A stretch of DNA of 60,220 nucleotides from Sporopachydermia quercuum (lineage: Eukaryota). Numbering within the stretch: the stretch's first letter is position 1; every line of letters starts with the position of its first letter. The translations under genes were made by a program, and so were the position numbers. The stretch spans positions 1,240,001 through 1,300,220 of the forward strand of contig BCGN01000008.1 in assembly GCA_001599295.1 (NCBI GenBank), read 5' to 3'. Positions 1 through 60,220 of the stretch are shown piece by piece. A model generated the notes under the pieces. The model ran no database searches. It was not told the origin of the DNA and worked only from the letters and a program-made list of their open reading frames with translations.

Positions 1-1171
1 CTTAAAGTATATAATACTTTGAACACCACTTCTACCTCGGTTAAAATTTTCTCTTTTAAAGTTTCATTAATTAGCTCTCTAGACAACTGACTAACTGAAA
101 ACGGCAACGGTATTTCATTCACACTCAACAGCCAACACTATACTTCACCCACTTCACCAGTTTTATATATAACTTTGCACTCAAAATTTCAAAGCCTTAA
201 TAAAGCATTTACAAGTAATCATCTAGTACGCTCGTCACAAATTTCAATTATCAGTTTTTCCACCAACATCACCTTTTCATTTTGTCCCACATCACTCCTT
301 CTTGCCTCATGCAAGTTTCCTGCATCTAACTGTTTCCCTACGTCTATCTTGCATATATTCCTTTTATGGATATATCCCACTTTTTACCGCGTCCCCATTT
401 TTTGCATCGTCTGGTAGAAGGTAAAAAAAAGTTAATACTTAATTAAATATCTGATATCAAACATTTGTTTACCTAGAATATTGTCATTTCCGTGCGGTAA
501 ACAAACCACTTACATTCTGTAAAGAGAACTTACATGAATAGCTAACTGAATTATAAATCCCACCACTGGAAAGCTGTTTTATCAGTCACTAGTTATAGAA
601 ACATTCAACTTTTGGTTATCTATTGTTGATAGTAAGGCATCCAGGCAGCGAACAAAGTAATACGATAGATTTTTCTAGTAAATCTCAACGCAGGATTTAG
701 CGTATAATTCAGGATTCTATTAGGACTATCAATTGGGCATTCCAGCAGATTTTCCAGCTTTCAGAGGTAGATTTCACAGTTTTGACTCACTTGGGAAGAA
801 ACCGGTCTGTAATCGTCATTTCACATATTAGAGAGCCCAAAGGTGGTTTCAATTATCAACAGAACGAGAGTAAATTGCTATCATCAGCCAGCAAAAAATA
901 GGACAAAAGCTCTCATATTGCTATTGGAAGAGTATCTTTCCTCTCTATCCTTCCGTTCCTTTTTTTGCTGCTTAGCTTTTCAATTTCCAGTCTTGAATCG
1001 TTTCTATCAATCGCGTGACAGAAAATCTGACAAATACGACATCGAACAGGACTATTACATAGAAATCACGGCCAAGAAGCAGAGAGTGAACCAAATTACC
1101 TTTCAGAAATCTTATACTTCCAAATACAAGTCTTAGGTAAACTCAACTAGATATAAGTATAATGTTTCATC

Positions 1172-1738
1172 ATGACTAGAACTGATATCAACTTACCATT
1201 CAACTCAACAACTCTCTATTCATCCTTGACATTTATGATCCTCCGTTACAGCGAATTGAATCCCTTGGGATTATCACCATACGTATCTTCGGTGCTATTT
1301 GCTGGCTCGGTATCGATAATAACTTGCTGCCGCACGTTATATAAAATGTTCCAGCCCCCAGAAGTATCAGGCTACGATAAGACAATATCTGCTAACAGAA
1401 GATTTCTTGCTCCAGTACTAATTTTGGCTGAATTGATGGATTGGTTTAAAGTCAATTTCTATATTTTGCTGCTTCGATACTTTTGGGATGATAAGTACAG
1501 GCTTATAGTTGATTTATTCTACAAGATAAAGGGCCATTTGGATGGTAGATATGAGATTTTACTAGATGGGATTAAATACGAGGAGTGGTCAATGAAGCTT
1601 TTAGAAGGATATGAGGATTTGATAACACGATTAAGGACATCGCAGCAGATATTGCAAGTTTATGAAGTGGTGAAGAAGATGCAGGAGAGGTTCAGTCAGT
1701 ACGAGAAGATAGTTGAAAGCCTTAGGGGTAAAAGATAG
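1172..1738 (+). CDS. Hypothetical protein, 188 aa
   Basis: ATG-initiated 188-codon ORF in AT-rich DNA; hydrophobic N-terminal segments and a helical, charged C-terminus; no family motif recognised. Confidence 0.45.
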   Translation: MTRTDINLPFNSTTLYSSLTFMILRYSELNPLGLSPYVSSVLFAGSVSIITCCRTLYKMFQPPEVSGYDKTISANRRFLAPVLILAELMDWFKVNFYILLLRYFWDDKYRLIVDLFYKIKGHLDGRYEILLDGIKYEEWSMKLLEGYEDLITRLRTSQQILQVYEVVKKMQERFSQYEKIVESLRGKR

Positions 1739-4220
1739 GCGGTAAGAGGTGGAATTCCTTAGAATGTGTATGATAAGTGAGAGTAGCGGTCTGGGAACAG
1801 GAAGCTGAATAGGAATGTTGAACGGGATTTGTTCAAACCTGTTAGTGTCAACTGATGAACATGGTGATTGTCCTGCTAGTTATCCTTCTTACTATTGTAT
1901 TGATTATTTTAATGGTCCGCTTGTTGCTATTACCTGAACAAGGAAGAATATACTCAAATCACCTTCAAATAGTCGTATTATCCTGCACTACTAAGACTCC
2001 TCTAGCGAAAGAAACTAGCGCTGAACTCCTTGGTGTGAGCGACCTCCGAAGAGAAAGCAACGAAGTATCTTTGAAAACAGGAGTGAACGGCCAATACAGT
2101 TATCTTATATTTGACCTCTGAACGAAACGAGAACTAACTAAGTTTATAACTTCCAATACCTCCTATTAGAAATTTTGCGCCTGATGAACTAGCGAAAAAT
2201 CGAATGATGCTATTGAACATGCGATCAATTGGAACCTAAATATTAGAATAACGAGAATACAGAGAAGAGCACCCAAACTTTAGTACACAATTTTGAGAAG
2301 TTGCTGTTAGTCGGCAAACTGTGATGGCCAATGAAGACAATACTGTTGAGTAATTGGAAGTCACCAAAAATTGGAACACNAAGTCAATCAAACCTGTTAA
2401 TTGTTAGTTTGACTATTCCAGCTTCAATTGAAGTTCACAGTACTCAACACATCAAATGTAGATTATAGATTATGCTATTTTCTGGCTCCTTTATCTTTTG
2501 CTTCATCTGAATCGTCAGACTCGGGTCTATGTCGCTATCATTCTCCTAACTATCACAGTTGAGTAATATCAAAGCAACTTCCATATATGTTAAGACAAGA
2601 ACATTGCCCGTTTTACGCGGTTTGTGTATACTGAACTGAACTGGCCGTTTAAGAGAAAGAGGGAAGGACGGCAGGTTAGTTTTTCTCTCTTTATTTGAAG
2701 AATTGATTTGTCAATGGGATGGTTGGTGGTTTATTACTGTAAGGAAGTCAGTCTATAACCTTGGCGGAATATTTAATAAGGTAGAAATAGGGAGAAATAA
2801 GAATTGACAACTATTGTATTTATGGTCAATGAACCCAATAGTTATCCATCGTTTGGCCACATATCCATGAATACCGTTTGAGAGAAGGTTATGTTTCCTT
2901 TAACAATCAACTAAGTCTTGTCATTTCACCACCTGGCGATAGTTATGACCGTCTTGTATATCATTCGAAGAGCAATGACTCCCTTATTTGCTCACTGATC
3001 TTGTTCTAAGTTAATGATAAGCTCGAGTTTGTTATTGTTATGTTGTTTAACCTATTGGTAGTTCTTCTAAGTATATTTTGATATTTCTACACTTGATCCG
3101 ATCCCGCTATATAAATAGAAAGGTTATACCAGTAATATATTTCTACGTTGAACACACAATGGAAGATGGAAGATTGAGAACAGTGAACCTAGTTGAGGAA
3201 CTCCTGCTGAAGAATAATTATTAAAGCGGGAAACAGTTTCATTTTCCCTGAAAGAAGGAACCCTTCTGAAACCTCCTGATATTGGTTACCTTTCAAGAGT
3301 TTTTCTATTGGCTCTAGTAGCCCACGGGATTTATTTGTAGGGATTCCAACAGCATCCGTTGTGCCATGATAGTTTTTGATGATCTTTCTCTTGTTCTTTT
3401 TCTTGTTCTTTCGTTTACAGGAATCTTTGATCAAACAAGAATAATGTAATCACCAAATTATATGATACATTTCTATTATACATAAATACATTAATAGCAA
3501 CAACTAATAATCAAAATAAAATCATAAACTAAATACATATTAAAAAAAAGATAAAATAGGAGAAAAAGAGTAGAATTGTACATTAACAAGAAACAAAAAA
3601 TAAATCAAAAGAGAAAACGAGTGAATAACCACGAAAAATTCGGTTGATAGAAACAGAAGAATAATAATAGTAATTCACGCAATTTCATTGATTTGCTGGT
3701 TGATAGATTAAAGCGGCCTGAGTATAATTTGACTGCAATCAGCGCATTTGCTGTTACTGTTATTATTAAAATAATCCTTGCCTGTATTATAGTAACTAAT
3801 ACCTGATAACTGAATATTTTATGATTCATCATTGCTAAGCGAAAGGAAAGAATTGGGCTGATTCAGATTCAGGTTGGATAATCAATTCTGAAAAAGATTG
3901 GTAATAGCAGAAGCAACAGCTACTAATCAGAGACGATTTTTCACAATCTGTAAGAACCTGAATGAACAGAAAAAGTAGTGATTGCTGTGATTACCGTATT
4001 TTAGTTGATGATATTGATACAACAACAGTATCACGCTTTAATGTGATGTTCTAATACATTATTGTAGCTCAGTGTTTATACCTAGAGGACAATCGTTGCA
4101 ATTCAATAAACGGCTTCCTTTGAGGAATTTGGCCAACAAATCCTGACAGTTTGGTCCATCAATTACTAACAACCAACACAGATCAATCCGCCATCTATAA
4201 ACCTCTTACATCCATAACAT

Positions 4221-7200
4221 CTAAACTTCTCTACTCATTTCGCCACCTTTAATCAAATCCTCGACTTTCAGCTTCTTTCTACCAATATCATCAGAATAAA
4301 ACTTGCCTTGGCTTAAAGCACCAAGCGTTAAAGCCCCCAAAGTTAATTCATGACCACCAATGCTACTTCTTCGTCTCCTTGCAGGATGATCCTTCATACT
4401 TTCCATCGGAGGTTTAAGCAGTAGATTTGGAGGAGGCAAATTACTGGTTAGTCCTACTATTGAAGAAGAGCTGATATCAGTTGAGGTTCTTGATGAATTG
4501 GCTGTTGTTGCTGCGGTGCTATCACCTGTACTCATGTTATTACTTCCACTGCCGTTACTGCTGCTATTACTACTTCCATTGCTATTGCTACTTGTTGACA
4601 ATCCACCATTAACCTTCCCATCGTTATCATCATCATCGTCATCAAGAATAGCCATTTCAGTATCATTGTCTGCTTGTTCATGTGCTAACAACGTACTTAT
4701 AACATTCTTGCGAACCAAGTCATTCACACCACTGTTAGTCCTACTCGTATGTTTGCTTGATCTTCTGGAAGGATTAGAATTAACACTAGTATTGGCATTA
4801 TTGGTATTAACACTGACACTACCATCTCTCTCTCGTTGAGAGGAGTTTTTTCTATCATCATCATTACGGTATAAAACATCCTTTGGAATCAACTGCAAAT
4901 CGTCCAGTTTCTTTCTCATCAAACTTTCCCGCTGTCTTGCAGCAGCNTCCATTGCTTCCAGTTCCATAATCCGGGTTCTGTAAAGATCATTGACGAGTTC
5001 TAACTCGCTTATACGTGTTTTCAGCTGCTGGATTTCTCCGTCGAATTCGATTTTCACGTTGGCGTTCACGTTTGACTGTAAGCTGTTGCTGTTGCTGTGA
5101 GTGTCGAGCATAGATAGGCTGGATTCAATAGAGGGAAGTCTTGTGTTTGGCTGTTGGATGGACTGTAGCGCATGCAGTTTGATGTCCTCGGTGGAGTTCG
5201 GATTGAAGTTGCCCCCGCCGTTGCTTTTCAGACTGAGAATTGACGGGTTGCTTAAGGAGAACTGAGGGCCAAAGCTTGGCGAAGTGGCTACAGCCAACGG
5301 ATGCTGATGAGAGGTTCCCGTAGAAGTCTCGCTGCTGTTTCCATTGCTATTGTAAGGTCTTAAACCTGGAGAGGTTCCAGATGCCAGTGCGGAAGCAGGC
5401 GAGACAGGGTCCCCTTGACTGTTATGGCTGCCGTTGCTTCCGTTAGGCAAAACAGGAGAAGCAGCTTGGGAACCAAATTTGGAATGCGACCGCGAGGGTA
5501 ATAAAGGCTGCTGTTGCGGCTTCAACGGCTGAGGATGCTGCCTAGTATCTGACTGTTGGTACGCCGTCATGTAAGGAGATGCTGGCTGGTCCGTGCTGGA
5601 GAGTTGATCCAGCACTGTAGGAGGTCCGTTGATGATAGTGTTGGAGAGTTTGCCATTGGGGTTCATAAGGGAGGCGGAATGATGGTGATGCTGATGCTGA
5701 TGGTGCATGCTCTGCTGATTCATTTGCTGCTGTTGCTGCTGCTGCTGCTGGTGGTTCAGATAATGGCCTTGGCCTGAGTGCTGGACCATTCCTTCCATAG
5801 CTGCTGTCATACGTGGTGTAGTTGATAGTAGCAACGGCGACGTCACCGACTGCAATACTGGGGATTGAATGCTGCCGGACGATCCACTGGTGCCACTGCC
5901 GGACGATCCTCCTTGCAAGCCGTTAGAACTACTGGCGTTGGTAGTGTTGGTGCCCGTTGTAGATCCTGCGTCGCCCGAATGGTTCAGCAGGGAATGATTG
6001 ATCTGGGCCCAATTGCCAGCTTGCGCTTGCATCAAAGGTGAATTCTGAGACATCGCATAAGGACTAGGAAGCGACTGCACCGTTGCGTTAACTAACGGTG
6101 ATCCTGCAAAGCGATGGCTACCAATGGCTGATCCCTGTTTCCCGAGCATTGGCATCAGCTGTGGTGATAGATATTGTGCGCCAGAATCAATAGGGGAGTC
6201 CATAATACTACTACTGACATTATCAGCACCGTTGTTATTTAGGGCAGGAAGCATTTGGGGAGTCGTTGATGCTGCTTGGCCTTGCTGATTACTGTTTAAT
6301 TTACCATTCAATGTATTTTCAGACCCTGAGCGGGAAACGTTTGATGATCCTTGGGCTCCAGAGCTTCCAGCTTTAACAGAATCCTTGCTGGATTTCCTGC
6401 CGACTTGGTAGTTCTTGGAAGAGAATTTGATTGTGTGCATTTCACCTTCGCCGTGGCTTGAGTTAAAGTTTTTCGCCGAGTTTCTCTTCTTCCCTGATCC
6501 TGGCCGGGCCCCAGTGGGCGTAGTGTTCCCACTGGATTCCTTTGAATGAGATCCATTGCTTGAATGTTTGGCTCTGTTTCTGCTTTTTATAACGTCAGTC
6601 TTAAGGCTGATAGGTCTGGGTCGACCATGAAGCTTTAGAAACAGTCCGCAAGCATTACAGAGGACCTGACCAGACTCGTCTCTTCTCCAAAGAGGAGTTG
6701 TTGATGTTTTGCAGTTTTTACATACAGGAACGCCGGTTGAGCCGTTCGGTGAGCTGGGGCCGTTGGAGGAAGTTAGCGACGAAGGTCTGAAAGCAGTTTT
6801 CACTTGCTGGGTTGAAGGTGTCGAGGAGGAAGAGGAAGAGGACGAGGAAGAGTTTGGAGGAGAAGCTGAAGTACTATCCTCGTTTGGTTGGCTATCCTTG
6901 GCTTGCATAGGAATAGACGTGGAAAACTTATCGTCAAGAGGTTCTGTTTGCTGAGCTCCAGACGATAGGCCATCAGCATTAGCTGCTGGTTTACCTCCAG
7001 AATTCTCCTTCTCGTTATCTGGTTTCTGGTTGCTTGAATCTTCCTCTGATTGTTCCATTCTAATATCACCATCCAGTTCAAATGTCGATTCGGCATTAGT
7101 GCTTTTGCTATTATTGTTATCAGTAGCGTCAGCAACTATAGATGTATATGTAGATGTATCTTTTCTGGCACCTTTGCCATTCCTATTAGTAGCAGCAACA

Positions 7201-7277
7201 GGTTGATTATCAATTGACCCTGCAGTTGACTCGGAAGCTAATGCTACCGCTGAAACGTTTATTGGACGAAAGGACAT
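4221..7277 (-). CDS. GZF3: GATA zinc-finger transcription factor, Gzf3/Dal80/AreB repressor type
   Basis: [54 protein letters not shown] finger plus the leucine zipper [23 protein letters not shown] typical of Dal80/Gzf3/AreB; the rest is S/N/Q low-complexity sequence. Confidence 0.9.
5724..5750 (-). repeat. CAG/CAA tract encoding Q9 in the GATA factor
   Basis: ttgctgctgttgctgctgctgctgctg on the + strand; QQQQQQQQQ in the protein. Confidence 0.85.
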
Positions 7278-7711
7278 ATTTGATATGAATTAAGAACAAG
7301 ACTGCTGTATTTAAGATATCCTTTGAAACAATTGCACTGCCTTTGCTAATGAGGCATATAGTTCACTTATATCACTTCACTCATATAAACCAGTAGCGGT
7401 ATGGTGAACTTGGTGTGTGTATTCAGATAGCAAAAATAGACATATATTTGCTATTAATGCAATACGATAGATACAATGCAATACAATACAAAACAATATG
7501 CTGCCAATGCCGGTTTCAATGCAATATAATGTGTCACGATAATATCAAAGAAAATTGTAAAAGCTGCACCTGTGGTTANAGATGTAGCTGTAGTCGTAGA
7601 TGTAATTATACTTGTTATTGTTAACCTGTTGGTAACCTTCTGTGATGTAGTGATATAGTTAGGAGTTAAGAGAATACAATACAATCCAATAAACTAACTC
7701 ACTCATTCACT

Positions 7712-8298
7712 GATAAGTGCCAACTGATAAACTGATCAACACAGTAATAAATATCCTGTTAAACTGATAAGGATAAATGCTGGTAGTCTATAGTAATATT
7801 TTCTTCTTTCTGGTTAAATCAATACTAATATCACCAATTGCTACTGTATAAATCTCCTAAAGATGTACTCCTTGGATACCACATTGATACTTTCCTGCTG
7901 ACCAGGTTGTAGATTTTTTTCACTCGAGATAAGATAGTGGAAGACCAGAGATAGCAAGTTCTGATAAAACAAATTTTTTCGTCCACTCTGATATAGGACG
8001 AATAGTAAGGAATAAGGNAAAGATGGGACGATGGAAGAGGGTGTTGTCCGGTAAGTGGGAGATGGCTCAAGACAAATAAATGTCCGAGGGGGTGGAGGGA
8101 GATATATGGTTGAACAGGAGTCAAACTGGAGAGTTGATAGGACAGATTTATGAGAGTTGGAATAAAAAATGCAGTCAAAGAACAAAGTGAACGGCGGTTC
8201 GGTAGGGTCAGGATATTTGATCGGTTGAAAGTTGTCGTTAAGGGTATTATGGCAAAGATCTTATACTGATTTAATTAGTTCAGACTGAGTAAGATAAG
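7712..8298. promoter_or_regulatory. Cluster of GATAA(G) elements upstream of the GATA-factor gene
   Basis: GATAAG at 7712, 7766, 7928 and 8293; GATAA at 7726, 7772 and 7963. Four sites fall within 65 bp (7712-7776). Confidence 0.6.
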
Positions 8299-10764
8299 GA
8301 AAGTGGACGGACAATTAATTTTGATGAAGTGATCAATAATTCTGATTAAGAGGTGAATATGGAATTTAGGTTTGATCAAAGCACAGACAAGAGTGGCTAC
8401 CACAAAGAACCAGTTGTTTGTTATTGATAATGAGAAATTGCTGATTAGTTAATGGGATAGTAGCACTCATTGAGTACTGATATGATGTCTTTTTCTGTTT
8501 GAAGTGTTGACATACAATGTCAAAGGCTCCCGACGGTATGGAATTCTCACCAGCAGGAACCCATTAAAAGGGCAAAAGGAGTTGATTCTCAACCAAATGT
8601 CCGGATAGCCAATTANTGGGACATGTATCGTATCAATGATTTGATCTGAAAACTGTGAAAAGAGGAATGATGAACAAGTAACAGTTAGGAACAACGAGAG
8701 TTTTAGCAAACAAAGCATTTATTTATATATGGATCTACAGTATACTAGAACAATATCTTCAGCAAGTGTTTACCTATCTAACGTATTTGTATATAGTTAA
8801 GAAACATGAGTGAAGAATCCAGATCAATCAGGCACAGACAATCAGGGACAGATATGCTAATAAGATTTACTGAATAAAATAAAAGAGCGATGAGATATGA
8901 CAAGTAAAAAACCAAGAGAAAGTAATTTGCATGACATGCAATTTTAGACCGGTCAGACATTTGGAAGACAATAAGAACGCGAATCTGGCATAGATAACGA
9001 TATTCTACTGGAGCCAATAAGTGCATTCTATTTAAGTAACTAATAATGTTGCACAATAACGAAAAAATATTACCCATTTGTTATTCCTTGTTATTTAATA
9101 CAGTTTCTAGCTTTTAATATGGGCATTATTTTCGTCTCGACTCAGGTGGAACTATAAAATATGAACACTCACTCATTATCCGCTGACCACTCAGACTTTC
9201 AATCAGAATTCCTGATATGCTTTTCCTCTGATCATATCGTTGATCAGAAAAGATTTATCGAGAAATCCTTTGAAGAAAGTCATCGGTTGTAACAATTCAT
9301 TGATTTACAACTCTAATACTCTAATAATTGTTCAGTACCAATTCAATCACACACATACTCACTCACTCACGTTACATCCTTATTGTCTTCCAAATATCTG
9401 ACTGACTGGCATTCATTACACCTATTCTTATCACTTTACANCCTCACTCTCATTTTATTCATCTACCCAATTATTGGGTACCCGAAATAATACTCAACTA
9501 TGGAAAATCCCACCAAGAGCCATGATTCATGATCATCCAATGTTCTCTTATTGTTAACCACCCAGCTATCAAGTCAAATAATTTTCTTTCCATAATTTTT
9601 CACTTTTTCCTCTTTCAGTAAATATGCCTTGTCACGGACATGTCCGACATTCCTCCCTGTCATGTTTGTCCAATCTTATTCTCCGGCGTAGTTTACAGCA
9701 CAAGGTGAAAGTCTTGTGACTCGTATCATAAGTCAACATCCATTTCCTCCCATTACCCGGCTCTGATACCCCATATAAAAATATGAAAAACTTACGGCCA
9801 CCTCATTTTAAACTTTATGTCCTACAGNCCAACATTTAGAGTTCGGTTATCATCATAAAAATTTTATATAAATAAACCGCAGATCCCCTTTCTCTTATCC
9901 GCGTTTCAATATTTTTGTTTTACTTGTTTTCTTAAATGTCACACCTGTTTGTTGTTTCCATTTTAGGCGTGTCGCAGTTATCCTTCTTTTCAATAGTCCA
10001 GTATTAGTGATAACGTAATCAATTATTGATTATTACTAATACTTGTACAGGGCATCTTTATTATATGATACTGACAAGTGTATTATCAATTATCATTTGA
10101 TCACCACATTGTATTACACTGTTGGTGTTTGTTTGATGAAGTGCAAAGTTCCTAATCAAACATCTACTGATTCATTGAAGCCGAATCTTGAAAAAGTGTT
10201 TATATTGGTAAAACAGAAGTTACGTTATCACTTTTGATAACTACTGTTTAATTGCTTACGCAGGCAGGGTCATCACCCAGAAGGTCAAATATATCGCCAA
10301 CTAACTTCTTCCAGCGTTCAATCAGTGAGCTTGTTTAGACCTTTCATTAGGAACTTTCATATCTATTATCGCAACTCAACTACTACTATAATTAGCGTTC
10401 TCACTAATAGTAGGACACTTTTGTCTGCTCTTCATTTCATTTATTCAACATAGACAGATCACATTGACATCTTGTTGAGAGAGTAAAATTGGATTGTATC
10501 AAAAGAAAAGTTGCCACTCGATTGAATGTTCACAATCAACATTCTTGTATATATTGTATCCTTAAATAATACCTAACTGTATTGTTCAATTCAGCTCTTT
10601 TAACTCTTTGTTACCAAGTTGTGTTGTGTTGTGTTAATTTGGTTTTGTTCAGTCTGATTTTAATCTCATTTCATTCCAACCATATTCGCATTACCTGGTA
10701 ACTGTTGTATTTTAGTCGTGTTTTCCTATATCACCATATCACATTTTAGTCTCACAGAGCAGAA

Positions 10765-12879
10765 ATGACGTCAGAAGAAGTTGAAAACAGTTCTCCTGTT
10801 AAGGATGAATCAACAGACAATGTAGGTCCACAGCCTGTTCAACAGAAAGAAGAAACTGCTGCGAATAGTTCAAATAAAGAAAGCAAAGAAAATACGGTCG
10901 ACAGTAATGGCAAATCACCTGATGATAGTGTTACATCAGAAGTGAAAACCGAAAATGGAACTGCTACGCTAAGCCAAGTAGATGATAGCCACCCAGCGGA
11001 CACTGATACTGATTCTGTGAAACAAGAATCCAATGGAAATGGTGAAGCTCCAGCTGAACAAACAACTGAATCAACGAACGGTACAGCTAATGTTGAACCA
11101 GACAAAGAGGATGAGAAGGATGTATCACCAAATTCAACGGAACCTTTACCTAAACACCAACAGAAACATATAATAAAAACCATCAAAGCAGTGAAACGTT
11201 TAAAAGATGCTGGACCATTTCTAGCTCCTGTCGATGCTGTAAAACTTAATATTCCTACATATCACGACGTTGTGAAGAATCCAATGGATCTTTCAACAAT
11301 GGAACGGAAAGCTGTAGAGGATAAATACTCTACAACTGATGAAGTCGTTGCTGACTTTAATCTAATGGTGGAAAATGCTGCATTGTTCAACGGGGCACAG
11401 TCAATTATCGCTCAAATGGCGAAAAATGTTCAAGCTTCTTTTGAAAAACATATGCTTCATTGTCCCCCTAGAGAACTGCCTGTTGCTCCTGCCCCAGATT
11501 CTGCTACTACCGCCATAAGTACTAAGGCTAAAGACGTTGAACTAAGACCTCCTTCGCAACGACGTCAACAATTAAGAGCCAGTGCTGCTGCCAATGTGCC
11601 TCCCGCTTCTACAACTACTTCTACGAATCAACCAGATCCTGAGGAACCTCCTACGAAGAAAAGCAGACGTTCTACTGGAGCCAAAAGTGATTCACCAGCT
11701 TTTGCTTTGCAGCCATCGGGAATTCCTACTATCCGCAGAGAATCCGCCGTTGATGGTAGACCAAAGCGGGAAATCCACCCTCCACGACCAAAAGATATAA
11801 TTTATGCTGATGTGAGGCCTAGAAAGAAGAGATTCGCAGCAGAATTGAAATTCGCGGGCCAGGTGATTAAAGAGCTCCTCAACAAGAAGTACGAATCTTT
11901 TTCATTCCCTTTCCTTCAGCCGGTTGATCCTGTAGCACTGAACTGTCCTACATATTTCAATATCATCAAGGAACCAATGGATTTAAGTACCATTCAGAAA
12001 AAGTATCAGAACAACCAGTATGAACATGCAAAAGAATTCGAGGCTGACATTCGCTTGATGTTCAACAACTGCTATAAGTTTAACCCTGAAGGCTCTCCAG
12101 TTTATATGATGGGCAAACGATTAGAAGCTGTGTTTGATAAGAAATGGGTAGATCTACCAATCACTCCTCCAAGCCCACCACCTCAAGCAAAAGAAGTCAG
12201 CAGTGAAGAAGAATCCAGTGATGAGGATGAAGTAGATGAAGCAAGCATTAAAGTCAGTAATCAAGCTATTGAGTATTTGGAAAGACAGCTGGAAGTTATG
12301 AAGAATGAACTAGCTCGTATGAAGAAAGAACAACTGGAGCAAATTAAGAAGTCCAAGAAGAAGAAAACCAGTAAAGGAAAATCAAATGGTAGTTCTACCG
12401 GCGGTCGTAAGAGAAACTCTTCTGCTAACAATAGTAATTCTAATGGAAGAAGCAAAAAACATGAAGAAGTACATGTTTCTTATGATATGAAGAAAGAAAT
12501 ATCCGATAAGATAGCTGTATTACCAGAAAAGAAACTAAACACCGTTATAAGTATCATTCAAGCCGGCGTGCCAGACATCAATAAAAATGGTGACGAAGAG
12601 ATCGAATTGGATATGGATCAATTGGACAATAAGACTTTGTGGAAGTTGTATAATTTCGTTGTGAAGGACAACAAAGCTAACTCCACTGGAGGTAATGTAA
12701 AGAGGAGTGCTCCCGTTGCTAAGAAGAGGAGTCGTCATTTAACTAAAGCTGAAGAGAATCGTCAAATTGAAGAGTTGAAACAGAAACTGGCTCAGTTTGA
12801 GAATGCTGAAAAAGCTGGTGTTTCGGATTCCAGTGATGATGAAGATGATTTCAATGATTCTTCTTCTGAAGAGGAATAA
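10765..12879 (+). CDS. BDF1: BET-family double-bromodomain protein with ET domain
   Basis: Two bromodomains (PFLAPVDAVKLNIPTYHDVVKNPMDLSTM; PFLQPVDPVALNCPTYFNIIKEPMDLSTI...NCYKFN), the GRPKREIHPP linker, the ET domain (EEIELDMDQLDNKTLWKLYNFV) and an acidic SEED-like tail. Confidence 0.95.
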   Translation: MTSEEVENSSPVKDESTDNVGPQPVQQKEETAANSSNKESKENTVDSNGKSPDDSVTSEVKTENGTATLSQVDDSHPADTDTDSVKQESNGNGEAPAEQTTESTNGTANVEPDKEDEKDVSPNSTEPLPKHQQKHIIKTIKAVKRLKDAGPFLAPVDAVKLNIPTYHDVVKNPMDLSTMERKAVEDKYSTTDEVVADFNLMVENAALFNGAQSIIAQMAKNVQASFEKHMLHCPPRELPVAPAPDSATTAISTKAKDVELRPPSQRRQQLRASAAANVPPASTTTSTNQPDPEEPPTKKSRRSTGAKSDSPAFALQPSGIPTIRRESAVDGRPKREIHPPRPKDIIYADVRPRKKRFAAELKFAGQVIKELLNKKYESFSFPFLQPVDPVALNCPTYFNIIKEPMDLSTIQKKYQNNQYEHAKEFEADIRLMFNNCYKFNPEGSPVYMMGKRLEAVFDKKWVDLPITPPSPPPQAKEVSSEEESSDEDEVDEASIKVSNQAIEYLERQLEVMKNELARMKKEQLEQIKKSKKKKTSKGKSNGSSTGGRKRNSSANNSNSNGRSKKHEEVHVSYDMKKEISDKIAVLPEKKLNTVISIIQAGVPDINKNGDEEIELDMDQLDNKTLWKLYNFVVKDNKANSTGGNVKRSAPVAKKRSRHLTKAEENRQIEELKQKLAQFENAEKAGVSDSSDDEDDFNDSSSEEE

Positions 12880-14296
12880 TTATGATGGATTTAATAAGAG
12901 ATTTGGAATCAGATTTGATCTTTGGATACTGGGAAAGTGGTTGAAAGTGGTTGAAAGTAGAAGAAAAGAGGAGAGAAAAGATGAGATGATTTCGCAGATT
13001 CCAAAGCTGATAGTCAATTGACTGGAGCTGTCTGATCGTTTGTTAAATTGTAAGTTACTTCCTTCTTTTCTTTCTTTCGTTATTTCTTGGTTTGTTTACT
13101 CTGTTTTGGACTAATGCTTCAATGAGGGTTCTGTTGATAGGGGTTTTTTCTGATCCTTGCATTTCTTTTGGCATATTTTCCTTCTAGCTTGCAATTGTGT
13201 TTCTCTTGCGTGCTTTGTTTTATATTCTACTTTCAAGCTTTGAGTATTTGCTATCTCGATATGAAAGTATGTGTACTATATTATATTAATTAATTCAATG
13301 ACTAGATCAGCGATATTGCATTAACTTAAGAATGGTAGGTTGTAGAATGAGATGAAAAGAAGAGTAAGAAAGTGAGAATGATAATGATCAATATTGAATT
13401 AACTGATAAGATAATTATATGGCTGTCTTTATAGGTAGAAGAAGAGAGTTGATGTGTAATACTGCTGGCTTCCTTCATTTCTCTATCAAGATTCTCCTGT
13501 TGTTTGTTCGTTTGAGAATGATACGATGGTTTCTTTATAGTATCACATAATCATTAAACTCTAGTAAGTTGAAAGGTGTATTATCTTTCCGGTTACCTTT
13601 CTGATTACCTAATCATTCAACAACAATAGTTTTTACCCGATTTTAATTACGTATTTAATTAATATCACAAAATCAGTAAACGGTCTTCGTAATGACCGGC
13701 TTCCAATCCGAAAATTAAACACATGTAAACCACAATAAGTAAAGCTGACCCAATTCTTGGAATAGATTTCCGGTTCATTGGGAATCCCTTCATTGTATAT
13801 TATCAATAAAAGTGTGATGTTTAAACATCTCGGGTCATTTGTTGGCCTTGAGTCCGAATGTTTAAATTTCCAGAACAAAGTGTTATTTCAATTGTATATA
13901 TGTATAAGTATACAATAGTATTAGCAGCAAAAGCGTCACAGTCGACGAAGTCATAGTAGTCATAACTGTATGGTAACTACCGTCTGATCACACTACCAAT
14001 CAAACGACTGATCAATCAATCAAGTGTTGACAGTATTGCAAACCTGAGTAACAGCCTGATTGGANTTGCATTTTTGTCACTATTGCATGTGTAAATAAGC
14101 AAGAAATCAAACAAAGGAATCAACTAGCGATAAGCAAATTTCGAATAGGTAACACCTATGATAAGCAGTATATATTACAACTTACAGGACCATTTACTGT
14201 TCCCTCTAAACTATTAGATTATACTACAATCTGACACACGTATACAGAATTATCTATCTATAGATATACAGATCTTGTTCCCAGATTCAAGTAACC

Positions 14297-15748
14297 ATGA
14301 GTTTGGATTCAAGCAAATATATACCAACAATTGATGTAAGTATAAGCTTTGGTTCTATAGGGTTGAATAGTTCAGTAGAATTATTCTGTAAAATAACGCT
14401 ATGGATAATACTGAATTTGTATAATTTATGTGGAATTAACAAATTATTCACAGGCAATTTTGCAGGTATCAGATTTACAGGTTGTTACTGCGAAAAGGAT
14501 ACGAAACTCGTTACAGGAATTGTTTGGAGTTGATTTGAACCCATTTAAAGTAAGTTGAGATTTTAGATGAGAAGAAGGCCAGAAACAGGGGATGGAGGTT
14601 CCCCATTTTTTGAATTTAATATAAACACGGCTGTGGAGATTCACGGAATAGGTAGGATGTATTTCATAACTGAACCCAAGTCTCAAAACTCGGAATCCTT
14701 CCCTTCAGATTCTAACTTTGTGCTTAGGATGAAATAAACCAAGTAGTATTATCCCGATTTCATCTTCTACTAAACAAACGGAAAGAAGAAGAAGAGAAAA
14801 GAAAATTAGAGAGCAAATCCGATGCTGACTCCGTATCCGAAGCCGAGGATGATATCGAATCCGATGGTTATGCCGATCCTACTAATGAAGGTACCAAAAA
14901 AGGAAGAAAAAAGATCCCGGCAATTGTTCGGAGACAACCGGGAATAACAAAACATAATACTACAAAAAAGAAGTCAAAAGCAGATTTAGAAGCGGAAGAT
15001 AAACTAATGGCTGAAAGGCTACATGCCACAATGAATGGTCCACAGTTAAGGTCAGAACGAGTCAGCCAACGGAATGGAACAAGAGCACCGAAAAAGCGGA
15101 TAAAGAACCGGAAGAAGTCGGTTAAAAAGTCTTCGGATTTTGTGTCCGATGATGACGAAACCGGAAGTAATTCCGAATCTCGATCTGATGTCGAACCAGC
15201 AGAACCAGTGAAAAAGAAAAGAGGAGGTTTACAACAGCCATTAAAACTGTCACCGCCACTAGCAGAATTTATCGGAGAAGATGAAATGAGCCGACCACAA
15301 ATTGTTAGTAGGATTTGGGATCACGTGAAACGGAATGAGCTGCAAAATCCTGCTGATAAGCGGGAGATTTTGTGCGATGAGAAATTAAAGCCGATTTTCG
15401 GTGATAGTAAGCATTATTTGATTTAGAGGTTGCTGTATAATAAGGGATTTGGATGATTTTGGTACCTTCGGTATCTTTTTTCTCAACATGAATTGGGTGT
15501 TATTGGTGAGAAATATTTTATTTTAGTATTTGAAACGTCAAATTCGGAATTGTAACATTTCAACTGCAGACATTGAATTCTCATTTGTCTCCCATTTTCC
15601 TGCTTTCCTCTTTCACCCTATGTTTCCCCAGCACCTCATCACTTTCTTCTTTCACTTTACTAACAGAAACTGCACAGAGGTGAATATGTTTCAAATGAAC
15701 AAAATATTAGCTAAACATGTTTATAAACCTGATGAAGTGATTTCATAA
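14297..15748 (+). CDS. DEK-C + SWIB/MDM2 domain protein (Tri1/Uaf30 family); exons 14297-14335, 14454-14549, 14728-15406, 15678-15748; 294 aa
   Basis: Splicing at GTAAGT/GTAAGT/GTAAGC donors, branch sites ATTAAC/TTCTAAC/TACTAAC and YAG acceptors gives an in-frame protein: YIPTIDAILQVSDLQVVTAKRIRNSLQELFGVDL (DEK-C) ... LSPPLAEFIG...RPQIVSRIWDHVKRNELQNPADKREILCDEKLKPIFGDKVNMFQMNKILAKH (SWIB). Confidence 0.88.
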
Positions 15749-16997
15749 TAGTGATGAACATTTCTTGCTTTTCACTATGATTTTGGTGGAACTTATATAT
15801 TATTCAAAGGGGGTGTTATATATATTATGGTAATGGTAATGGTATTGGTGTTATGATTTGTTACGCAGTTTAGTATAGTGGTATGCTTTAGTAACAAGAT
15901 CTTACTGAGATAAGAATAAATGTTTACAGCAACGTAATTAGTGTCTAGGAGGGTACAGGTGGTAGTAATGATTGGTTTTCAAAATTCTTGTATCAATACT
16001 GCTGACTCAGCTCTTATTGTTAAGCCAGTGACAGGATCTTTTAATGTATGGAATACCATATCTTTCTTGATAGCATTAATAACATCAATTTAGACAGCAG
16101 GAGTCCTGACATTAACAAGCATTTTATTCTACTGATATGGCTAAAGATGACCCATAGTACTATTTATAATTGATGACTATCTGTAGTAGTCTACAAGTCG
16201 AACAGCACTGGGAAGTAATAAAAATAGACAATTGGGTGTCTCCTGGTATTATCGTTGCTAGTTATCATTAAGCTATCGTAGGAAGCCAGTAAATTGTAGT
16301 GGAAGACAAGAATGGGCATTGTTGTAATGGCTTGAATTAATGTAAGGTCTATCTCTTTGCTGCTATAATATAAAAGAATTCACTGCAATAACTAAAAAAA
16401 CGTTGAAATCAAAATAAAATAAAAAAGAATGATGGTGTGGATAATCATAGATAGCGATTGTTTAGCTCTCCATTATTGCAAGATACTATTCAACCGTAAG
16501 TAGTGCAAAACTGGAATGACAGAAAACAGCATAATCTCCGGTTTCAATATCTTACGAAATCAATATAGCTGAATCATTCACCATTATTATTTCCGTTACT
16601 TAATGCATATTACACGCATCTTCATGCATCTCCTCCCTTTTGTTAAAGACTTTATCTTGCAAGTTTACAAAATCGTGTGTAACCTCTTTGTTTCATGTTC
16701 AATTTATAACGACACACACTTTCATTATCCAAACAAATGATTATTTTGATCTCGGATCGCATTTTATATTAAGAAGACATAAGGACATCTTCTGATACAT
16801 TGAACGTTTTTTACACCTCGGTACCTAATATTTTCAACGTTTGGTATTGGATTCATTGTCGGATCAACCAAGTCTCATCTATCTTGTGTGCATACTTTGA
16901 TTTACCATTACATTCAATTCCGAGTCTAACCGAAATCGGAACCACCTGCACTTGATCCTTTCATAGGTATCTTTGTGACTTGCTGTCGTTGTGGAAA

Positions 16998-19900
16998 ATG
17001 ACCCAAAGAGATAATCCGAGGCCTCATCTTCGGACAGAATCGCAATCAAGCCCGTCATCTCCAATTGCTACCTACAACAGACCCCAGTCTCAACAGTTTA
17101 TAAATGCAAAGTCCCAGTGCAATTCCGAGTCTGTATTTAAATCGTACGCAAACTCAACACGGAGTTTCACTTCCGAATCCTCTCCAATTCCAGAAGCGAC
17201 TTCTGATCCCGAACTCAAAGAGTATCTTTTCCGAGCTGCAGTTTTACACTATAGAACTGAACGGAGATTTCTGGAAGCTGCTAGAGCCGATCGGCTGTTT
17301 CGAACCGAGTTCCGGAACTCGGTGGCGTCATATTCCAGTAATTCCTCTTTTGAAGGTTTAGGAGGTTCCGGTTCGGCAACTTTTTCTGGTAACGGGGGCT
17401 CTTCAGGAACCAATTCCTCCACATCCGAAAGTTTCCGATTACCAGATACTTGGTTNTCTGATATAAAACCGGCAATTGAGTCAATTATCATCCGGTCTGA
17501 TGAGAGATATGCCTCTTTTTATTCCGATGATTTCCTCCGTGAATCTTTCAAGTTATTCTTTAACAAATGTTTAGGCTTTTCTCCCGCACAGCTGATAGAT
17601 AATTCTAGTGCGAAGACTTTAACAGTGATGTTTTTGGGTTGTGGCAAATCCGCGTTGGCCCGTGTTTCTCCGGTTAATGGAGCCCCTCCAGAACCAGAAA
17701 GTGTGATTTTGTCTCGCTTTGGGGCAGATTTTTTCCGGTTTTTGGCCAAAGTTTATGAACTTCGGAACATCAAAAAACACGAAAGGCTTGTTCAAACTTT
17801 ACGATCGGCAATTTCCCCTGATGGCAAGTGTATTGTTATTCCCGGAATGAATACTTCGGATTTAATTGGAAACACGATCTCTCGACCTCATTTCCGTTTT
17901 AAAGATATGTATCTGTTAACTTTGATTGACGAACTGTATAATGGAAATATCAAAGTTGACATGAAACGGCTTCGGGAAGATGCCACACCGGAAACTTATG
18001 TTACCGATTTAGACAGAATTGAAGCACAGCTAAGTACTGATCAATATATAGGGCTAAGTCCTGTGGCTTATGCGGACATATTACAATATCGAGTGGCGAA
18101 ACAAACAGAGTTGGAAGCAGTACGGAGAATTTCGGAAGAATATGGAGAGTTTATTATTGGAAAACGGGGTAAAATAGGTACAAAACTTTGGCCTTACTAC
18201 TTTATCCCCGCTGACTCTCGGAACCTTATGGCAGCACTAATAACTTTATGTTTAAAAAGGGTAAAAGAGTTACAGACAATAGGGGAATTACGTAGTGGAG
18301 AAATATTACCGAAGAAGTATGTGGAGTTAATCAAAACTGTGGGGCAAATATGGAGGATAAGTTCGGTTACATGCGGGGTAATATTTGTGCAAATCGCTTA
18401 CTCGGAGTTTCTCCGCATTGACACATCAATCAGCTCCGAGGTTACAGCCGGGTTTGACCGCATTCAAACTGTTTTTGAGATTCTTCATGATATCGTGCCT
18501 GATTCGGAATGGGATTACTATGCCTGGCAAGAAGCGGATAAAGAAATCCATAAGCGGAATCTTTTGCGGGTCTATTATCGCATCTGTAAAGTTCTTCGCC
18601 TTCGGATGAAGACGTTATTCTTAAGGGAAACTGGAGGTGTGACAAAACGGAAGATTTCAGATGAAGAAATTCAGATGGCTAACAGTATCTATGAATTAGA
18701 ATTTGAACCTGATGTCGCAATAGGAGAAATAAAAGAGGAAGTTACTAATAAAGGGTTTTTAACAAACATAGCTATGGAAATAAACGTTGCGGCAATTGAA
18801 CTTTATAATAAAGTTAGAAACCAGATATCCCGGGGACATCCGAACTTGTCACAAATAGATGACTTTTTAGTTAAAATTTACTCCGAGTTGAAATTCGTTA
18901 AGTCAAACATGAGGTCCCCGGTTTTAGGATTGTTCTCAATATCTGAAATCGTGATTATCCGATTAGTCCCTTATCTTTTCCGGGATCTCTACGCGATGCT
19001 TCAAGCTGTTAAACAATTACATTCCGAGATGTCGCCTGAAGCTTCCGCTTCTTTACCTGATTCGGAAGTCATATGCTGGGAGAACCTTAAATCAATGTTC
19101 TTCGATGTGCGGGATTTATCGCAACAATTTATGACCGCTCTAGAGAAAAATAAGAGGAACAATTACTCGGAACAAACCGGATCCGATTTCAAACTCTATC
19201 AAACCCGTTTGCTCCGTTTGTTGTTTACGATTATACTTGATTGGGTAAACGGATCTAGAGATAGCGTATTAACCTCGGTACAAGCTTTGACCCGTTCAGA
19301 GGACTTCCAGCCAGTAGATTTACCAAATGATTTACTATTTTCCTCTTCGGCGAAACAACTCATGATAACTGTTTTTACCCGTGTGGAAGAACTAGAGAAA
19401 GTCAATTGGCCCGAGAAAGCGGAAGCTTCGGAACTAATGAAATGCCGGCTCCGGGATATCTCGGATGGATTATTCCGTTACTTGGACTTCCTAGAATCCC
19501 AGTTCAATACTGATTTCGATGCAAGCAAACCAACGTCATCGGAGAATATCGGTTCTCGTGATGCTATGGATATGTTACGTCGGATGCTAACCCGGAGGGA
19601 AACGGAGCTAGGAGTAGTGGAAGAGACAAAAATTTTCAAATCGGAACTTTTCGTGGAAATGAATAACGTTCATTTTTTACTAGAGAAGTTTGATGAGTTG
19701 GAACTGCGTGTGAAACCGGGAGAAATTGATGCTCTTATAGGTAATAATAGAAATGAAATGGAAAGTGATCGGAACAGTCGAAACAATAAAAATGAGAGGT
19801 CCAAATTAGGAGAGGGGAAAACTACATGGTATCTCAAAGTCATCCGAGCGGAAAACTTGAAAAAAGCTGATAATGGAGAATTACCCGACGCAAACGTTAT

Positions 19901-20990
19901 GATCAGAACCTTTACGGGGAACTCTAAATTAGGGGAAACATCGGTCCAACCTCGAACCACTGATCCGGTTTGGGACGAAAGTTTTGAATTTGTATCAGCA
20001 AATAACCAACGCGAAACTTTGATGATTAGAGTGTGGGTTAAGAATGCTATCTGGGGACATTGCCAACGGGAACTTGACCCAAAAGAGCTGTCGGAAGAAC
20101 CTCGGCAATTCTGGCTAAACCTTAATCCTCAAGGCCGAATCTTAATTGTATTAAGTGGAGAAATGGAAAAAGATTCCGCGGTTTACTACATGGGTAAATG
20201 TTTCCGAATGCTAGTGAAATTAGAAGACAAAATGGTCAGTGAAGTTGTTGACAAATTTGAATCCGATATTCGGAGAATCATCACGGAAAAAAATATCAAA
20301 ACTATAATTCCAGAAAAGGAAAGCACAGTGGAGTTTGTCGGAAAGCTTTACCGCAAGTGGAATCTTAATTCCGAGAATTCCATCGACCCGGAAAGTGCAG
20401 GAGAAGAATTCATTGAACCATTGATTTCGTATATAATTCAGAACTTTGTGGTAATGAGCAAATACCTCGGAGATGGTTTGTATCAGAGATTAGTTCTCTC
20501 GGTATGGGATTTGATTCTCTCGGCATTAGTTGCTGTTGCTGTTCCGAGCTTGTATGAACAAGGGATAGAAAAGGCCCCGTTAACAGATGCCCAATTGAAT
20601 GTCATTAAGATTTGGCGAGACCAGTTCCGAGACATGTTCCGAGATGGCGATATTCCTGAAAACCAGTTGAAGGATCGGAAGAGCTATCGAGAACTTGATT
20701 TAGTGTTATTTCAGTATTTTGCATCGCCTGGACATCTGAAAGCTGAGATGGAACAGCATGAAATGAGACGGCTTCGGAAGAGACAGGAACATGGAGGAGG
20801 AGTCCAAGATATGATTGCGCGCAGAAATACAGTTTTGGGACACCGGAATCGTCGGGTACTCAAAGTTCAAGAGAGCCAAATAGCGGAAGCAGAAGAAATA
20901 ATCACTGAAGAGAATGTGTTATTAAGGTTATTGTTATTAAAAGGAGAGGAAGATTACGTTCGGCAAAAGTTACGCAGTCGTAACAGATAG
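16998..20990 (+). CDS. Fungal Munc13-homology (MUN/MHD) + C2 domain protein (YOR296W/Ync13-like)
   Basis: About 1330-aa helical protein with a C2 domain (LKVIRAENLKKADNGELPDANVMI...GETSVQPRTTDPVWDESFEF) flanked by MHD-like helical regions (FSSSAKQL; IEPLISYIIQNFVVM). First ATG is at 16998; the track start is TTG. Confidence 0.75.
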   Translation: MTQRDNPRPHLRTESQSSPSSPIATYNRPQSQQFINAKSQCNSESVFKSYANSTRSFTSESSPIPEATSDPELKEYLFRAAVLHYRTERRFLEAARADRLFRTEFRNSVASYSSNSSFEGLGGSGSATFSGNGGSSGTNSSTSESFRLPDTWXSDIKPAIESIIIRSDERYASFYSDDFLRESFKLFFNKCLGFSPAQLIDNSSAKTLTVMFLGCGKSALARVSPVNGAPPEPESVILSRFGADFFRFLAKVYELRNIKKHERLVQTLRSAISPDGKCIVIPGMNTSDLIGNTISRPHFRFKDMYLLTLIDELYNGNIKVDMKRLREDATPETYVTDLDRIEAQLSTDQYIGLSPVAYADILQYRVAKQTELEAVRRISEEYGEFIIGKRGKIGTKLWPYYFIPADSRNLMAALITLCLKRVKELQTIGELRSGEILPKKYVELIKTVGQIWRISSVTCGVIFVQIAYSEFLRIDTSISSEVTAGFDRIQTVFEILHDIVPDSEWDYYAWQEADKEIHKRNLLRVYYRICKVLRLRMKTLFLRETGGVTKRKISDEEIQMANSIYELEFEPDVAIGEIKEEVTNKGFLTNIAMEINVAAIELYNKVRNQISRGHPNLSQIDDFLVKIYSELKFVKSNMRSPVLGLFSISEIVIIRLVPYLFRDLYAMLQAVKQLHSEMSPEASASLPDSEVICWENLKSMFFDVRDLSQQFMTALEKNKRNNYSEQTGSDFKLYQTRLLRLLFTIILDWVNGSRDSVLTSVQALTRSEDFQPVDLPNDLLFSSSAKQLMITVFTRVEELEKVNWPEKAEASELMKCRLRDISDGLFRYLDFLESQFNTDFDASKPTSSENIGSRDAMDMLRRMLTRRETELGVVEETKIFKSELFVEMNNVHFLLEKFDELELRVKPGEIDALIGNNRNEMESDRNSRNNKNERSKLGEGKTTWYLKVIRAENLKKADNGELPDANVMIRTFTGNSKLGETSVQPRTTDPVWDESFEFVSANNQRETLMIRVWVKNAIWGHCQRELDPKELSEEPRQFWLNLNPQGRILIVLSGEMEKDSAVYYMGKCFRMLVKLEDKMVSEVVDKFESDIRRIITEKNIKTIIPEKESTVEFVGKLYRKWNLNSENSIDPESAGEEFIEPLISYIIQNFVVMSKYLGDGLYQRLVLSVWDLILSALVAVAVPSLYEQGIEKAPLTDAQLNVIKIWRDQFRDMFRDGDIPENQLKDRKSYRELDLVLFQYFASPGHLKAEMEQHEMRRLRKRQEHGGGVQDMIARRNTVLGHRNRRVLKVQESQIAEAEEIITEENVLLRLLLLKGEEDYVRQKLRSRNR

Positions 20991-22274
20991 CGAGATATAT
21001 AATAGATGTGAAACTGAAATAGAAAGCGGAAAATATAGCAAAGAAAAGCTCGGTACTATATTGAATTAACGGAGATAATTATAATAATGATGAGAGAATT
21101 GATAAAGGGGAGGGAAATAGAGTTGTGAGATTGAGATTAACGTTTGAATAGAAGCTACTCGATTAGGTAATTATTATAAAGATAAACTTTTAACTTTGGA
21201 TTGAGTTAATGGGGTATGTTATTAGAGATGTAGTGTTATAGTAGACAATTACTTATATACTTGATATGTTGAAAGAGGACAAGAGATACGTATAATATAG
21301 TTATATAAGTGATATGACAGAACAATGTCATCTACTAATCCAATCCTAATCTATTATTGACAGGCTAAAATGTCATCGAGTTACAGTTTATTGTGCCTGA
21401 CATGTAAGATGTTAATATCCATGCAGTTTGTCATGCTGAGTAGGATTATAATAGAACAAGCCTTAACTTTGTCTGAAATAGAACTTCAAAAATGCTTTCA
21501 TGTCTGAATTTAGCTTGATGCAGTATTGTTATTTTCGTTCAGGATTGGTGAGGTCTATGACGTATCATCGCAGTTGCCATGCTTGCATAACCCTATGAAA
21601 ACCTTACTTAAAAAATACTTATTATTACTCAAGTAAAGCAATATTACTTATTGTGAACCTATTGTCAAGACTACAAAAAGCCTTGCAATATGGAGTAATC
21701 TTACTTTGAATATTAAGTACAATAACCCAATTCATGCCCTACAACAAAAATAACCAATACAATCACCGCATTCTCAATCCCTGTTTAATCAATTAAACTG
21801 TCAAATTCATAAGTTCATGCATATTTTGATTACTTACGCATATATGTGGTCAAACTTGTAGCTATCTTATCCATCAGATTACGTAATCTTTTTAACTTTT
21901 CCATCACCCCACATTGGGAAATGTGTAAATACATCTAGATTTTCATACAATTAAACAAATATCGCAACTTGTTTCTTTCTATTTCATTATGTCCATCATA
22001 TTACTTTTCTTACAATATTTGTTCTTCACTCTGCTCACTTTTTACAATTCAAGGGAATTTCCTCTTTGTGTTGAACTAGCACAATTGCGATTGTGTCGTT
22101 GAATTATAATTTTAAAAGAGCCATCGTGATTGTAATCAGTAGCAAACTGGGAAGATACAAACACGAGAATTGGTGATACACATATCAAATAGAGAAATTT
22201 GCAAGACATTCTACAAATACGAGAATATAATCGGAAGGGAATAGGAACATACTACAGTTAAAAAGCCATGAAAT

Positions 22275-24047
22275 ATGATCCGAATGTCGGAAAATTTGGC
22301 ATATGATATACACCGAGACAGATTTCGGAAAGATGAAGATGACGATGATGATGNTGAAAATTGGTTCCGAAATGAAGAAATTATATCTGAGAGAGTTTTG
22401 AATGAACTAGATAGTAATAAAGGAGAAGAAAATGGAACGATGGTAGAAACTGGGAATAATATGAAAAAAATAGCCAAAAACAAAGCTTCCAATAGACCGA
22501 GAAAATCAACTCGAAGTTCTCTGAGGAAGAAATCTCGAACCTTCCAAATGGCCCCTGAACTTCAACATAAACCATCAATAATAAGTGCTTCGGGCATACC
22601 AATCCTGGATCATCCGAAACTTGATGAGTTAGATAAACAACTGACATCATTTCCGTTGGCGCCTCCCGCTGCAGTGAAGCGGAGTTCCCAAGCCGAAGCG
22701 GAGTTTGATGGAGATTCCGACTATGGTGGGGAAATAACTGTTGTTGATATTCAGCAAGCGGCTTTAGAACAACTGGCGAGATCGGAATCTGATGAGACAG
22801 AATCGATAGCGAATGGGGGGTTTGACACAAAAACGGATTGGGAACCCGAAGCGGGATTACAAAGAGAAAGAATGGCGGAAGGGGAAACAGAGTTTAATGA
22901 GAATATGCAGTTTCTGTCACTACTAGATGCAGAATTAACACCTAGACGGGAGAAAAAGCCAAACCGAAGAGATGTGAATGATGTTACTACCAGATCCAAG
23001 TCAGGAAAAGATGCCGCAGTTTTCAAATACGACGAGATAATCCTAATTGAGAACTATTTTTATCAATTCGGTAAAGACACGAACTCAAAGAGACCGTTTC
23101 GACAAAAATTACTTGACATGATCACTTCTTTACTCAATCTGGAAACTCATACTTCAACTTTATTACCCGCCCTGCCGCAAATTCCGTCTTCGGATGAAAG
23201 CATTGGCATCTTTCCTTCCCCTTCTGGGTGCTCTCTTGCTTCCGAGCTATCTAGTTTCGCCTTTCCTGTGACCCAGAAGCAACCTTCGGTATTGCACAGT
23301 CAGTCAATATCCGCTTCCGGCCCCGATTTTGAGGCTAATCGGCTTTTGTGTTGTTTAATGTGCCGTAAACCTTTATATGAATTTAGCACCCATTTTTGTC
23401 ATTCTTCACAGTTATCTTTAAATTCTATTGATGATTTACAGTTCATATGTTCTACGTGTTTGGAAGAGTATGATGTGTTAGTGTCAGCATTTGAGGTGTA
23501 TATGGGAAGTGATTTTATGTATTCAGAGAATGGAAACAGAAGCGAAAATGGATTGCTTATTGGTGTAGTAGATCCCGACATATTGTTACTGTTAGGAATG
23601 AAAGATGAGTCTGAAAAAAGGATAACAGATAATACCACAAAAGATATCGGAGGCAAACGGAATATAAGTGACGTTTCAAAGTTGACTACTTCCGGTTATT
23701 CCGAGCAGTCAAATTCAAGCACCGGTTTCAACAACNACTCCAACGACGATGAATTTACTGAGTTGAGTACCGATAATCATGTGGTGAGTCCCGAATTACT
23801 ACAGAAATTGCATGGTTACTTAATTCCGAGCTCCCGGAAGAACTCGGATGCAAATTTCGAATCTAACTTATCTTCCAAGTCTAATATGTCTGGCGTTATT
23901 TCTTCCTATGATCAATACCTATATATAAGGAAACATTATCAACAGCTATCCGATATCTTTTCTGAAGTTCATCGGAAGTTGAGATGGAGATGGCGGCTTA
24001 AAGGGTTAATTAGAATCCCAAAAAATTCTAGATCATGTAATATATAA
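22275..24047 (+). CDS. Hypothetical protein, 590 aa, with a putative zinc-binding motif
   Basis: Long ORF; CLMC...(~27 aa)...CSTC pair; basic/aromatic C-terminal KLRWRWRLKGL; otherwise low complexity. Confidence 0.7.
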   Translation: MIRMSENLAYDIHRDRFRKDEDDDDDXENWFRNEEIISERVLNELDSNKGEENGTMVETGNNMKKIAKNKASNRPRKSTRSSLRKKSRTFQMAPELQHKPSIISASGIPILDHPKLDELDKQLTSFPLAPPAAVKRSSQAEAEFDGDSDYGGEITVVDIQQAALEQLARSESDETESIANGGFDTKTDWEPEAGLQRERMAEGETEFNENMQFLSLLDAELTPRREKKPNRRDVNDVTTRSKSGKDAAVFKYDEIILIENYFYQFGKDTNSKRPFRQKLLDMITSLLNLETHTSTLLPALPQIPSSDESIGIFPSPSGCSLASELSSFAFPVTQKQPSVLHSQSISASGPDFEANRLLCCLMCRKPLYEFSTHFCHSSQLSLNSIDDLQFICSTCLEEYDVLVSAFEVYMGSDFMYSENGNRSENGLLIGVVDPDILLLLGMKDESEKRITDNTTKDIGGKRNISDVSKLTTSGYSEQSNSSTGFNNXSNDDEFTELSTDNHVVSPELLQKLHGYLIPSSRKNSDANFESNLSSKSNMSGVISSYDQYLYIRKHYQQLSDIFSEVHRKLRWRWRLKGLIRIPKNSRSCNI

Positions 24048-24383
24048 TTATTTAGTATGGGCAATAGTTTATAAGGGCAATGGAATTGGTTTTTTTGTAT
24101 GGTTTTATCTTAAGGTAAACCGGAAATGATAGTAGATAGTAATATAAAATAGGGTAAGAAGTGAAATTTCGGAGAAGTTCTCGATGTTGGGTATTGAAGC
24201 ATTATCCTATATATGACAGCGTTACAGAGTTGGTTTGCTTGAGTTGATCTTACTTTTGCATGAGGTGAATAAGAATATAGGGAAAACGTTCTTTGCTAGT
24301 TTCAATACTACCTGTTTTCACTCGACCTTATTCGATTTATTCTGCCTCTATTTCGACTTTATTTCGCTTCTTCTCTAACTCTA

Positions 24384-25748
24384 TTACGTAAAAGTGCTCA
24401 AGAACTTCTTCACGTTCTCCACATCATCCTTTTCATACAACCCCACTTTCCCTTGCCATTTTCCTTTACCCCCACCTTTCACATTGCTAATTATTCCAGT
24501 TATTCCCTTGGCAACCGCTTCAGTTTCATCTCCTGCAATAATGATTGCTCCACCATTTTTCCCTTCTCCGCACATTAATACTACTGTGCCATTTCCAGCG
24601 TTGAGCTGCAACGCTTTATGAACCGCCATCAAATATGCAAGATCGCCATTTGACTTGTATAACAATTGCGGGGTATTTTCTGCTTTCAATGCTTGTTTAA
24701 TCTTTTCTGCTTCTAATCCCGCTAACTCAAACGTCAATGCTTTATCTTTGGTGTTTAATTTCCTCAAATCCAATGCCAAATTATCAACCTTCTCTTCAAT
24801 TTCATCTGCTTGGCATGATAATTTGCTGTTCAAAGCTCTTATAGTACGACTGTAGCTGACAGTATATTTAAACAGTCGATCCCCGCATAAAAAATGGACT
24901 CTAGAGTTTGAACCTTTCCCTGAAGATTGGTACAATAAAGCTACTGATCCAATGGAAGCGGTTGATTTTAAATGAGTTCCGCAGCATGGATTAGCATCTA
25001 AGTTGCCGATATGAACGATCCTCATTACACCATGGGAGAAGTCGTAATTGTCTGGAAGTTTAGCAAACTTCCCCTTATGGAGTGAATGATCCGGTATATC
25101 TGGGAGCTCTACCGTAATAGGCAAGTTTTCCCTAATATGTTTATTGCATTTGGCTGTCACAAACTCCATTTCTTCCTCTGTAATTATCCGAGGGAGTTCT
25201 ACATAAGTAGTGGAATCAGATGACATGCTCCAACTTAATGTTGGTAAGTCCATAGTATCAAAAACAGCCGATACAAGATGTTGACCAGTATGTTGCTGCA
25301 TGTGATCAAATCTTCTTGTCCAATTGACTTTCAGATTAACCGAGGTGTCCGCAGATAAGGGTTTGCTTACAATATGTTTAGCAGTTAACCCGTCACGGAA
25401 GACATACGACACGGAAATTGGTTCAGCAGATGTCTTTGAGTCCGATTCCGAGGGTGATGTCGAGATCGTCATTGTTCCGACGTCGGAAGGTTGACCACCG
25501 CCTTCAGGAAATAAAACTGTGTCATCAAGTACAACTTCATACAATGGTTCTTGATGATTTTGTTGAGCTTCACCGCTTGCATCTTTGGAATCCTTGCTTT
25601 TCTTACTCGCTTTCTTTTTAGGAACTTCAGGTTTTCTTTCGACACATTCAATAACTTTTGATGTGAATGTTTGTAGATAAGAGTCCTGTTGACAAGCAAG
25701 AAGTCCAACGACAGTCCCTTGAAAGGACTGAGTAGCAGTTGATGACAT
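24384..25748 (-). CDS. Free-standing alanyl-tRNA editing protein AlaX (YNL040W/AARSD1-like)
   Basis: DTVLFPEGGGQPSD, RRFDHMQQHTGQHLVSA (HxxxH), NPCCGTH (CxxxH) and C-terminal KGGGKGKWQGK; ATG at 25748. Confidence 0.92.
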   Translation of the reverse strand: MSSTATQSFQGTVVGLLACQQDSYLQTFTSKVIECVERKPEVPKKKASKKSKDSKDASGEAQQNHQEPLYEVVLDDTVLFPEGGGQPSDVGTMTISTSPSESDSKTSAEPISVSYVFRDGLTAKHIVSKPLSADTSVNLKVNWTRRFDHMQQHTGQHLVSAVFDTMDLPTLSWSMSSDSTTYVELPRIITEEEMEFVTAKCNKHIRENLPITVELPDIPDHSLHKGKFAKLPDNYDFSHGVMRIVHIGNLDANPCCGTHLKSTASIGSVALLYQSSGKGSNSRVHFLCGDRLFKYTVSYSRTIRALNSKLSCQADEIEEKVDNLALDLRKLNTKDKALTFELAGLEAEKIKQALKAENTPQLLYKSNGDLAYLMAVHKALQLNAGNGTVVLMCGEGKNGGAIIIAGDETEAVAKGITGIISNVKGGGKGKWQGKVGLYEKDDVENVKKFLSTFT

Positions 25749-26203
25749 TGTCAAAAGAAAAGAAGTAAAACAGAAAAGGAATGAGCGTGGTAATTGATAC
25801 TGTTACTGTTTGTGGTTCATCTGTTTTATATTTGTGATCGGTGAAGAAGAAAGTCAGAACAACCACACAACCAAAAATCATCAATTTCATGTTTCTAAAA
25901 CCGGAAACTATGTTTCCGTTCTATTATCATTTCCGAAATGTTTACCCAAGTTGAAATTGCCGGTTATTTGATTTAAATGCATAACCTTATCTTGCAAAGG
26001 ACGAGTATGCATTTAAATTGCATTTTGAAGGATGTTTGATAAGATCGTCAGTCATTATCCTTATTTTTCATATCAATTGTATGAGATGTATGATGAATTG
26101 CAATATTCTGATCTGAATCATATCTCTATGATTATAGCACTTTAATTGATTCTATTGAACTAAAGTCTGAGTCTTCTTTGACTGTCTCTGTTCTCTTTTT
26201 ACG

Positions 26204-27931
26204 ATGAGCTCTATTCACTTCATAAGAGATATTCCCCGTAAATATAATTCCAGCAATTGTCCGGCTGCAGTGCTGACAATTGCAGGTTCAGATAGTAGTG
26301 GAGGAGCTGGAATTGAGGCCGATCTGAAAACTATTAGTGCTCATCAATGCTACGGGCTTACTTGTATTACAGGACTGACAGCGCAGAATACTACTGGTGT
26401 GAAAGGCATTCACACTATTGAGCCTGATTTCATTGCAAAAGTACTGGATACTAATTTCAATGATATTAACATCAAAGCCATCAAAACTGGTATGTTAGCA
26501 ACCAGTGGTAATATCAAGATGGTTTCTGAAAAACTTCAAGAACATGATTTTAAAGGGCCTATAGTTGTAGATCCTGTAATGGTATCAACATCGGGAGCTC
26601 GTTTACTTGAAGAAGAAGCAACAGATGAATATTTACATAAGCTATTTCCAATTGCTTCTATTATTACCCCTAATATTCCTGAAGCTAAATATATTCTGAA
26701 ATGTCTTGGTAGAAACGTTGAGCTGTGTTCAATTGATGACATGAAAGCCGCTTGTAAAGCTATCGTTGAATCTACTGGTTGTCAGGCTGTATTAATAAAA
26801 GGCGGGCATCAACAGAGATCTTCTAATGGTTATAAATTGCTAACGAAAAAAAGCATCAATAGCGTTATGGTAGACGTTTTATATCAGAAATCTAATGATG
26901 AGTATACATTGTTTGTATCGAAATACCTTGACAGTGATAACACTCACGGTACTGGTTGTACTCTTTCTTCAGCTATAGCTTGTAATTTAGCAAAGAGTGT
27001 GGGTTTAACTGCTGCTGTTCACTCTGCTATCTCATATGTTCATTGTGCTATTCAGTCAAGTCCTTCAAAGGAATCACTTGGATTCAAAGGTCATGGGCCA
27101 TTAAATCATTTGGTCTCAACACTTAAAGTTCCTTTTGCTCCAGGACATTTTATTCCTTTTCTAAAAACCCATCCAAAGGTTGTTGAGGTATGGGATATAT
27201 ATACCAGAACACATCCATTTTTAGTTGAGCTAGGTCAAGGAACGCTTCCTACTGTGAAGTTCAAGTATTACTTGATGCAAGATTATAGGTACTTGGTCCA
27301 TTACGCCAGAGCTCATGGATTAGCTAGTTTTAAAGGTAGCGATCTTGTCACGATAGTTGACAATGCAAAAATTATACAGAACATTGATAAAGAAATGACT
27401 TTACATATAAACTTTTGCAATGAATTTGGTGTATCACAAGAAGAATTGACAGATGATGATAAAAACCCAGAAGGAATGGCAACTTTTGCGTATACTAGAT
27501 TTTTAACTGATATAGGTATGCAGGGTGATTTGGCTCAATTGGAGATTGCCTTAGCACCATGCTTGTTAGGATATGGTGATGCAGCAACTAATATATATAA
27601 TAATCCATTAAGTAAAAAAGGTATGTTAGTTTTCAAGAAGCTGTTAAATTTTATGCGGTTAGGATAAATTGCTTGTCAGTGTGATGTATCTTCATTATTA
27701 TTAGACTACTAACAAATCACCTAATTAGAAAACAATAAATATTGGAGATGGGTTGAAAACTACTTATCTCCTGACTTCAAACAGGCTTCTAAAACAGGTG
27801 AAGAAATCCTAGAAGAAAGATTTGCAAATGCTTCACCTGAGAAAGTTGAGGAATGTATCAAGACGTTTGTTAAAGTCGTTAACTTTGAAATCCAATTTTG
27901 GCAGCAGGCAATGGACTATGCGGGGAATTGA
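26204..27931 (+). CDS. THI20: HMP/HMP-P kinase - TenA (thiaminase II) fusion; exons 26204-27620, 27729-27931; 539 aa
   Basis: VLTIAGSDSSGGAGIEADLKT, IKTGML, VVDPVMVSTSG, THGTGCTLSSAIA, then TenA (YLMQDYRYL, APCLLGY). An intron GTATGT(27621)...TACTAAC(27707)...TAG(27728) restores the C-terminal YWRWVENY...FEIQFW. Confidence 0.92.
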
Positions 27932-28690
27932 TTCTTCAAGCTTGAAAGAGTATATTCTTGCCCCATACCTCAATAATAAATAATAAATAATTATTTTAAT
28001 ATTTAGAATTCTTAATAATATACTCTATCATAGATTCTCGTATTCCTAATCTATCCCTCGATATATATATATATCATATTACCTTGGTATATTTCAATGA
28101 GTTTTCTGGTTTTAAGATTTGATACATTTAATTTAAATCTTCAATAAGAAATTAAGTGAAAATTTCCTAGTTAGGTTTAATAGTAACATAAACTTTAACT
28201 TCTGAAACCTATAGTAAATGTTTCAGAGGTTGTTACTTCGACAAAATTCAATTGTTAATCTTAATTAATTTTCCCCAGTCTTGCCCGTTTCAGATTAAAA
28301 TGAATCGAGTGATTAAACTTTATCGTAATTATGAGTGTCAAACTTAAATTGACCTTCACTATTAAGAGCATAGATGCAGAGAGAGTGAGAATAGTTAGGT
28401 CAAGAATATAAGGATGATATACATCCTTCTTGCAGCCCTTTTTAAAACGGTTCTGATACAGTTGAAAAAATTTCTAGAGTTAGCAGCTTATGTTCTTTCC
28501 CTTCTACTCATTGAATATGTTTGAAATATATCTAATAAGGTAGTACTACGAAGCGTAGCAGGAGATGTGTAAATACCTAAGAACTATCATTGGTTGAGAT
28601 AATAGTATACATATATTTGTCGGATAGAAGTCTCAAAACAAAATTAGTCACTTTCTTGTTATTTCGAAAGGCATTCAAAGAACTCCGAAG

Positions 28691-31600
28691 ATGTATTCCT
28701 CACAGATTAATGGATCAACGGCTCATTTGCAAGGAAAGGAACTCTGGTCAAAAGTTCAGCCAAGGTCAAGTTCAAAGACGAAGTCAAGAGTTTGGTCAAG
28801 ACTTTCAACTTCCTTTTCACCAAATGCAAAACTTTTCTCGACTCCCTTGCCTTTAAAGGGTTTTCATAAGTCGAAAAGCTCTAACTATAGCATGGACTCT
28901 GATTCTTCGTATTTTGATGCTTCACCTATGTTTGAAGAGTGCTATGATGATGTAGGAACTACACCGGGAACTGTAGACAACAGTTTTGAATTGGATATCG
29001 GGATAAATGGAGAGTTGGATTTTACACTACCAGGTTTTGAAGAGAATAGTAGTGAAATCGACATTAAGCGCAAGACTCAAATGAAAAACATTCATAAATA
29101 CTGTGTTTTATGTGATGAACCCTTAACGCACTTCAATGATGATGAAAGATTCATATTGTTAACCTGTGAACATGGTGTTCATAGCGATTGTATTAAAGTT
29201 TTTCTCTCATCACCAGAATTAAAAAATGGTGAGCTCCAAATAAGTGATTTGATGCCAAGTTGTCCTTTATGTGGCGTGAATATGTGCTTAGCTGACAAAA
29301 ATGATGAACAAAACATTTTCAATGAAATTATCCTTGGACAATCTCCTGTGGATATATTTACTAATGCCTGTGAACCCAGAAGTGACTCTATGGCTAACGT
29401 GTCTAGTTTAAAGAAGTCCCCTGTTCAGTTTGACAAAGCAACAACAATGTTTTGTTCCGCATTGGATACTGTTCAACAATCAGAAGTTTCATACTATTTA
29501 CCAAAATTCAATCCTGAGGTATCACCTGTAAGTCCATTATTCAAGAAAGGTAAATTAGCTATTACTTTCAAACAGAAACAAGAACTTTTAGCTGGAGTTT
29601 GGGAGATTTTCCTCAAGCCAAAAATATCAATAACCTGTGATCGCCAAGTAATTAGCTATCCTGAGAGTTCATCATCTACAACAGTGACATGCTTGATAGA
29701 TATTGATTTTAAGAAATGTTTTTCAGAAGGCTTAATAATAATGGAAAATAGTAATGGAGATAGAAAGCCAATTGCCAATCTACAGCAGGAAGTCGGTGAA
29801 ATCATCAAAAGCAATGTGTCTGCTAAATGTCAGTCAGAATTGACTTCACAGTTGGGCTTCCCAAGAATATTTGAATATTTTACAGTATCGTTTGATACTA
29901 AAGAGTGGGAAGATTACTTTTGCATATTATATAGCAACTATCTTCTTTTCTTTAGGGAGACCACTCTTGGGCAAAAATACGAAATAGCAAAGAAAATACA
30001 ATTTGATGAGCTTAGTTCAGTTACTACACAAGCTGATCTAACTGGTACTTTAGTTCTTAGTGTGAACTCTCTATTGAATCCTATCGTATATATGAAAAAC
30101 AACTATGGAAAGAATTTGAAAACTTGGAAAACAATTTTGAAAGATCCTTTAATGCAAATTCAGAGTGAAAGTCTTGTAAATGCTTGCAACATTTGGAATA
30201 CCTTTACTGGTTCAAAGAAAGTAATCAAACTGATAGAATCAAGCAGTGAAGATCTATCTGAAAAGTTTTCTCAGTCACGGAGAATTAATAATAACTCAGA
30301 GATCTCTACTGTTGTTAATACAGTGGTAGTTATTCCTGTTAATGATTATATGTCAAACTGTAGCAAGTACACTAGAATAAAAGATATGCTGTATTGTATT
30401 CTTCAACAAATGAATCCGCAAGATTCTCTTGGAGTTGTTCTATATGGCAAATCTCTCAAAGTTAACTATATTGGAATGCTTAACAAGTACTGGACTGGTT
30501 GGACTGAATGGTTTGATTCTTATATAAAACCTAGTAAAAATGATACCAAAGAAATTAATCAAGAGATGATACAAGATTCTCTTAATGTTTCTTTGTCATT
30601 ATTGAGATACAAACAAACAGGCCAAGCAATTGATAATGTGTTGTTTCTTTCAGAGCAAGGAACAATAAAACTCACAGGTGATTTTGAAGAAAAATTCAGG
30701 GAATCAAACATGTCTTTATACGCAATCGGTGTTGGTCTTGAGCAAGACTCAAGTTCATTAATAGAATTGGCATTGCTAAGTAAAGAACCTGGTCAGTACG
30801 TGTTTTCTGAGGATTGGTTAGAAACAGCTTACATCTTACCAGGTATAATATCAACAAAGCAAAGCTATTGTTATTACAACGTTTCATTAGTTCTAAATAT
30901 GAAAGACGCAGAATATCTTCAGACTCATGAAGTAATTATCGGTGGTCAAGATAACGAACATTGCCGAAAAGGCGGTAGCACTAGTAGTACTGATGGAATA
31001 ACGAAGAAAAGTACATTTTACATGGGAAATTTACGAATGGGTTCTAAGAAAAGCATTCTTGCTGAAATGCAAATCAAGAAGGAAAGTATGCTATTAAGTG
31101 GAGATGTTGATGACGACGGTTCATGTCTTATACCTTTATTTCAACCAAAAATACAGTATTCTCATTTCTTGTCATCTGAGGCACATTCACATCATTGTTT
31201 TAGAGCTGCGGAACATAAAGAACTTGAATTCGAGGAGGTAACTGGAGATTTGGTGGAAGTAGAACTACAGACGTCACAGCAGCAATCACATAATACGGAT
31301 TGTATTAAGAACTATTCAATTATTAATAGTACTTTATCTGATGAAAATCAGCATAATAACAATGATGGAGATGATGATAGTTCTGTCAACCAACAGATAT
31401 CTCCTTATAGCAACAACACATCTACCTTTGAGGACTTCTCAACCACAATTGTTCAAGATACTGAAGTATCTTCATCAGAATCTTTAAAAAATGATTCTGT
31501 TTTGATTGACTTCTCAGTTGGTAAAATGTATGATTCAAAAGATGTAGAATTTCTGGACAACCAGTCAAAAGGTGAAATCAGCATTTCTGCTTCCTCATCA

Positions 31601-32212
31601 TCATTATCATCAAATGTAATTCCAAATTCATCTCTTTCATTCAGTGCTCAGAGCTCTCCAACAACTATTTATACTAAACAGCCTTGCTCTGAATTTGCAA
31701 AGCTGGATATAGCATTACTTCCAACGCTTCTCAATCAAACACCTGGCTATATCCTTAAACGCATAGAACTATTAATTATGCATTGTTTGCAGCAACTGCT
31801 TATCAAGAATAATAATACAGTAATGGAGAAACTGTCATTGGTTTCAGGATTGATTAGAGAGTTAGAGAGTAAAGTGAATTATTGTAATAATAATAACGTT
31901 AGTAGTCAGTTGTATGGTAACAATGACAGCGAAAGTGTACGATTAGCCAAAGCACTCAGATTTGAGCTTCAGTCGTTGTGTTCATTGGCAGAGGTAAAAC
32001 AAGAGAAAATAGAGAAGATGGTGTATAATAAAGCGTTGGAACTAATAGGAATTATCAACACCCAGGAGTGTGTTTGGTCAAGAATATGTGAAGAGAATGG
32101 TCTTGAAGGATATTACCAAAACAAGTATGAGAATCTGAAGAGCAGCAAGCAGTTGGTTGATATGTACATGAAGAATAATAAATGTGGTTATGGGGGACTA
32201 AATAGGATTTGA
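28691..32212 (+). CDS. RING-H2 / PH-like / vWA protein of the Far1-Ste5 pheromone-signalling scaffold family
   Basis: RING-H2 CVLCDEPL...CEHGVHSDC...CPLC; central PH-like region (WEDYFCILYSNYLLFF); vWA-like region (VVVIPVN...DSLGVVLY...LYAIGVG). This domain order matches Far1/Ste5. Confidence 0.7.
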   Translation: MYSSQINGSTAHLQGKELWSKVQPRSSSKTKSRVWSRLSTSFSPNAKLFSTPLPLKGFHKSKSSNYSMDSDSSYFDASPMFEECYDDVGTTPGTVDNSFELDIGINGELDFTLPGFEENSSEIDIKRKTQMKNIHKYCVLCDEPLTHFNDDERFILLTCEHGVHSDCIKVFLSSPELKNGELQISDLMPSCPLCGVNMCLADKNDEQNIFNEIILGQSPVDIFTNACEPRSDSMANVSSLKKSPVQFDKATTMFCSALDTVQQSEVSYYLPKFNPEVSPVSPLFKKGKLAITFKQKQELLAGVWEIFLKPKISITCDRQVISYPESSSSTTVTCLIDIDFKKCFSEGLIIMENSNGDRKPIANLQQEVGEIIKSNVSAKCQSELTSQLGFPRIFEYFTVSFDTKEWEDYFCILYSNYLLFFRETTLGQKYEIAKKIQFDELSSVTTQADLTGTLVLSVNSLLNPIVYMKNNYGKNLKTWKTILKDPLMQIQSESLVNACNIWNTFTGSKKVIKLIESSSEDLSEKFSQSRRINNNSEISTVVNTVVVIPVNDYMSNCSKYTRIKDMLYCILQQMNPQDSLGVVLYGKSLKVNYIGMLNKYWTGWTEWFDSYIKPSKNDTKEINQEMIQDSLNVSLSLLRYKQTGQAIDNVLFLSEQGTIKLTGDFEEKFRESNMSLYAIGVGLEQDSSSLIELALLSKEPGQYVFSEDWLETAYILPGIISTKQSYCYYNVSLVLNMKDAEYLQTHEVIIGGQDNEHCRKGGSTSSTDGITKKSTFYMGNLRMGSKKSILAEMQIKKESMLLSGDVDDDGSCLIPLFQPKIQYSHFLSSEAHSHHCFRAAEHKELEFEEVTGDLVEVELQTSQQQSHNTDCIKNYSIINSTLSDENQHNNNDGDDDSSVNQQISPYSNNTSTFEDFSTTIVQDTEVSSSESLKNDSVLIDFSVGKMYDSKDVEFLDNQSKGEISISASSSSLSSNVIPNSSLSFSAQSSPTTIYTKQPCSEFAKLDIALLPTLLNQTPGYILKRIELLIMHCLQQLLIKNNNTVMEKLSLVSGLIRELESKVNYCNNNNVSSQLYGNNDSESVRLAKALRFELQSLCSLAEVKQEKIEKMVYNKALELIGIINTQECVWSRICEENGLEGYYQNKYENLKSSKQLVDMYMKNNKCGYGGLNRI

Positions 32213-32325
32213 GGAAGGAAGGAAGAAAATCTGATGGACTAGTAGCTAATAGCAATAGTAAGTAAACAGTATATCTACAAATTGTTCTTATATTCATTAT
32301 TTCATTATCCATCATCTATTGTAAC

Positions 32326-33705
32326 TCAGTCAGAATTACTATCAATTAATCCTCGTAACGTCAAATCATATATTATTCCATCAACTTTCTTCAAATCATA
32401 TTTGATACTATCATTCCGCCTTCTCAGTAAATCATTCTTGAAATTCAACTGCAAGAATCCCTGTTGAATATTTCTTATAAAATGTGCTATCCGAGTAATA
32501 GAAGAATACATTTTCCGTTTCATGATAGGAGTTATACTATTGGTAGAAGCCGTAGAAATTGCTACTACGAAGTTTGGTGTGAATGCTGCTAATTCATTCG
32601 ATAGGTTGGTCATTCCTATCAAATAATCTTCAGCTGTTAACACGAAAATATCGGAGTTACCTTGTAATTCTGGATTTGGTGTCTGATATCCTGATAGTTC
32701 ATTGAAATGTTCATATTGAACTCCAAGTATACCAGCTATGAATTCAGGGCGTAGAACAAACTGTAATGGTGCTCCGAATTCAAATTGAATGGCTAGATTG
32801 TTAATGAATGCTTCCAATAATAAAACATAACTAGCTGTTTGCATATTGTTTGACCATTTTCTGTAAAAAGCATTTGATGGTTGGTAAACAAACTCTGAAA
32901 TAATACTAGTTTTACGACTGTTCTGCTCGTTACCATTATTATCATTTGTTGGCACGCCTTCTTCATCAATTTCGTTGTCATGAATGCCATTATTCGAGCT
33001 ATAAAGGTTCCTATAATCGTCCTTCATCGAAGATATCTCTGTAAATACTTGTTTTATTGTTTGCTCGTCTTTCATCTTTTGAATAATACTTGCATAGTTG
33101 ATGGGACTAGTTGTATGGATATCTGAGAGTATTGATAAAGAACGTTTCAACAATGTTTCAACGTTACTCAGCCTTTTTATCAAGCAAANTTCCATACTTT
33201 CTTGCATATCAATTATACTTTTGATACTGTGAATAATGCTATTGAAACTTCTGTCGTTTGAACCCCTTGCCGTAATCGTATCAACTCTTGCACTATCTAA
33301 GGGATACTGTACAGTTATAGCTTCTCCAGAAACAATATTAGGTTCAGCTCTTCCTGTATCCTCATACGTTTCGGGAACATAGTTCTGGCTTACAGCACTT
33401 TTAGTCAGATTATGAACACGTCGTAGATGCCTTCCTAATACTCCTGTAGATCCAGTTCGATCTTTTGCAATTGACGCTCCGCAAACTGCTAGCCGATCAT
33501 AATGACCATTGGCATCTGGTTCAAGTACTGGCAATGGTAAAGCAGGTGGAAATCTTGGATTGTACTTAATGCGTTTCGGTAGAAAGCATTTATATTTTGT
33601 GGAATCATCAGGATCGGTACGGAAATAAGTCCACACGAAAGACGATTTATGATACTTTCTAGGTGTTCCCTGTGCCTGATGATCCAAATTGTCTTGAGGA
33701 TCCAT
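32326..33705 (-). CDS. BED-type zinc finger - Translin domain fusion protein (paralogue A), 459 aa
   Basis: N-terminal SSFVWTYF...C-x34-C...GSTGVLGRHLRRVH (BED-like). The C-terminal EDYLIGMTNLSNELA...FIRNIQQGFLQLNFKNDLLRRRNDSIKYDLKKVDGIIYDLTLRGL matches the Translin signature. Confidence 0.85.
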   Translation of the reverse strand: MDPQDNLDHQAQGTPRKYHKSSFVWTYFRTDPDDSTKYKCFLPKRIKYNPRFPPALPLPVLEPDANGHYDRLAVCGASIAKDRTGSTGVLGRHLRRVHNLTKSAVSQNYVPETYEDTGRAEPNIVSGEAITVQYPLDSARVDTITARGSNDRSFNSIIHSIKSIIDMQESMEXCLIKRLSNVETLLKRSLSILSDIHTTSPINYASIIQKMKDEQTIKQVFTEISSMKDDYRNLYSSNNGIHDNEIDEEGVPTNDNNGNEQNSRKTSIISEFVYQPSNAFYRKWSNNMQTASYVLLLEAFINNLAIQFEFGAPLQFVLRPEFIAGILGVQYEHFNELSGYQTPNPELQGNSDIFVLTAEDYLIGMTNLSNELAAFTPNFVVAISTASTNSITPIMKRKMYSSITRIAHFIRNIQQGFLQLNFKNDLLRRRNDSIKYDLKKVDGIIYDLTLRGLIDSNSD

Positions 33706-34636
33706 TAGAGCAATTGGATGTACAATGCGTGTTCTGGGATTCAGATAGAAGTTTTAGAAAAGAAACGTTAAGCTGTANATTTGAATGACCTTGAATGATA
33801 GTTTAGATAGTAAGATTATAANATATAATAAAAGATTTAATTTTACCCTTTGTTGACATGTATGGTAGAAAGATTACCGAGAGGAGAAGTGATTTGAAGT
33901 ACCCAAGAACATGTATTTTTAGTTTAAGTTAATGCATCAATATGCTAGTCAAACTAAGGTTTTATTTGCGAAGACAAATAATGATTATGTGATGAAGAAA
34001 AGCAGCAGAATTCTATAAAATAAAGTTCCGAATAAGCAGAGCTTGGAAGTTTACTAGTTCAGTAATAGATTTGAAGGACTAATAGCCTAACATAAATATC
34101 AAAAAATAAATATATTTTTCTAATTGTCGCTGAGGTTTAATAAATTTTGAGGTCTGAATAAACAGCTTTGGGAGAATGCAGCCACTTCTGACCTTTTATT
34201 CAGCTAAGTACTGGAATATATAAGCAACGTATGTTGACGAATTTTCTACTTGNTAACTTTCAAACTCTAATCTTAGCAATGAGAGTAGTTCAAAAGGTAA
34301 GGGTGAGATCTTTCTGGGCGCAATTAACATATCAAAATACATAATATAAGGAAAAGTAAAAAAACCAGTCAACGCCTAATCCTCCTACCTGCTTAGCTTG
34401 ATATTCTAAATCCATCGTCATCTGCTCTGTCTTTATCTCTGAACAGGAATTGAAACATAAATGTAGTAATAACAACTTTAATTGAATCTCGCATTGCTTA
34501 GCACCAAATATAAACCTTATTTCATCTATCCCTCATGTTGCGATCAAGCCCTTCAAATCTATATCGCACGGATTCCTACAATGAATCCCCAAACAACTTA
34601 TATACAATATAATATCAATCAATTCTATTCTATTTA

Positions 34637-35683
34637 TCATAGTCTAGATTTGCTCAAAATTCCTCTTAACAATTCATTTACTGTCTCACCAGTTCCATAT
34701 GAGAGTTCATATCCCATACCTCCAGCTCCATAAGCATGAACAATGGTGGTTGAATCTATTTTTTCAACTTCGATCCTCATTCCACCATCTCTAGCAGGTC
34801 TAAAACCCACATTTACATTCTTAACATCAAATTTGCCATTTATCATTAGTTCAGGATATAGTTTCTTACCTCTTTCCATCAAATCGATTGAATCTTGTTG
34901 TCTAGGCGTACTTTGTAAGTCATTCAATTGCTTGGTTCCTCCAAGAATAACACCACCATATAGCGGTCTAGGGATAACAAAAGTCCACAAACCATCTCTA
35001 TTTTGATGAGTGACAGTTTTGTTCAAGTAGGGACAATTTTGTGGAGCTCTTACTAACAATGTTTGACCTCTGATTGGAAAACACTTTCCGTCATATCCAC
35101 CGTTATACTGCAATCCTTGACCTGACGCATTGACAATAATAGCGTTTGGATACAACTTGCTTACTTGTTTCAATGAGTTGAGGTGAACCTTTTGGAATTG
35201 AACTCCATACTTCATAGCTAATTTCCTTTGTAGATATTGTATATATAACGGAGCATTAAGAACCCAAGTATCATAACTGAAACCAACGTCCGTACCTGAA
35301 GGTAATTCAGACTTGTCCAATTGCCGGAAGTTTTCCATTTCTTCTTTATAGCCAGGAGTACAGTTCGAATAAAATCTATCAGGAGATTCTATGTATTCAA
35401 TGGCTGGGACGAATCTGATTGATGATTCTGGTTCATGTTCAGCAAGTTTTCTAAAATATCTCTGAGTAGATCTTGTCAGCTTTGCTTCAGATGCTTCAGT
35501 AGCATTTTTACTAGGAAATGGTCTGAAATGAGCACCAGCCCATGGAGAAGTATATGACGAGTTTAAGGGGTCTGTTGGTAAATGCGCACTTAGAATTATA
35601 ATATCATCCTGTCCGTTTTCAGCTAATACCAAAGCACAGGAGAGTCCAATGACTCCTGCTCCGACTATAACAATTCTAGCCAT
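34637..35683 (-). CDS. Peroxisomal D-amino-acid (or D-aspartate) oxidase
   Basis: IVIVGAGVIG FAD motif, YTSPWAGAHF, PIRGQT, VGFRPAR, HAYGAGGMGYELSYG and C-terminal PTS1 -SRL. Confidence 0.92.
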   Translation of the reverse strand: MARIVIVGAGVIGLSCALVLAENGQDDIIILSAHLPTDPLNSSYTSPWAGAHFRPFPSKNATEASEAKLTRSTQRYFRKLAEHEPESSIRFVPAIEYIESPDRFYSNCTPGYKEEMENFRQLDKSELPSGTDVGFSYDTWVLNAPLYIQYLQRKLAMKYGVQFQKVHLNSLKQVSKLYPNAIIVNASGQGLQYNGGYDGKCFPIRGQTLLVRAPQNCPYLNKTVTHQNRDGLWTFVIPRPLYGGVILGGTKQLNDLQSTPRQQDSIDLMERGKKLYPELMINGKFDVKNVNVGFRPARDGGMRIEVEKIDSTTIVHAYGAGGMGYELSYGTGETVNELLRGILSKSRL

Positions 35684-36922
35684 GACAGAAATAAACTTTT
35701 AAGAGATNCAAGANAAGTCAGCAAATTGTTCTTTATAACAACCGTAAGAATCAATGGCTTCGTAGTTCCCTTGTAACCAGAAACTAAACAATCACTATGA
35801 TAAGGACAAGAGCATACAAATAAATTCTTTCAGTTCTTAAGTCTGTTAGTAGTCCAACAACACGCCCCGGTTTGGAACCATTTATTATTGCAATCTATAT
35901 CTATCTATACCTCACGGAAAATGAGACATGGATCGAAGAAAATAGTGAATGGCCAGCTAAATTACCACTACGAAGAGACTCGTTTTCTGATGTCGAACCA
36001 TTTAACGTTTACGTGCTGAAGCCTTTAACAAATTAAAGTTCAACTTAAAAGGCTAACTATCATTATGAACCTGGAGATGGGACAGAACATTATACTTTCT
36101 ATCGTTTTCATACATTGGATGGTTTTTCAATTGAAGGAATGGATAATCGAAATTTGTGTTTACGCAGTCGAGCGCTTTAGCAGCTAGTCATTTTCAACAA
36201 TCCTTTTTAACAGTCACTAGTGAAATAAGAGCTTGATATGCATGCATTAAAGACACATTCCCAATGTACATCTTCTTCGATTCCTTTCTTTAGATTCTTG
36301 CTATTGAACCTACTTCTAACAGCCCCATGTCATGGGACGTCAAGTAGTAAACTACCTCTCTTTGGACATAAATGCNGGTTTTGTATGCAATCATCAAATG
36401 TCTACTGATAAATGGCAGAGCACAAGCAGTTATTGTAGCAAGTTCAGTCGCAATAAATCGTCTTAATAGCTATAATCTAAGACTTTGATAACTATCGTAA
36501 ACACCACTCCAGGTTAACTATTAACGGTTTATTTCATTGACCGCTGGAGCAATTACGATACAGTCGTTTTTACTACTAGGGCTCCAAAGCATCAATTCTC
36601 ATCGCGAAATCAAACATAAACCATAAGAAAAGAGCTATAATTTATGTCAAGGATTAGCAGTAATCCTAGAAAACCAATAAGTATAAAATAAAGGCAACTT
36701 GTTAATGAGAAAAACATCACGAGTATGCAGCAACAAGAAAGAAAAACAAGCGATTAGACGGATAAGCTACGCAAGACTATTCATAAATGAAGTTATGCGA
36801 ACTAGATCAACTCACTAATCAGTTAACCTCTGATGTTAAAACTAATATAANAGCATTCAAGCATAAAGATCTGCATCGAGAGTGCCACCTCATACTAATT
36901 AAATCATCAAGAACGTTCAAAT

Positions 36923-38788
36923 ATGACGAACCTCACTGACACCCATAATCATGATCATAGCAATAGTATTACCATATCCACTAACGCTTCTACCAATACT
37001 ACACTTGGATCAGCAAACAACTCNGAACGAACTTCAGTTTCCACCGTGAAATCATTCAAGAAAAGGAAACCAAAATTTGCAAGAAGTTTTTTCCAATTAG
37101 ATCCGACAACAGGAACAAAGAATATCTGTTGTTTACCGAAAGATTTCACTTGCTCAATTGAAAACATAGCTAAGTATCTCAGTGAGCCGTTTACAATGCC
37201 AGTATTAGGAACGGTTGATGACATTGACTTATCAAGTGTATGTGGTGCAAGCTTTGTTGTTGATAGGACTGGCAGCACTGGCAATTTGACTCGTCATTTA
37301 GCCACGCATCATAATATTACAAAAGACATGTTCTGGGATGCTTTGAGATTCTTAGGCTTGAGTATTTTACCTTCTAAAAGGCCTAGCGTAAGTGGGAGTG
37401 TTAGGAATAATGTAAGGTCTAGTAATAATGCTGATGAAAGTACTTACCAATTACTGGGCGAAAGAAATTTGGAAGGGAACCAGAATAGTGGTTANACGTC
37501 TACTAAAAGAAGACGGACTGTTAGTACTAATCCCAACTCCGATCCTAATNCTAGTAGTATTAACACAGGTACTGCTACTGCTATTGTTGCTGCTACTAAT
37601 TCTATTGAAACTACTACACACGATAACANAGGCAGTAATACTCAGAACCAACATCCTTCTATACCTGTTCATTATATCAACTATCAAGAGAAACGTATTA
37701 TTAGTGACATATTCAACCAAATCGAAAAGCGACATGAGGCAAATACTAATAACGAAAACTACGATAAATTAGAAACCCATCTAACTTCAATGGAAACTGA
37801 GTTAGATCAAATACTAATATTCCTTGACTCATTGAGCCATAGTGAAGTTCCTACTAATTATTATAAACACCTTAAAATCGCAACTCCAGCAACATTGTTT
37901 TATAAGTTCAACAAGGAGCTAAATCTATTTTATGGCGAATGGGATAGAATACTCAGGAATGAAAATCAGAATGTAAATGCTAATATTTTTGATAGGGTGG
38001 GCAATATGGATGCGAATAACGACACCAGGAAAACGAATACCAACAATAAGCCGCTGTTTATGATGAGATCGCGATATAATTTACCAAATAAAACTTTATC
38101 CCTCTGGCATGGAATTGTCAGGAAAGCCTTTTTTTCAGCATTCTTATTGGATTTTCATAATTGGGCATCAATGGTTACCTCAAACTCAAAAAGACGACCA
38201 TCTAATTATTCTCAAATATCATTAGTTCAATCTTGGGGTAGCGATTTATCTGTTAATTCTATTGATACCTTAGTAGACAATATTGCATTCCGAACTAATG
38301 GTATTAACGATACTGAGGATGATGATAATGATGATGACAATGTTAGCAATAATGGCAAAAATAAGTTTTCTTCTAGAGGTCAGACTACAAATTTATTTAG
38401 TATTTCTATTAATGATTATATTGAAGCAATATTTGACTTTGCATATGAAATCGTCGAAATATCTATCAACATTCTTATCAACACTTCTGATAACCAATCA
38501 AAAAATATACCTCCAAGTGATGAGAAGAAAAACTTTACTATTGTTATATTATGTGGGAAATTCTTAAGAAATGTTATAGAAGGATTNAACTCAATAGAAA
38601 CAATTTGTATCAGTAAAGAGTNTAATGAACTTATCTTTGGTGGAAAACAAGAGGGAAACGTATATGACTATATCAAACGAAACTTCGGTGATAAATTAGG
38701 AGGGATAAGGAAAGAAAGTAAGACAATTGATGAGATCATATATGACTTATCGTTAAGAGGATTGTTTAGATCCAATTTGCTTGCATAG
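36923..38788 (+). CDS. BED-type zinc finger - divergent Translin domain fusion protein (paralogue B), 621 aa
   Basis: FARSFFQLDP...CCLPK...VCGASFVVDRTGSTGNLTRHLATHH is homologous to paralogue A; Translin-like ISINDYIEAIFDFAYEIV...IDEIIYDLSLRGL. Contains 6 N bases, including an ambiguous TAN codon. Confidence 0.75.
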   Translation: MTNLTDTHNHDHSNSITISTNASTNTTLGSANNXERTSVSTVKSFKKRKPKFARSFFQLDPTTGTKNICCLPKDFTCSIENIAKYLSEPFTMPVLGTVDDIDLSSVCGASFVVDRTGSTGNLTRHLATHHNITKDMFWDALRFLGLSILPSKRPSVSGSVRNNVRSSNNADESTYQLLGERNLEGNQNSGXTSTKRRRTVSTNPNSDPNXSSINTGTATAIVAATNSIETTTHDNXGSNTQNQHPSIPVHYINYQEKRIISDIFNQIEKRHEANTNNENYDKLETHLTSMETELDQILIFLDSLSHSEVPTNYYKHLKIATPATLFYKFNKELNLFYGEWDRILRNENQNVNANIFDRVGNMDANNDTRKTNTNNKPLFMMRSRYNLPNKTLSLWHGIVRKAFFSAFLLDFHNWASMVTSNSKRRPSNYSQISLVQSWGSDLSVNSIDTLVDNIAFRTNGINDTEDDDNDDDNVSNNGKNKFSSRGQTTNLFSISINDYIEAIFDFAYEIVEISINILINTSDNQSKNIPPSDEKKNFTIVILCGKFLRNVIEGXNSIETICISKEXNELIFGGKQEGNVYDYIKRNFGDKLGGIRKESKTIDEIIYDLSLRGLFRSNLLA

Positions 38789-39297
38789 AAAAATGTTAAA
38801 AATGTATAAAAGCTTGAATATGTGTAGTTCAAATGTGTAGATAAGGAGAATCTCTCAGTTTATGGACTAAAACAACTACCGAAAAAAAGTATATACCACT
38901 AAACAAGTTTCCCTAGATTATGGATATGTTACAAAAATGAAAACAGGAAGTAATGCTTCCGAATATCTCCAAACATTGTATTGTTATATATAATTATATA
39001 TATTAACAGTGCTTGCAGGCAACTTTTAACTTTATAATATAAGTACTCCCTACTTTCATTTTGTTTTTCTTATAACAGAACATTTTATACCTTACGATAT
39101 TCTTCTTTCTAAGTAACATTATATCTACATAAAAAAAAGTTCCTCAACCTATTTCAAAATCACCAGATCATTTCCCTTTGAACTAAATACTCAGTTAAGT
39201 CACATATTTTTGAATTTTTTTTGAATTTTTCCATTGCTTCGATTCTATTCTATAGTCTGGTTCATTATAATCTTCTATAATCTAATCTCTATTTATC

Positions 39298-40722
39298 CTA
39301 TTCCTTCCTTAAATTAAACTTCTTTCCTTGATAGTTTCTCAATTGTTCGCCTTTTAGTATCAAAACACCAGAAGCCAATCCTCCTATTATCAACGCAACA
39401 GCAGAAATACAACAAGTCCATCCAATTCCTATATTTTCAATTTGTATCAAAACTGTACCAGTAGCTATGGCAGCAGCTACGAATCTAATCATATAATTAC
39501 CGGCAATAGCATCCCCTTTAATTTCTGGCATAGAATCAACACAGTATGAATTGATACTAGGAAATGAGATAGTTTGAGCTAATCCTGTTATAAACATAGA
39601 TATAACTGTCAAAGGAATTCCGCCTTTCTTATACCGCAATGTCCAACCATAAATTAACATACTGATAGGCATAATTATCCCATGAGCAGTAATTGTCGCT
39701 CTCAGTCTATCTTCAGGTATTCTTCTACCTCTTATTTTAACATACTTATTGACAAAGTAGTCTGCTAGATGCCCGCCAATAAATGATCCTATTAAATATC
39801 CAATTCCAGGTGCTAGATAAAATAAACCTGCATAAATAGGATCCTCTAAATGGTATCTAGGATTGATAACATATCTTATAGGTGTGAGCAAAGCATACAT
39901 ATTATAGTGAATAGACACACTGACTGTTCCAATTAACATCAAACTTGGGTATTTCAGCGATAGAATTACTTTGAAAGGATTCACAGGTACCCAAATGAAG
40001 CTTTTGCCAGTTTCTTGTTTTAGCTGTTCATGTTTCAGATGCATCCCAGTTTCTGGTAGATAGAAATATACTAATAGAAAATTAATGAACCCCAGTCCTG
40101 CTAATATCCAAAATATTACTCTCCAAGTTGTGAAGTTAACAATGATGCCACCAAAACAAGGACCAAAAGCGGGACCAAGCTGCGAACCAGAGAGAATCCA
40201 GCCCATTGCTCTACCTCTTTCATTAGGAGGATATATGTCACCAACTATGGAAGCACCAGTTGAGAAAAACGCAGTGCCAAAAAATGCTGATAAAGATCTG
40301 AAGATGTAAAACATCGCTAGGTTTTCAGAGAAACCAACAATTAGGGTGGTAACAGCAAATATGAGCAAACTTAATACGAATATAATTCTTCTACCATATA
40401 TATCACCAAAAGGACCTAACACACAAGGTGATACCGCCATAATAATACAATAAACAGCATTGGAAACATTGATAATAGTTCCAGTAGTGTTGAATCTGAT
40501 CGCTATTTCTTGGACAGCAGGTAAGAAAGCTAGTGAGCTCAAGGGTGATAATAAACACGATATTGACACAAGAAAGACGAAGAAAGACTTTCTACTAGAG
40601 CTAAACCTAGTATAATGAGAATCTAAGGATGCCTGATCAACTTGCTCTTCCTCCTTTTCTTCATCAGCTCTTGCAAATTCCTCATCTTTCAGTTCTTTGG
40701 TGTTAGAGAGAGGGGTTTTCAT
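39298..40722 (-). CDS. MFS transporter, DHA1 drug:H+ antiporter family (Qdr/Dtr1-like)
   Basis: About 12 hydrophobic segments; GPFGDIYGRR (motif A), VGDIYPPNERGRAMG, GPAFGPCFGG, WRVIFW, LPET, PEDRL. Confidence 0.9.
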   Translation of the reverse strand: MKTPLSNTKELKDEEFARADEEKEEEQVDQASLDSHYTRFSSSRKSFFVFLVSISCLLSPLSSLAFLPAVQEIAIRFNTTGTIINVSNAVYCIIMAVSPCVLGPFGDIYGRRIIFVLSLLIFAVTTLIVGFSENLAMFYIFRSLSAFFGTAFFSTGASIVGDIYPPNERGRAMGWILSGSQLGPAFGPCFGGIIVNFTTWRVIFWILAGLGFINFLLVYFYLPETGMHLKHEQLKQETGKSFIWVPVNPFKVILSLKYPSLMLIGTVSVSIHYNMYALLTPIRYVINPRYHLEDPIYAGLFYLAPGIGYLIGSFIGGHLADYFVNKYVKIRGRRIPEDRLRATITAHGIIMPISMLIYGWTLRYKKGGIPLTVISMFITGLAQTISFPSINSYCVDSMPEIKGDAIAGNYMIRFVAAAIATGTVLIQIENIGIGWTCCISAVALIIGGLASGVLILKGEQLRNYQGKKFNLRKE

Positions 40723-41814
40723 TGTGAAATGGTGTGTGCTGAAGTTCTCATGGACTATTAGTGAACATTCATGAGGGTACGCATTTTATTATTGTAAAAT
40801 ATTGGCAACTATAAATGAAAATTCTGCATGATTAGTCTCTATAGAAAATAAGCTGTAAGCTCTTGAATNGTTAGTGAGTATCAGCCTATTGTTAAGTTGC
40901 GGTTTAATCCTTATCAAACGGAGTAAGCAAGTGTTAACTAGCACTGGCAGCTATCAATTAGATGTCAGATACTTATATACAAAATGCTAATGATTTGTAA
41001 TATTGGTACTGTTTTAAAGATATTTTTAAACGGCCATTCCCTACTAAATGAACCAAACCAAAAGATCATGAAAGAAGAACCGTTACATTATATTATAGTG
41101 NAGATCAATTAGTCATGTAAGGTTTAATGTTGCAATTATAAGGTTTATTAGTCAACTTTAAATGTGACATCTTCATTCATAATTGTACAACAACGATGAG
41201 GTTCCTGATTCTTATAACAAATAGTATTATTTGTATTTTTAAAGATATTGTAAAAACACAGAAAATAAAAATAAAAATAAAAAAACATTTTTTGAACAAA
41301 AACCGAATAAAAATGAGTGAAATTGGTTCGGTTAGATGGCCCAGAATTTTGTTAACGTTATCGCTCCTGAACAAAAGTATTAAGGTTAAGGTGAAGAGAG
41401 CATCTGTAACCTTATTATATATAAACTCGAAACTTTAGCTTTACCAGTTTCATCCCAATCAAGTAATTGATAGATGGAAAACTGAATAAAGACGATGAGA
41501 AAGAAAAAAACAAGTTACTACTGATAAGACTTGCTATATGAAGAAAGATTTTCATACTTTCGTTACAATTTTAAGACTGAGTGATCATTCTATTTAATAA
41601 GGTAAACAAAATCATATTAGAAGTAGTACAATAATATTACAAACTGAAGTCAATTAGAATCTATTAAGGATTCTGGTAAATACCTGAAAACATTTAGAGC
41701 ATTGTAATTATCAATTAAAAAAATCCTAATCCTGAATTCAGCCATTGGAGCGTATTCAGTTCAAAATCTCTTACATTTACTTATGTTATACTATTTAAAT
41801 ACTACTCATGTACT

Positions 41815-42870
41815 TCAGTTGCTATCAATAACACTTTTGTTTACAGCAGTTGGGGGTNTACGAGTTCCATAGAAGTACTCCATCAAATTATCAACACACT
41901 TTCTCTCGAAGTTTTTCCATGAAGCTTGACTGACAGCACCCAAATGTGGTGTCAATGTAATCATCCAGTTGTCTAACAACTTTTGACTTATTCTCGGTTC
42001 AAACTCATGAACGTCAAATCCTGCTCCGACAAGCTGCCCCCGCTCAATGGCATCAATGACGGCTTCTTCTTCGACTATTGGACCTCGTGCAATGTTGACC
42101 AATCTCACCTTATTTTTCATATATTTGAAGGATTCAAAACAGATCAAATGCCTGGTTTGTGGTGTCAATGGACATAATATAAGAATGCAATCAGCTTTAG
42201 AGAAAAACTCTTTCAAATCGTTATAATAGGTGGCCCCACCAATCTCGTTCTCAATCTCTTCCTTTCTGGTTCGATTGTGATATATTACATCCATACCTAT
42301 TGACTTACAAGTGATTGCAACTAGTTTGCCGATATCTCCTAAACCTATGATCCCTAGAGTATGATTATTAGGATCATCGGATATTTGGGCAAGCTTTTGA
42401 TGATCGTAATAACGGCCAAATCTCACACAATACTCAGCATAAGTTGAATAACGAAATGTGTTGATTATTAGCAATGAAGCAATATCAGCTGTAGCTCTCG
42501 AACAGGAATCAGGCGAATTGCAGAAAACTATCCCTCGAGATGTTAAATAATCAATATCAACTATGTCATAACCGTGGCCAGACTGAACGATGATCTTGCA
42601 ACTTTCTGGTAGTAGTCTAACCACTTCATCACGGAATATATAATGATGGACATAAGGACTTGATTTCAACCATGCAGAACGACAGACACCATCAATATTA
42701 CCAATCTTACCATGACCCGGTTTTCTTAACTCTTGCATATACTCATCGACAGACTCAAAATCGTAGTTTATGATATCGAAATGCTCATTCAGTGTTTTCC
42801 AAGCTTCCTCATCATGAACAGGTTTATCCCAAGGAATGTACATAATCCTGGGTTTTCTAGATTGATTCAT
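41815..42870 (-). CDS. D-isomer-specific 2-hydroxyacid dehydrogenase (glyoxylate reductase-like)
   Basis: GHGYDIVD, LGIIGLGDIG (NAD(P) binding), CPLTPQTRHLI, VNIARGPIV, GFDVHEFEP, TPHLG. Confidence 0.92.
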   Translation of the reverse strand: MNQSRKPRIMYIPWDKPVHDEEAWKTLNEHFDIINYDFESVDEYMQELRKPGHGKIGNIDGVCRSAWLKSSPYVHHYIFRDEVVRLLPESCKIIVQSGHGYDIVDIDYLTSRGIVFCNSPDSCSRATADIASLLIINTFRYSTYAEYCVRFGRYYDHQKLAQISDDPNNHTLGIIGLGDIGKLVAITCKSIGMDVIYHNRTRKEEIENEIGGATYYNDLKEFFSKADCILILCPLTPQTRHLICFESFKYMKNKVRLVNIARGPIVEEEAVIDAIERGQLVGAGFDVHEFEPRISQKLLDNWMITLTPHLGAVSQASWKNFERKCVDNLMEYFYGTRXPPTAVNKSVIDSN

Positions 42871-43639
42871 TTTCTTTAGCTCTATTCCTTATTTTCTTGT
42901 TTTATAATTGATTGATGGATATATAAATGGAAAATAAAAGACTTTGAGCAGTGACTGGAGTGCGAAATGTNGGGGGAACCTTTGTTATTAGTTAACTTCT
43001 ATGTTCCTGGTAGTAGCGTTTAACAGTTGAAAGAATTATCATAGACAACCAAATATAGAAGATAAGTTGAATCATTCTAATAACTCTAGCCGAATATCAG
43101 AATCGGTTACATCATGCATTCTTCATATATAGTAGTTCAGTCCTTCGAATCATAATAAAAACGGAATAACTGTCGAAGGCAGAAAAAACAAGATATCGAC
43201 AGAAGTTAGAAGCGGTTGGACTATTTGGGTTCAATCTCAAAGTCAATGTGATAATCCTCACAAAAAGATCAATTGATCTAATTGAGACTGAATGTGCGTT
43301 ATTAACTAGTGAACCATTTACCAATGCTATTTCTTATTTTCTTATTATTAATTATTCAATTGAGAATGTCGGAAATTATAATCACGAAAAATTTATTATA
43401 CTGAGAAGCTTTCGAAACAGTTCCCAACAAACTCCTACTAGGTCGACAATTATTACTAACGATTTAAGCGTTTTCAATGCATAAATGTTAACTTAAAATC
43501 AACTACTTTCCATTTTTGTACATGACAAGATAATAATGTTCTAAAAGAATTCGGAAGATCGATTATTTTCAATGTTCAATGAGGTGAACAAACTGATGAA
43601 AAATGAATATACTGACTATNTATAATTGGTTACTATTAC

Positions 43640-45178
43640 CTAGTTTGCCATGCTTTTTATTATATCTTCTATTATTTGTAATACTAGTATTTTCATTTCT
43701 ATCTTATGGTCACTCAATGGATTATTACAATCGCATCCCAAAACTATCCTTAATCCACCATTATCACCATCGATTCCAATTGTATTGAGACCCATAAGCC
43801 CTCCTAAATATCCCGCACATTGAGAGAACCAAATGTCCTTCAAATTATACCCCTCACCACTATTGTTGTTGTTATCCGATTCTAGTTTAACGGAGCCAAC
43901 GTTAGATACTTCTAGAGTTTGAGATGCAAATCCTTTCTTTTTGATTGATGCAACATAATCTTCAGCATTAACTAAGGACAATAAACCTAACAAAGATTGT
44001 GGATCTTTATTATCAATTCTTTTCCATAGATCATAATGAATACTTTTAACATATTTCCAGTCGTAGTTCATTCCCGTTTCAAATATTGGTAATCTTGGTA
44101 GTGTCAATTCAACCGAAGAGGCAAACGTGCCATATTCAATTTTCATATCATTATATTCACTTTTGATGAACTTTCGCAAATTAACAGGAATATTGACCTT
44201 GTAATTACCAGATATATCATGTAGATCATCTTTATATCTTTCTAGTAATGTTGTCTCCGCTAATAAACCAATATATGCCAGTAAGGAAGTTAAGCGGAAG
44301 TCATGAGCTCTGCAAAGTGCTTTCATCTTCTGGCTTGCAATGTTACCGATCCTAATACATGACACACTTGTTTGCAAAGAAGGCCTAATATTTGAATGGT
44401 GGAAAATATCAATACAGTTGTCATCAAATGCATAACCGGCTTCCTCATAATATGTTTTCGGTAATAACCATTTGAAGGCTTTATATAAATATTTGCCAAT
44501 ACACCTAGTGAACGAGAATTGATCAATGATCGTTCTGAATAACATTTTCAAATTAATCTTGAGAGAGACTAGACTTTCTATCGGCAGATTGAATTGTTGT
44601 TGCCTTTCTGAAACATGTTCGTTCTTTAAAGATATTTCATGTTTTTCACTACTACTTTCATTCATCTTCTTCCTCAGCTCCTTTTGAAAATTAATAATAG
44701 CAGTGCCATCACATATTAAATGGTCAACAACAAAGAATACCAATCTATTATCAAGTATCACAACCTTCCATAGAGGACGTTCTGTCCCTAAGGAGAAAAA
44801 ATCATTATGAAGCTTTTCCAGCATTATTTCAAGCATCGCATTGTCATTCTGATCGTTTGCAAGTTGTTTGATTTCTGGTACATCTTTTGCTGATATAAAT
44901 TGTAGCACATTTTTGACATCCAAATTTTGGATTAAGGTAAAAGTAGGTGGAGAGCTCAGTGTTACATTCGACTGAAGCAATAGCGATTCTGATACCAAAT
45001 CAGTAACAGCTGTTCGTACATCGTTAGGATCAATAGGTGCAGAATAGATTCCGCAGCTGATAATGTTAGTATAAACTCTTTGTGTATTACGCTGATAATA
45101 GTATTGTTCCAAAATACCAAGCANCCTTTTATTTCTTGAAAGAGAAGTCGTTGGATAGTCAATACGATTCTGGCTCAT
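43640..45178 (-). CDS. Alcohol O-acetyltransferase / N-acetyltransferase (Atf1/Sli1 AATase family)
   Basis: LGILEQYYY, RPLWKVVIL, DHLICDG (HxxxDG), IPVNLRKF, LEVSNVG, DIWFSQ; ATG at 45178 (track start is TTG). Confidence 0.85.
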   Translation of the reverse strand: MSQNRIDYPTTSLSRNKRXLGILEQYYYQRNTQRVYTNIISCGIYSAPIDPNDVRTAVTDLVSESLLLQSNVTLSSPPTFTLIQNLDVKNVLQFISAKDVPEIKQLANDQNDNAMLEIMLEKLHNDFFSLGTERPLWKVVILDNRLVFFVVDHLICDGTAIINFQKELRKKMNESSSEKHEISLKNEHVSERQQQFNLPIESLVSLKINLKMLFRTIIDQFSFTRCIGKYLYKAFKWLLPKTYYEEAGYAFDDNCIDIFHHSNIRPSLQTSVSCIRIGNIASQKMKALCRAHDFRLTSLLAYIGLLAETTLLERYKDDLHDISGNYKVNIPVNLRKFIKSEYNDMKIEYGTFASSVELTLPRLPIFETGMNYDWKYVKSIHYDLWKRIDNKDPQSLLGLLSLVNAEDYVASIKKKGFASQTLEVSNVGSVKLESDNNNNSGEGYNLKDIWFSQCAGYLGGLMGLNTIGIDGDNGGLRIVLGCDCNNPLSDHKIEMKILVLQIIEDIIKSMAN

Positions 45179-47269
45179 AGTAATTGTTTTGAGCGTAATT
45201 GATATCCTTTTGAACAATTATAATTCACTGATTACTCCTNACCAATATTTCCAAGTGTTTCTATAGTCTGACTCAAGAAAGCTTTAAAGTCACANCGATA
45301 TAAAACTGAATTGCCAAATACCAGTAGCTTATGTAATCAATATCTTGGCTCCCTCTAGGGATTATCATTTCATAGTAAACATGTATCATATATAAATAAA
45401 GAGAAAGTAAGGAAATTTTGAGAGCTTCGGAAGATTTGCTCTGAGCCACCGAACTCTTTTAAGATTAAGATAGAACATTAAATATACCCCGCTACCTCCT
45501 AAACATTACATGTACGATAAGGTTTTAAACAATTATTCTCCTAATCAAATTTGACATGATAGAAAGAATTTTGCTGGTATTCATCTCGATTTGAGTGCAT
45601 CTTTAGTCTGGCTGAATTTCGTTTCATTGTTCAAAAAACAACTGTTGTAAGAATCATGCAACAGTTTCTCTGCAGTTAGTGGTTCATACTTTTCTCATTG
45701 AATCTCATGTCTAATGATGTTCTTATTAAGAGAGCATTAAACAAACATCGCTGGTACGTTAACGTACTATATGTACTATGTGGGGAATGATCTAAACTTT
45801 AACAGTAGCGAGAAATTTGCGATCTGGCCAGAATCAATTGATTCTTTACTTCCTTCTGCAATTTTTTCTTATTTCTTGAATGATAGCGTTGTGAAAGTAT
45901 CCTGCCAGCCAACATGCAAGATTTCAGTGAAAATTTTGCGTTGTTCAGCATTTTGGTAACTCTCAATAGAAATTGTATAAGCTAGAATTACACTGATACT
46001 GGTACTAATGCAATGCAGGCTTTTCTTTTTAGTTGATTGAATAGGCTGAATTAAACGTACGACGAATAATTGTTTGATTGAGCTATATTTTCAAAGGTGA
46101 AAAATATTGAGTTCTATCGAACAAGCTGGCTAAGGTATTCTTATTCCTGTATTCAGTATCATTCTTTATCTCTTTCATGCCTTGACTTGTAGTACATGAT
46201 TAAAACCAGTTGGCTCAAGCATATAGTTTTGAGTCATTACAGTTTGGGTCCAGTAAATCTTATTAGTACTTGAAATTGGGCCATATATAATAATACCAAT
46301 AGTCCATTTCAACGAAGCAGCCTTATTACCTGATTTGATTCTGATTAATCTAATAAATGACAACAGTAGGTTTGCTAGTGAATCCATAAAAGAATGAGTA
46401 AATCAGTTGTTTAGTATCGTACTTTTCCTCTTCTTTCACCACTTTCTGTTTTTCCAGAATCACCAGCCTCGTCCAAANATAATGATCCATCCACCCTGTA
46501 GATTATGATCGAGTAGTCTTCGGTTGCTTGACAACTCGAGACACTATGATTAGAGCTTGTTAATGATTGTTATTAAAGTTTACTTACACTTCTTTTATTC
46601 AGAGACTAAAAGCTTAACGTCGAACAAAGAAGGGCCTAGCTTCTGGGTATGGTTCGTTGCCATCGAATAGCAAATTGATTTCGAAAATTACTGTCAGTTA
46701 AGACAGAATACTTTACGTGTTGGTTGATGTCTCAAGTGGATGTTTATTAGTGATATGATTGACCCTTGCAAAGTAATGGAGCGTGCTCGCTGGCTCTTCA
46801 TTATTACGCTCTATTATTGAACTCAAGGTTTCTTCGACTTTTATTATTTTGAACTATAAACACAACCAGCACTATCTTCTTTCTTTTGGATTAACTTAAA
46901 TCTAAAAGAGCTAGAACACTATCTGAACTGGAAGTGTTAATACCTATTTAGGTCAAATGCCAGCTCAAAGATTTACTAAATATTAGTTTGGCCATATATA
47001 TTGGGAAGTTGAAACTTTATTTCATGTGTCAAACAAACTTAAAATCTGAAACTCTTTGGATGTTGTGTTTTCTAGTGCATTATTGTTGTGATGTCTTTGA
47101 ACAAATTCTTAATAAAAGGTTCTTAATTCTCCTCATAAGGAATTCTTTTTATTCTTCTCCCCTCTCTCTTTAAAGAGGTATTGCTCTGGCGAAAAACTGG
47201 AAATTTTTGCCAATATCAAGCTAGATCAAAAGACAAATAACCTGGCTGACACTCTGATTCTATCGAATA

Positions 47270-48496
47270 ATGTTGATCAGACTTCATACCATACTAACCG
47301 TCGTGTTAGTATGTATTACCACGGTATTTTCAGCTCAAGTAACAGTAGACGTTACTGTTGTTAATACTAGAACTATTTGGCAAACATATACTGAGTGGGT
47401 GACACGTACTCGTTGGCATACTGTTCAATCTACAATATTTCTTCCATATAGACCTACTTCAACGTCTACACGAGCCACACCAACTACTACTTCTACACGA
47501 GCCACACCAACTACTACTTCTACACGAGCCACACCAACTACTACTTCTACAAGAACCACACCAACTACAACGTCTACACGAACCACACCAACTACTACTT
47601 CTACACGAACCACATCCACCACTACATCGACAAGCTCATCTACTACTAATCCTTACCCTGCATATCCAACTTCTGATGTTGGTACAATCAGTAAAAGGCC
47701 GGAATATATTGTATATTCCCCGTACAATCCCGATTTCACCTGTAAAGACTATGACACCGTTTATAGTGATTTAATTTTGATTAAATCTAGAGGAATTTAC
47801 AAAATACGTATGTATGGTACCGATTGTAATTCAATCCATACTGTGCAACCAGCTGCAGAAATTCTTGGGATCAAGATCATGCAAGGTTTTTGGATTTCTC
47901 CTGATGGGGTGGATTCCATTGACTCTGGTGTTCAGGAATTAATCAATTATGTGAAGCAGGAATCCACTGCCAAATGGTCATTATATCCATTGATTCTTGT
48001 GGGAAATGAAGCCGTTTACGCAGGATATGCTACAGCAGATCAAATGGTTTCTAAGATAAAATCTGTTAAGGCATTGTTACGTGCAGCTGGATATACTGGT
48101 CCTGTTACCACGGCTGAACCACCAAATATTTATCAAGAAAACCCCAAACTTTGCTTAAACTCAGGTATGGATGTCGTTGGTTTGAATTCTCATCCTTACT
48201 TTGATCCTTATAGTACACCATCACAAGCTGGTCAATTTACATTATCTCAAATTGCAGCTGGTAAAGCGGCTTGCAATAATATGGACATTGTAATTGTTGA
48301 GACTGGATATCCAACAAGAGGCAAGGCCAATGGAAATCAAGTTCCAAGTCCTCAGAACCAGAAAATCGTCATCCAAGGTATTCTAGATACCGCTGGTACT
48401 AATCTTGTTATTTTAACGACATTTGATGATTACTGGAAAGATCCTGGTCCATATGGCATTGAACAATCATTTGGTGCTATTCAACTATGGTCATAG
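47270..48496 (+). CDS. Secreted GH17 cell-wall glucanase/transglucosylase (Scw4/Scw10/Scw11-like)
   Basis: Signal peptide, Thr-rich stalk, IVYSPY, IRMYGTDC, VGNEAV and VETGYPT catalytic Glu motifs, WKDPGPYGIEQSFG. Confidence 0.92.
   Translation: MLIRLHTILTVVLVCITTVFSAQVTVDVTVVNTRTIWQTYTEWVTRTRWHTVQSTIFLPYRPTSTSTRATPTTTSTRATPTTTSTRATPTTTSTRTTPTTTSTRTTPTTTSTRTTSTTTSTSSSTTNPYPAYPTSDVGTISKRPEYIVYSPYNPDFTCKDYDTVYSDLILIKSRGIYKIRMYGTDCNSIHTVQPAAEILGIKIMQGFWISPDGVDSIDSGVQELINYVKQESTAKWSLYPLILVGNEAVYAGYATADQMVSKIKSVKALLRAAGYTGPVTTAEPPNIYQENPKLCLNSGMDVVGLNSHPYFDPYSTPSQAGQFTLSQIAAGKAACNNMDIVIVETGYPTRGKANGNQVPSPQNQKIVIQGILDTAGTNLVILTTFDDYWKDPGPYGIEQSFGAIQLWS
47465..47626 (+). repeat. Coding minisatellite, 6 x 27 bp (STR[A/T]TPTTT)
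   Basis: TCTACACGAGCCACACCAACTACTACT three times exactly, followed by three variant copies. Confidence 0.9.
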
Positions 48497-49323
48497 TATT
48501 GAATGGTGCTATATGCAACAATGCCATTATTTTGGTAATGTGATATTGCCGAAACCTTGCTTTTAAGGTTGATTTACACTTATTCCCTAAAACTAATCAA
48601 AATGTAGTTATCAGAAATGCACCAGATACCCGGGAATTCCATAACTTGCAGAAATCAGAGCTGCTGTGGACTACTAATGGTTATTGAAGTTATTGAATCT
48701 AGTTAAAACCTTTAATTGTACCTTTCATTGGACACTAGAGTCAGTTGTATAATAGACAATAGACTAATACTTCTTATATAGATAAAGAAAGTTTTATTGT
48801 TTTCTCAGAATCGTTAATTTCCAGTAACTAACTATACTACGACTGAATAGTCTTTGATAAGAAGTTTTACTCCATTAAGAGTAACAGTAGCATATGCACA
48901 TCTTAATTCTGCTAAATACAAATAACAATTAACGAGCATAACTTCAATTTTTTATTGATACTGCATAGGAAAAGATATATGATTCTTCTACTAAGCCCAG
49001 AAGAGACCTCAAGACTTTTTAGAGTGTATTGGAACATTGACATTTGAATTATTAAATAATATTTTTCATGCATCCTGTTTTCTGCTTATACAATTCTTCC
49101 GATTAAAAAGAACTATACTAATACATTAAGGGTTCGAAAAATTCTCTGAGCTACCTAATAAGGCGGAGGATGTCCCATTTATTTGATATCTCTGTAAACT
49201 ATTACTCACTATGAATCTTATCCGTTTTATTTCACCATTTTATGGGCTTAAATTAAATTTTATTGAATACTCCTTAAATATGTATCTACAAAAGAAATTC
49301 CCGGATTGAACATCAATCTATAC

Positions 49324-50913
49324 CTATAAAGAGATTGTCGTTTCAACTTCCACTGATCGTTTGGAGTCATGCAAAACATCCTCTTCCTTACTTTCTTCTT
49401 CATTTTGTACTTCTTTAGGGGGTACGCTTTTCCAAAATCCAGTTTCACGGCGAAGACTTTGGATATACATAATACCTGCCGCAACAAAAACTCCAACTGC
49501 TACCAGAACTGTAGAGGCAATATTACCTGGAGTAACGAAAGGTTGCTTATTTGTAGGAAACATAACAATAGGTGTCCAAGCTAAGAAGGAATATGCCACG
49601 GAGTTCATCATAGTAGAGACAAAGGCTCTCTTCACTGGTTCACCTAATAATGATTCATTTACCCAAGTCCATACCAAAGCAGCTGTACCACCCTCTAAAC
49701 CAAGCAAATAATATAATGTCCATCTTCCAGCCCTATTAGCAGGGTGTACTGGTACCAATACTAAGCCCAACATTACACCAAACATACCTGTCCAAACAGC
49801 AATAACAACAGGGCCTCTACTGCCCTTTAGCAGATTATCAGAAATATAACAATATATGACTGTTGTCAAAATCTGAATACCATACTTTGCTGTAGGGTAA
49901 ACGTTGATTTGGTAAACTGAAAACTCCGTGTGGTCCGTAGTATTGTAGGACTTGAACCAGAAAGGCATTTGCTGACCAACTTGAGAGGCAATACATTGTA
50001 AAGAAAATAACAAAGAGAATGAATAAATTTGCCAAGTTTGAAACCAACTGAAAACATCTTTCCATTTGTAAGTTACATGAAGTTTTGATTCAATGGGAAC
50101 TCTTTTCCTGGCAAGTTTTATCTCCTTTTCTGTAAATACCCAATTAGGCCTTTGCATTCTTGGGACATCTGGTAACAGGAAGAAAGCAATTACAGCCAAA
50201 GGTAGAGAAATGATACCATCTATGATAAATAACCATCTCCAGCCTGATCTACCTGAAACACCATCAAGACCAGTGTAAGCAGCTGCTTGTAAATAACCAC
50301 TGAACATTGGACCAACAGCAGTGCAGAATTGAATTATTCCAGCTCTTTTTGACATTTCAGATTTGGTATACCAAGAAGCGGTAATGTAGATAATACCGGG
50401 GAAGTGGCCACTTTCAATTAAACCAACTAAAAATCTTAAACCATATAAAGTAGACATGTTTTGAGTACCAGCAGTGCAGAAAGTAAGAACAGACCAGATC
50501 ACCTCTAGAATTGGTAGCCAAATATGAGGTCGAACTTTTGTCAAGATAATATTTGATGGAATTTGACCAATAATATATCCAACACTCCATAAAGTATTAG
50601 CATAATTTAATTCATTGCCATACATGCTCATTTCCTCCTTCATTCCAGAAACGAACGCATTATTAATATTTGCTTGATCTAAATATCTCAAAAACACACC
50701 AACGCATCCTGTGAACAGTAAAGTGGCATCCAATTTAAACAAGAACCATCTTTCATCTTTTGGTTTATCCAAAGTATCCCAAATGTGACCTTTCCAAGTT
50801 CTAGGTGGTTCAACATAGATTGATTCAATATCAGAATCGCTCTGAGAAGAAGAATCATTGGAATCTTCCAACTTCGAATCAACTAGAGTGTCTTTCTTAA
50901 AATTGAACAACAT
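49324..50913 (-). CDS. MFS anion:cation symporter, allantoate-permease (Dal5) family, Seo1/Fen2-like
   Basis: FKLDATL...RYLDQANINNAFVSGMKEE, IGQIPSN, RFLVGLIES, WYTKSEMSKR, LDGVSGRSGWRWLFIIDGIISLP. Confidence 0.9.
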   Translation of the reverse strand: MLFNFKKDTLVDSKLEDSNDSSSQSDSDIESIYVEPPRTWKGHIWDTLDKPKDERWFLFKLDATLLFTGCVGVFLRYLDQANINNAFVSGMKEEMSMYGNELNYANTLWSVGYIIGQIPSNIILTKVRPHIWLPILEVIWSVLTFCTAGTQNMSTLYGLRFLVGLIESGHFPGIIYITASWYTKSEMSKRAGIIQFCTAVGPMFSGYLQAAAYTGLDGVSGRSGWRWLFIIDGIISLPLAVIAFFLLPDVPRMQRPNWVFTEKEIKLARKRVPIESKLHVTYKWKDVFSWFQTWQIYSFSLLFSLQCIASQVGQQMPFWFKSYNTTDHTEFSVYQINVYPTAKYGIQILTTVIYCYISDNLLKGSRGPVVIAVWTGMFGVMLGLVLVPVHPANRAGRWTLYYLLGLEGGTAALVWTWVNESLLGEPVKRAFVSTMMNSVAYSFLAWTPIVMFPTNKQPFVTPGNIASTVLVAVGVFVAAGIMYIQSLRRETGFWKSVPPKEVQNEEESKEEDVLHDSKRSVEVETTISL

Positions 50914-53900
50914 CGCAACTAAATTTCGGTTGTAAATAGCACTACCAAGATTCTCTTTCGTAATTCGAAAGCTTGTTTTTGCATAAGCGAATCCAATATT
51001 TGGTTGAAATCATTATTCCTTAAATCAGTTTGCCAAGAGAGAGAAATCAATACTAATTTATAATCCAAGCTTTCTTATGAGTTCTTGGTATCGAAAATTT
51101 TGTTTCTTAGAGAAATCATACTGGGATCAAGAATTCAGAGGACTCGTTTCATATATCAAATTACAAGACGAAATGACGCATTAGGTAAGATAAATTTGCA
51201 AACCCCGGAATATTATTGTTCATAATCTTAAACCCTTTCATCAAAGAATTCAAAATAATATTTTCAAAGTAAGTGCAATTGGGATCATTGAACTGTTTAT
51301 TCTTACGAGAAGGATACGGTGCGAAAAGAATATGCCTCTTTCAGACAAGAAAAAATGTAAGGTTTATAGTTTAGCGGGAAAGGAAAAAAATCATTAGAGT
51401 TAAGTTTGATCTCAGATAATAAGCTTCAATGTTAAGGTAAAACCCATTTCTTATTTCTTATGTCTATCTAATTGATGACAAATAATCTGATTAGACTAAG
51501 AACACACATCCAGCTGTATCAAAGTCAAGTGGAATTAATGAATTAGGTAAAGCTATGAAAGTGGTTTATATAAAATTGGTAGTATAAACCAATGAAATGT
51601 GACATAGTTTCCCTGTACCGTTATAAATGACAATGCTTCGATGATACTGATAGATGTGTGATACCAAGAATATCAAAGGGATATGAGATAAATGAAACAG
51701 ACGGATATAATATTGTTAGCGCAATAACGTTTAAAATTGCTAAAGTGATAATAAAAGACTAATACGGTAAAACTAAGGAAATAATAAGATGAAAAAATGA
51801 TTGATTGGGGCATCACTGTTCTTAAATGACCTATACATATATCTCCATACATTTCTTTTATTGCATCAATCATGAATCATGATATCCTCCATGATCGTTC
51901 GTTCATTAATCCTTGGTTATTCATAAGTATCCACTAATTATTAGTACTTGATTCTCAAATGATGAAATAAACAAATAATTCTAACAATAGTATTTTGGTA
52001 GTATAGTAAAATTTTCCATTCCTCGATTGAATTCTCTCTTTCATCTGCAAGTTGGTTAACTTTAACGAAACTTTATTCCCTTTCCGGTAATTATTGATAT
52101 GCTAACTATAGTTTGCACTTCTACCTGTCGCTAAAAGAAAGATAACTACCTATATCAGATAATCTATCCAATCAATAAATTTTTCATTATGTATATATTG
52201 CTACTTGAATTAACTGGTTATTGTACCAAAGTCATACCCAACTCATGAAAACAAATAAAACTGCTAGTTAATCATATGAATCATGAAGCTCATCAACAAA
52301 ACAAATTTGACGCAATTTGCACGGAATATTTAACATTTCCAAGTTCAGATGATGTGATATTAGCAAGATTACTTGATTGGGAAGTAAGGTTTATCACTAA
52401 CTCTCTAACAAGCACGAATTATAAAACGCCAGAACTTTATGAGTTTGTTTTACATTGATTTATTTTTCATCTCTATTGCAAGGTGTGTGCAGACCAATGA
52501 TAGCAGAATTAATATTACCATTAAAAATTGGAAGTTTTACGATTGTGTTTGTTGAAATAGTTTTTAAAGAAATGAGAGAAATTTATTGGGGCTGATGGCA
52601 GCCTTTATTGTCTTTCTGTATTAATCTTATAGTCTTCACAGTACAACAAGGACAAGAATTATCGCGTGAAAAGAAGTCTCAAGATCCTTTCAAAAGGTGA
52701 AACTTTCAAAAGTATAGTAATTCTCATATTATATTGTATGAAGTAGTTAAAAAATCAACTAATGGGGTGAATAAGTTTCGAATGATTCTGGGAATGATCC
52801 ATCCACTCAGGTTAACTAGCATCACTAGTGGAACTGATTTGGTTGATAGTTAATGTCAGCATTGGTAAGAAGAGGACAAAATACTGTCAAGGACCTGTTA
52901 AGGGCCAGTCAAAAACAATCGTTATCGCTATCCCTTAAAACTGCTTCAATAAGAAATGATGCGAAAACCCTAATTCTCTTTTCTTTATTTTTTAGGTGTG
53001 CAGATGAAAAATAACCAAATTAAACCATAAAAGAAGTAAACTTCTACTCATATTGCGAATCACAATTGGCCGTTTAGCCTGTTCTGTTGAAAGGTAAAAT
53101 CAAATAGAAAGATGGAAATTAGTAATGAAAAAATGCTTACATAGAGTAAGTTTATTTCTGTTGATCGCTAATTAGCAAAAATTACAGCAAACGTGTTTAG
53201 TCTGCTGATTTACTTTCCTTTCGAAATAATAGCGACGGAATATGATCTCCCTAAGTGAAGGACCTTCCTCTTGATGCATCAGAGAGGATCATCCTTTTCG
53301 TAAGATTTAGCTGAGAAAGGATAATTCTCTACTTTGAAGACAGATTTGGAATAGAATACCTTCTTTCTGTTGTAATCAAATGAAAATGCTAATAAGTTCG
53401 TACCATGTCCCTTAGCTCAATATCACTCCACTTGAATTTCTCGATCCTTCTTTTCCCGTATGGTTATTAAAATTCCTAGCATAAAAAACAAACAAGCAGA
53501 CGAGCTCAATAAGCATCAGACTAAATTCCAAGAAGTACAGTAGCGATCGGTTTTTCATATACTCCTTCACATGTTATCAAATCTGACTTGGTGCAATACT
53601 GCTATTTGAGCATTTGCCCGCAAGATCTCCAGTCTCTGTGCATCATTAGTCTCTAGTCAATGCTTACTGATTTTGATAAACTACCGTTTCTTAAGCTATC
53701 TGAAGACATAATGAAATTAAATCATAAATTGTTTCCTCATGTTGAAATTGGGAAGGTTTTAATCTTGATGAGATACCTATATTTAAATTTAAGGTTCTTA
53801 CTGACATTAAATTCTTAATCTATAGCACAATTGCTGGCAATTTTTATCAATTATTATCTCATCACATCTTACTAATATATATTTTGAAACTGATTCTTGA

Positions 53901-54215
53901 AAATTGTAAGCTTTTAAAATTTTACCACAATTATTTTGAAGCTACTTTGTTGCTTTTAGAAGGGTTGTATATATAGATAGCTTCTCACGTTTCCCATCTT
54001 ACCAGCGATTTAAAGAATGATTTAATCATTTTGTCTGAGGATAGATAGAAACCACCAACTATTAACTATCAAACATCAGCGAGGTGATAAAAAAATAATA
54101 AAACTAAGCAATATAACCATTGTTACTACTACTATAATCACATTAGGTGGTTCTTTTACTACTCAATCGGAAACGAATTCTATTCCCTGAACAATTACCT
54201 AAACGTGGAATCAAA

Positions 54216-55415
54216 ATGGCCCCCAGCACTATAGTTGAACAACCTCAAACAATTAACGAGTTTGAGAAGCTTGTTATTTCAACTAAACCCAAGGTAGCTT
54301 TAGGTAAGGAGGCATCTTTCATCGAAAGGATTCCTCCTAACACTAGAAGAAGATTGGAAAATCATAACATTGATCTTTCGCAGGGATATCCTTCCAGAAA
54401 AGATACTATTCCCGTATTCTTAGATGAAGCATACGCTATAAGAAATGAAGATTATCCATACATTGAAAGAGGAAAAAATGCCGATCCAGAGAAGAAAGCT
54501 CTGCTTGGCGCAGCAAAAGAGGTGATTGATCTTACCCCTCATATCGGAACAGAGATTGTTGGATTGCAACTTGCAGATTTAACCGTTCAACAAAAAGACG
54601 AGCTGGCTCTCTTGATTGCTGAACGGACTGTTGTCTTTTTCAGAGACCAGAATCTCTCTCCTCAGAAGCAGTTGGAGCTTGGTCAGTACTTTGGTCAAGT
54701 CGAGGTCCATGCTCAAGTGCCTTTTGTTCCTGGTGTGCCTGGTGCAACTGTAATCTGGCCAGAATACGCCCAAACTAAGGATGGACTAAAAGTCAGTTAT
54801 AGAAAGCAAGGTGGTACTGCAGTATGGCATACTGATTTGGTTCATGAGCATCAACCAGCTGGGATTACACATTATCATTTGGATCAAATTCCTGATGTTG
54901 GTGGTGATACTGTTTGGGCATCAGGTTATGCTGCCTATGATAAGTTATCACCAGCTTTCCAAAAATTCTTAGACGGGAAGACTGCTATCTACAATTCAGC
55001 TCACGGATATATTGATAGAGATGATCCTTTATCTGGTCCAAAAAATATTGAACGAGAACATAAACTTGTGAGAACTCACCCAGCTACTGGCTGGAAATCT
55101 CTGTTTGTTAACCGAGCCATGACAAGACGAATAGTTGGTCTTGAACCTGCTGAAAGTGATTTGATTCTCGAATATTTGTTCAATTTGTTTGAAAACAATC
55201 TTGACTTACAAGTTCGATTCAGTTGGAAACCATCAGACAAGCCAGGTTACGGAACATCTGCTTTATGGGATAATAGAATCTCTCAGCATTTCGCTGTATA
55301 TGATTATGAAGGCAAGGAGCAAAGACATGGTACAAGAGTAACATCATTGGCAGAAGTTCCCTATTTCGATCCCAACTCAAAATCAAGAAGGGAAGCTTTG
55401 GGCTTACCGGCTTAG
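54216..55415 (+). CDS. JLP1: Fe(II)/2-oxoglutarate-dependent sulfonate dioxygenase (TauD/TfdA family)
   Basis: DLTPHIGTEIVGLQL, LALLIAERTVVFFRDQ, WHTDLVHE (HxD), GGDTVWASGYAAYDKLS, VRTHPATGWKSLFVN, WDNRISQH; ATG at 54216. Confidence 0.9.
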   Translation: MAPSTIVEQPQTINEFEKLVISTKPKVALGKEASFIERIPPNTRRRLENHNIDLSQGYPSRKDTIPVFLDEAYAIRNEDYPYIERGKNADPEKKALLGAAKEVIDLTPHIGTEIVGLQLADLTVQQKDELALLIAERTVVFFRDQNLSPQKQLELGQYFGQVEVHAQVPFVPGVPGATVIWPEYAQTKDGLKVSYRKQGGTAVWHTDLVHEHQPAGITHYHLDQIPDVGGDTVWASGYAAYDKLSPAFQKFLDGKTAIYNSAHGYIDRDDPLSGPKNIEREHKLVRTHPATGWKSLFVNRAMTRRIVGLEPAESDLILEYLFNLFENNLDLQVRFSWKPSDKPGYGTSALWDNRISQHFAVYDYEGKEQRHGTRVTSLAEVPYFDPNSKSRREALGLPA

Positions 55416-56749
55416 ATAGGAAGTTGGAGAGGCGTGTTACGTTTATAATTACAACTCTTTCGATAATTGTTTGGAGGTGACTCACAAACACTAAACCCCC
55501 TATCCCTCCCAACCAAGTAAACTCATTTAGAAAAGTCGTGGAAGTTGGTTCAATCACAACTTGCAAACACTTTATCCCTTTATCGTTAGAAGAAGCTACG
55601 CCATAGCTCCCGCATAGGCAGGTATTGATGGGAGAAGCGAACATGATTCCCACGGCAAATCAATAACTAATTATTATTCATTATTCAATTAACAGTAAAC
55701 ATAAGTATAGTATAAATAAAAATAAATCAGGTTTGCATTTTGGTTGCAGATGACAGAATACTCGGTATCAAAGGATTACTTCTTGTGCTATAGAACAGAA
55801 TTTTTTCTTTTTAGCGGCAGGGCAATGTTCTTCGATAACGGTGTATAAATATTTGCGTTACTCAGCTCTGCTGGGGATGTTAAGGTTCTTAGATCTATAT
55901 ACCACATAACCTCTATTTGGTAGTCAAATACGCTATTCAAATCAATCTTAATATTTTTAATGTCTTGCTGAATCAGATATTAGTGACTGAAGAAAGATGA
56001 ATCGATTCTATCAAACGAAATGCAAAGGTGTTTGCCTATATTATCCTCCAGGGAAAGAAAACATTCGAATATACTGAAAGAAAGGTTTTCAGAAACCTGT
56101 TGCAAGGCCAGAAGTATATGTATTTATATATATTTGATCAGTTCAAATAAATGCTACAAATTTTAAATAGAGCATTGATCTGGCGAACAATGATGATTGT
56201 AACATATTTTATGNGATGCCTTTTCAGATCTTGATGCTAAAATAAGTTTAAGTTTGAAAATGTTTAAACCTTATCTACAATTTCAGTCAAGTAAAACTGC
56301 AAGCTAAACTATTTTATTACTAGCTTGCTTTCTATTAATAATAACCATTGACATCCGTGGATAAAGCTGTTGTTCAAATGAATGTACTTCTTATTATTAT
56401 TCTTTATTTCTTTAATTGTTAGCTACTGTTACAAATTTCACTTATATTGTAAGGTAGATTATAGCTGGAAGATAGGTGTTTCGTTAGATATATATCAAGA
56501 TGGAGAAGCATTCAATACTACTTGGAGTAAGTACTTCAAGCAAGGAAAGCAAGAAAACCGTTAATCACGGTAATTTCATTGCGAATAACCTAAATAGATA
56601 TATTGATTCAATTTTTCTAGTTTGTAGCTATCAGATTTGCACTTTTATTCTTATTATTTTAAGTATTGGGTGAGATAACACAGTCTTCAGGTGTTACTCA
56701 TATATATTTGAGGTTGTATTTTGCGGGCGGTTTGCATGCTAGTTGAGTG

Positions 56750-57383
56750 AACATGTACCTACTCTGCATCTACTTATGCTTCATTCATTTCCCATCGCTC
56801 AGAAATTCATTCCTTTCGATGGGTGTTATCCTCCTGGTTCCTACAGTGGTGACAAGAGCGGTGCAATGATTTTTGAAAATGTCCCACTATTGCTGAAACA
56901 TGAACAGCTATGGAAGAGATTTACGGCAAAGGATTAGCCAAGAATATCGGTATCTCCAATTTTAGTGGTACCTGCTGTTGACCTTCTGAGAACTGCCCAG
57001 GGTCAATCCTGCTGTTCTTCAAAAAGACGAACATCAACCTTACCTCACTCAATTAAACTTGATTGGATTCTGACAGACAACGGGATTGTTGTGACTGGTT
57101 ATTCCACATTTGAACTTCAATTATTCATTGCATTGAACTATAGAAGCGCTTTGAATATCCAATCTCTACTGAGCCATGGTTTGATCAAAAGTATAGCTGA
57201 AGAAATTGAACGTAGCCCTGCACAAGTGTTGTTGAGATGGGCTACTCAGCGGAACGTTGCTGTTATTCCCAAATCAAACAGAGAAGACAGATTAAGACAA
57301 AACTTACCATGTACTAATTTAGACCTATATTAAGAACAGATAGGCAAAGTATCCACATTGAATATTAATTATAGATTTAACGA
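56750..57383 (+). pseudogene. Degraded, 5'-truncated aldo-keto reductase (xylose reductase XYL1/GRE3-like) pseudogene
   Basis: Fragments FPIAQKFIPFDGCYPPG, ET*TAMEEIYGKGLAKNIGISNFSG, SPAQVLLRWATQRNVAVIPKSN and LNINYRFN lie in shifting frames; TGA replaces Trp at 56901 and there is a stop at 57331; no N-terminal part found. Confidence 0.88.
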
Positions 57384-58632
57384 GTTATTTCCACTATTGA
57401 CCGAGATATCACTATCTTCCTGTTTTACTCACATACTTTGAAGGTTGCAGTAGTATGTGCACAACTTGCATATAAACATGTATGAACATGTATATACTTT
57501 GCATATACATACATCAAATTGGAAGTTTATTCGACCACTTGATTCTCGCCAGAGTCTTAAATCCATGTGACCATAGTGAATAGTATTTTCATGAAGATAT
57601 GTATCAGATATATTTTCTAATACTAAACAGGCACTTCTACTTAAGAGAAAGATATATAAACATTGGATAAATGAATAACAGTAAGTTCAAGTGGTACGGA
57701 ATCTGTATTAAACGCGTAAGATGATTGATCGTCAACTATTATTAATATAAATAAGTGTATTATTTAATATGAAAACTGGCTGTCTAATGATACTAGTTTC
57801 AAAGCAGACAGTATAGAATAGTTGGTTACTTTATATGTTTTGAAGCAAGTAATTGTTAGGATAGGGGCACTGAGAGTTGCATAAAATTTTGTACAGATAC
57901 TGAATCATTTAGACTTTATGACTTTCATGCACATAGGTTCAGCCTTAACCTAATATTGTAATTAATAACTGATCACACAATCCTAATTATATGTAACTTC
58001 ATGTATTTTCCTGTTTATCCTGCATAAATATGAACTTGAAATATATATTAATGAAATTGTAGATATAAACCTTATTGCGATTGTTTCACTTTACTTGTGT
58101 TCACATGAATTCCACACTGATTGGGTGGGCTCCGAGCTGCAGGCTGACCCCGCTGGATAGTAATTGATTTTTAGTTTATAATTTCGTGCACAGTGATCAG
58201 GATTCTTTAGTTTACTAACTTCAATTCACTAGAGAGTATTACGATCGTACATAACCTATGAATGGTACATCCAAATCTTTGTACATGGTCTTCTTATCGG
58301 TCCATAGATCACCCATCGCTATAATCAGAGTAAGGTTAGTATACTTGTCTATCTTTTTGACCTTTGAGCTACTTTTTTCTTTTCTTTTATTATTCTCCTC
58401 TAAATCAACCGCTTCGCCCAATCTATAAAGATCAATATTCCAAAAACAGAAATATTTATAGAAGACATGCTGTCTACAATCTATGGAAGTCAATATTTCA
58501 ATGATAGATATATACATTTTATATTGTCCCTCCTTAATTACTCAATTGTTGAACGAAACCGACATTGGGTTGCCAGTAACTGAGATTCTGACGAGACAGA
58601 AGGATAGGAACTAAATCGATAAACAACTCAAT

Positions 58633-60018
58633 ATGGAGTTAGAAGAAGTACCAGGATTCCAAATTGCTGATCTGATAGATAATCCTGATAATATACCAAG
58701 AAACGTTGCTGGCGGGCTACCTTGCAAAGTAGGTGTCATATCAGCATATAAGAGTAGTATACGATTACCACAAGATGATACATTCTACTATCAGCTTTGG
58801 TCTTTGGCTGAACATTTAGTTGGGTACGTTTTAACTCTTACCGGTGGTGATGTGTGTGGAAGATTTAATAATTTATACTACGCATTGCGTGTTTATGATG
58901 AATCTCCTAGCAAATACTGCTACACGAAAATCGTACCCTTGAATGGACCACATGCATATGAGGCACGTGTTCAGATGTATGATAATATGTTTTGCAAGAC
59001 CATAGCTGGGTCGATAATGGATTTATATTATAGAACTCAAACCAATGATGGATATATGGATAAAATATTCGTTTTTTATATCGGAACCAGCCGATTAATT
59101 AGTGTATGCATTGCTGCAAGTGATTTAGCATGGCATATAGGACTTCCTGGAGATCTAAAAACTGATACTATAGCTTCTTTTCGAAGTGGTGGTGAAGGTT
59201 GCCAGTCTCCTTACAGTGTTGTCTACAACAAGAAATTAAGACTTCACCCTGATCGTTATCCTGAGTGGGGTTCAAAGAGGGAACCACTTCATTTGACGTG
59301 GCATGGTACCCAATCCGGATTAACCTACAAATTTGAACAGGTGATTCCTCTCAGACAAGTCAGAGATTCGATTGAGAAAAGTAGCAAAATACTGCCGGGT
59401 ATCAATCCACGTTCTCCTGTGAAAGTCGAAGTTATCAAGATTTGTAGACTTGAGGGTTCTATAGAATTGAGTGATGATGTATACAATTCACTATATTACG
59501 TTGGCTTGCATATATCATTTGCTGTCCATGATGGTGGCGGCACAGCTTGGATTGTTGGTAGAGTCAATGATTTTTGTTATAAATTCAAAGTCATTCGAGC
59601 TGAGAGACATGACAGGCTTGACTATTGTCATATGGTAGGTGTTTTGCATGATTTATACAGAAGGACGTGTCCTTCTGGAAACGTTGATAAAGCATTTGCT
59701 ATCAGAGTTTCAACTCCTTCCTTATATGTGTGCTTATACATTGGGCATAGCAAAGAAGTTTGGAAAACGATCGTTGCAAGGGACGAAAATAATCTTATAG
59801 ATGACATTGAACATGAAGGGGCGTTAGTTTCCTTTCAAACTGGGGATGCAGCTTGCGAAAGGGGTTACAAAGGTGACGTCAAATGGGATGGCACTAATTT
59901 TGTCGAAAATCTTATCAATAATGTAGGCAAGTTAGTACCATTTGCATCACTAGTACCCTATGGATCTCAGGTGGCTGTTGTAGGTCAAGCAATAATAAAC
60001 ATTTATGGTGCACATTGA
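58633..60018 (+). CDS. Telomere-adjacent orphan protein, 461 aa, with a tandemly duplicated ~160-aa Cys-containing domain
   Basis: Intact ATG-TGA ORF of complex sequence; the two halves align (see findings); TATA-like element near 58508. Confidence 0.8.
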   Translation: MELEEVPGFQIADLIDNPDNIPRNVAGGLPCKVGVISAYKSSIRLPQDDTFYYQLWSLAEHLVGYVLTLTGGDVCGRFNNLYYALRVYDESPSKYCYTKIVPLNGPHAYEARVQMYDNMFCKTIAGSIMDLYYRTQTNDGYMDKIFVFYIGTSRLISVCIAASDLAWHIGLPGDLKTDTIASFRSGGEGCQSPYSVVYNKKLRLHPDRYPEWGSKREPLHLTWHGTQSGLTYKFEQVIPLRQVRDSIEKSSKILPGINPRSPVKVEVIKICRLEGSIELSDDVYNSLYYVGLHISFAVHDGGGTAWIVGRVNDFCYKFKVIRAERHDRLDYCHMVGVLHDLYRRTCPSGNVDKAFAIRVSTPSLYVCLYIGHSKEVWKTIVARDENNLIDDIEHEGALVSFQTGDAACERGYKGDVKWDGTNFVENLINNVGKLVPFASLVPYGSQVAVVGQAIINIYGAH

Positions 60019-60121
60019 GTTTGATTTATTTTTTGCTTTTTATTATATAGTAAAGAGTCGTGGCGGTTCAGCACGGTTATTAGTTGGTAAAGAGTTTTAT
60101 TGGTTTATTTTGATGGCTTAG

Positions 60122-60220
60122 GTTGGGAGGTAGTTGGGAGGTAGTTGGGAGGTAGTTGGGAGGTAGTTGGGAGGTAGTTGGGAGGTAGTTGGGAGGTAGT
60201 TGGGAGGTAGTTGGGAGGTA
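60122..60220 (+). repeat. Telomeric repeat array, 9 x GTTGGGAGGTA (11 bp)
   Basis: Perfect G-rich tandem repeat running to the end of the sequence, with the G-strand 5'->3' toward the terminus, preceded by subtelomere-type genes. Confidence 0.92.

What the first reader, a model, noticed from the sequence alone, without database searches (positions are those of the whole stretch)
32326..38788. Pair of BED-zinc-finger-Translin fusion genes: candidate undescribed nucleic-acid-binding system
Seen: two divergently oriented paralogues share an N-terminal module (A ~33412-33646, B ~37073-37312): aromatic motif, C...CGAS...DRTGSTG-L-RHL---H. Both end in a Translin fold (...IIYDL[TS]LRGL). Known: Translin is normally a stand-alone ~230-aa protein that forms octamers alone or with Trax (C3PO RNase) and binds ssDNA/RNA; S. 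pombe Tsn1/Tfx1 affect telomeric transcripts. BED fingers are DNA-binding domains typical of hAT transposases and their domesticated derivatives. Inference: a transposase-derived DNA-binding module was fused to Translin and then duplicated, potentially giving a multivalent, DNA-targeted Translin ring acting in transcription control, transposon defence or telomeric-RNA control. I know of no characterised protein with this architecture.
Basis: partly seen in the sequence, partly recalled or inferred. Interest (0 to 1): 0.9.

Follow-up and report, generated by a model that had tools for sequence, protein, structure and literature searches.

The report
Paired zinc-finger–Translin fusion genes in yeast
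A budding-yeast-type genome carries two neighbouring, anciently duplicated genes in which a Translin nucleic-acid-binding domain is joined to an unusual BED-like zinc finger; the searches made here found this arrangement nowhere else, and its function is untested.

Summary
Gene A (32326-33705, minus, 459 aa) is a clear full-length Translin: Pfam 4.1e-24, and profile-profile 99.9% over residues 151-456. Its N-terminus carries a BED-like C2H2 finger. Both halves of that finger match Pfam zf-BED separately and in order, but about 34 residues are inserted between the two cysteines.

Gene B (36923-38788, plus, 621 aa) shares this split finger (40% identity, E 2e-13). It ends in a strongly diverged Translin domain that falls below Pfam's threshold. 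A custom HMM, hhalign and a model (Z 17.1 to solved Translins) support the domain. B has lost the conserved KND..RRR..KYD motif.

A D-amino-acid-oxidase gene lies between A and B. A complex prediction supports an A-B heterodimer (0.81 against 0.01 for the best control), though this may reflect memory of solved Translin dimers.

None of 153 retrieved Translin relatives carries the finger. Metagenome scans, Atlas clusters and literature searches gave no fused relative.

Three things remain open:
- B's codon 191 reads TAN, so it could be a stop.
- No RNA data and no whole genome were available, so I could not check for a canonical Translin or Trax.
- The BED fold itself could not be modelled.

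I rate this a new domain architecture of known parts. Its function is inferred, not shown.

The parts
32326..33705 (-). Gene A: 459-aa BED-like finger + Translin fusion protein, one continuous ORF
   Evidence: ORF. Pfam Translin 4.1e-24. Identical, with no indels, in one contig each of two runs from two studies; either may be the source of this DNA.
33409..33636 (-). A: split BED-like zinc finger (residues 24-99). N-half residues 24-40 (FVWTYF...C40), about 34-aa insert, C-half residues 75-99 (C75...H93-x4-H98)
   Evidence: Residues 24-40 match zf-BED profile positions 3-19 (E 0.033). Residues 75-99 match positions 22-44 (E 0.011). The module scanned alone scores 25.0 bits, E 1.9e-5. Atlas finds zf-BED clusters at 0.94.
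32338..33255 (-). A: complete Translin domain (residues 151-456), with a low-complexity insert around residues 230-270
   Evidence: hhalign against 35 stand-alone Translins: 99.9%, E 5.3e-35, profile columns 5-224 of 253. PDB phmmer hits are all Translin, about 1e-14. Own HMM gives 165 bits.
34637..35683 (-). Intervening D-amino-acid-oxidase-type gene. Not part of the pair, but it separates them.
   Evidence: Pfam DAO 1.8e-30.
36923..38788 (+). Gene B: 621-aa diverged paralogue with the same architecture. The frame contains 6 unknown bases.
   Evidence: ORF. BLASTP to A: N-module E 2e-13, C-terminus E 1e-8. N count.
37073..37312 (+). B: split BED-like finger (residues 51-130). The tryptophan of the aromatic pair is replaced by arginine.
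   Evidence: zf-BED 16.4-16.9 bits, E 0.007-0.01, profile positions 22-44 only. Alignment A2.
37493..37495 (+). B codon 191 = TAN, in the linker between finger and Translin domain. It codes Tyr or a stop, depending on the unknown base at 37495.
37697..38773 (+). B: diverged Translin-like domain (residues about 259-617) with long inserts. The YDLSLRGL end is kept and the KND..RRR..KYD motif is lost.
   Evidence: Own Translin HMM: 29 bits in three collinear pieces. hhalign 94.7%, E 5.8e-8 for residues 489-617. Model pLDDT 75.5. Z 17.1, rmsd 2.9, 219 of 226 residues aligned to 8z7a_E.

Best explanation
Genes A and B are real protein-coding paralogues in a budding-yeast-type genome that uses the standard genetic code. 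Each encodes an N-terminal basic BED-like C2H2 zinc finger, a flexible linker and a Translin domain.

Shown: the architecture, the paralogy, and A's full complement of Translin hallmarks.

Inferred: the fusion arose once, because both copies share the same roughly 34-residue insertion between the finger's two cysteines, and it was then duplicated locally in inverted orientation.

Inferred mechanism:
- A builds the Translin-type oligomeric barrel that holds single-stranded DNA or RNA.
- B has kept the fold and the predicted dimer surface but has lost the conserved basic C-terminal motif. It joins A as a specialised, probably non-binding or regulatory subunit. This would resemble the way Trax partners Translin, although B descends from Translin, not from Trax.
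- The several zinc fingers on such a ring would anchor it to particular DNA (or RNA) sites in the nucleus.

Nothing seen here indicates nuclease activity in the pair itself.
For: Architecture:
- Pfam Translin for A is 86.1 bits against a cut-off of 25.9.
- hhalign of A residues 151-456 against 35 stand-alone Translins gives 99.9%, E 5.3e-35.
- All 9 distinct PDB sequences matched by A are Translin, E 1.6e-14 to 1.9e-12.

Finger:
- A's module alone scores 25.0 bits on zf-BED, E 1.9e-5; B's scores 16.4 bits.
- A's two halves hit zf-BED separately and in order, profile positions 3-19 and 22-44. zf-BED was the only family hit for the N-half and the best for the C-half.
- C40, C75, H93 and H98 are invariant in both copies.
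- Atlas: 13 of 30 nearest clusters fall in the zf-BED set, at 0.94.
- The module's pI is 10.1 in A and 8.4 in B, against 5.4 for the Translin parts.

Paralogy: BLASTP gives 2e-13 for the N-module and 1e-8 for the C-terminus.

B as Translin:
- Own HMM, built without A or B, gives 29 bits in three collinear pieces.
- hhalign gives 94.7%.
- The model has pLDDT 75.5 and pTM 0.73. Its best structural matches are Translins at Z 15.3-17.1. Archaeal C3PO scores about 11.5 and unrelated chains 8.7 or less.
- B ends in IIYDLSLRGL, the Translin consensus.

A-B binding:
- Complex prediction scored 0.81 against a best of 3 controls of 0.01.
- That mark was reached by 51 of 78 solved complexes and 2 of 108 mismatched pairs. 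On eukaryotes it was reached by 39 of 65 solved pairs with no like complex among older structures and 2 of 126 unrelated pairs.
- The runs agree in at least 46% of contacts, and the partner's pLDDT is at least 52.

Coding status: gene A's ORF is identical in contigs of two runs from two studies. CTG reads as Leu.
Against: - B's codon 191 is TAN and may be a stop. That would cut the finger from the Translin part.
- B holds 6 of the window's 35 unknown bases (P about 7e-4). It is below Pfam's Translin cut-off (21.3 against 25.9) and has lost the KND..RRR..KYD motif. It may therefore be decaying.
- The finger lacks the canonical CxxC. A in full-length context is below the zf-BED cut-off (19.1 against 20.6), and so is B.
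- A profile of the finger found no solved BED structure, and its model is unusable at pLDDT 37.
- B's model was built from an alignment rich in Translins, so its fold match is not independent evidence.
- The complex pass may be memory of solved Translin-Translin and Translin-Trax dimers.
- No orthologue was found, so there is no conservation evidence outside this one locus.
- DNA binding, oligomer state and expression are untested.
Confidence: 0.55

Rival explanations
1. Only A is functional, as a homo-oligomeric finger-Translin. B is a duplicate under relaxed constraint or a recent pseudogene, possibly with a nonsense allele at codon 191.
For: Codon 191 is TAN. B holds 6 of the 35 unknown bases, 3.2 per kb against 0.41 per kb over all 18 long ORFs. 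B has lost the conserved Translin motif and carries long inserts. It is below the Pfam cut-off and has no PDB sequence hit.
Against: About 430 codons stay open after codon 191, and 190 before it in the same frame, in roughly 35% GC DNA. The finger's zinc ligands and DRTGSTG are fully kept. The predicted A-B interface scores 0.81 against 0.01 (with its caveats).
Confidence: 0.25
2. The N-terminal module is not a DNA-targeting BED finger. It is instead a zinc-binding or degenerate module for RNA or protein contacts. The proteins would then do ordinary Translin work on RNA or single-stranded DNA, possibly with a canonical Trax encoded elsewhere.
For: No CxxC. Pfam scores are marginal. No solved BED structure was matched. 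The fold was not modelled. The genome could not be searched for Trax.
Against: Both halves hit zf-BED in profile order. Atlas gives zf-BED clusters at 0.94. The module is strongly basic. The aromatic pair plus C...C...H-x4-H pattern is present.
Confidence: 0.25
3. Gene-model artefact. The finger and the Translin domain are made as separate proteins, through an internal start, an intron or separate transcripts.
For: No RNA data could be obtained. B's TAN codon sits exactly in the linker.
Against: In both paralogues the two modules lie in one frame with no stop, apart from the unresolved TAN in B. In B the first Met after codon 191 lies beyond residue 360, inside the Translin domain. The N-module is the best conserved part between the paralogues.
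Confidence: 0.05
4. B is the lineage's Trax orthologue, which gained the finger from A by recombination. The pair would then be a finger-tagged C3PO nuclease.
For: It is a two-paralogue system with a predicted heterodimer. B diverges strongly from Translin.
Against: B ends in the Translin consensus IIYDLSLRGL. In every C3PO entry listed, the best-matching chain for B's model is the one that names Translin (3axj_A, 3pja_A, 3riu_A; for 3qb5_B the assignment is by the tool's one-best-chain rule and was not checked). The model was biased by a Translin alignment. The Trax catalytic residues could not be tested.
Confidence: 0.05

Closest known systems
Stand-alone Translin (human/mouse TSN, Drosophila Translin, Trichoderma virens Translin 8z7a; fungal representatives P0001-P0024)
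   Same: A matches the whole domain: 99.9%, 29% identity to the profile consensus, with the C-terminal LN.KND.LRRR.DS.KYD.KK..YDL.LRGL motif kept. B's model superposes at Z 17.1.
   Different: A has about 150 and B about 255 extra N-terminal residues, comprising a BED-like finger and a linker. Both have long inserts inside the domain, and B lacks the basic motif. The 150 best library relatives have a median length of 213.5 aa, and none carries the finger.
Translin-Trax complex (C3PO)
   Same: Two paralogous Translin-fold subunits are predicted to heterodimerise. The Trax-Translin heterodimer is the recurring unit of C3PO (PMC6144819, passages read).
   Different: B looks Translin-derived, not Trax-derived. 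At E up to 1, A matches only Translin chains and no Trax chain. The catalytic Glu/Glu/Asp of Trax (Drosophila E123, E126, D204; PMC6144819) could not be mapped, because no Trax sequence was available. From recalled Trax sequence only, and untested, neither A nor B seems to have the two glutamates.
BED zinc fingers (Pfam PF02892; hAT transposases, ZBED, BEAF/DREF proteins; these names are recalled)
   Same: An aromatic pair, then C...C...H-x4-H with a TGST.L.RHL core. Both halves match the Pfam profile in order.
   Different: About 34 residues (A) or 36 (B) separate the two cysteines, in place of CxxC. There is no hAT catalytic or dimerisation domain and there are no terminal repeats. B replaces the tryptophan with arginine.
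Other Translin fusions in the library (P0025, Translin + dUTPase, 441 aa)
   Same: A Translin domain joined to a second domain in one predicted protein.
   Different: The partner domain differs and sits C-terminally. It may be a gene-model merge, and it is unrelated to the finger.

Membership tests
Translin family (PF01997): gene A | Score above Pfam's gathering cut-off | tested here: met
   86.1 bits against 25.9, E 4.1e-24.
Translin family (PF01997): gene A | Match over the whole domain, including the conserved C-terminal motif | tested here: met
   hhalign residues 151-456 to profile columns 5-224 of 253, 99.9%. Motif seen in alignment A1.
Translin family (PF01997): gene B | Score above Pfam's gathering cut-off | tested here: not met
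   21.3 bits against 25.9, E 3e-4, profile positions 115-205 only.
Translin family (PF01997): gene B | Translin fold over the whole domain | tested here: met
   Model pLDDT 75.5. Z 17.1, rmsd 2.9, 219 of 226 residues aligned to 8z7a_E; unrelated chains score 8.7 or less. Best Foldseek E is 1.3e-3, so none reaches 0.001. Caveat: the model's alignment was mostly Translins. Own HMM gives three collinear pieces, 29 bits.
Translin family (PF01997): gene B | Conserved C-terminal LN.KND.LRRR.D..KYD motif | tested here: not met
   It is replaced by an insert and unrelated residues. Only the final IIYDLSLRGL is kept.
Translin family | Oligomer assembly (dimer unit of the barrel) | tested here: inconclusive
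   A-B prediction 0.81 against a best control of 0.01. This is a prediction only, and like complexes are solved. The A-A pair was not run.
Translin family | Binding of single-stranded DNA or RNA | not testable with these tools
   Needs biochemistry.
BED zinc finger (PF02892) | Score above Pfam's gathering cut-off (20.6) | tested here: inconclusive
   A scores 19.1 bits in the full protein and 25.0 bits as an isolated 87-aa module. B scores 16.4-16.9 bits.
BED zinc finger (PF02892) | N-terminal aromatic pair (definition of the feature recalled) | tested here: met
   A has FVWTYF, matching profile positions 3-19. B has FARSFF, keeping only the Phe.
BED zinc finger (PF02892) | CxxC zinc knuckle (definition recalled) | tested here: not met
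   The two conserved cysteines are C40 and C75 in A, with about 34 residues between them. The same layout is seen in B.
BED zinc finger (PF02892) | H-x(3-5)-H/C second ligand pair (definition recalled) | tested here: met
   A has H93-x4-H98; B has RHLATHH.
BED zinc finger (PF02892) | BED fold | tested here: inconclusive
   AlphaFold2 on the two-sequence alignment gave pLDDT 37.1. A PDB profile search gave no BED hit.
Trax / C3PO nuclease subunit | Trax-type sequence | tested here: inconclusive
   A matches 9 of 9 Translin sequences and no Trax chain at E up to 1. B matches neither by sequence.
Trax / C3PO nuclease subunit | Catalytic Glu, Glu, Asp (Drosophila E123, E126, D204; PMC6144819) | not tested
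   No Trax or archaeal C3PO sequence could be obtained.
hAT transposase | Catalytic core and hAT dimerisation domain | tested here: not met
   No such Pfam hit in A or B at E up to 1. The proteins are too short.
hAT transposase | Terminal inverted repeats flanking the gene | tested here: not met
   In 31500-39500 the inverted pairs were 31 nt or shorter, and none flanks either gene as element ends would.

The most novel reading that the evidence does not exclude
In one budding-yeast lineage, a BED-type finger was fused to Translin and the fusion was then duplicated. This would independently re-create a two-subunit Translin system, a conserved core subunit A plus a diverged partner B, whose ring carries up to eight DNA-reading fingers and is stationed at specific chromosomal sequences. 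It would be the first natural case of a Translin barrel aimed at defined DNA loci, acting there on nascent or single-stranded nucleic acid (for example at repeats, telomere-proximal regions or transposon remnants).
Probability: 0.2. Interest if true: 0.75.

Novelty: new variant of a known kind. Interest (0 to 1): 0.55.

Why it matters
This paragraph rests on recalled background. Translin was first described as a protein that binds DNA at chromosomal breakpoints. Its firmly established activities, however, are on RNA, within the Translin-Trax nuclease. Whether it acts on DNA in cells remains unsettled.

A natural fusion of Translin to a finger of a DNA-binding type, kept in two copies, would be direct genetic evidence that in at least one lineage Translin works at defined nucleic-acid sites. 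A yeast would make that testable by ChIP, deletion and biochemistry.

The pair would also be a second, independent example of a Translin paralogue evolving into a diverged partner subunit, in parallel with the origin of Trax.

If B proves broken, or the finger inert, the locus is only a lineage-specific curiosity.

Tried and rejected
- **Whole-genome search for canonical Translin or Trax:** no genome is held. A handle-based route also failed.
- **Word-indexed protein searches:**
  - A whole and A residues 10-110 returned nothing.
  - The alignment A1 returned 4 Translins, none carrying zf-BED.
- **Exact look-up of 7 other window proteins:** none is in the collection. The lineage is therefore poorly represented there, and the absence of orthologues is weak evidence.
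- **Metagenome scans:**
  - The finger alignment gave 596 pattern matches and 0 relatives.
  - My degenerate pattern for the DRTGSTG.L.RHL core gave 2 matches. Both are chance hits in 53-58% GC DNA with stops nearby.
- **Prokaryote genome scan with a Translin alignment:** one locus, an intron-bearing fungal-type Translin. It was no help for the Trax residues.
- **RNA evidence:** no RNA holder was listed.
- **Laying reads on the full stretch:** Only gene A could be laid, so base 37495 in B stays unresolved.
- **AlphaFold2 of the finger:** pLDDT 37.1, unusable.
- **PDB profile search with the finger:** only chance ribosomal L38 rows at E about 1.
- **DNA-level repeats or transposon ends around the genes:** none of note.
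- **CTG=Ser reading:**
  - Considered because A's CTG at residue 427 aligns with a frequent Ser in KNDSLRRR.
  - Rejected because the 6 aligned CTG codons of the THI20-type gene face L, V, L, L, Y, V in the S. cerevisiae protein.
- **Earlier scan notes:** nothing near this locus, nothing by sequence, and the 8 Translin notes shown (of 37 found) were all prokaryotic.
- **Literature:**
  - 'translin' + 'BED zinc finger' gave 1 irrelevant paper.
  - 'translin' + 'zf-BED' gave 0.
  - 'translin' + 'Saccharomycotina' gave 1 irrelevant paper.
  - 'translin', 'candida', 'zinc finger' gave 63 papers; the 15 listed were irrelevant because 'candida' matched 'candidate'.
  - 'translin', 'trax', 'C3PO', 'fungi' gave 3, none about fusions.
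  - No supplements were opened.


Full report
**Setting**

The window is about 35% GC with long intronless ORFs. Their Pfam families are typical of a budding yeast: a GATA factor, a BET bromodomain protein, a THI20-type kinase, an alcohol acetyltransferase, TauD, MFS transporters and a D-amino-acid oxidase.

The bromodomains score similarly against the chains of entries 5n13/5n15 (molecule name 'Bromodomain-containing factor 1'; that they are Candida albicans Bdf1 is my recollection) and against the Candida glabrata chains. That does not place the organism in either clade.

CTG is read as Leu. The six aligned CTG codons of the THI20-type gene face L, V, L, L, Y, V in the S. cerevisiae protein, so the standard code was used throughout. 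The window holds 35 scattered unknown bases.

**The observation**

- Gene A is 32326-33705 on the minus strand, 459 aa.
- Gene B is 36923-38788 on the plus strand, 621 aa.
- They point away from each other but are not neighbours. A D-amino-acid-oxidase gene (34637-35683, minus; Pfam DAO 1.8e-30) lies between them.
- BLASTP of A against B gives two collinear matches. The N-terminal module shows 40% identity over 97 residues (E 2e-13). The C-terminus shows 22% over 135 residues (E 1e-8).
- Both proteins end in IIYDL[TS]LRGL.
- A six-frame scan of the whole window with two HMMs, one of 35 stand-alone Translins and one of the finger, finds only A and B.
- No DNA-level repeat links the two loci, so the duplication is old.

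**Gene A's Translin domain**

- Pfam Translin scores 86.1 bits (cut-off 25.9, E 4.1e-24) for residues 260-452.
- hhalign against 35 stand-alone Translins covers residues 151-456 and profile columns 5-224 of 253, at 99.9% probability, E 5.3e-35.
- A phmmer search of PDB returns 9 distinct sequences, all Translin (fly, human, mouse, Trichoderma), at E 1.6e-14 to 1.9e-12. No Trax chain appears at E up to 1, although, as far as I recall, several of those entries also contain Trax chains.
- The conserved C-terminal motif is intact.

A is therefore a Translin, not a Trax, with a low-complexity insert and about 150 extra N-terminal residues.

**Gene B's Translin domain**

B is far more diverged.

- Pfam gives 21.3 bits, below the cut-off. 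PDB phmmer gives nothing relevant.
- My HMM built without A or B gives 29 bits in three collinear pieces: B residues 259-317, 486-554 and 595-617.
- hhalign gives 94.7%, E 5.8e-8, for residues 489-617.
- An AlphaFold2 model of residues 237-621 has pLDDT 75.5 and pTM 0.73.
- Foldseek's shown rows down to rank 38 are all Translin or C3PO entries. The best E is 1.3e-3, so none reaches 0.001. The first unrelated row is rank 44 at E 0.17.
- VIA-align gives Z 17.1, rmsd 2.9 Å, with 219 of 226 residues aligned to the Trichoderma virens Translin. It gives 15.3-16.5 to animal Translins, about 11.5 to archaeal C3PO, and 8.7 or less to unrelated helical proteins.

The model was built from an alignment dominated by Translins, so this fold match is not independent of the sequence evidence.

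B has lost the LN.KND.LRRR.D..KYD block, which is replaced by an insert. It keeps the final Translin-type helix end.

**The N-terminal module**

- In the whole protein, A scores 19.1 bits on zf-BED, just under the cut-off of 20.6.
- Scanned alone, A's 87-residue module scores 25.0 bits (E 1.9e-5). B's scores 16.4 bits (E 0.0097). Both match profile positions 22-44 only.
- Scanning A's two halves separately showed why. Residues 24-40 (FVWTYF...C) match profile positions 3-19 (E 0.033, the only family hit). Residues 75-99 match positions 22-44 (E 0.011).
- The finger is therefore collinear with BED but split by about 34 residues between the two cysteines, where a BED finger has CxxC (this definition is recalled). 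B's N-half alone gave no hit.
- C40, C75, H93 and H98, the LPK after the first Cys, a PVL inside the insert, and VCGAS...DRTGSTG.L.RHL are invariant between A and B. Both copies thus share the same derived layout.
- The Atlas feature search on A residues 1-172 places it nearest zf-BED clusters: score 0.94, 13 of 30 hits in that set, with the family carried by 40%, 12% and 10% of members in the top three clusters.
- The module is basic, pI 10.1 in A and 8.4 in B, while the Translin parts are acidic at pI 5.4.

Against this:
- A profile of the module found no solved BED structure.
- The AlphaFold2 model is unusable at pLDDT 37.1.

I call it a BED-like split finger, not a certified BED domain.

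**Is it a transposase remnant?**

Nothing tested supports that. There is no hAT domain in either protein, and no terminal repeats or other repeats lie around the genes. The origin of the finger stays open.

**Do A and B bind each other?**

Complex prediction on A 140-459 with B 237-621 gave a median score of 0.81 against 0.01 for the best of 3 controls.

- The mark was reached by 51 of 78 solved complexes and 2 of 108 mismatched pairs.
- On eukaryotes it was reached by 39 of 65 solved pairs with no like complex among older structures, and by 2 of 126 unrelated pairs.
- The runs agree in at least 46% of contacts, and the partner's pLDDT is at least 52.
- The confident contacts join B's first long helix (B 247-273) to A 312-320, 358-365 and 405-422.

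Translin-Translin and Translin-Trax dimers are solved, so the pass may show likeness to those and not that this diverged copy still binds. The Trax-Translin heterodimer is the recurring unit of C3PO, and the catalytic residues lie in Trax: Drosophila E123, E126 and D204 (PMC6144819, passages read with 'find').

I could not bring any Trax sequence into the session, so those columns are untested in A and B. From recalled Trax sequence only, neither seems to have the two glutamates.

**Is B intact?**

- Codon 191, in the linker, reads TAN, so the unknown base at 37495 decides between Tyr and a stop.
- B holds 6 of the window's 35 unknown bases. The binomial P is 7e-4 over the window, and 5e-5 among the 13 that fall in the 18 long ORFs.
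- If these mark variable or uncertain sites, B is unusually variable.
- Against long-standing decay, 190 codons before and 430 after codon 191 are open in one frame in AT-rich DNA.
- The read tool could not be applied to B, because the pieces between unknown bases are too short.
- Gene A was identical, without indels, in one contig each from two runs of two studies. Either run may be the source of this DNA.

**Is the architecture known?**

- A full HMMER scan of 1.84 billion representative proteins with A gave 485 hits at E up to 1e-3 and none at 1e-30 or better.
- In all 150 listed hits, the best stretch lies within A 269-459.
- Their median length is 213.5 aa and the maximum is 441 aa.
- Pfam on 14 of them, including the four longest, found Translin in 14 of 14 and zf-BED in 0 of 14. 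One is a Translin-dUTPase fusion.
- The finger HMM hit none of the 153 stored relatives. The best was E 0.098 at 5.5 bits.
- The three word-indexed searches found no fused form.
- All 30 of the nearest Atlas clusters to A's Translin part are Translin-only. The three shown are mostly Ascomycota, with representatives of 232-267 aa.
- Metagenome scans found nothing.
- Five literature searches found no paper that links Translin to a BED finger.

Limits on these negatives:
- Seven other proteins of this window are also absent from the protein collection. This yeast lineage is therefore poorly covered, and sister species may well share the fusion.
- Only 150 of the 485 hits could be inspected.
- InterPro architecture tables were not available.

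**Most likely working**

Shown:
- two paralogous ORFs, each joining a basic BED-like finger to a Translin domain;
- A with every Translin hallmark;
- B diverged, with the basic motif lost.

Inferred:
- a single fusion event followed by a local inverted duplication;
- A forms the Translin-type barrel;
- B co-assembles as a specialised subunit;
- the fingers tether the assembly to specific nucleic-acid sites in the nucleus. Basic KKRK and KRRR stretches in B fit nuclear import, but that is inference only;
- no nuclease activity is indicated.

The main alternatives:
- B is decaying.
- The finger does not read DNA.
- With low odds, the domains are expressed separately.
- With low odds, B is a Trax orthologue.

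**Verdict**

I could find the architecture nowhere else, so it counts as a new variant built from known parts.

Its interest is moderate. It would rise if orthologues show that the fusion is maintained, if B proves intact, and if the finger binds DNA.

Noticed in passing
window 33778-38622: 13 of the window's 35 unknown bases fall in this 4.8-kb stretch: 6 inside gene B, 7 in intergenic DNA and none in the oxidase gene. If they mark heterozygous or uncertain sites, the locus around B is unusually variable.
   Followed up: partly
window 37493-37495: Codon 191 of gene B reads TAN, either Tyr or a stop. The ORF listing and translate tools print X there, so the 621-aa ORF depends on this one base.
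   Followed up: partly
window 26204-27667 and other ORFs: CTG codons face Leu, Val or Tyr in the S. cerevisiae THI20 structure sequence (L, V, L, L, Y, V), so the organism reads CTG as Leu. CTG makes up 0.75% of codons in the 18 long ORFs.
   Followed up: yes
P0025 (library protein, 441 aa): A predicted protein with a full Translin domain (residues 81-287) followed by a dUTPase domain (residues 312-440). It is either another Translin fusion or a merged gene model.
   Followed up: no
P0111 and P0152 (425-426 aa): Stand-alone Translins with very long charged inserts inside the domain. They show that insert expansion like that in A and B occurs in other lineages.
   Followed up: no
L003 1-1343 (contig titled as a Ferrimicrobium MAG): A fungal-type Translin (63% identity to a fungal representative) split over several frames as if by introns. 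It sits on a 4.6-kb contig of a bacterial metagenome-assembled genome and is probably eukaryotic contamination of the bin.
   Followed up: partly
window 28691-32212 (+): A 1173-aa ORF directly downstream of gene A, convergent with it. It has only weak RING-finger and PH-domain hints, all below Pfam cut-offs, so the protein is unexplained.
   Followed up: no
window 22275-24047 (+) and 58633-60018 (+): Two long ORFs (590 and 461 aa) with no Pfam family at E up to 0.1.
   Followed up: no
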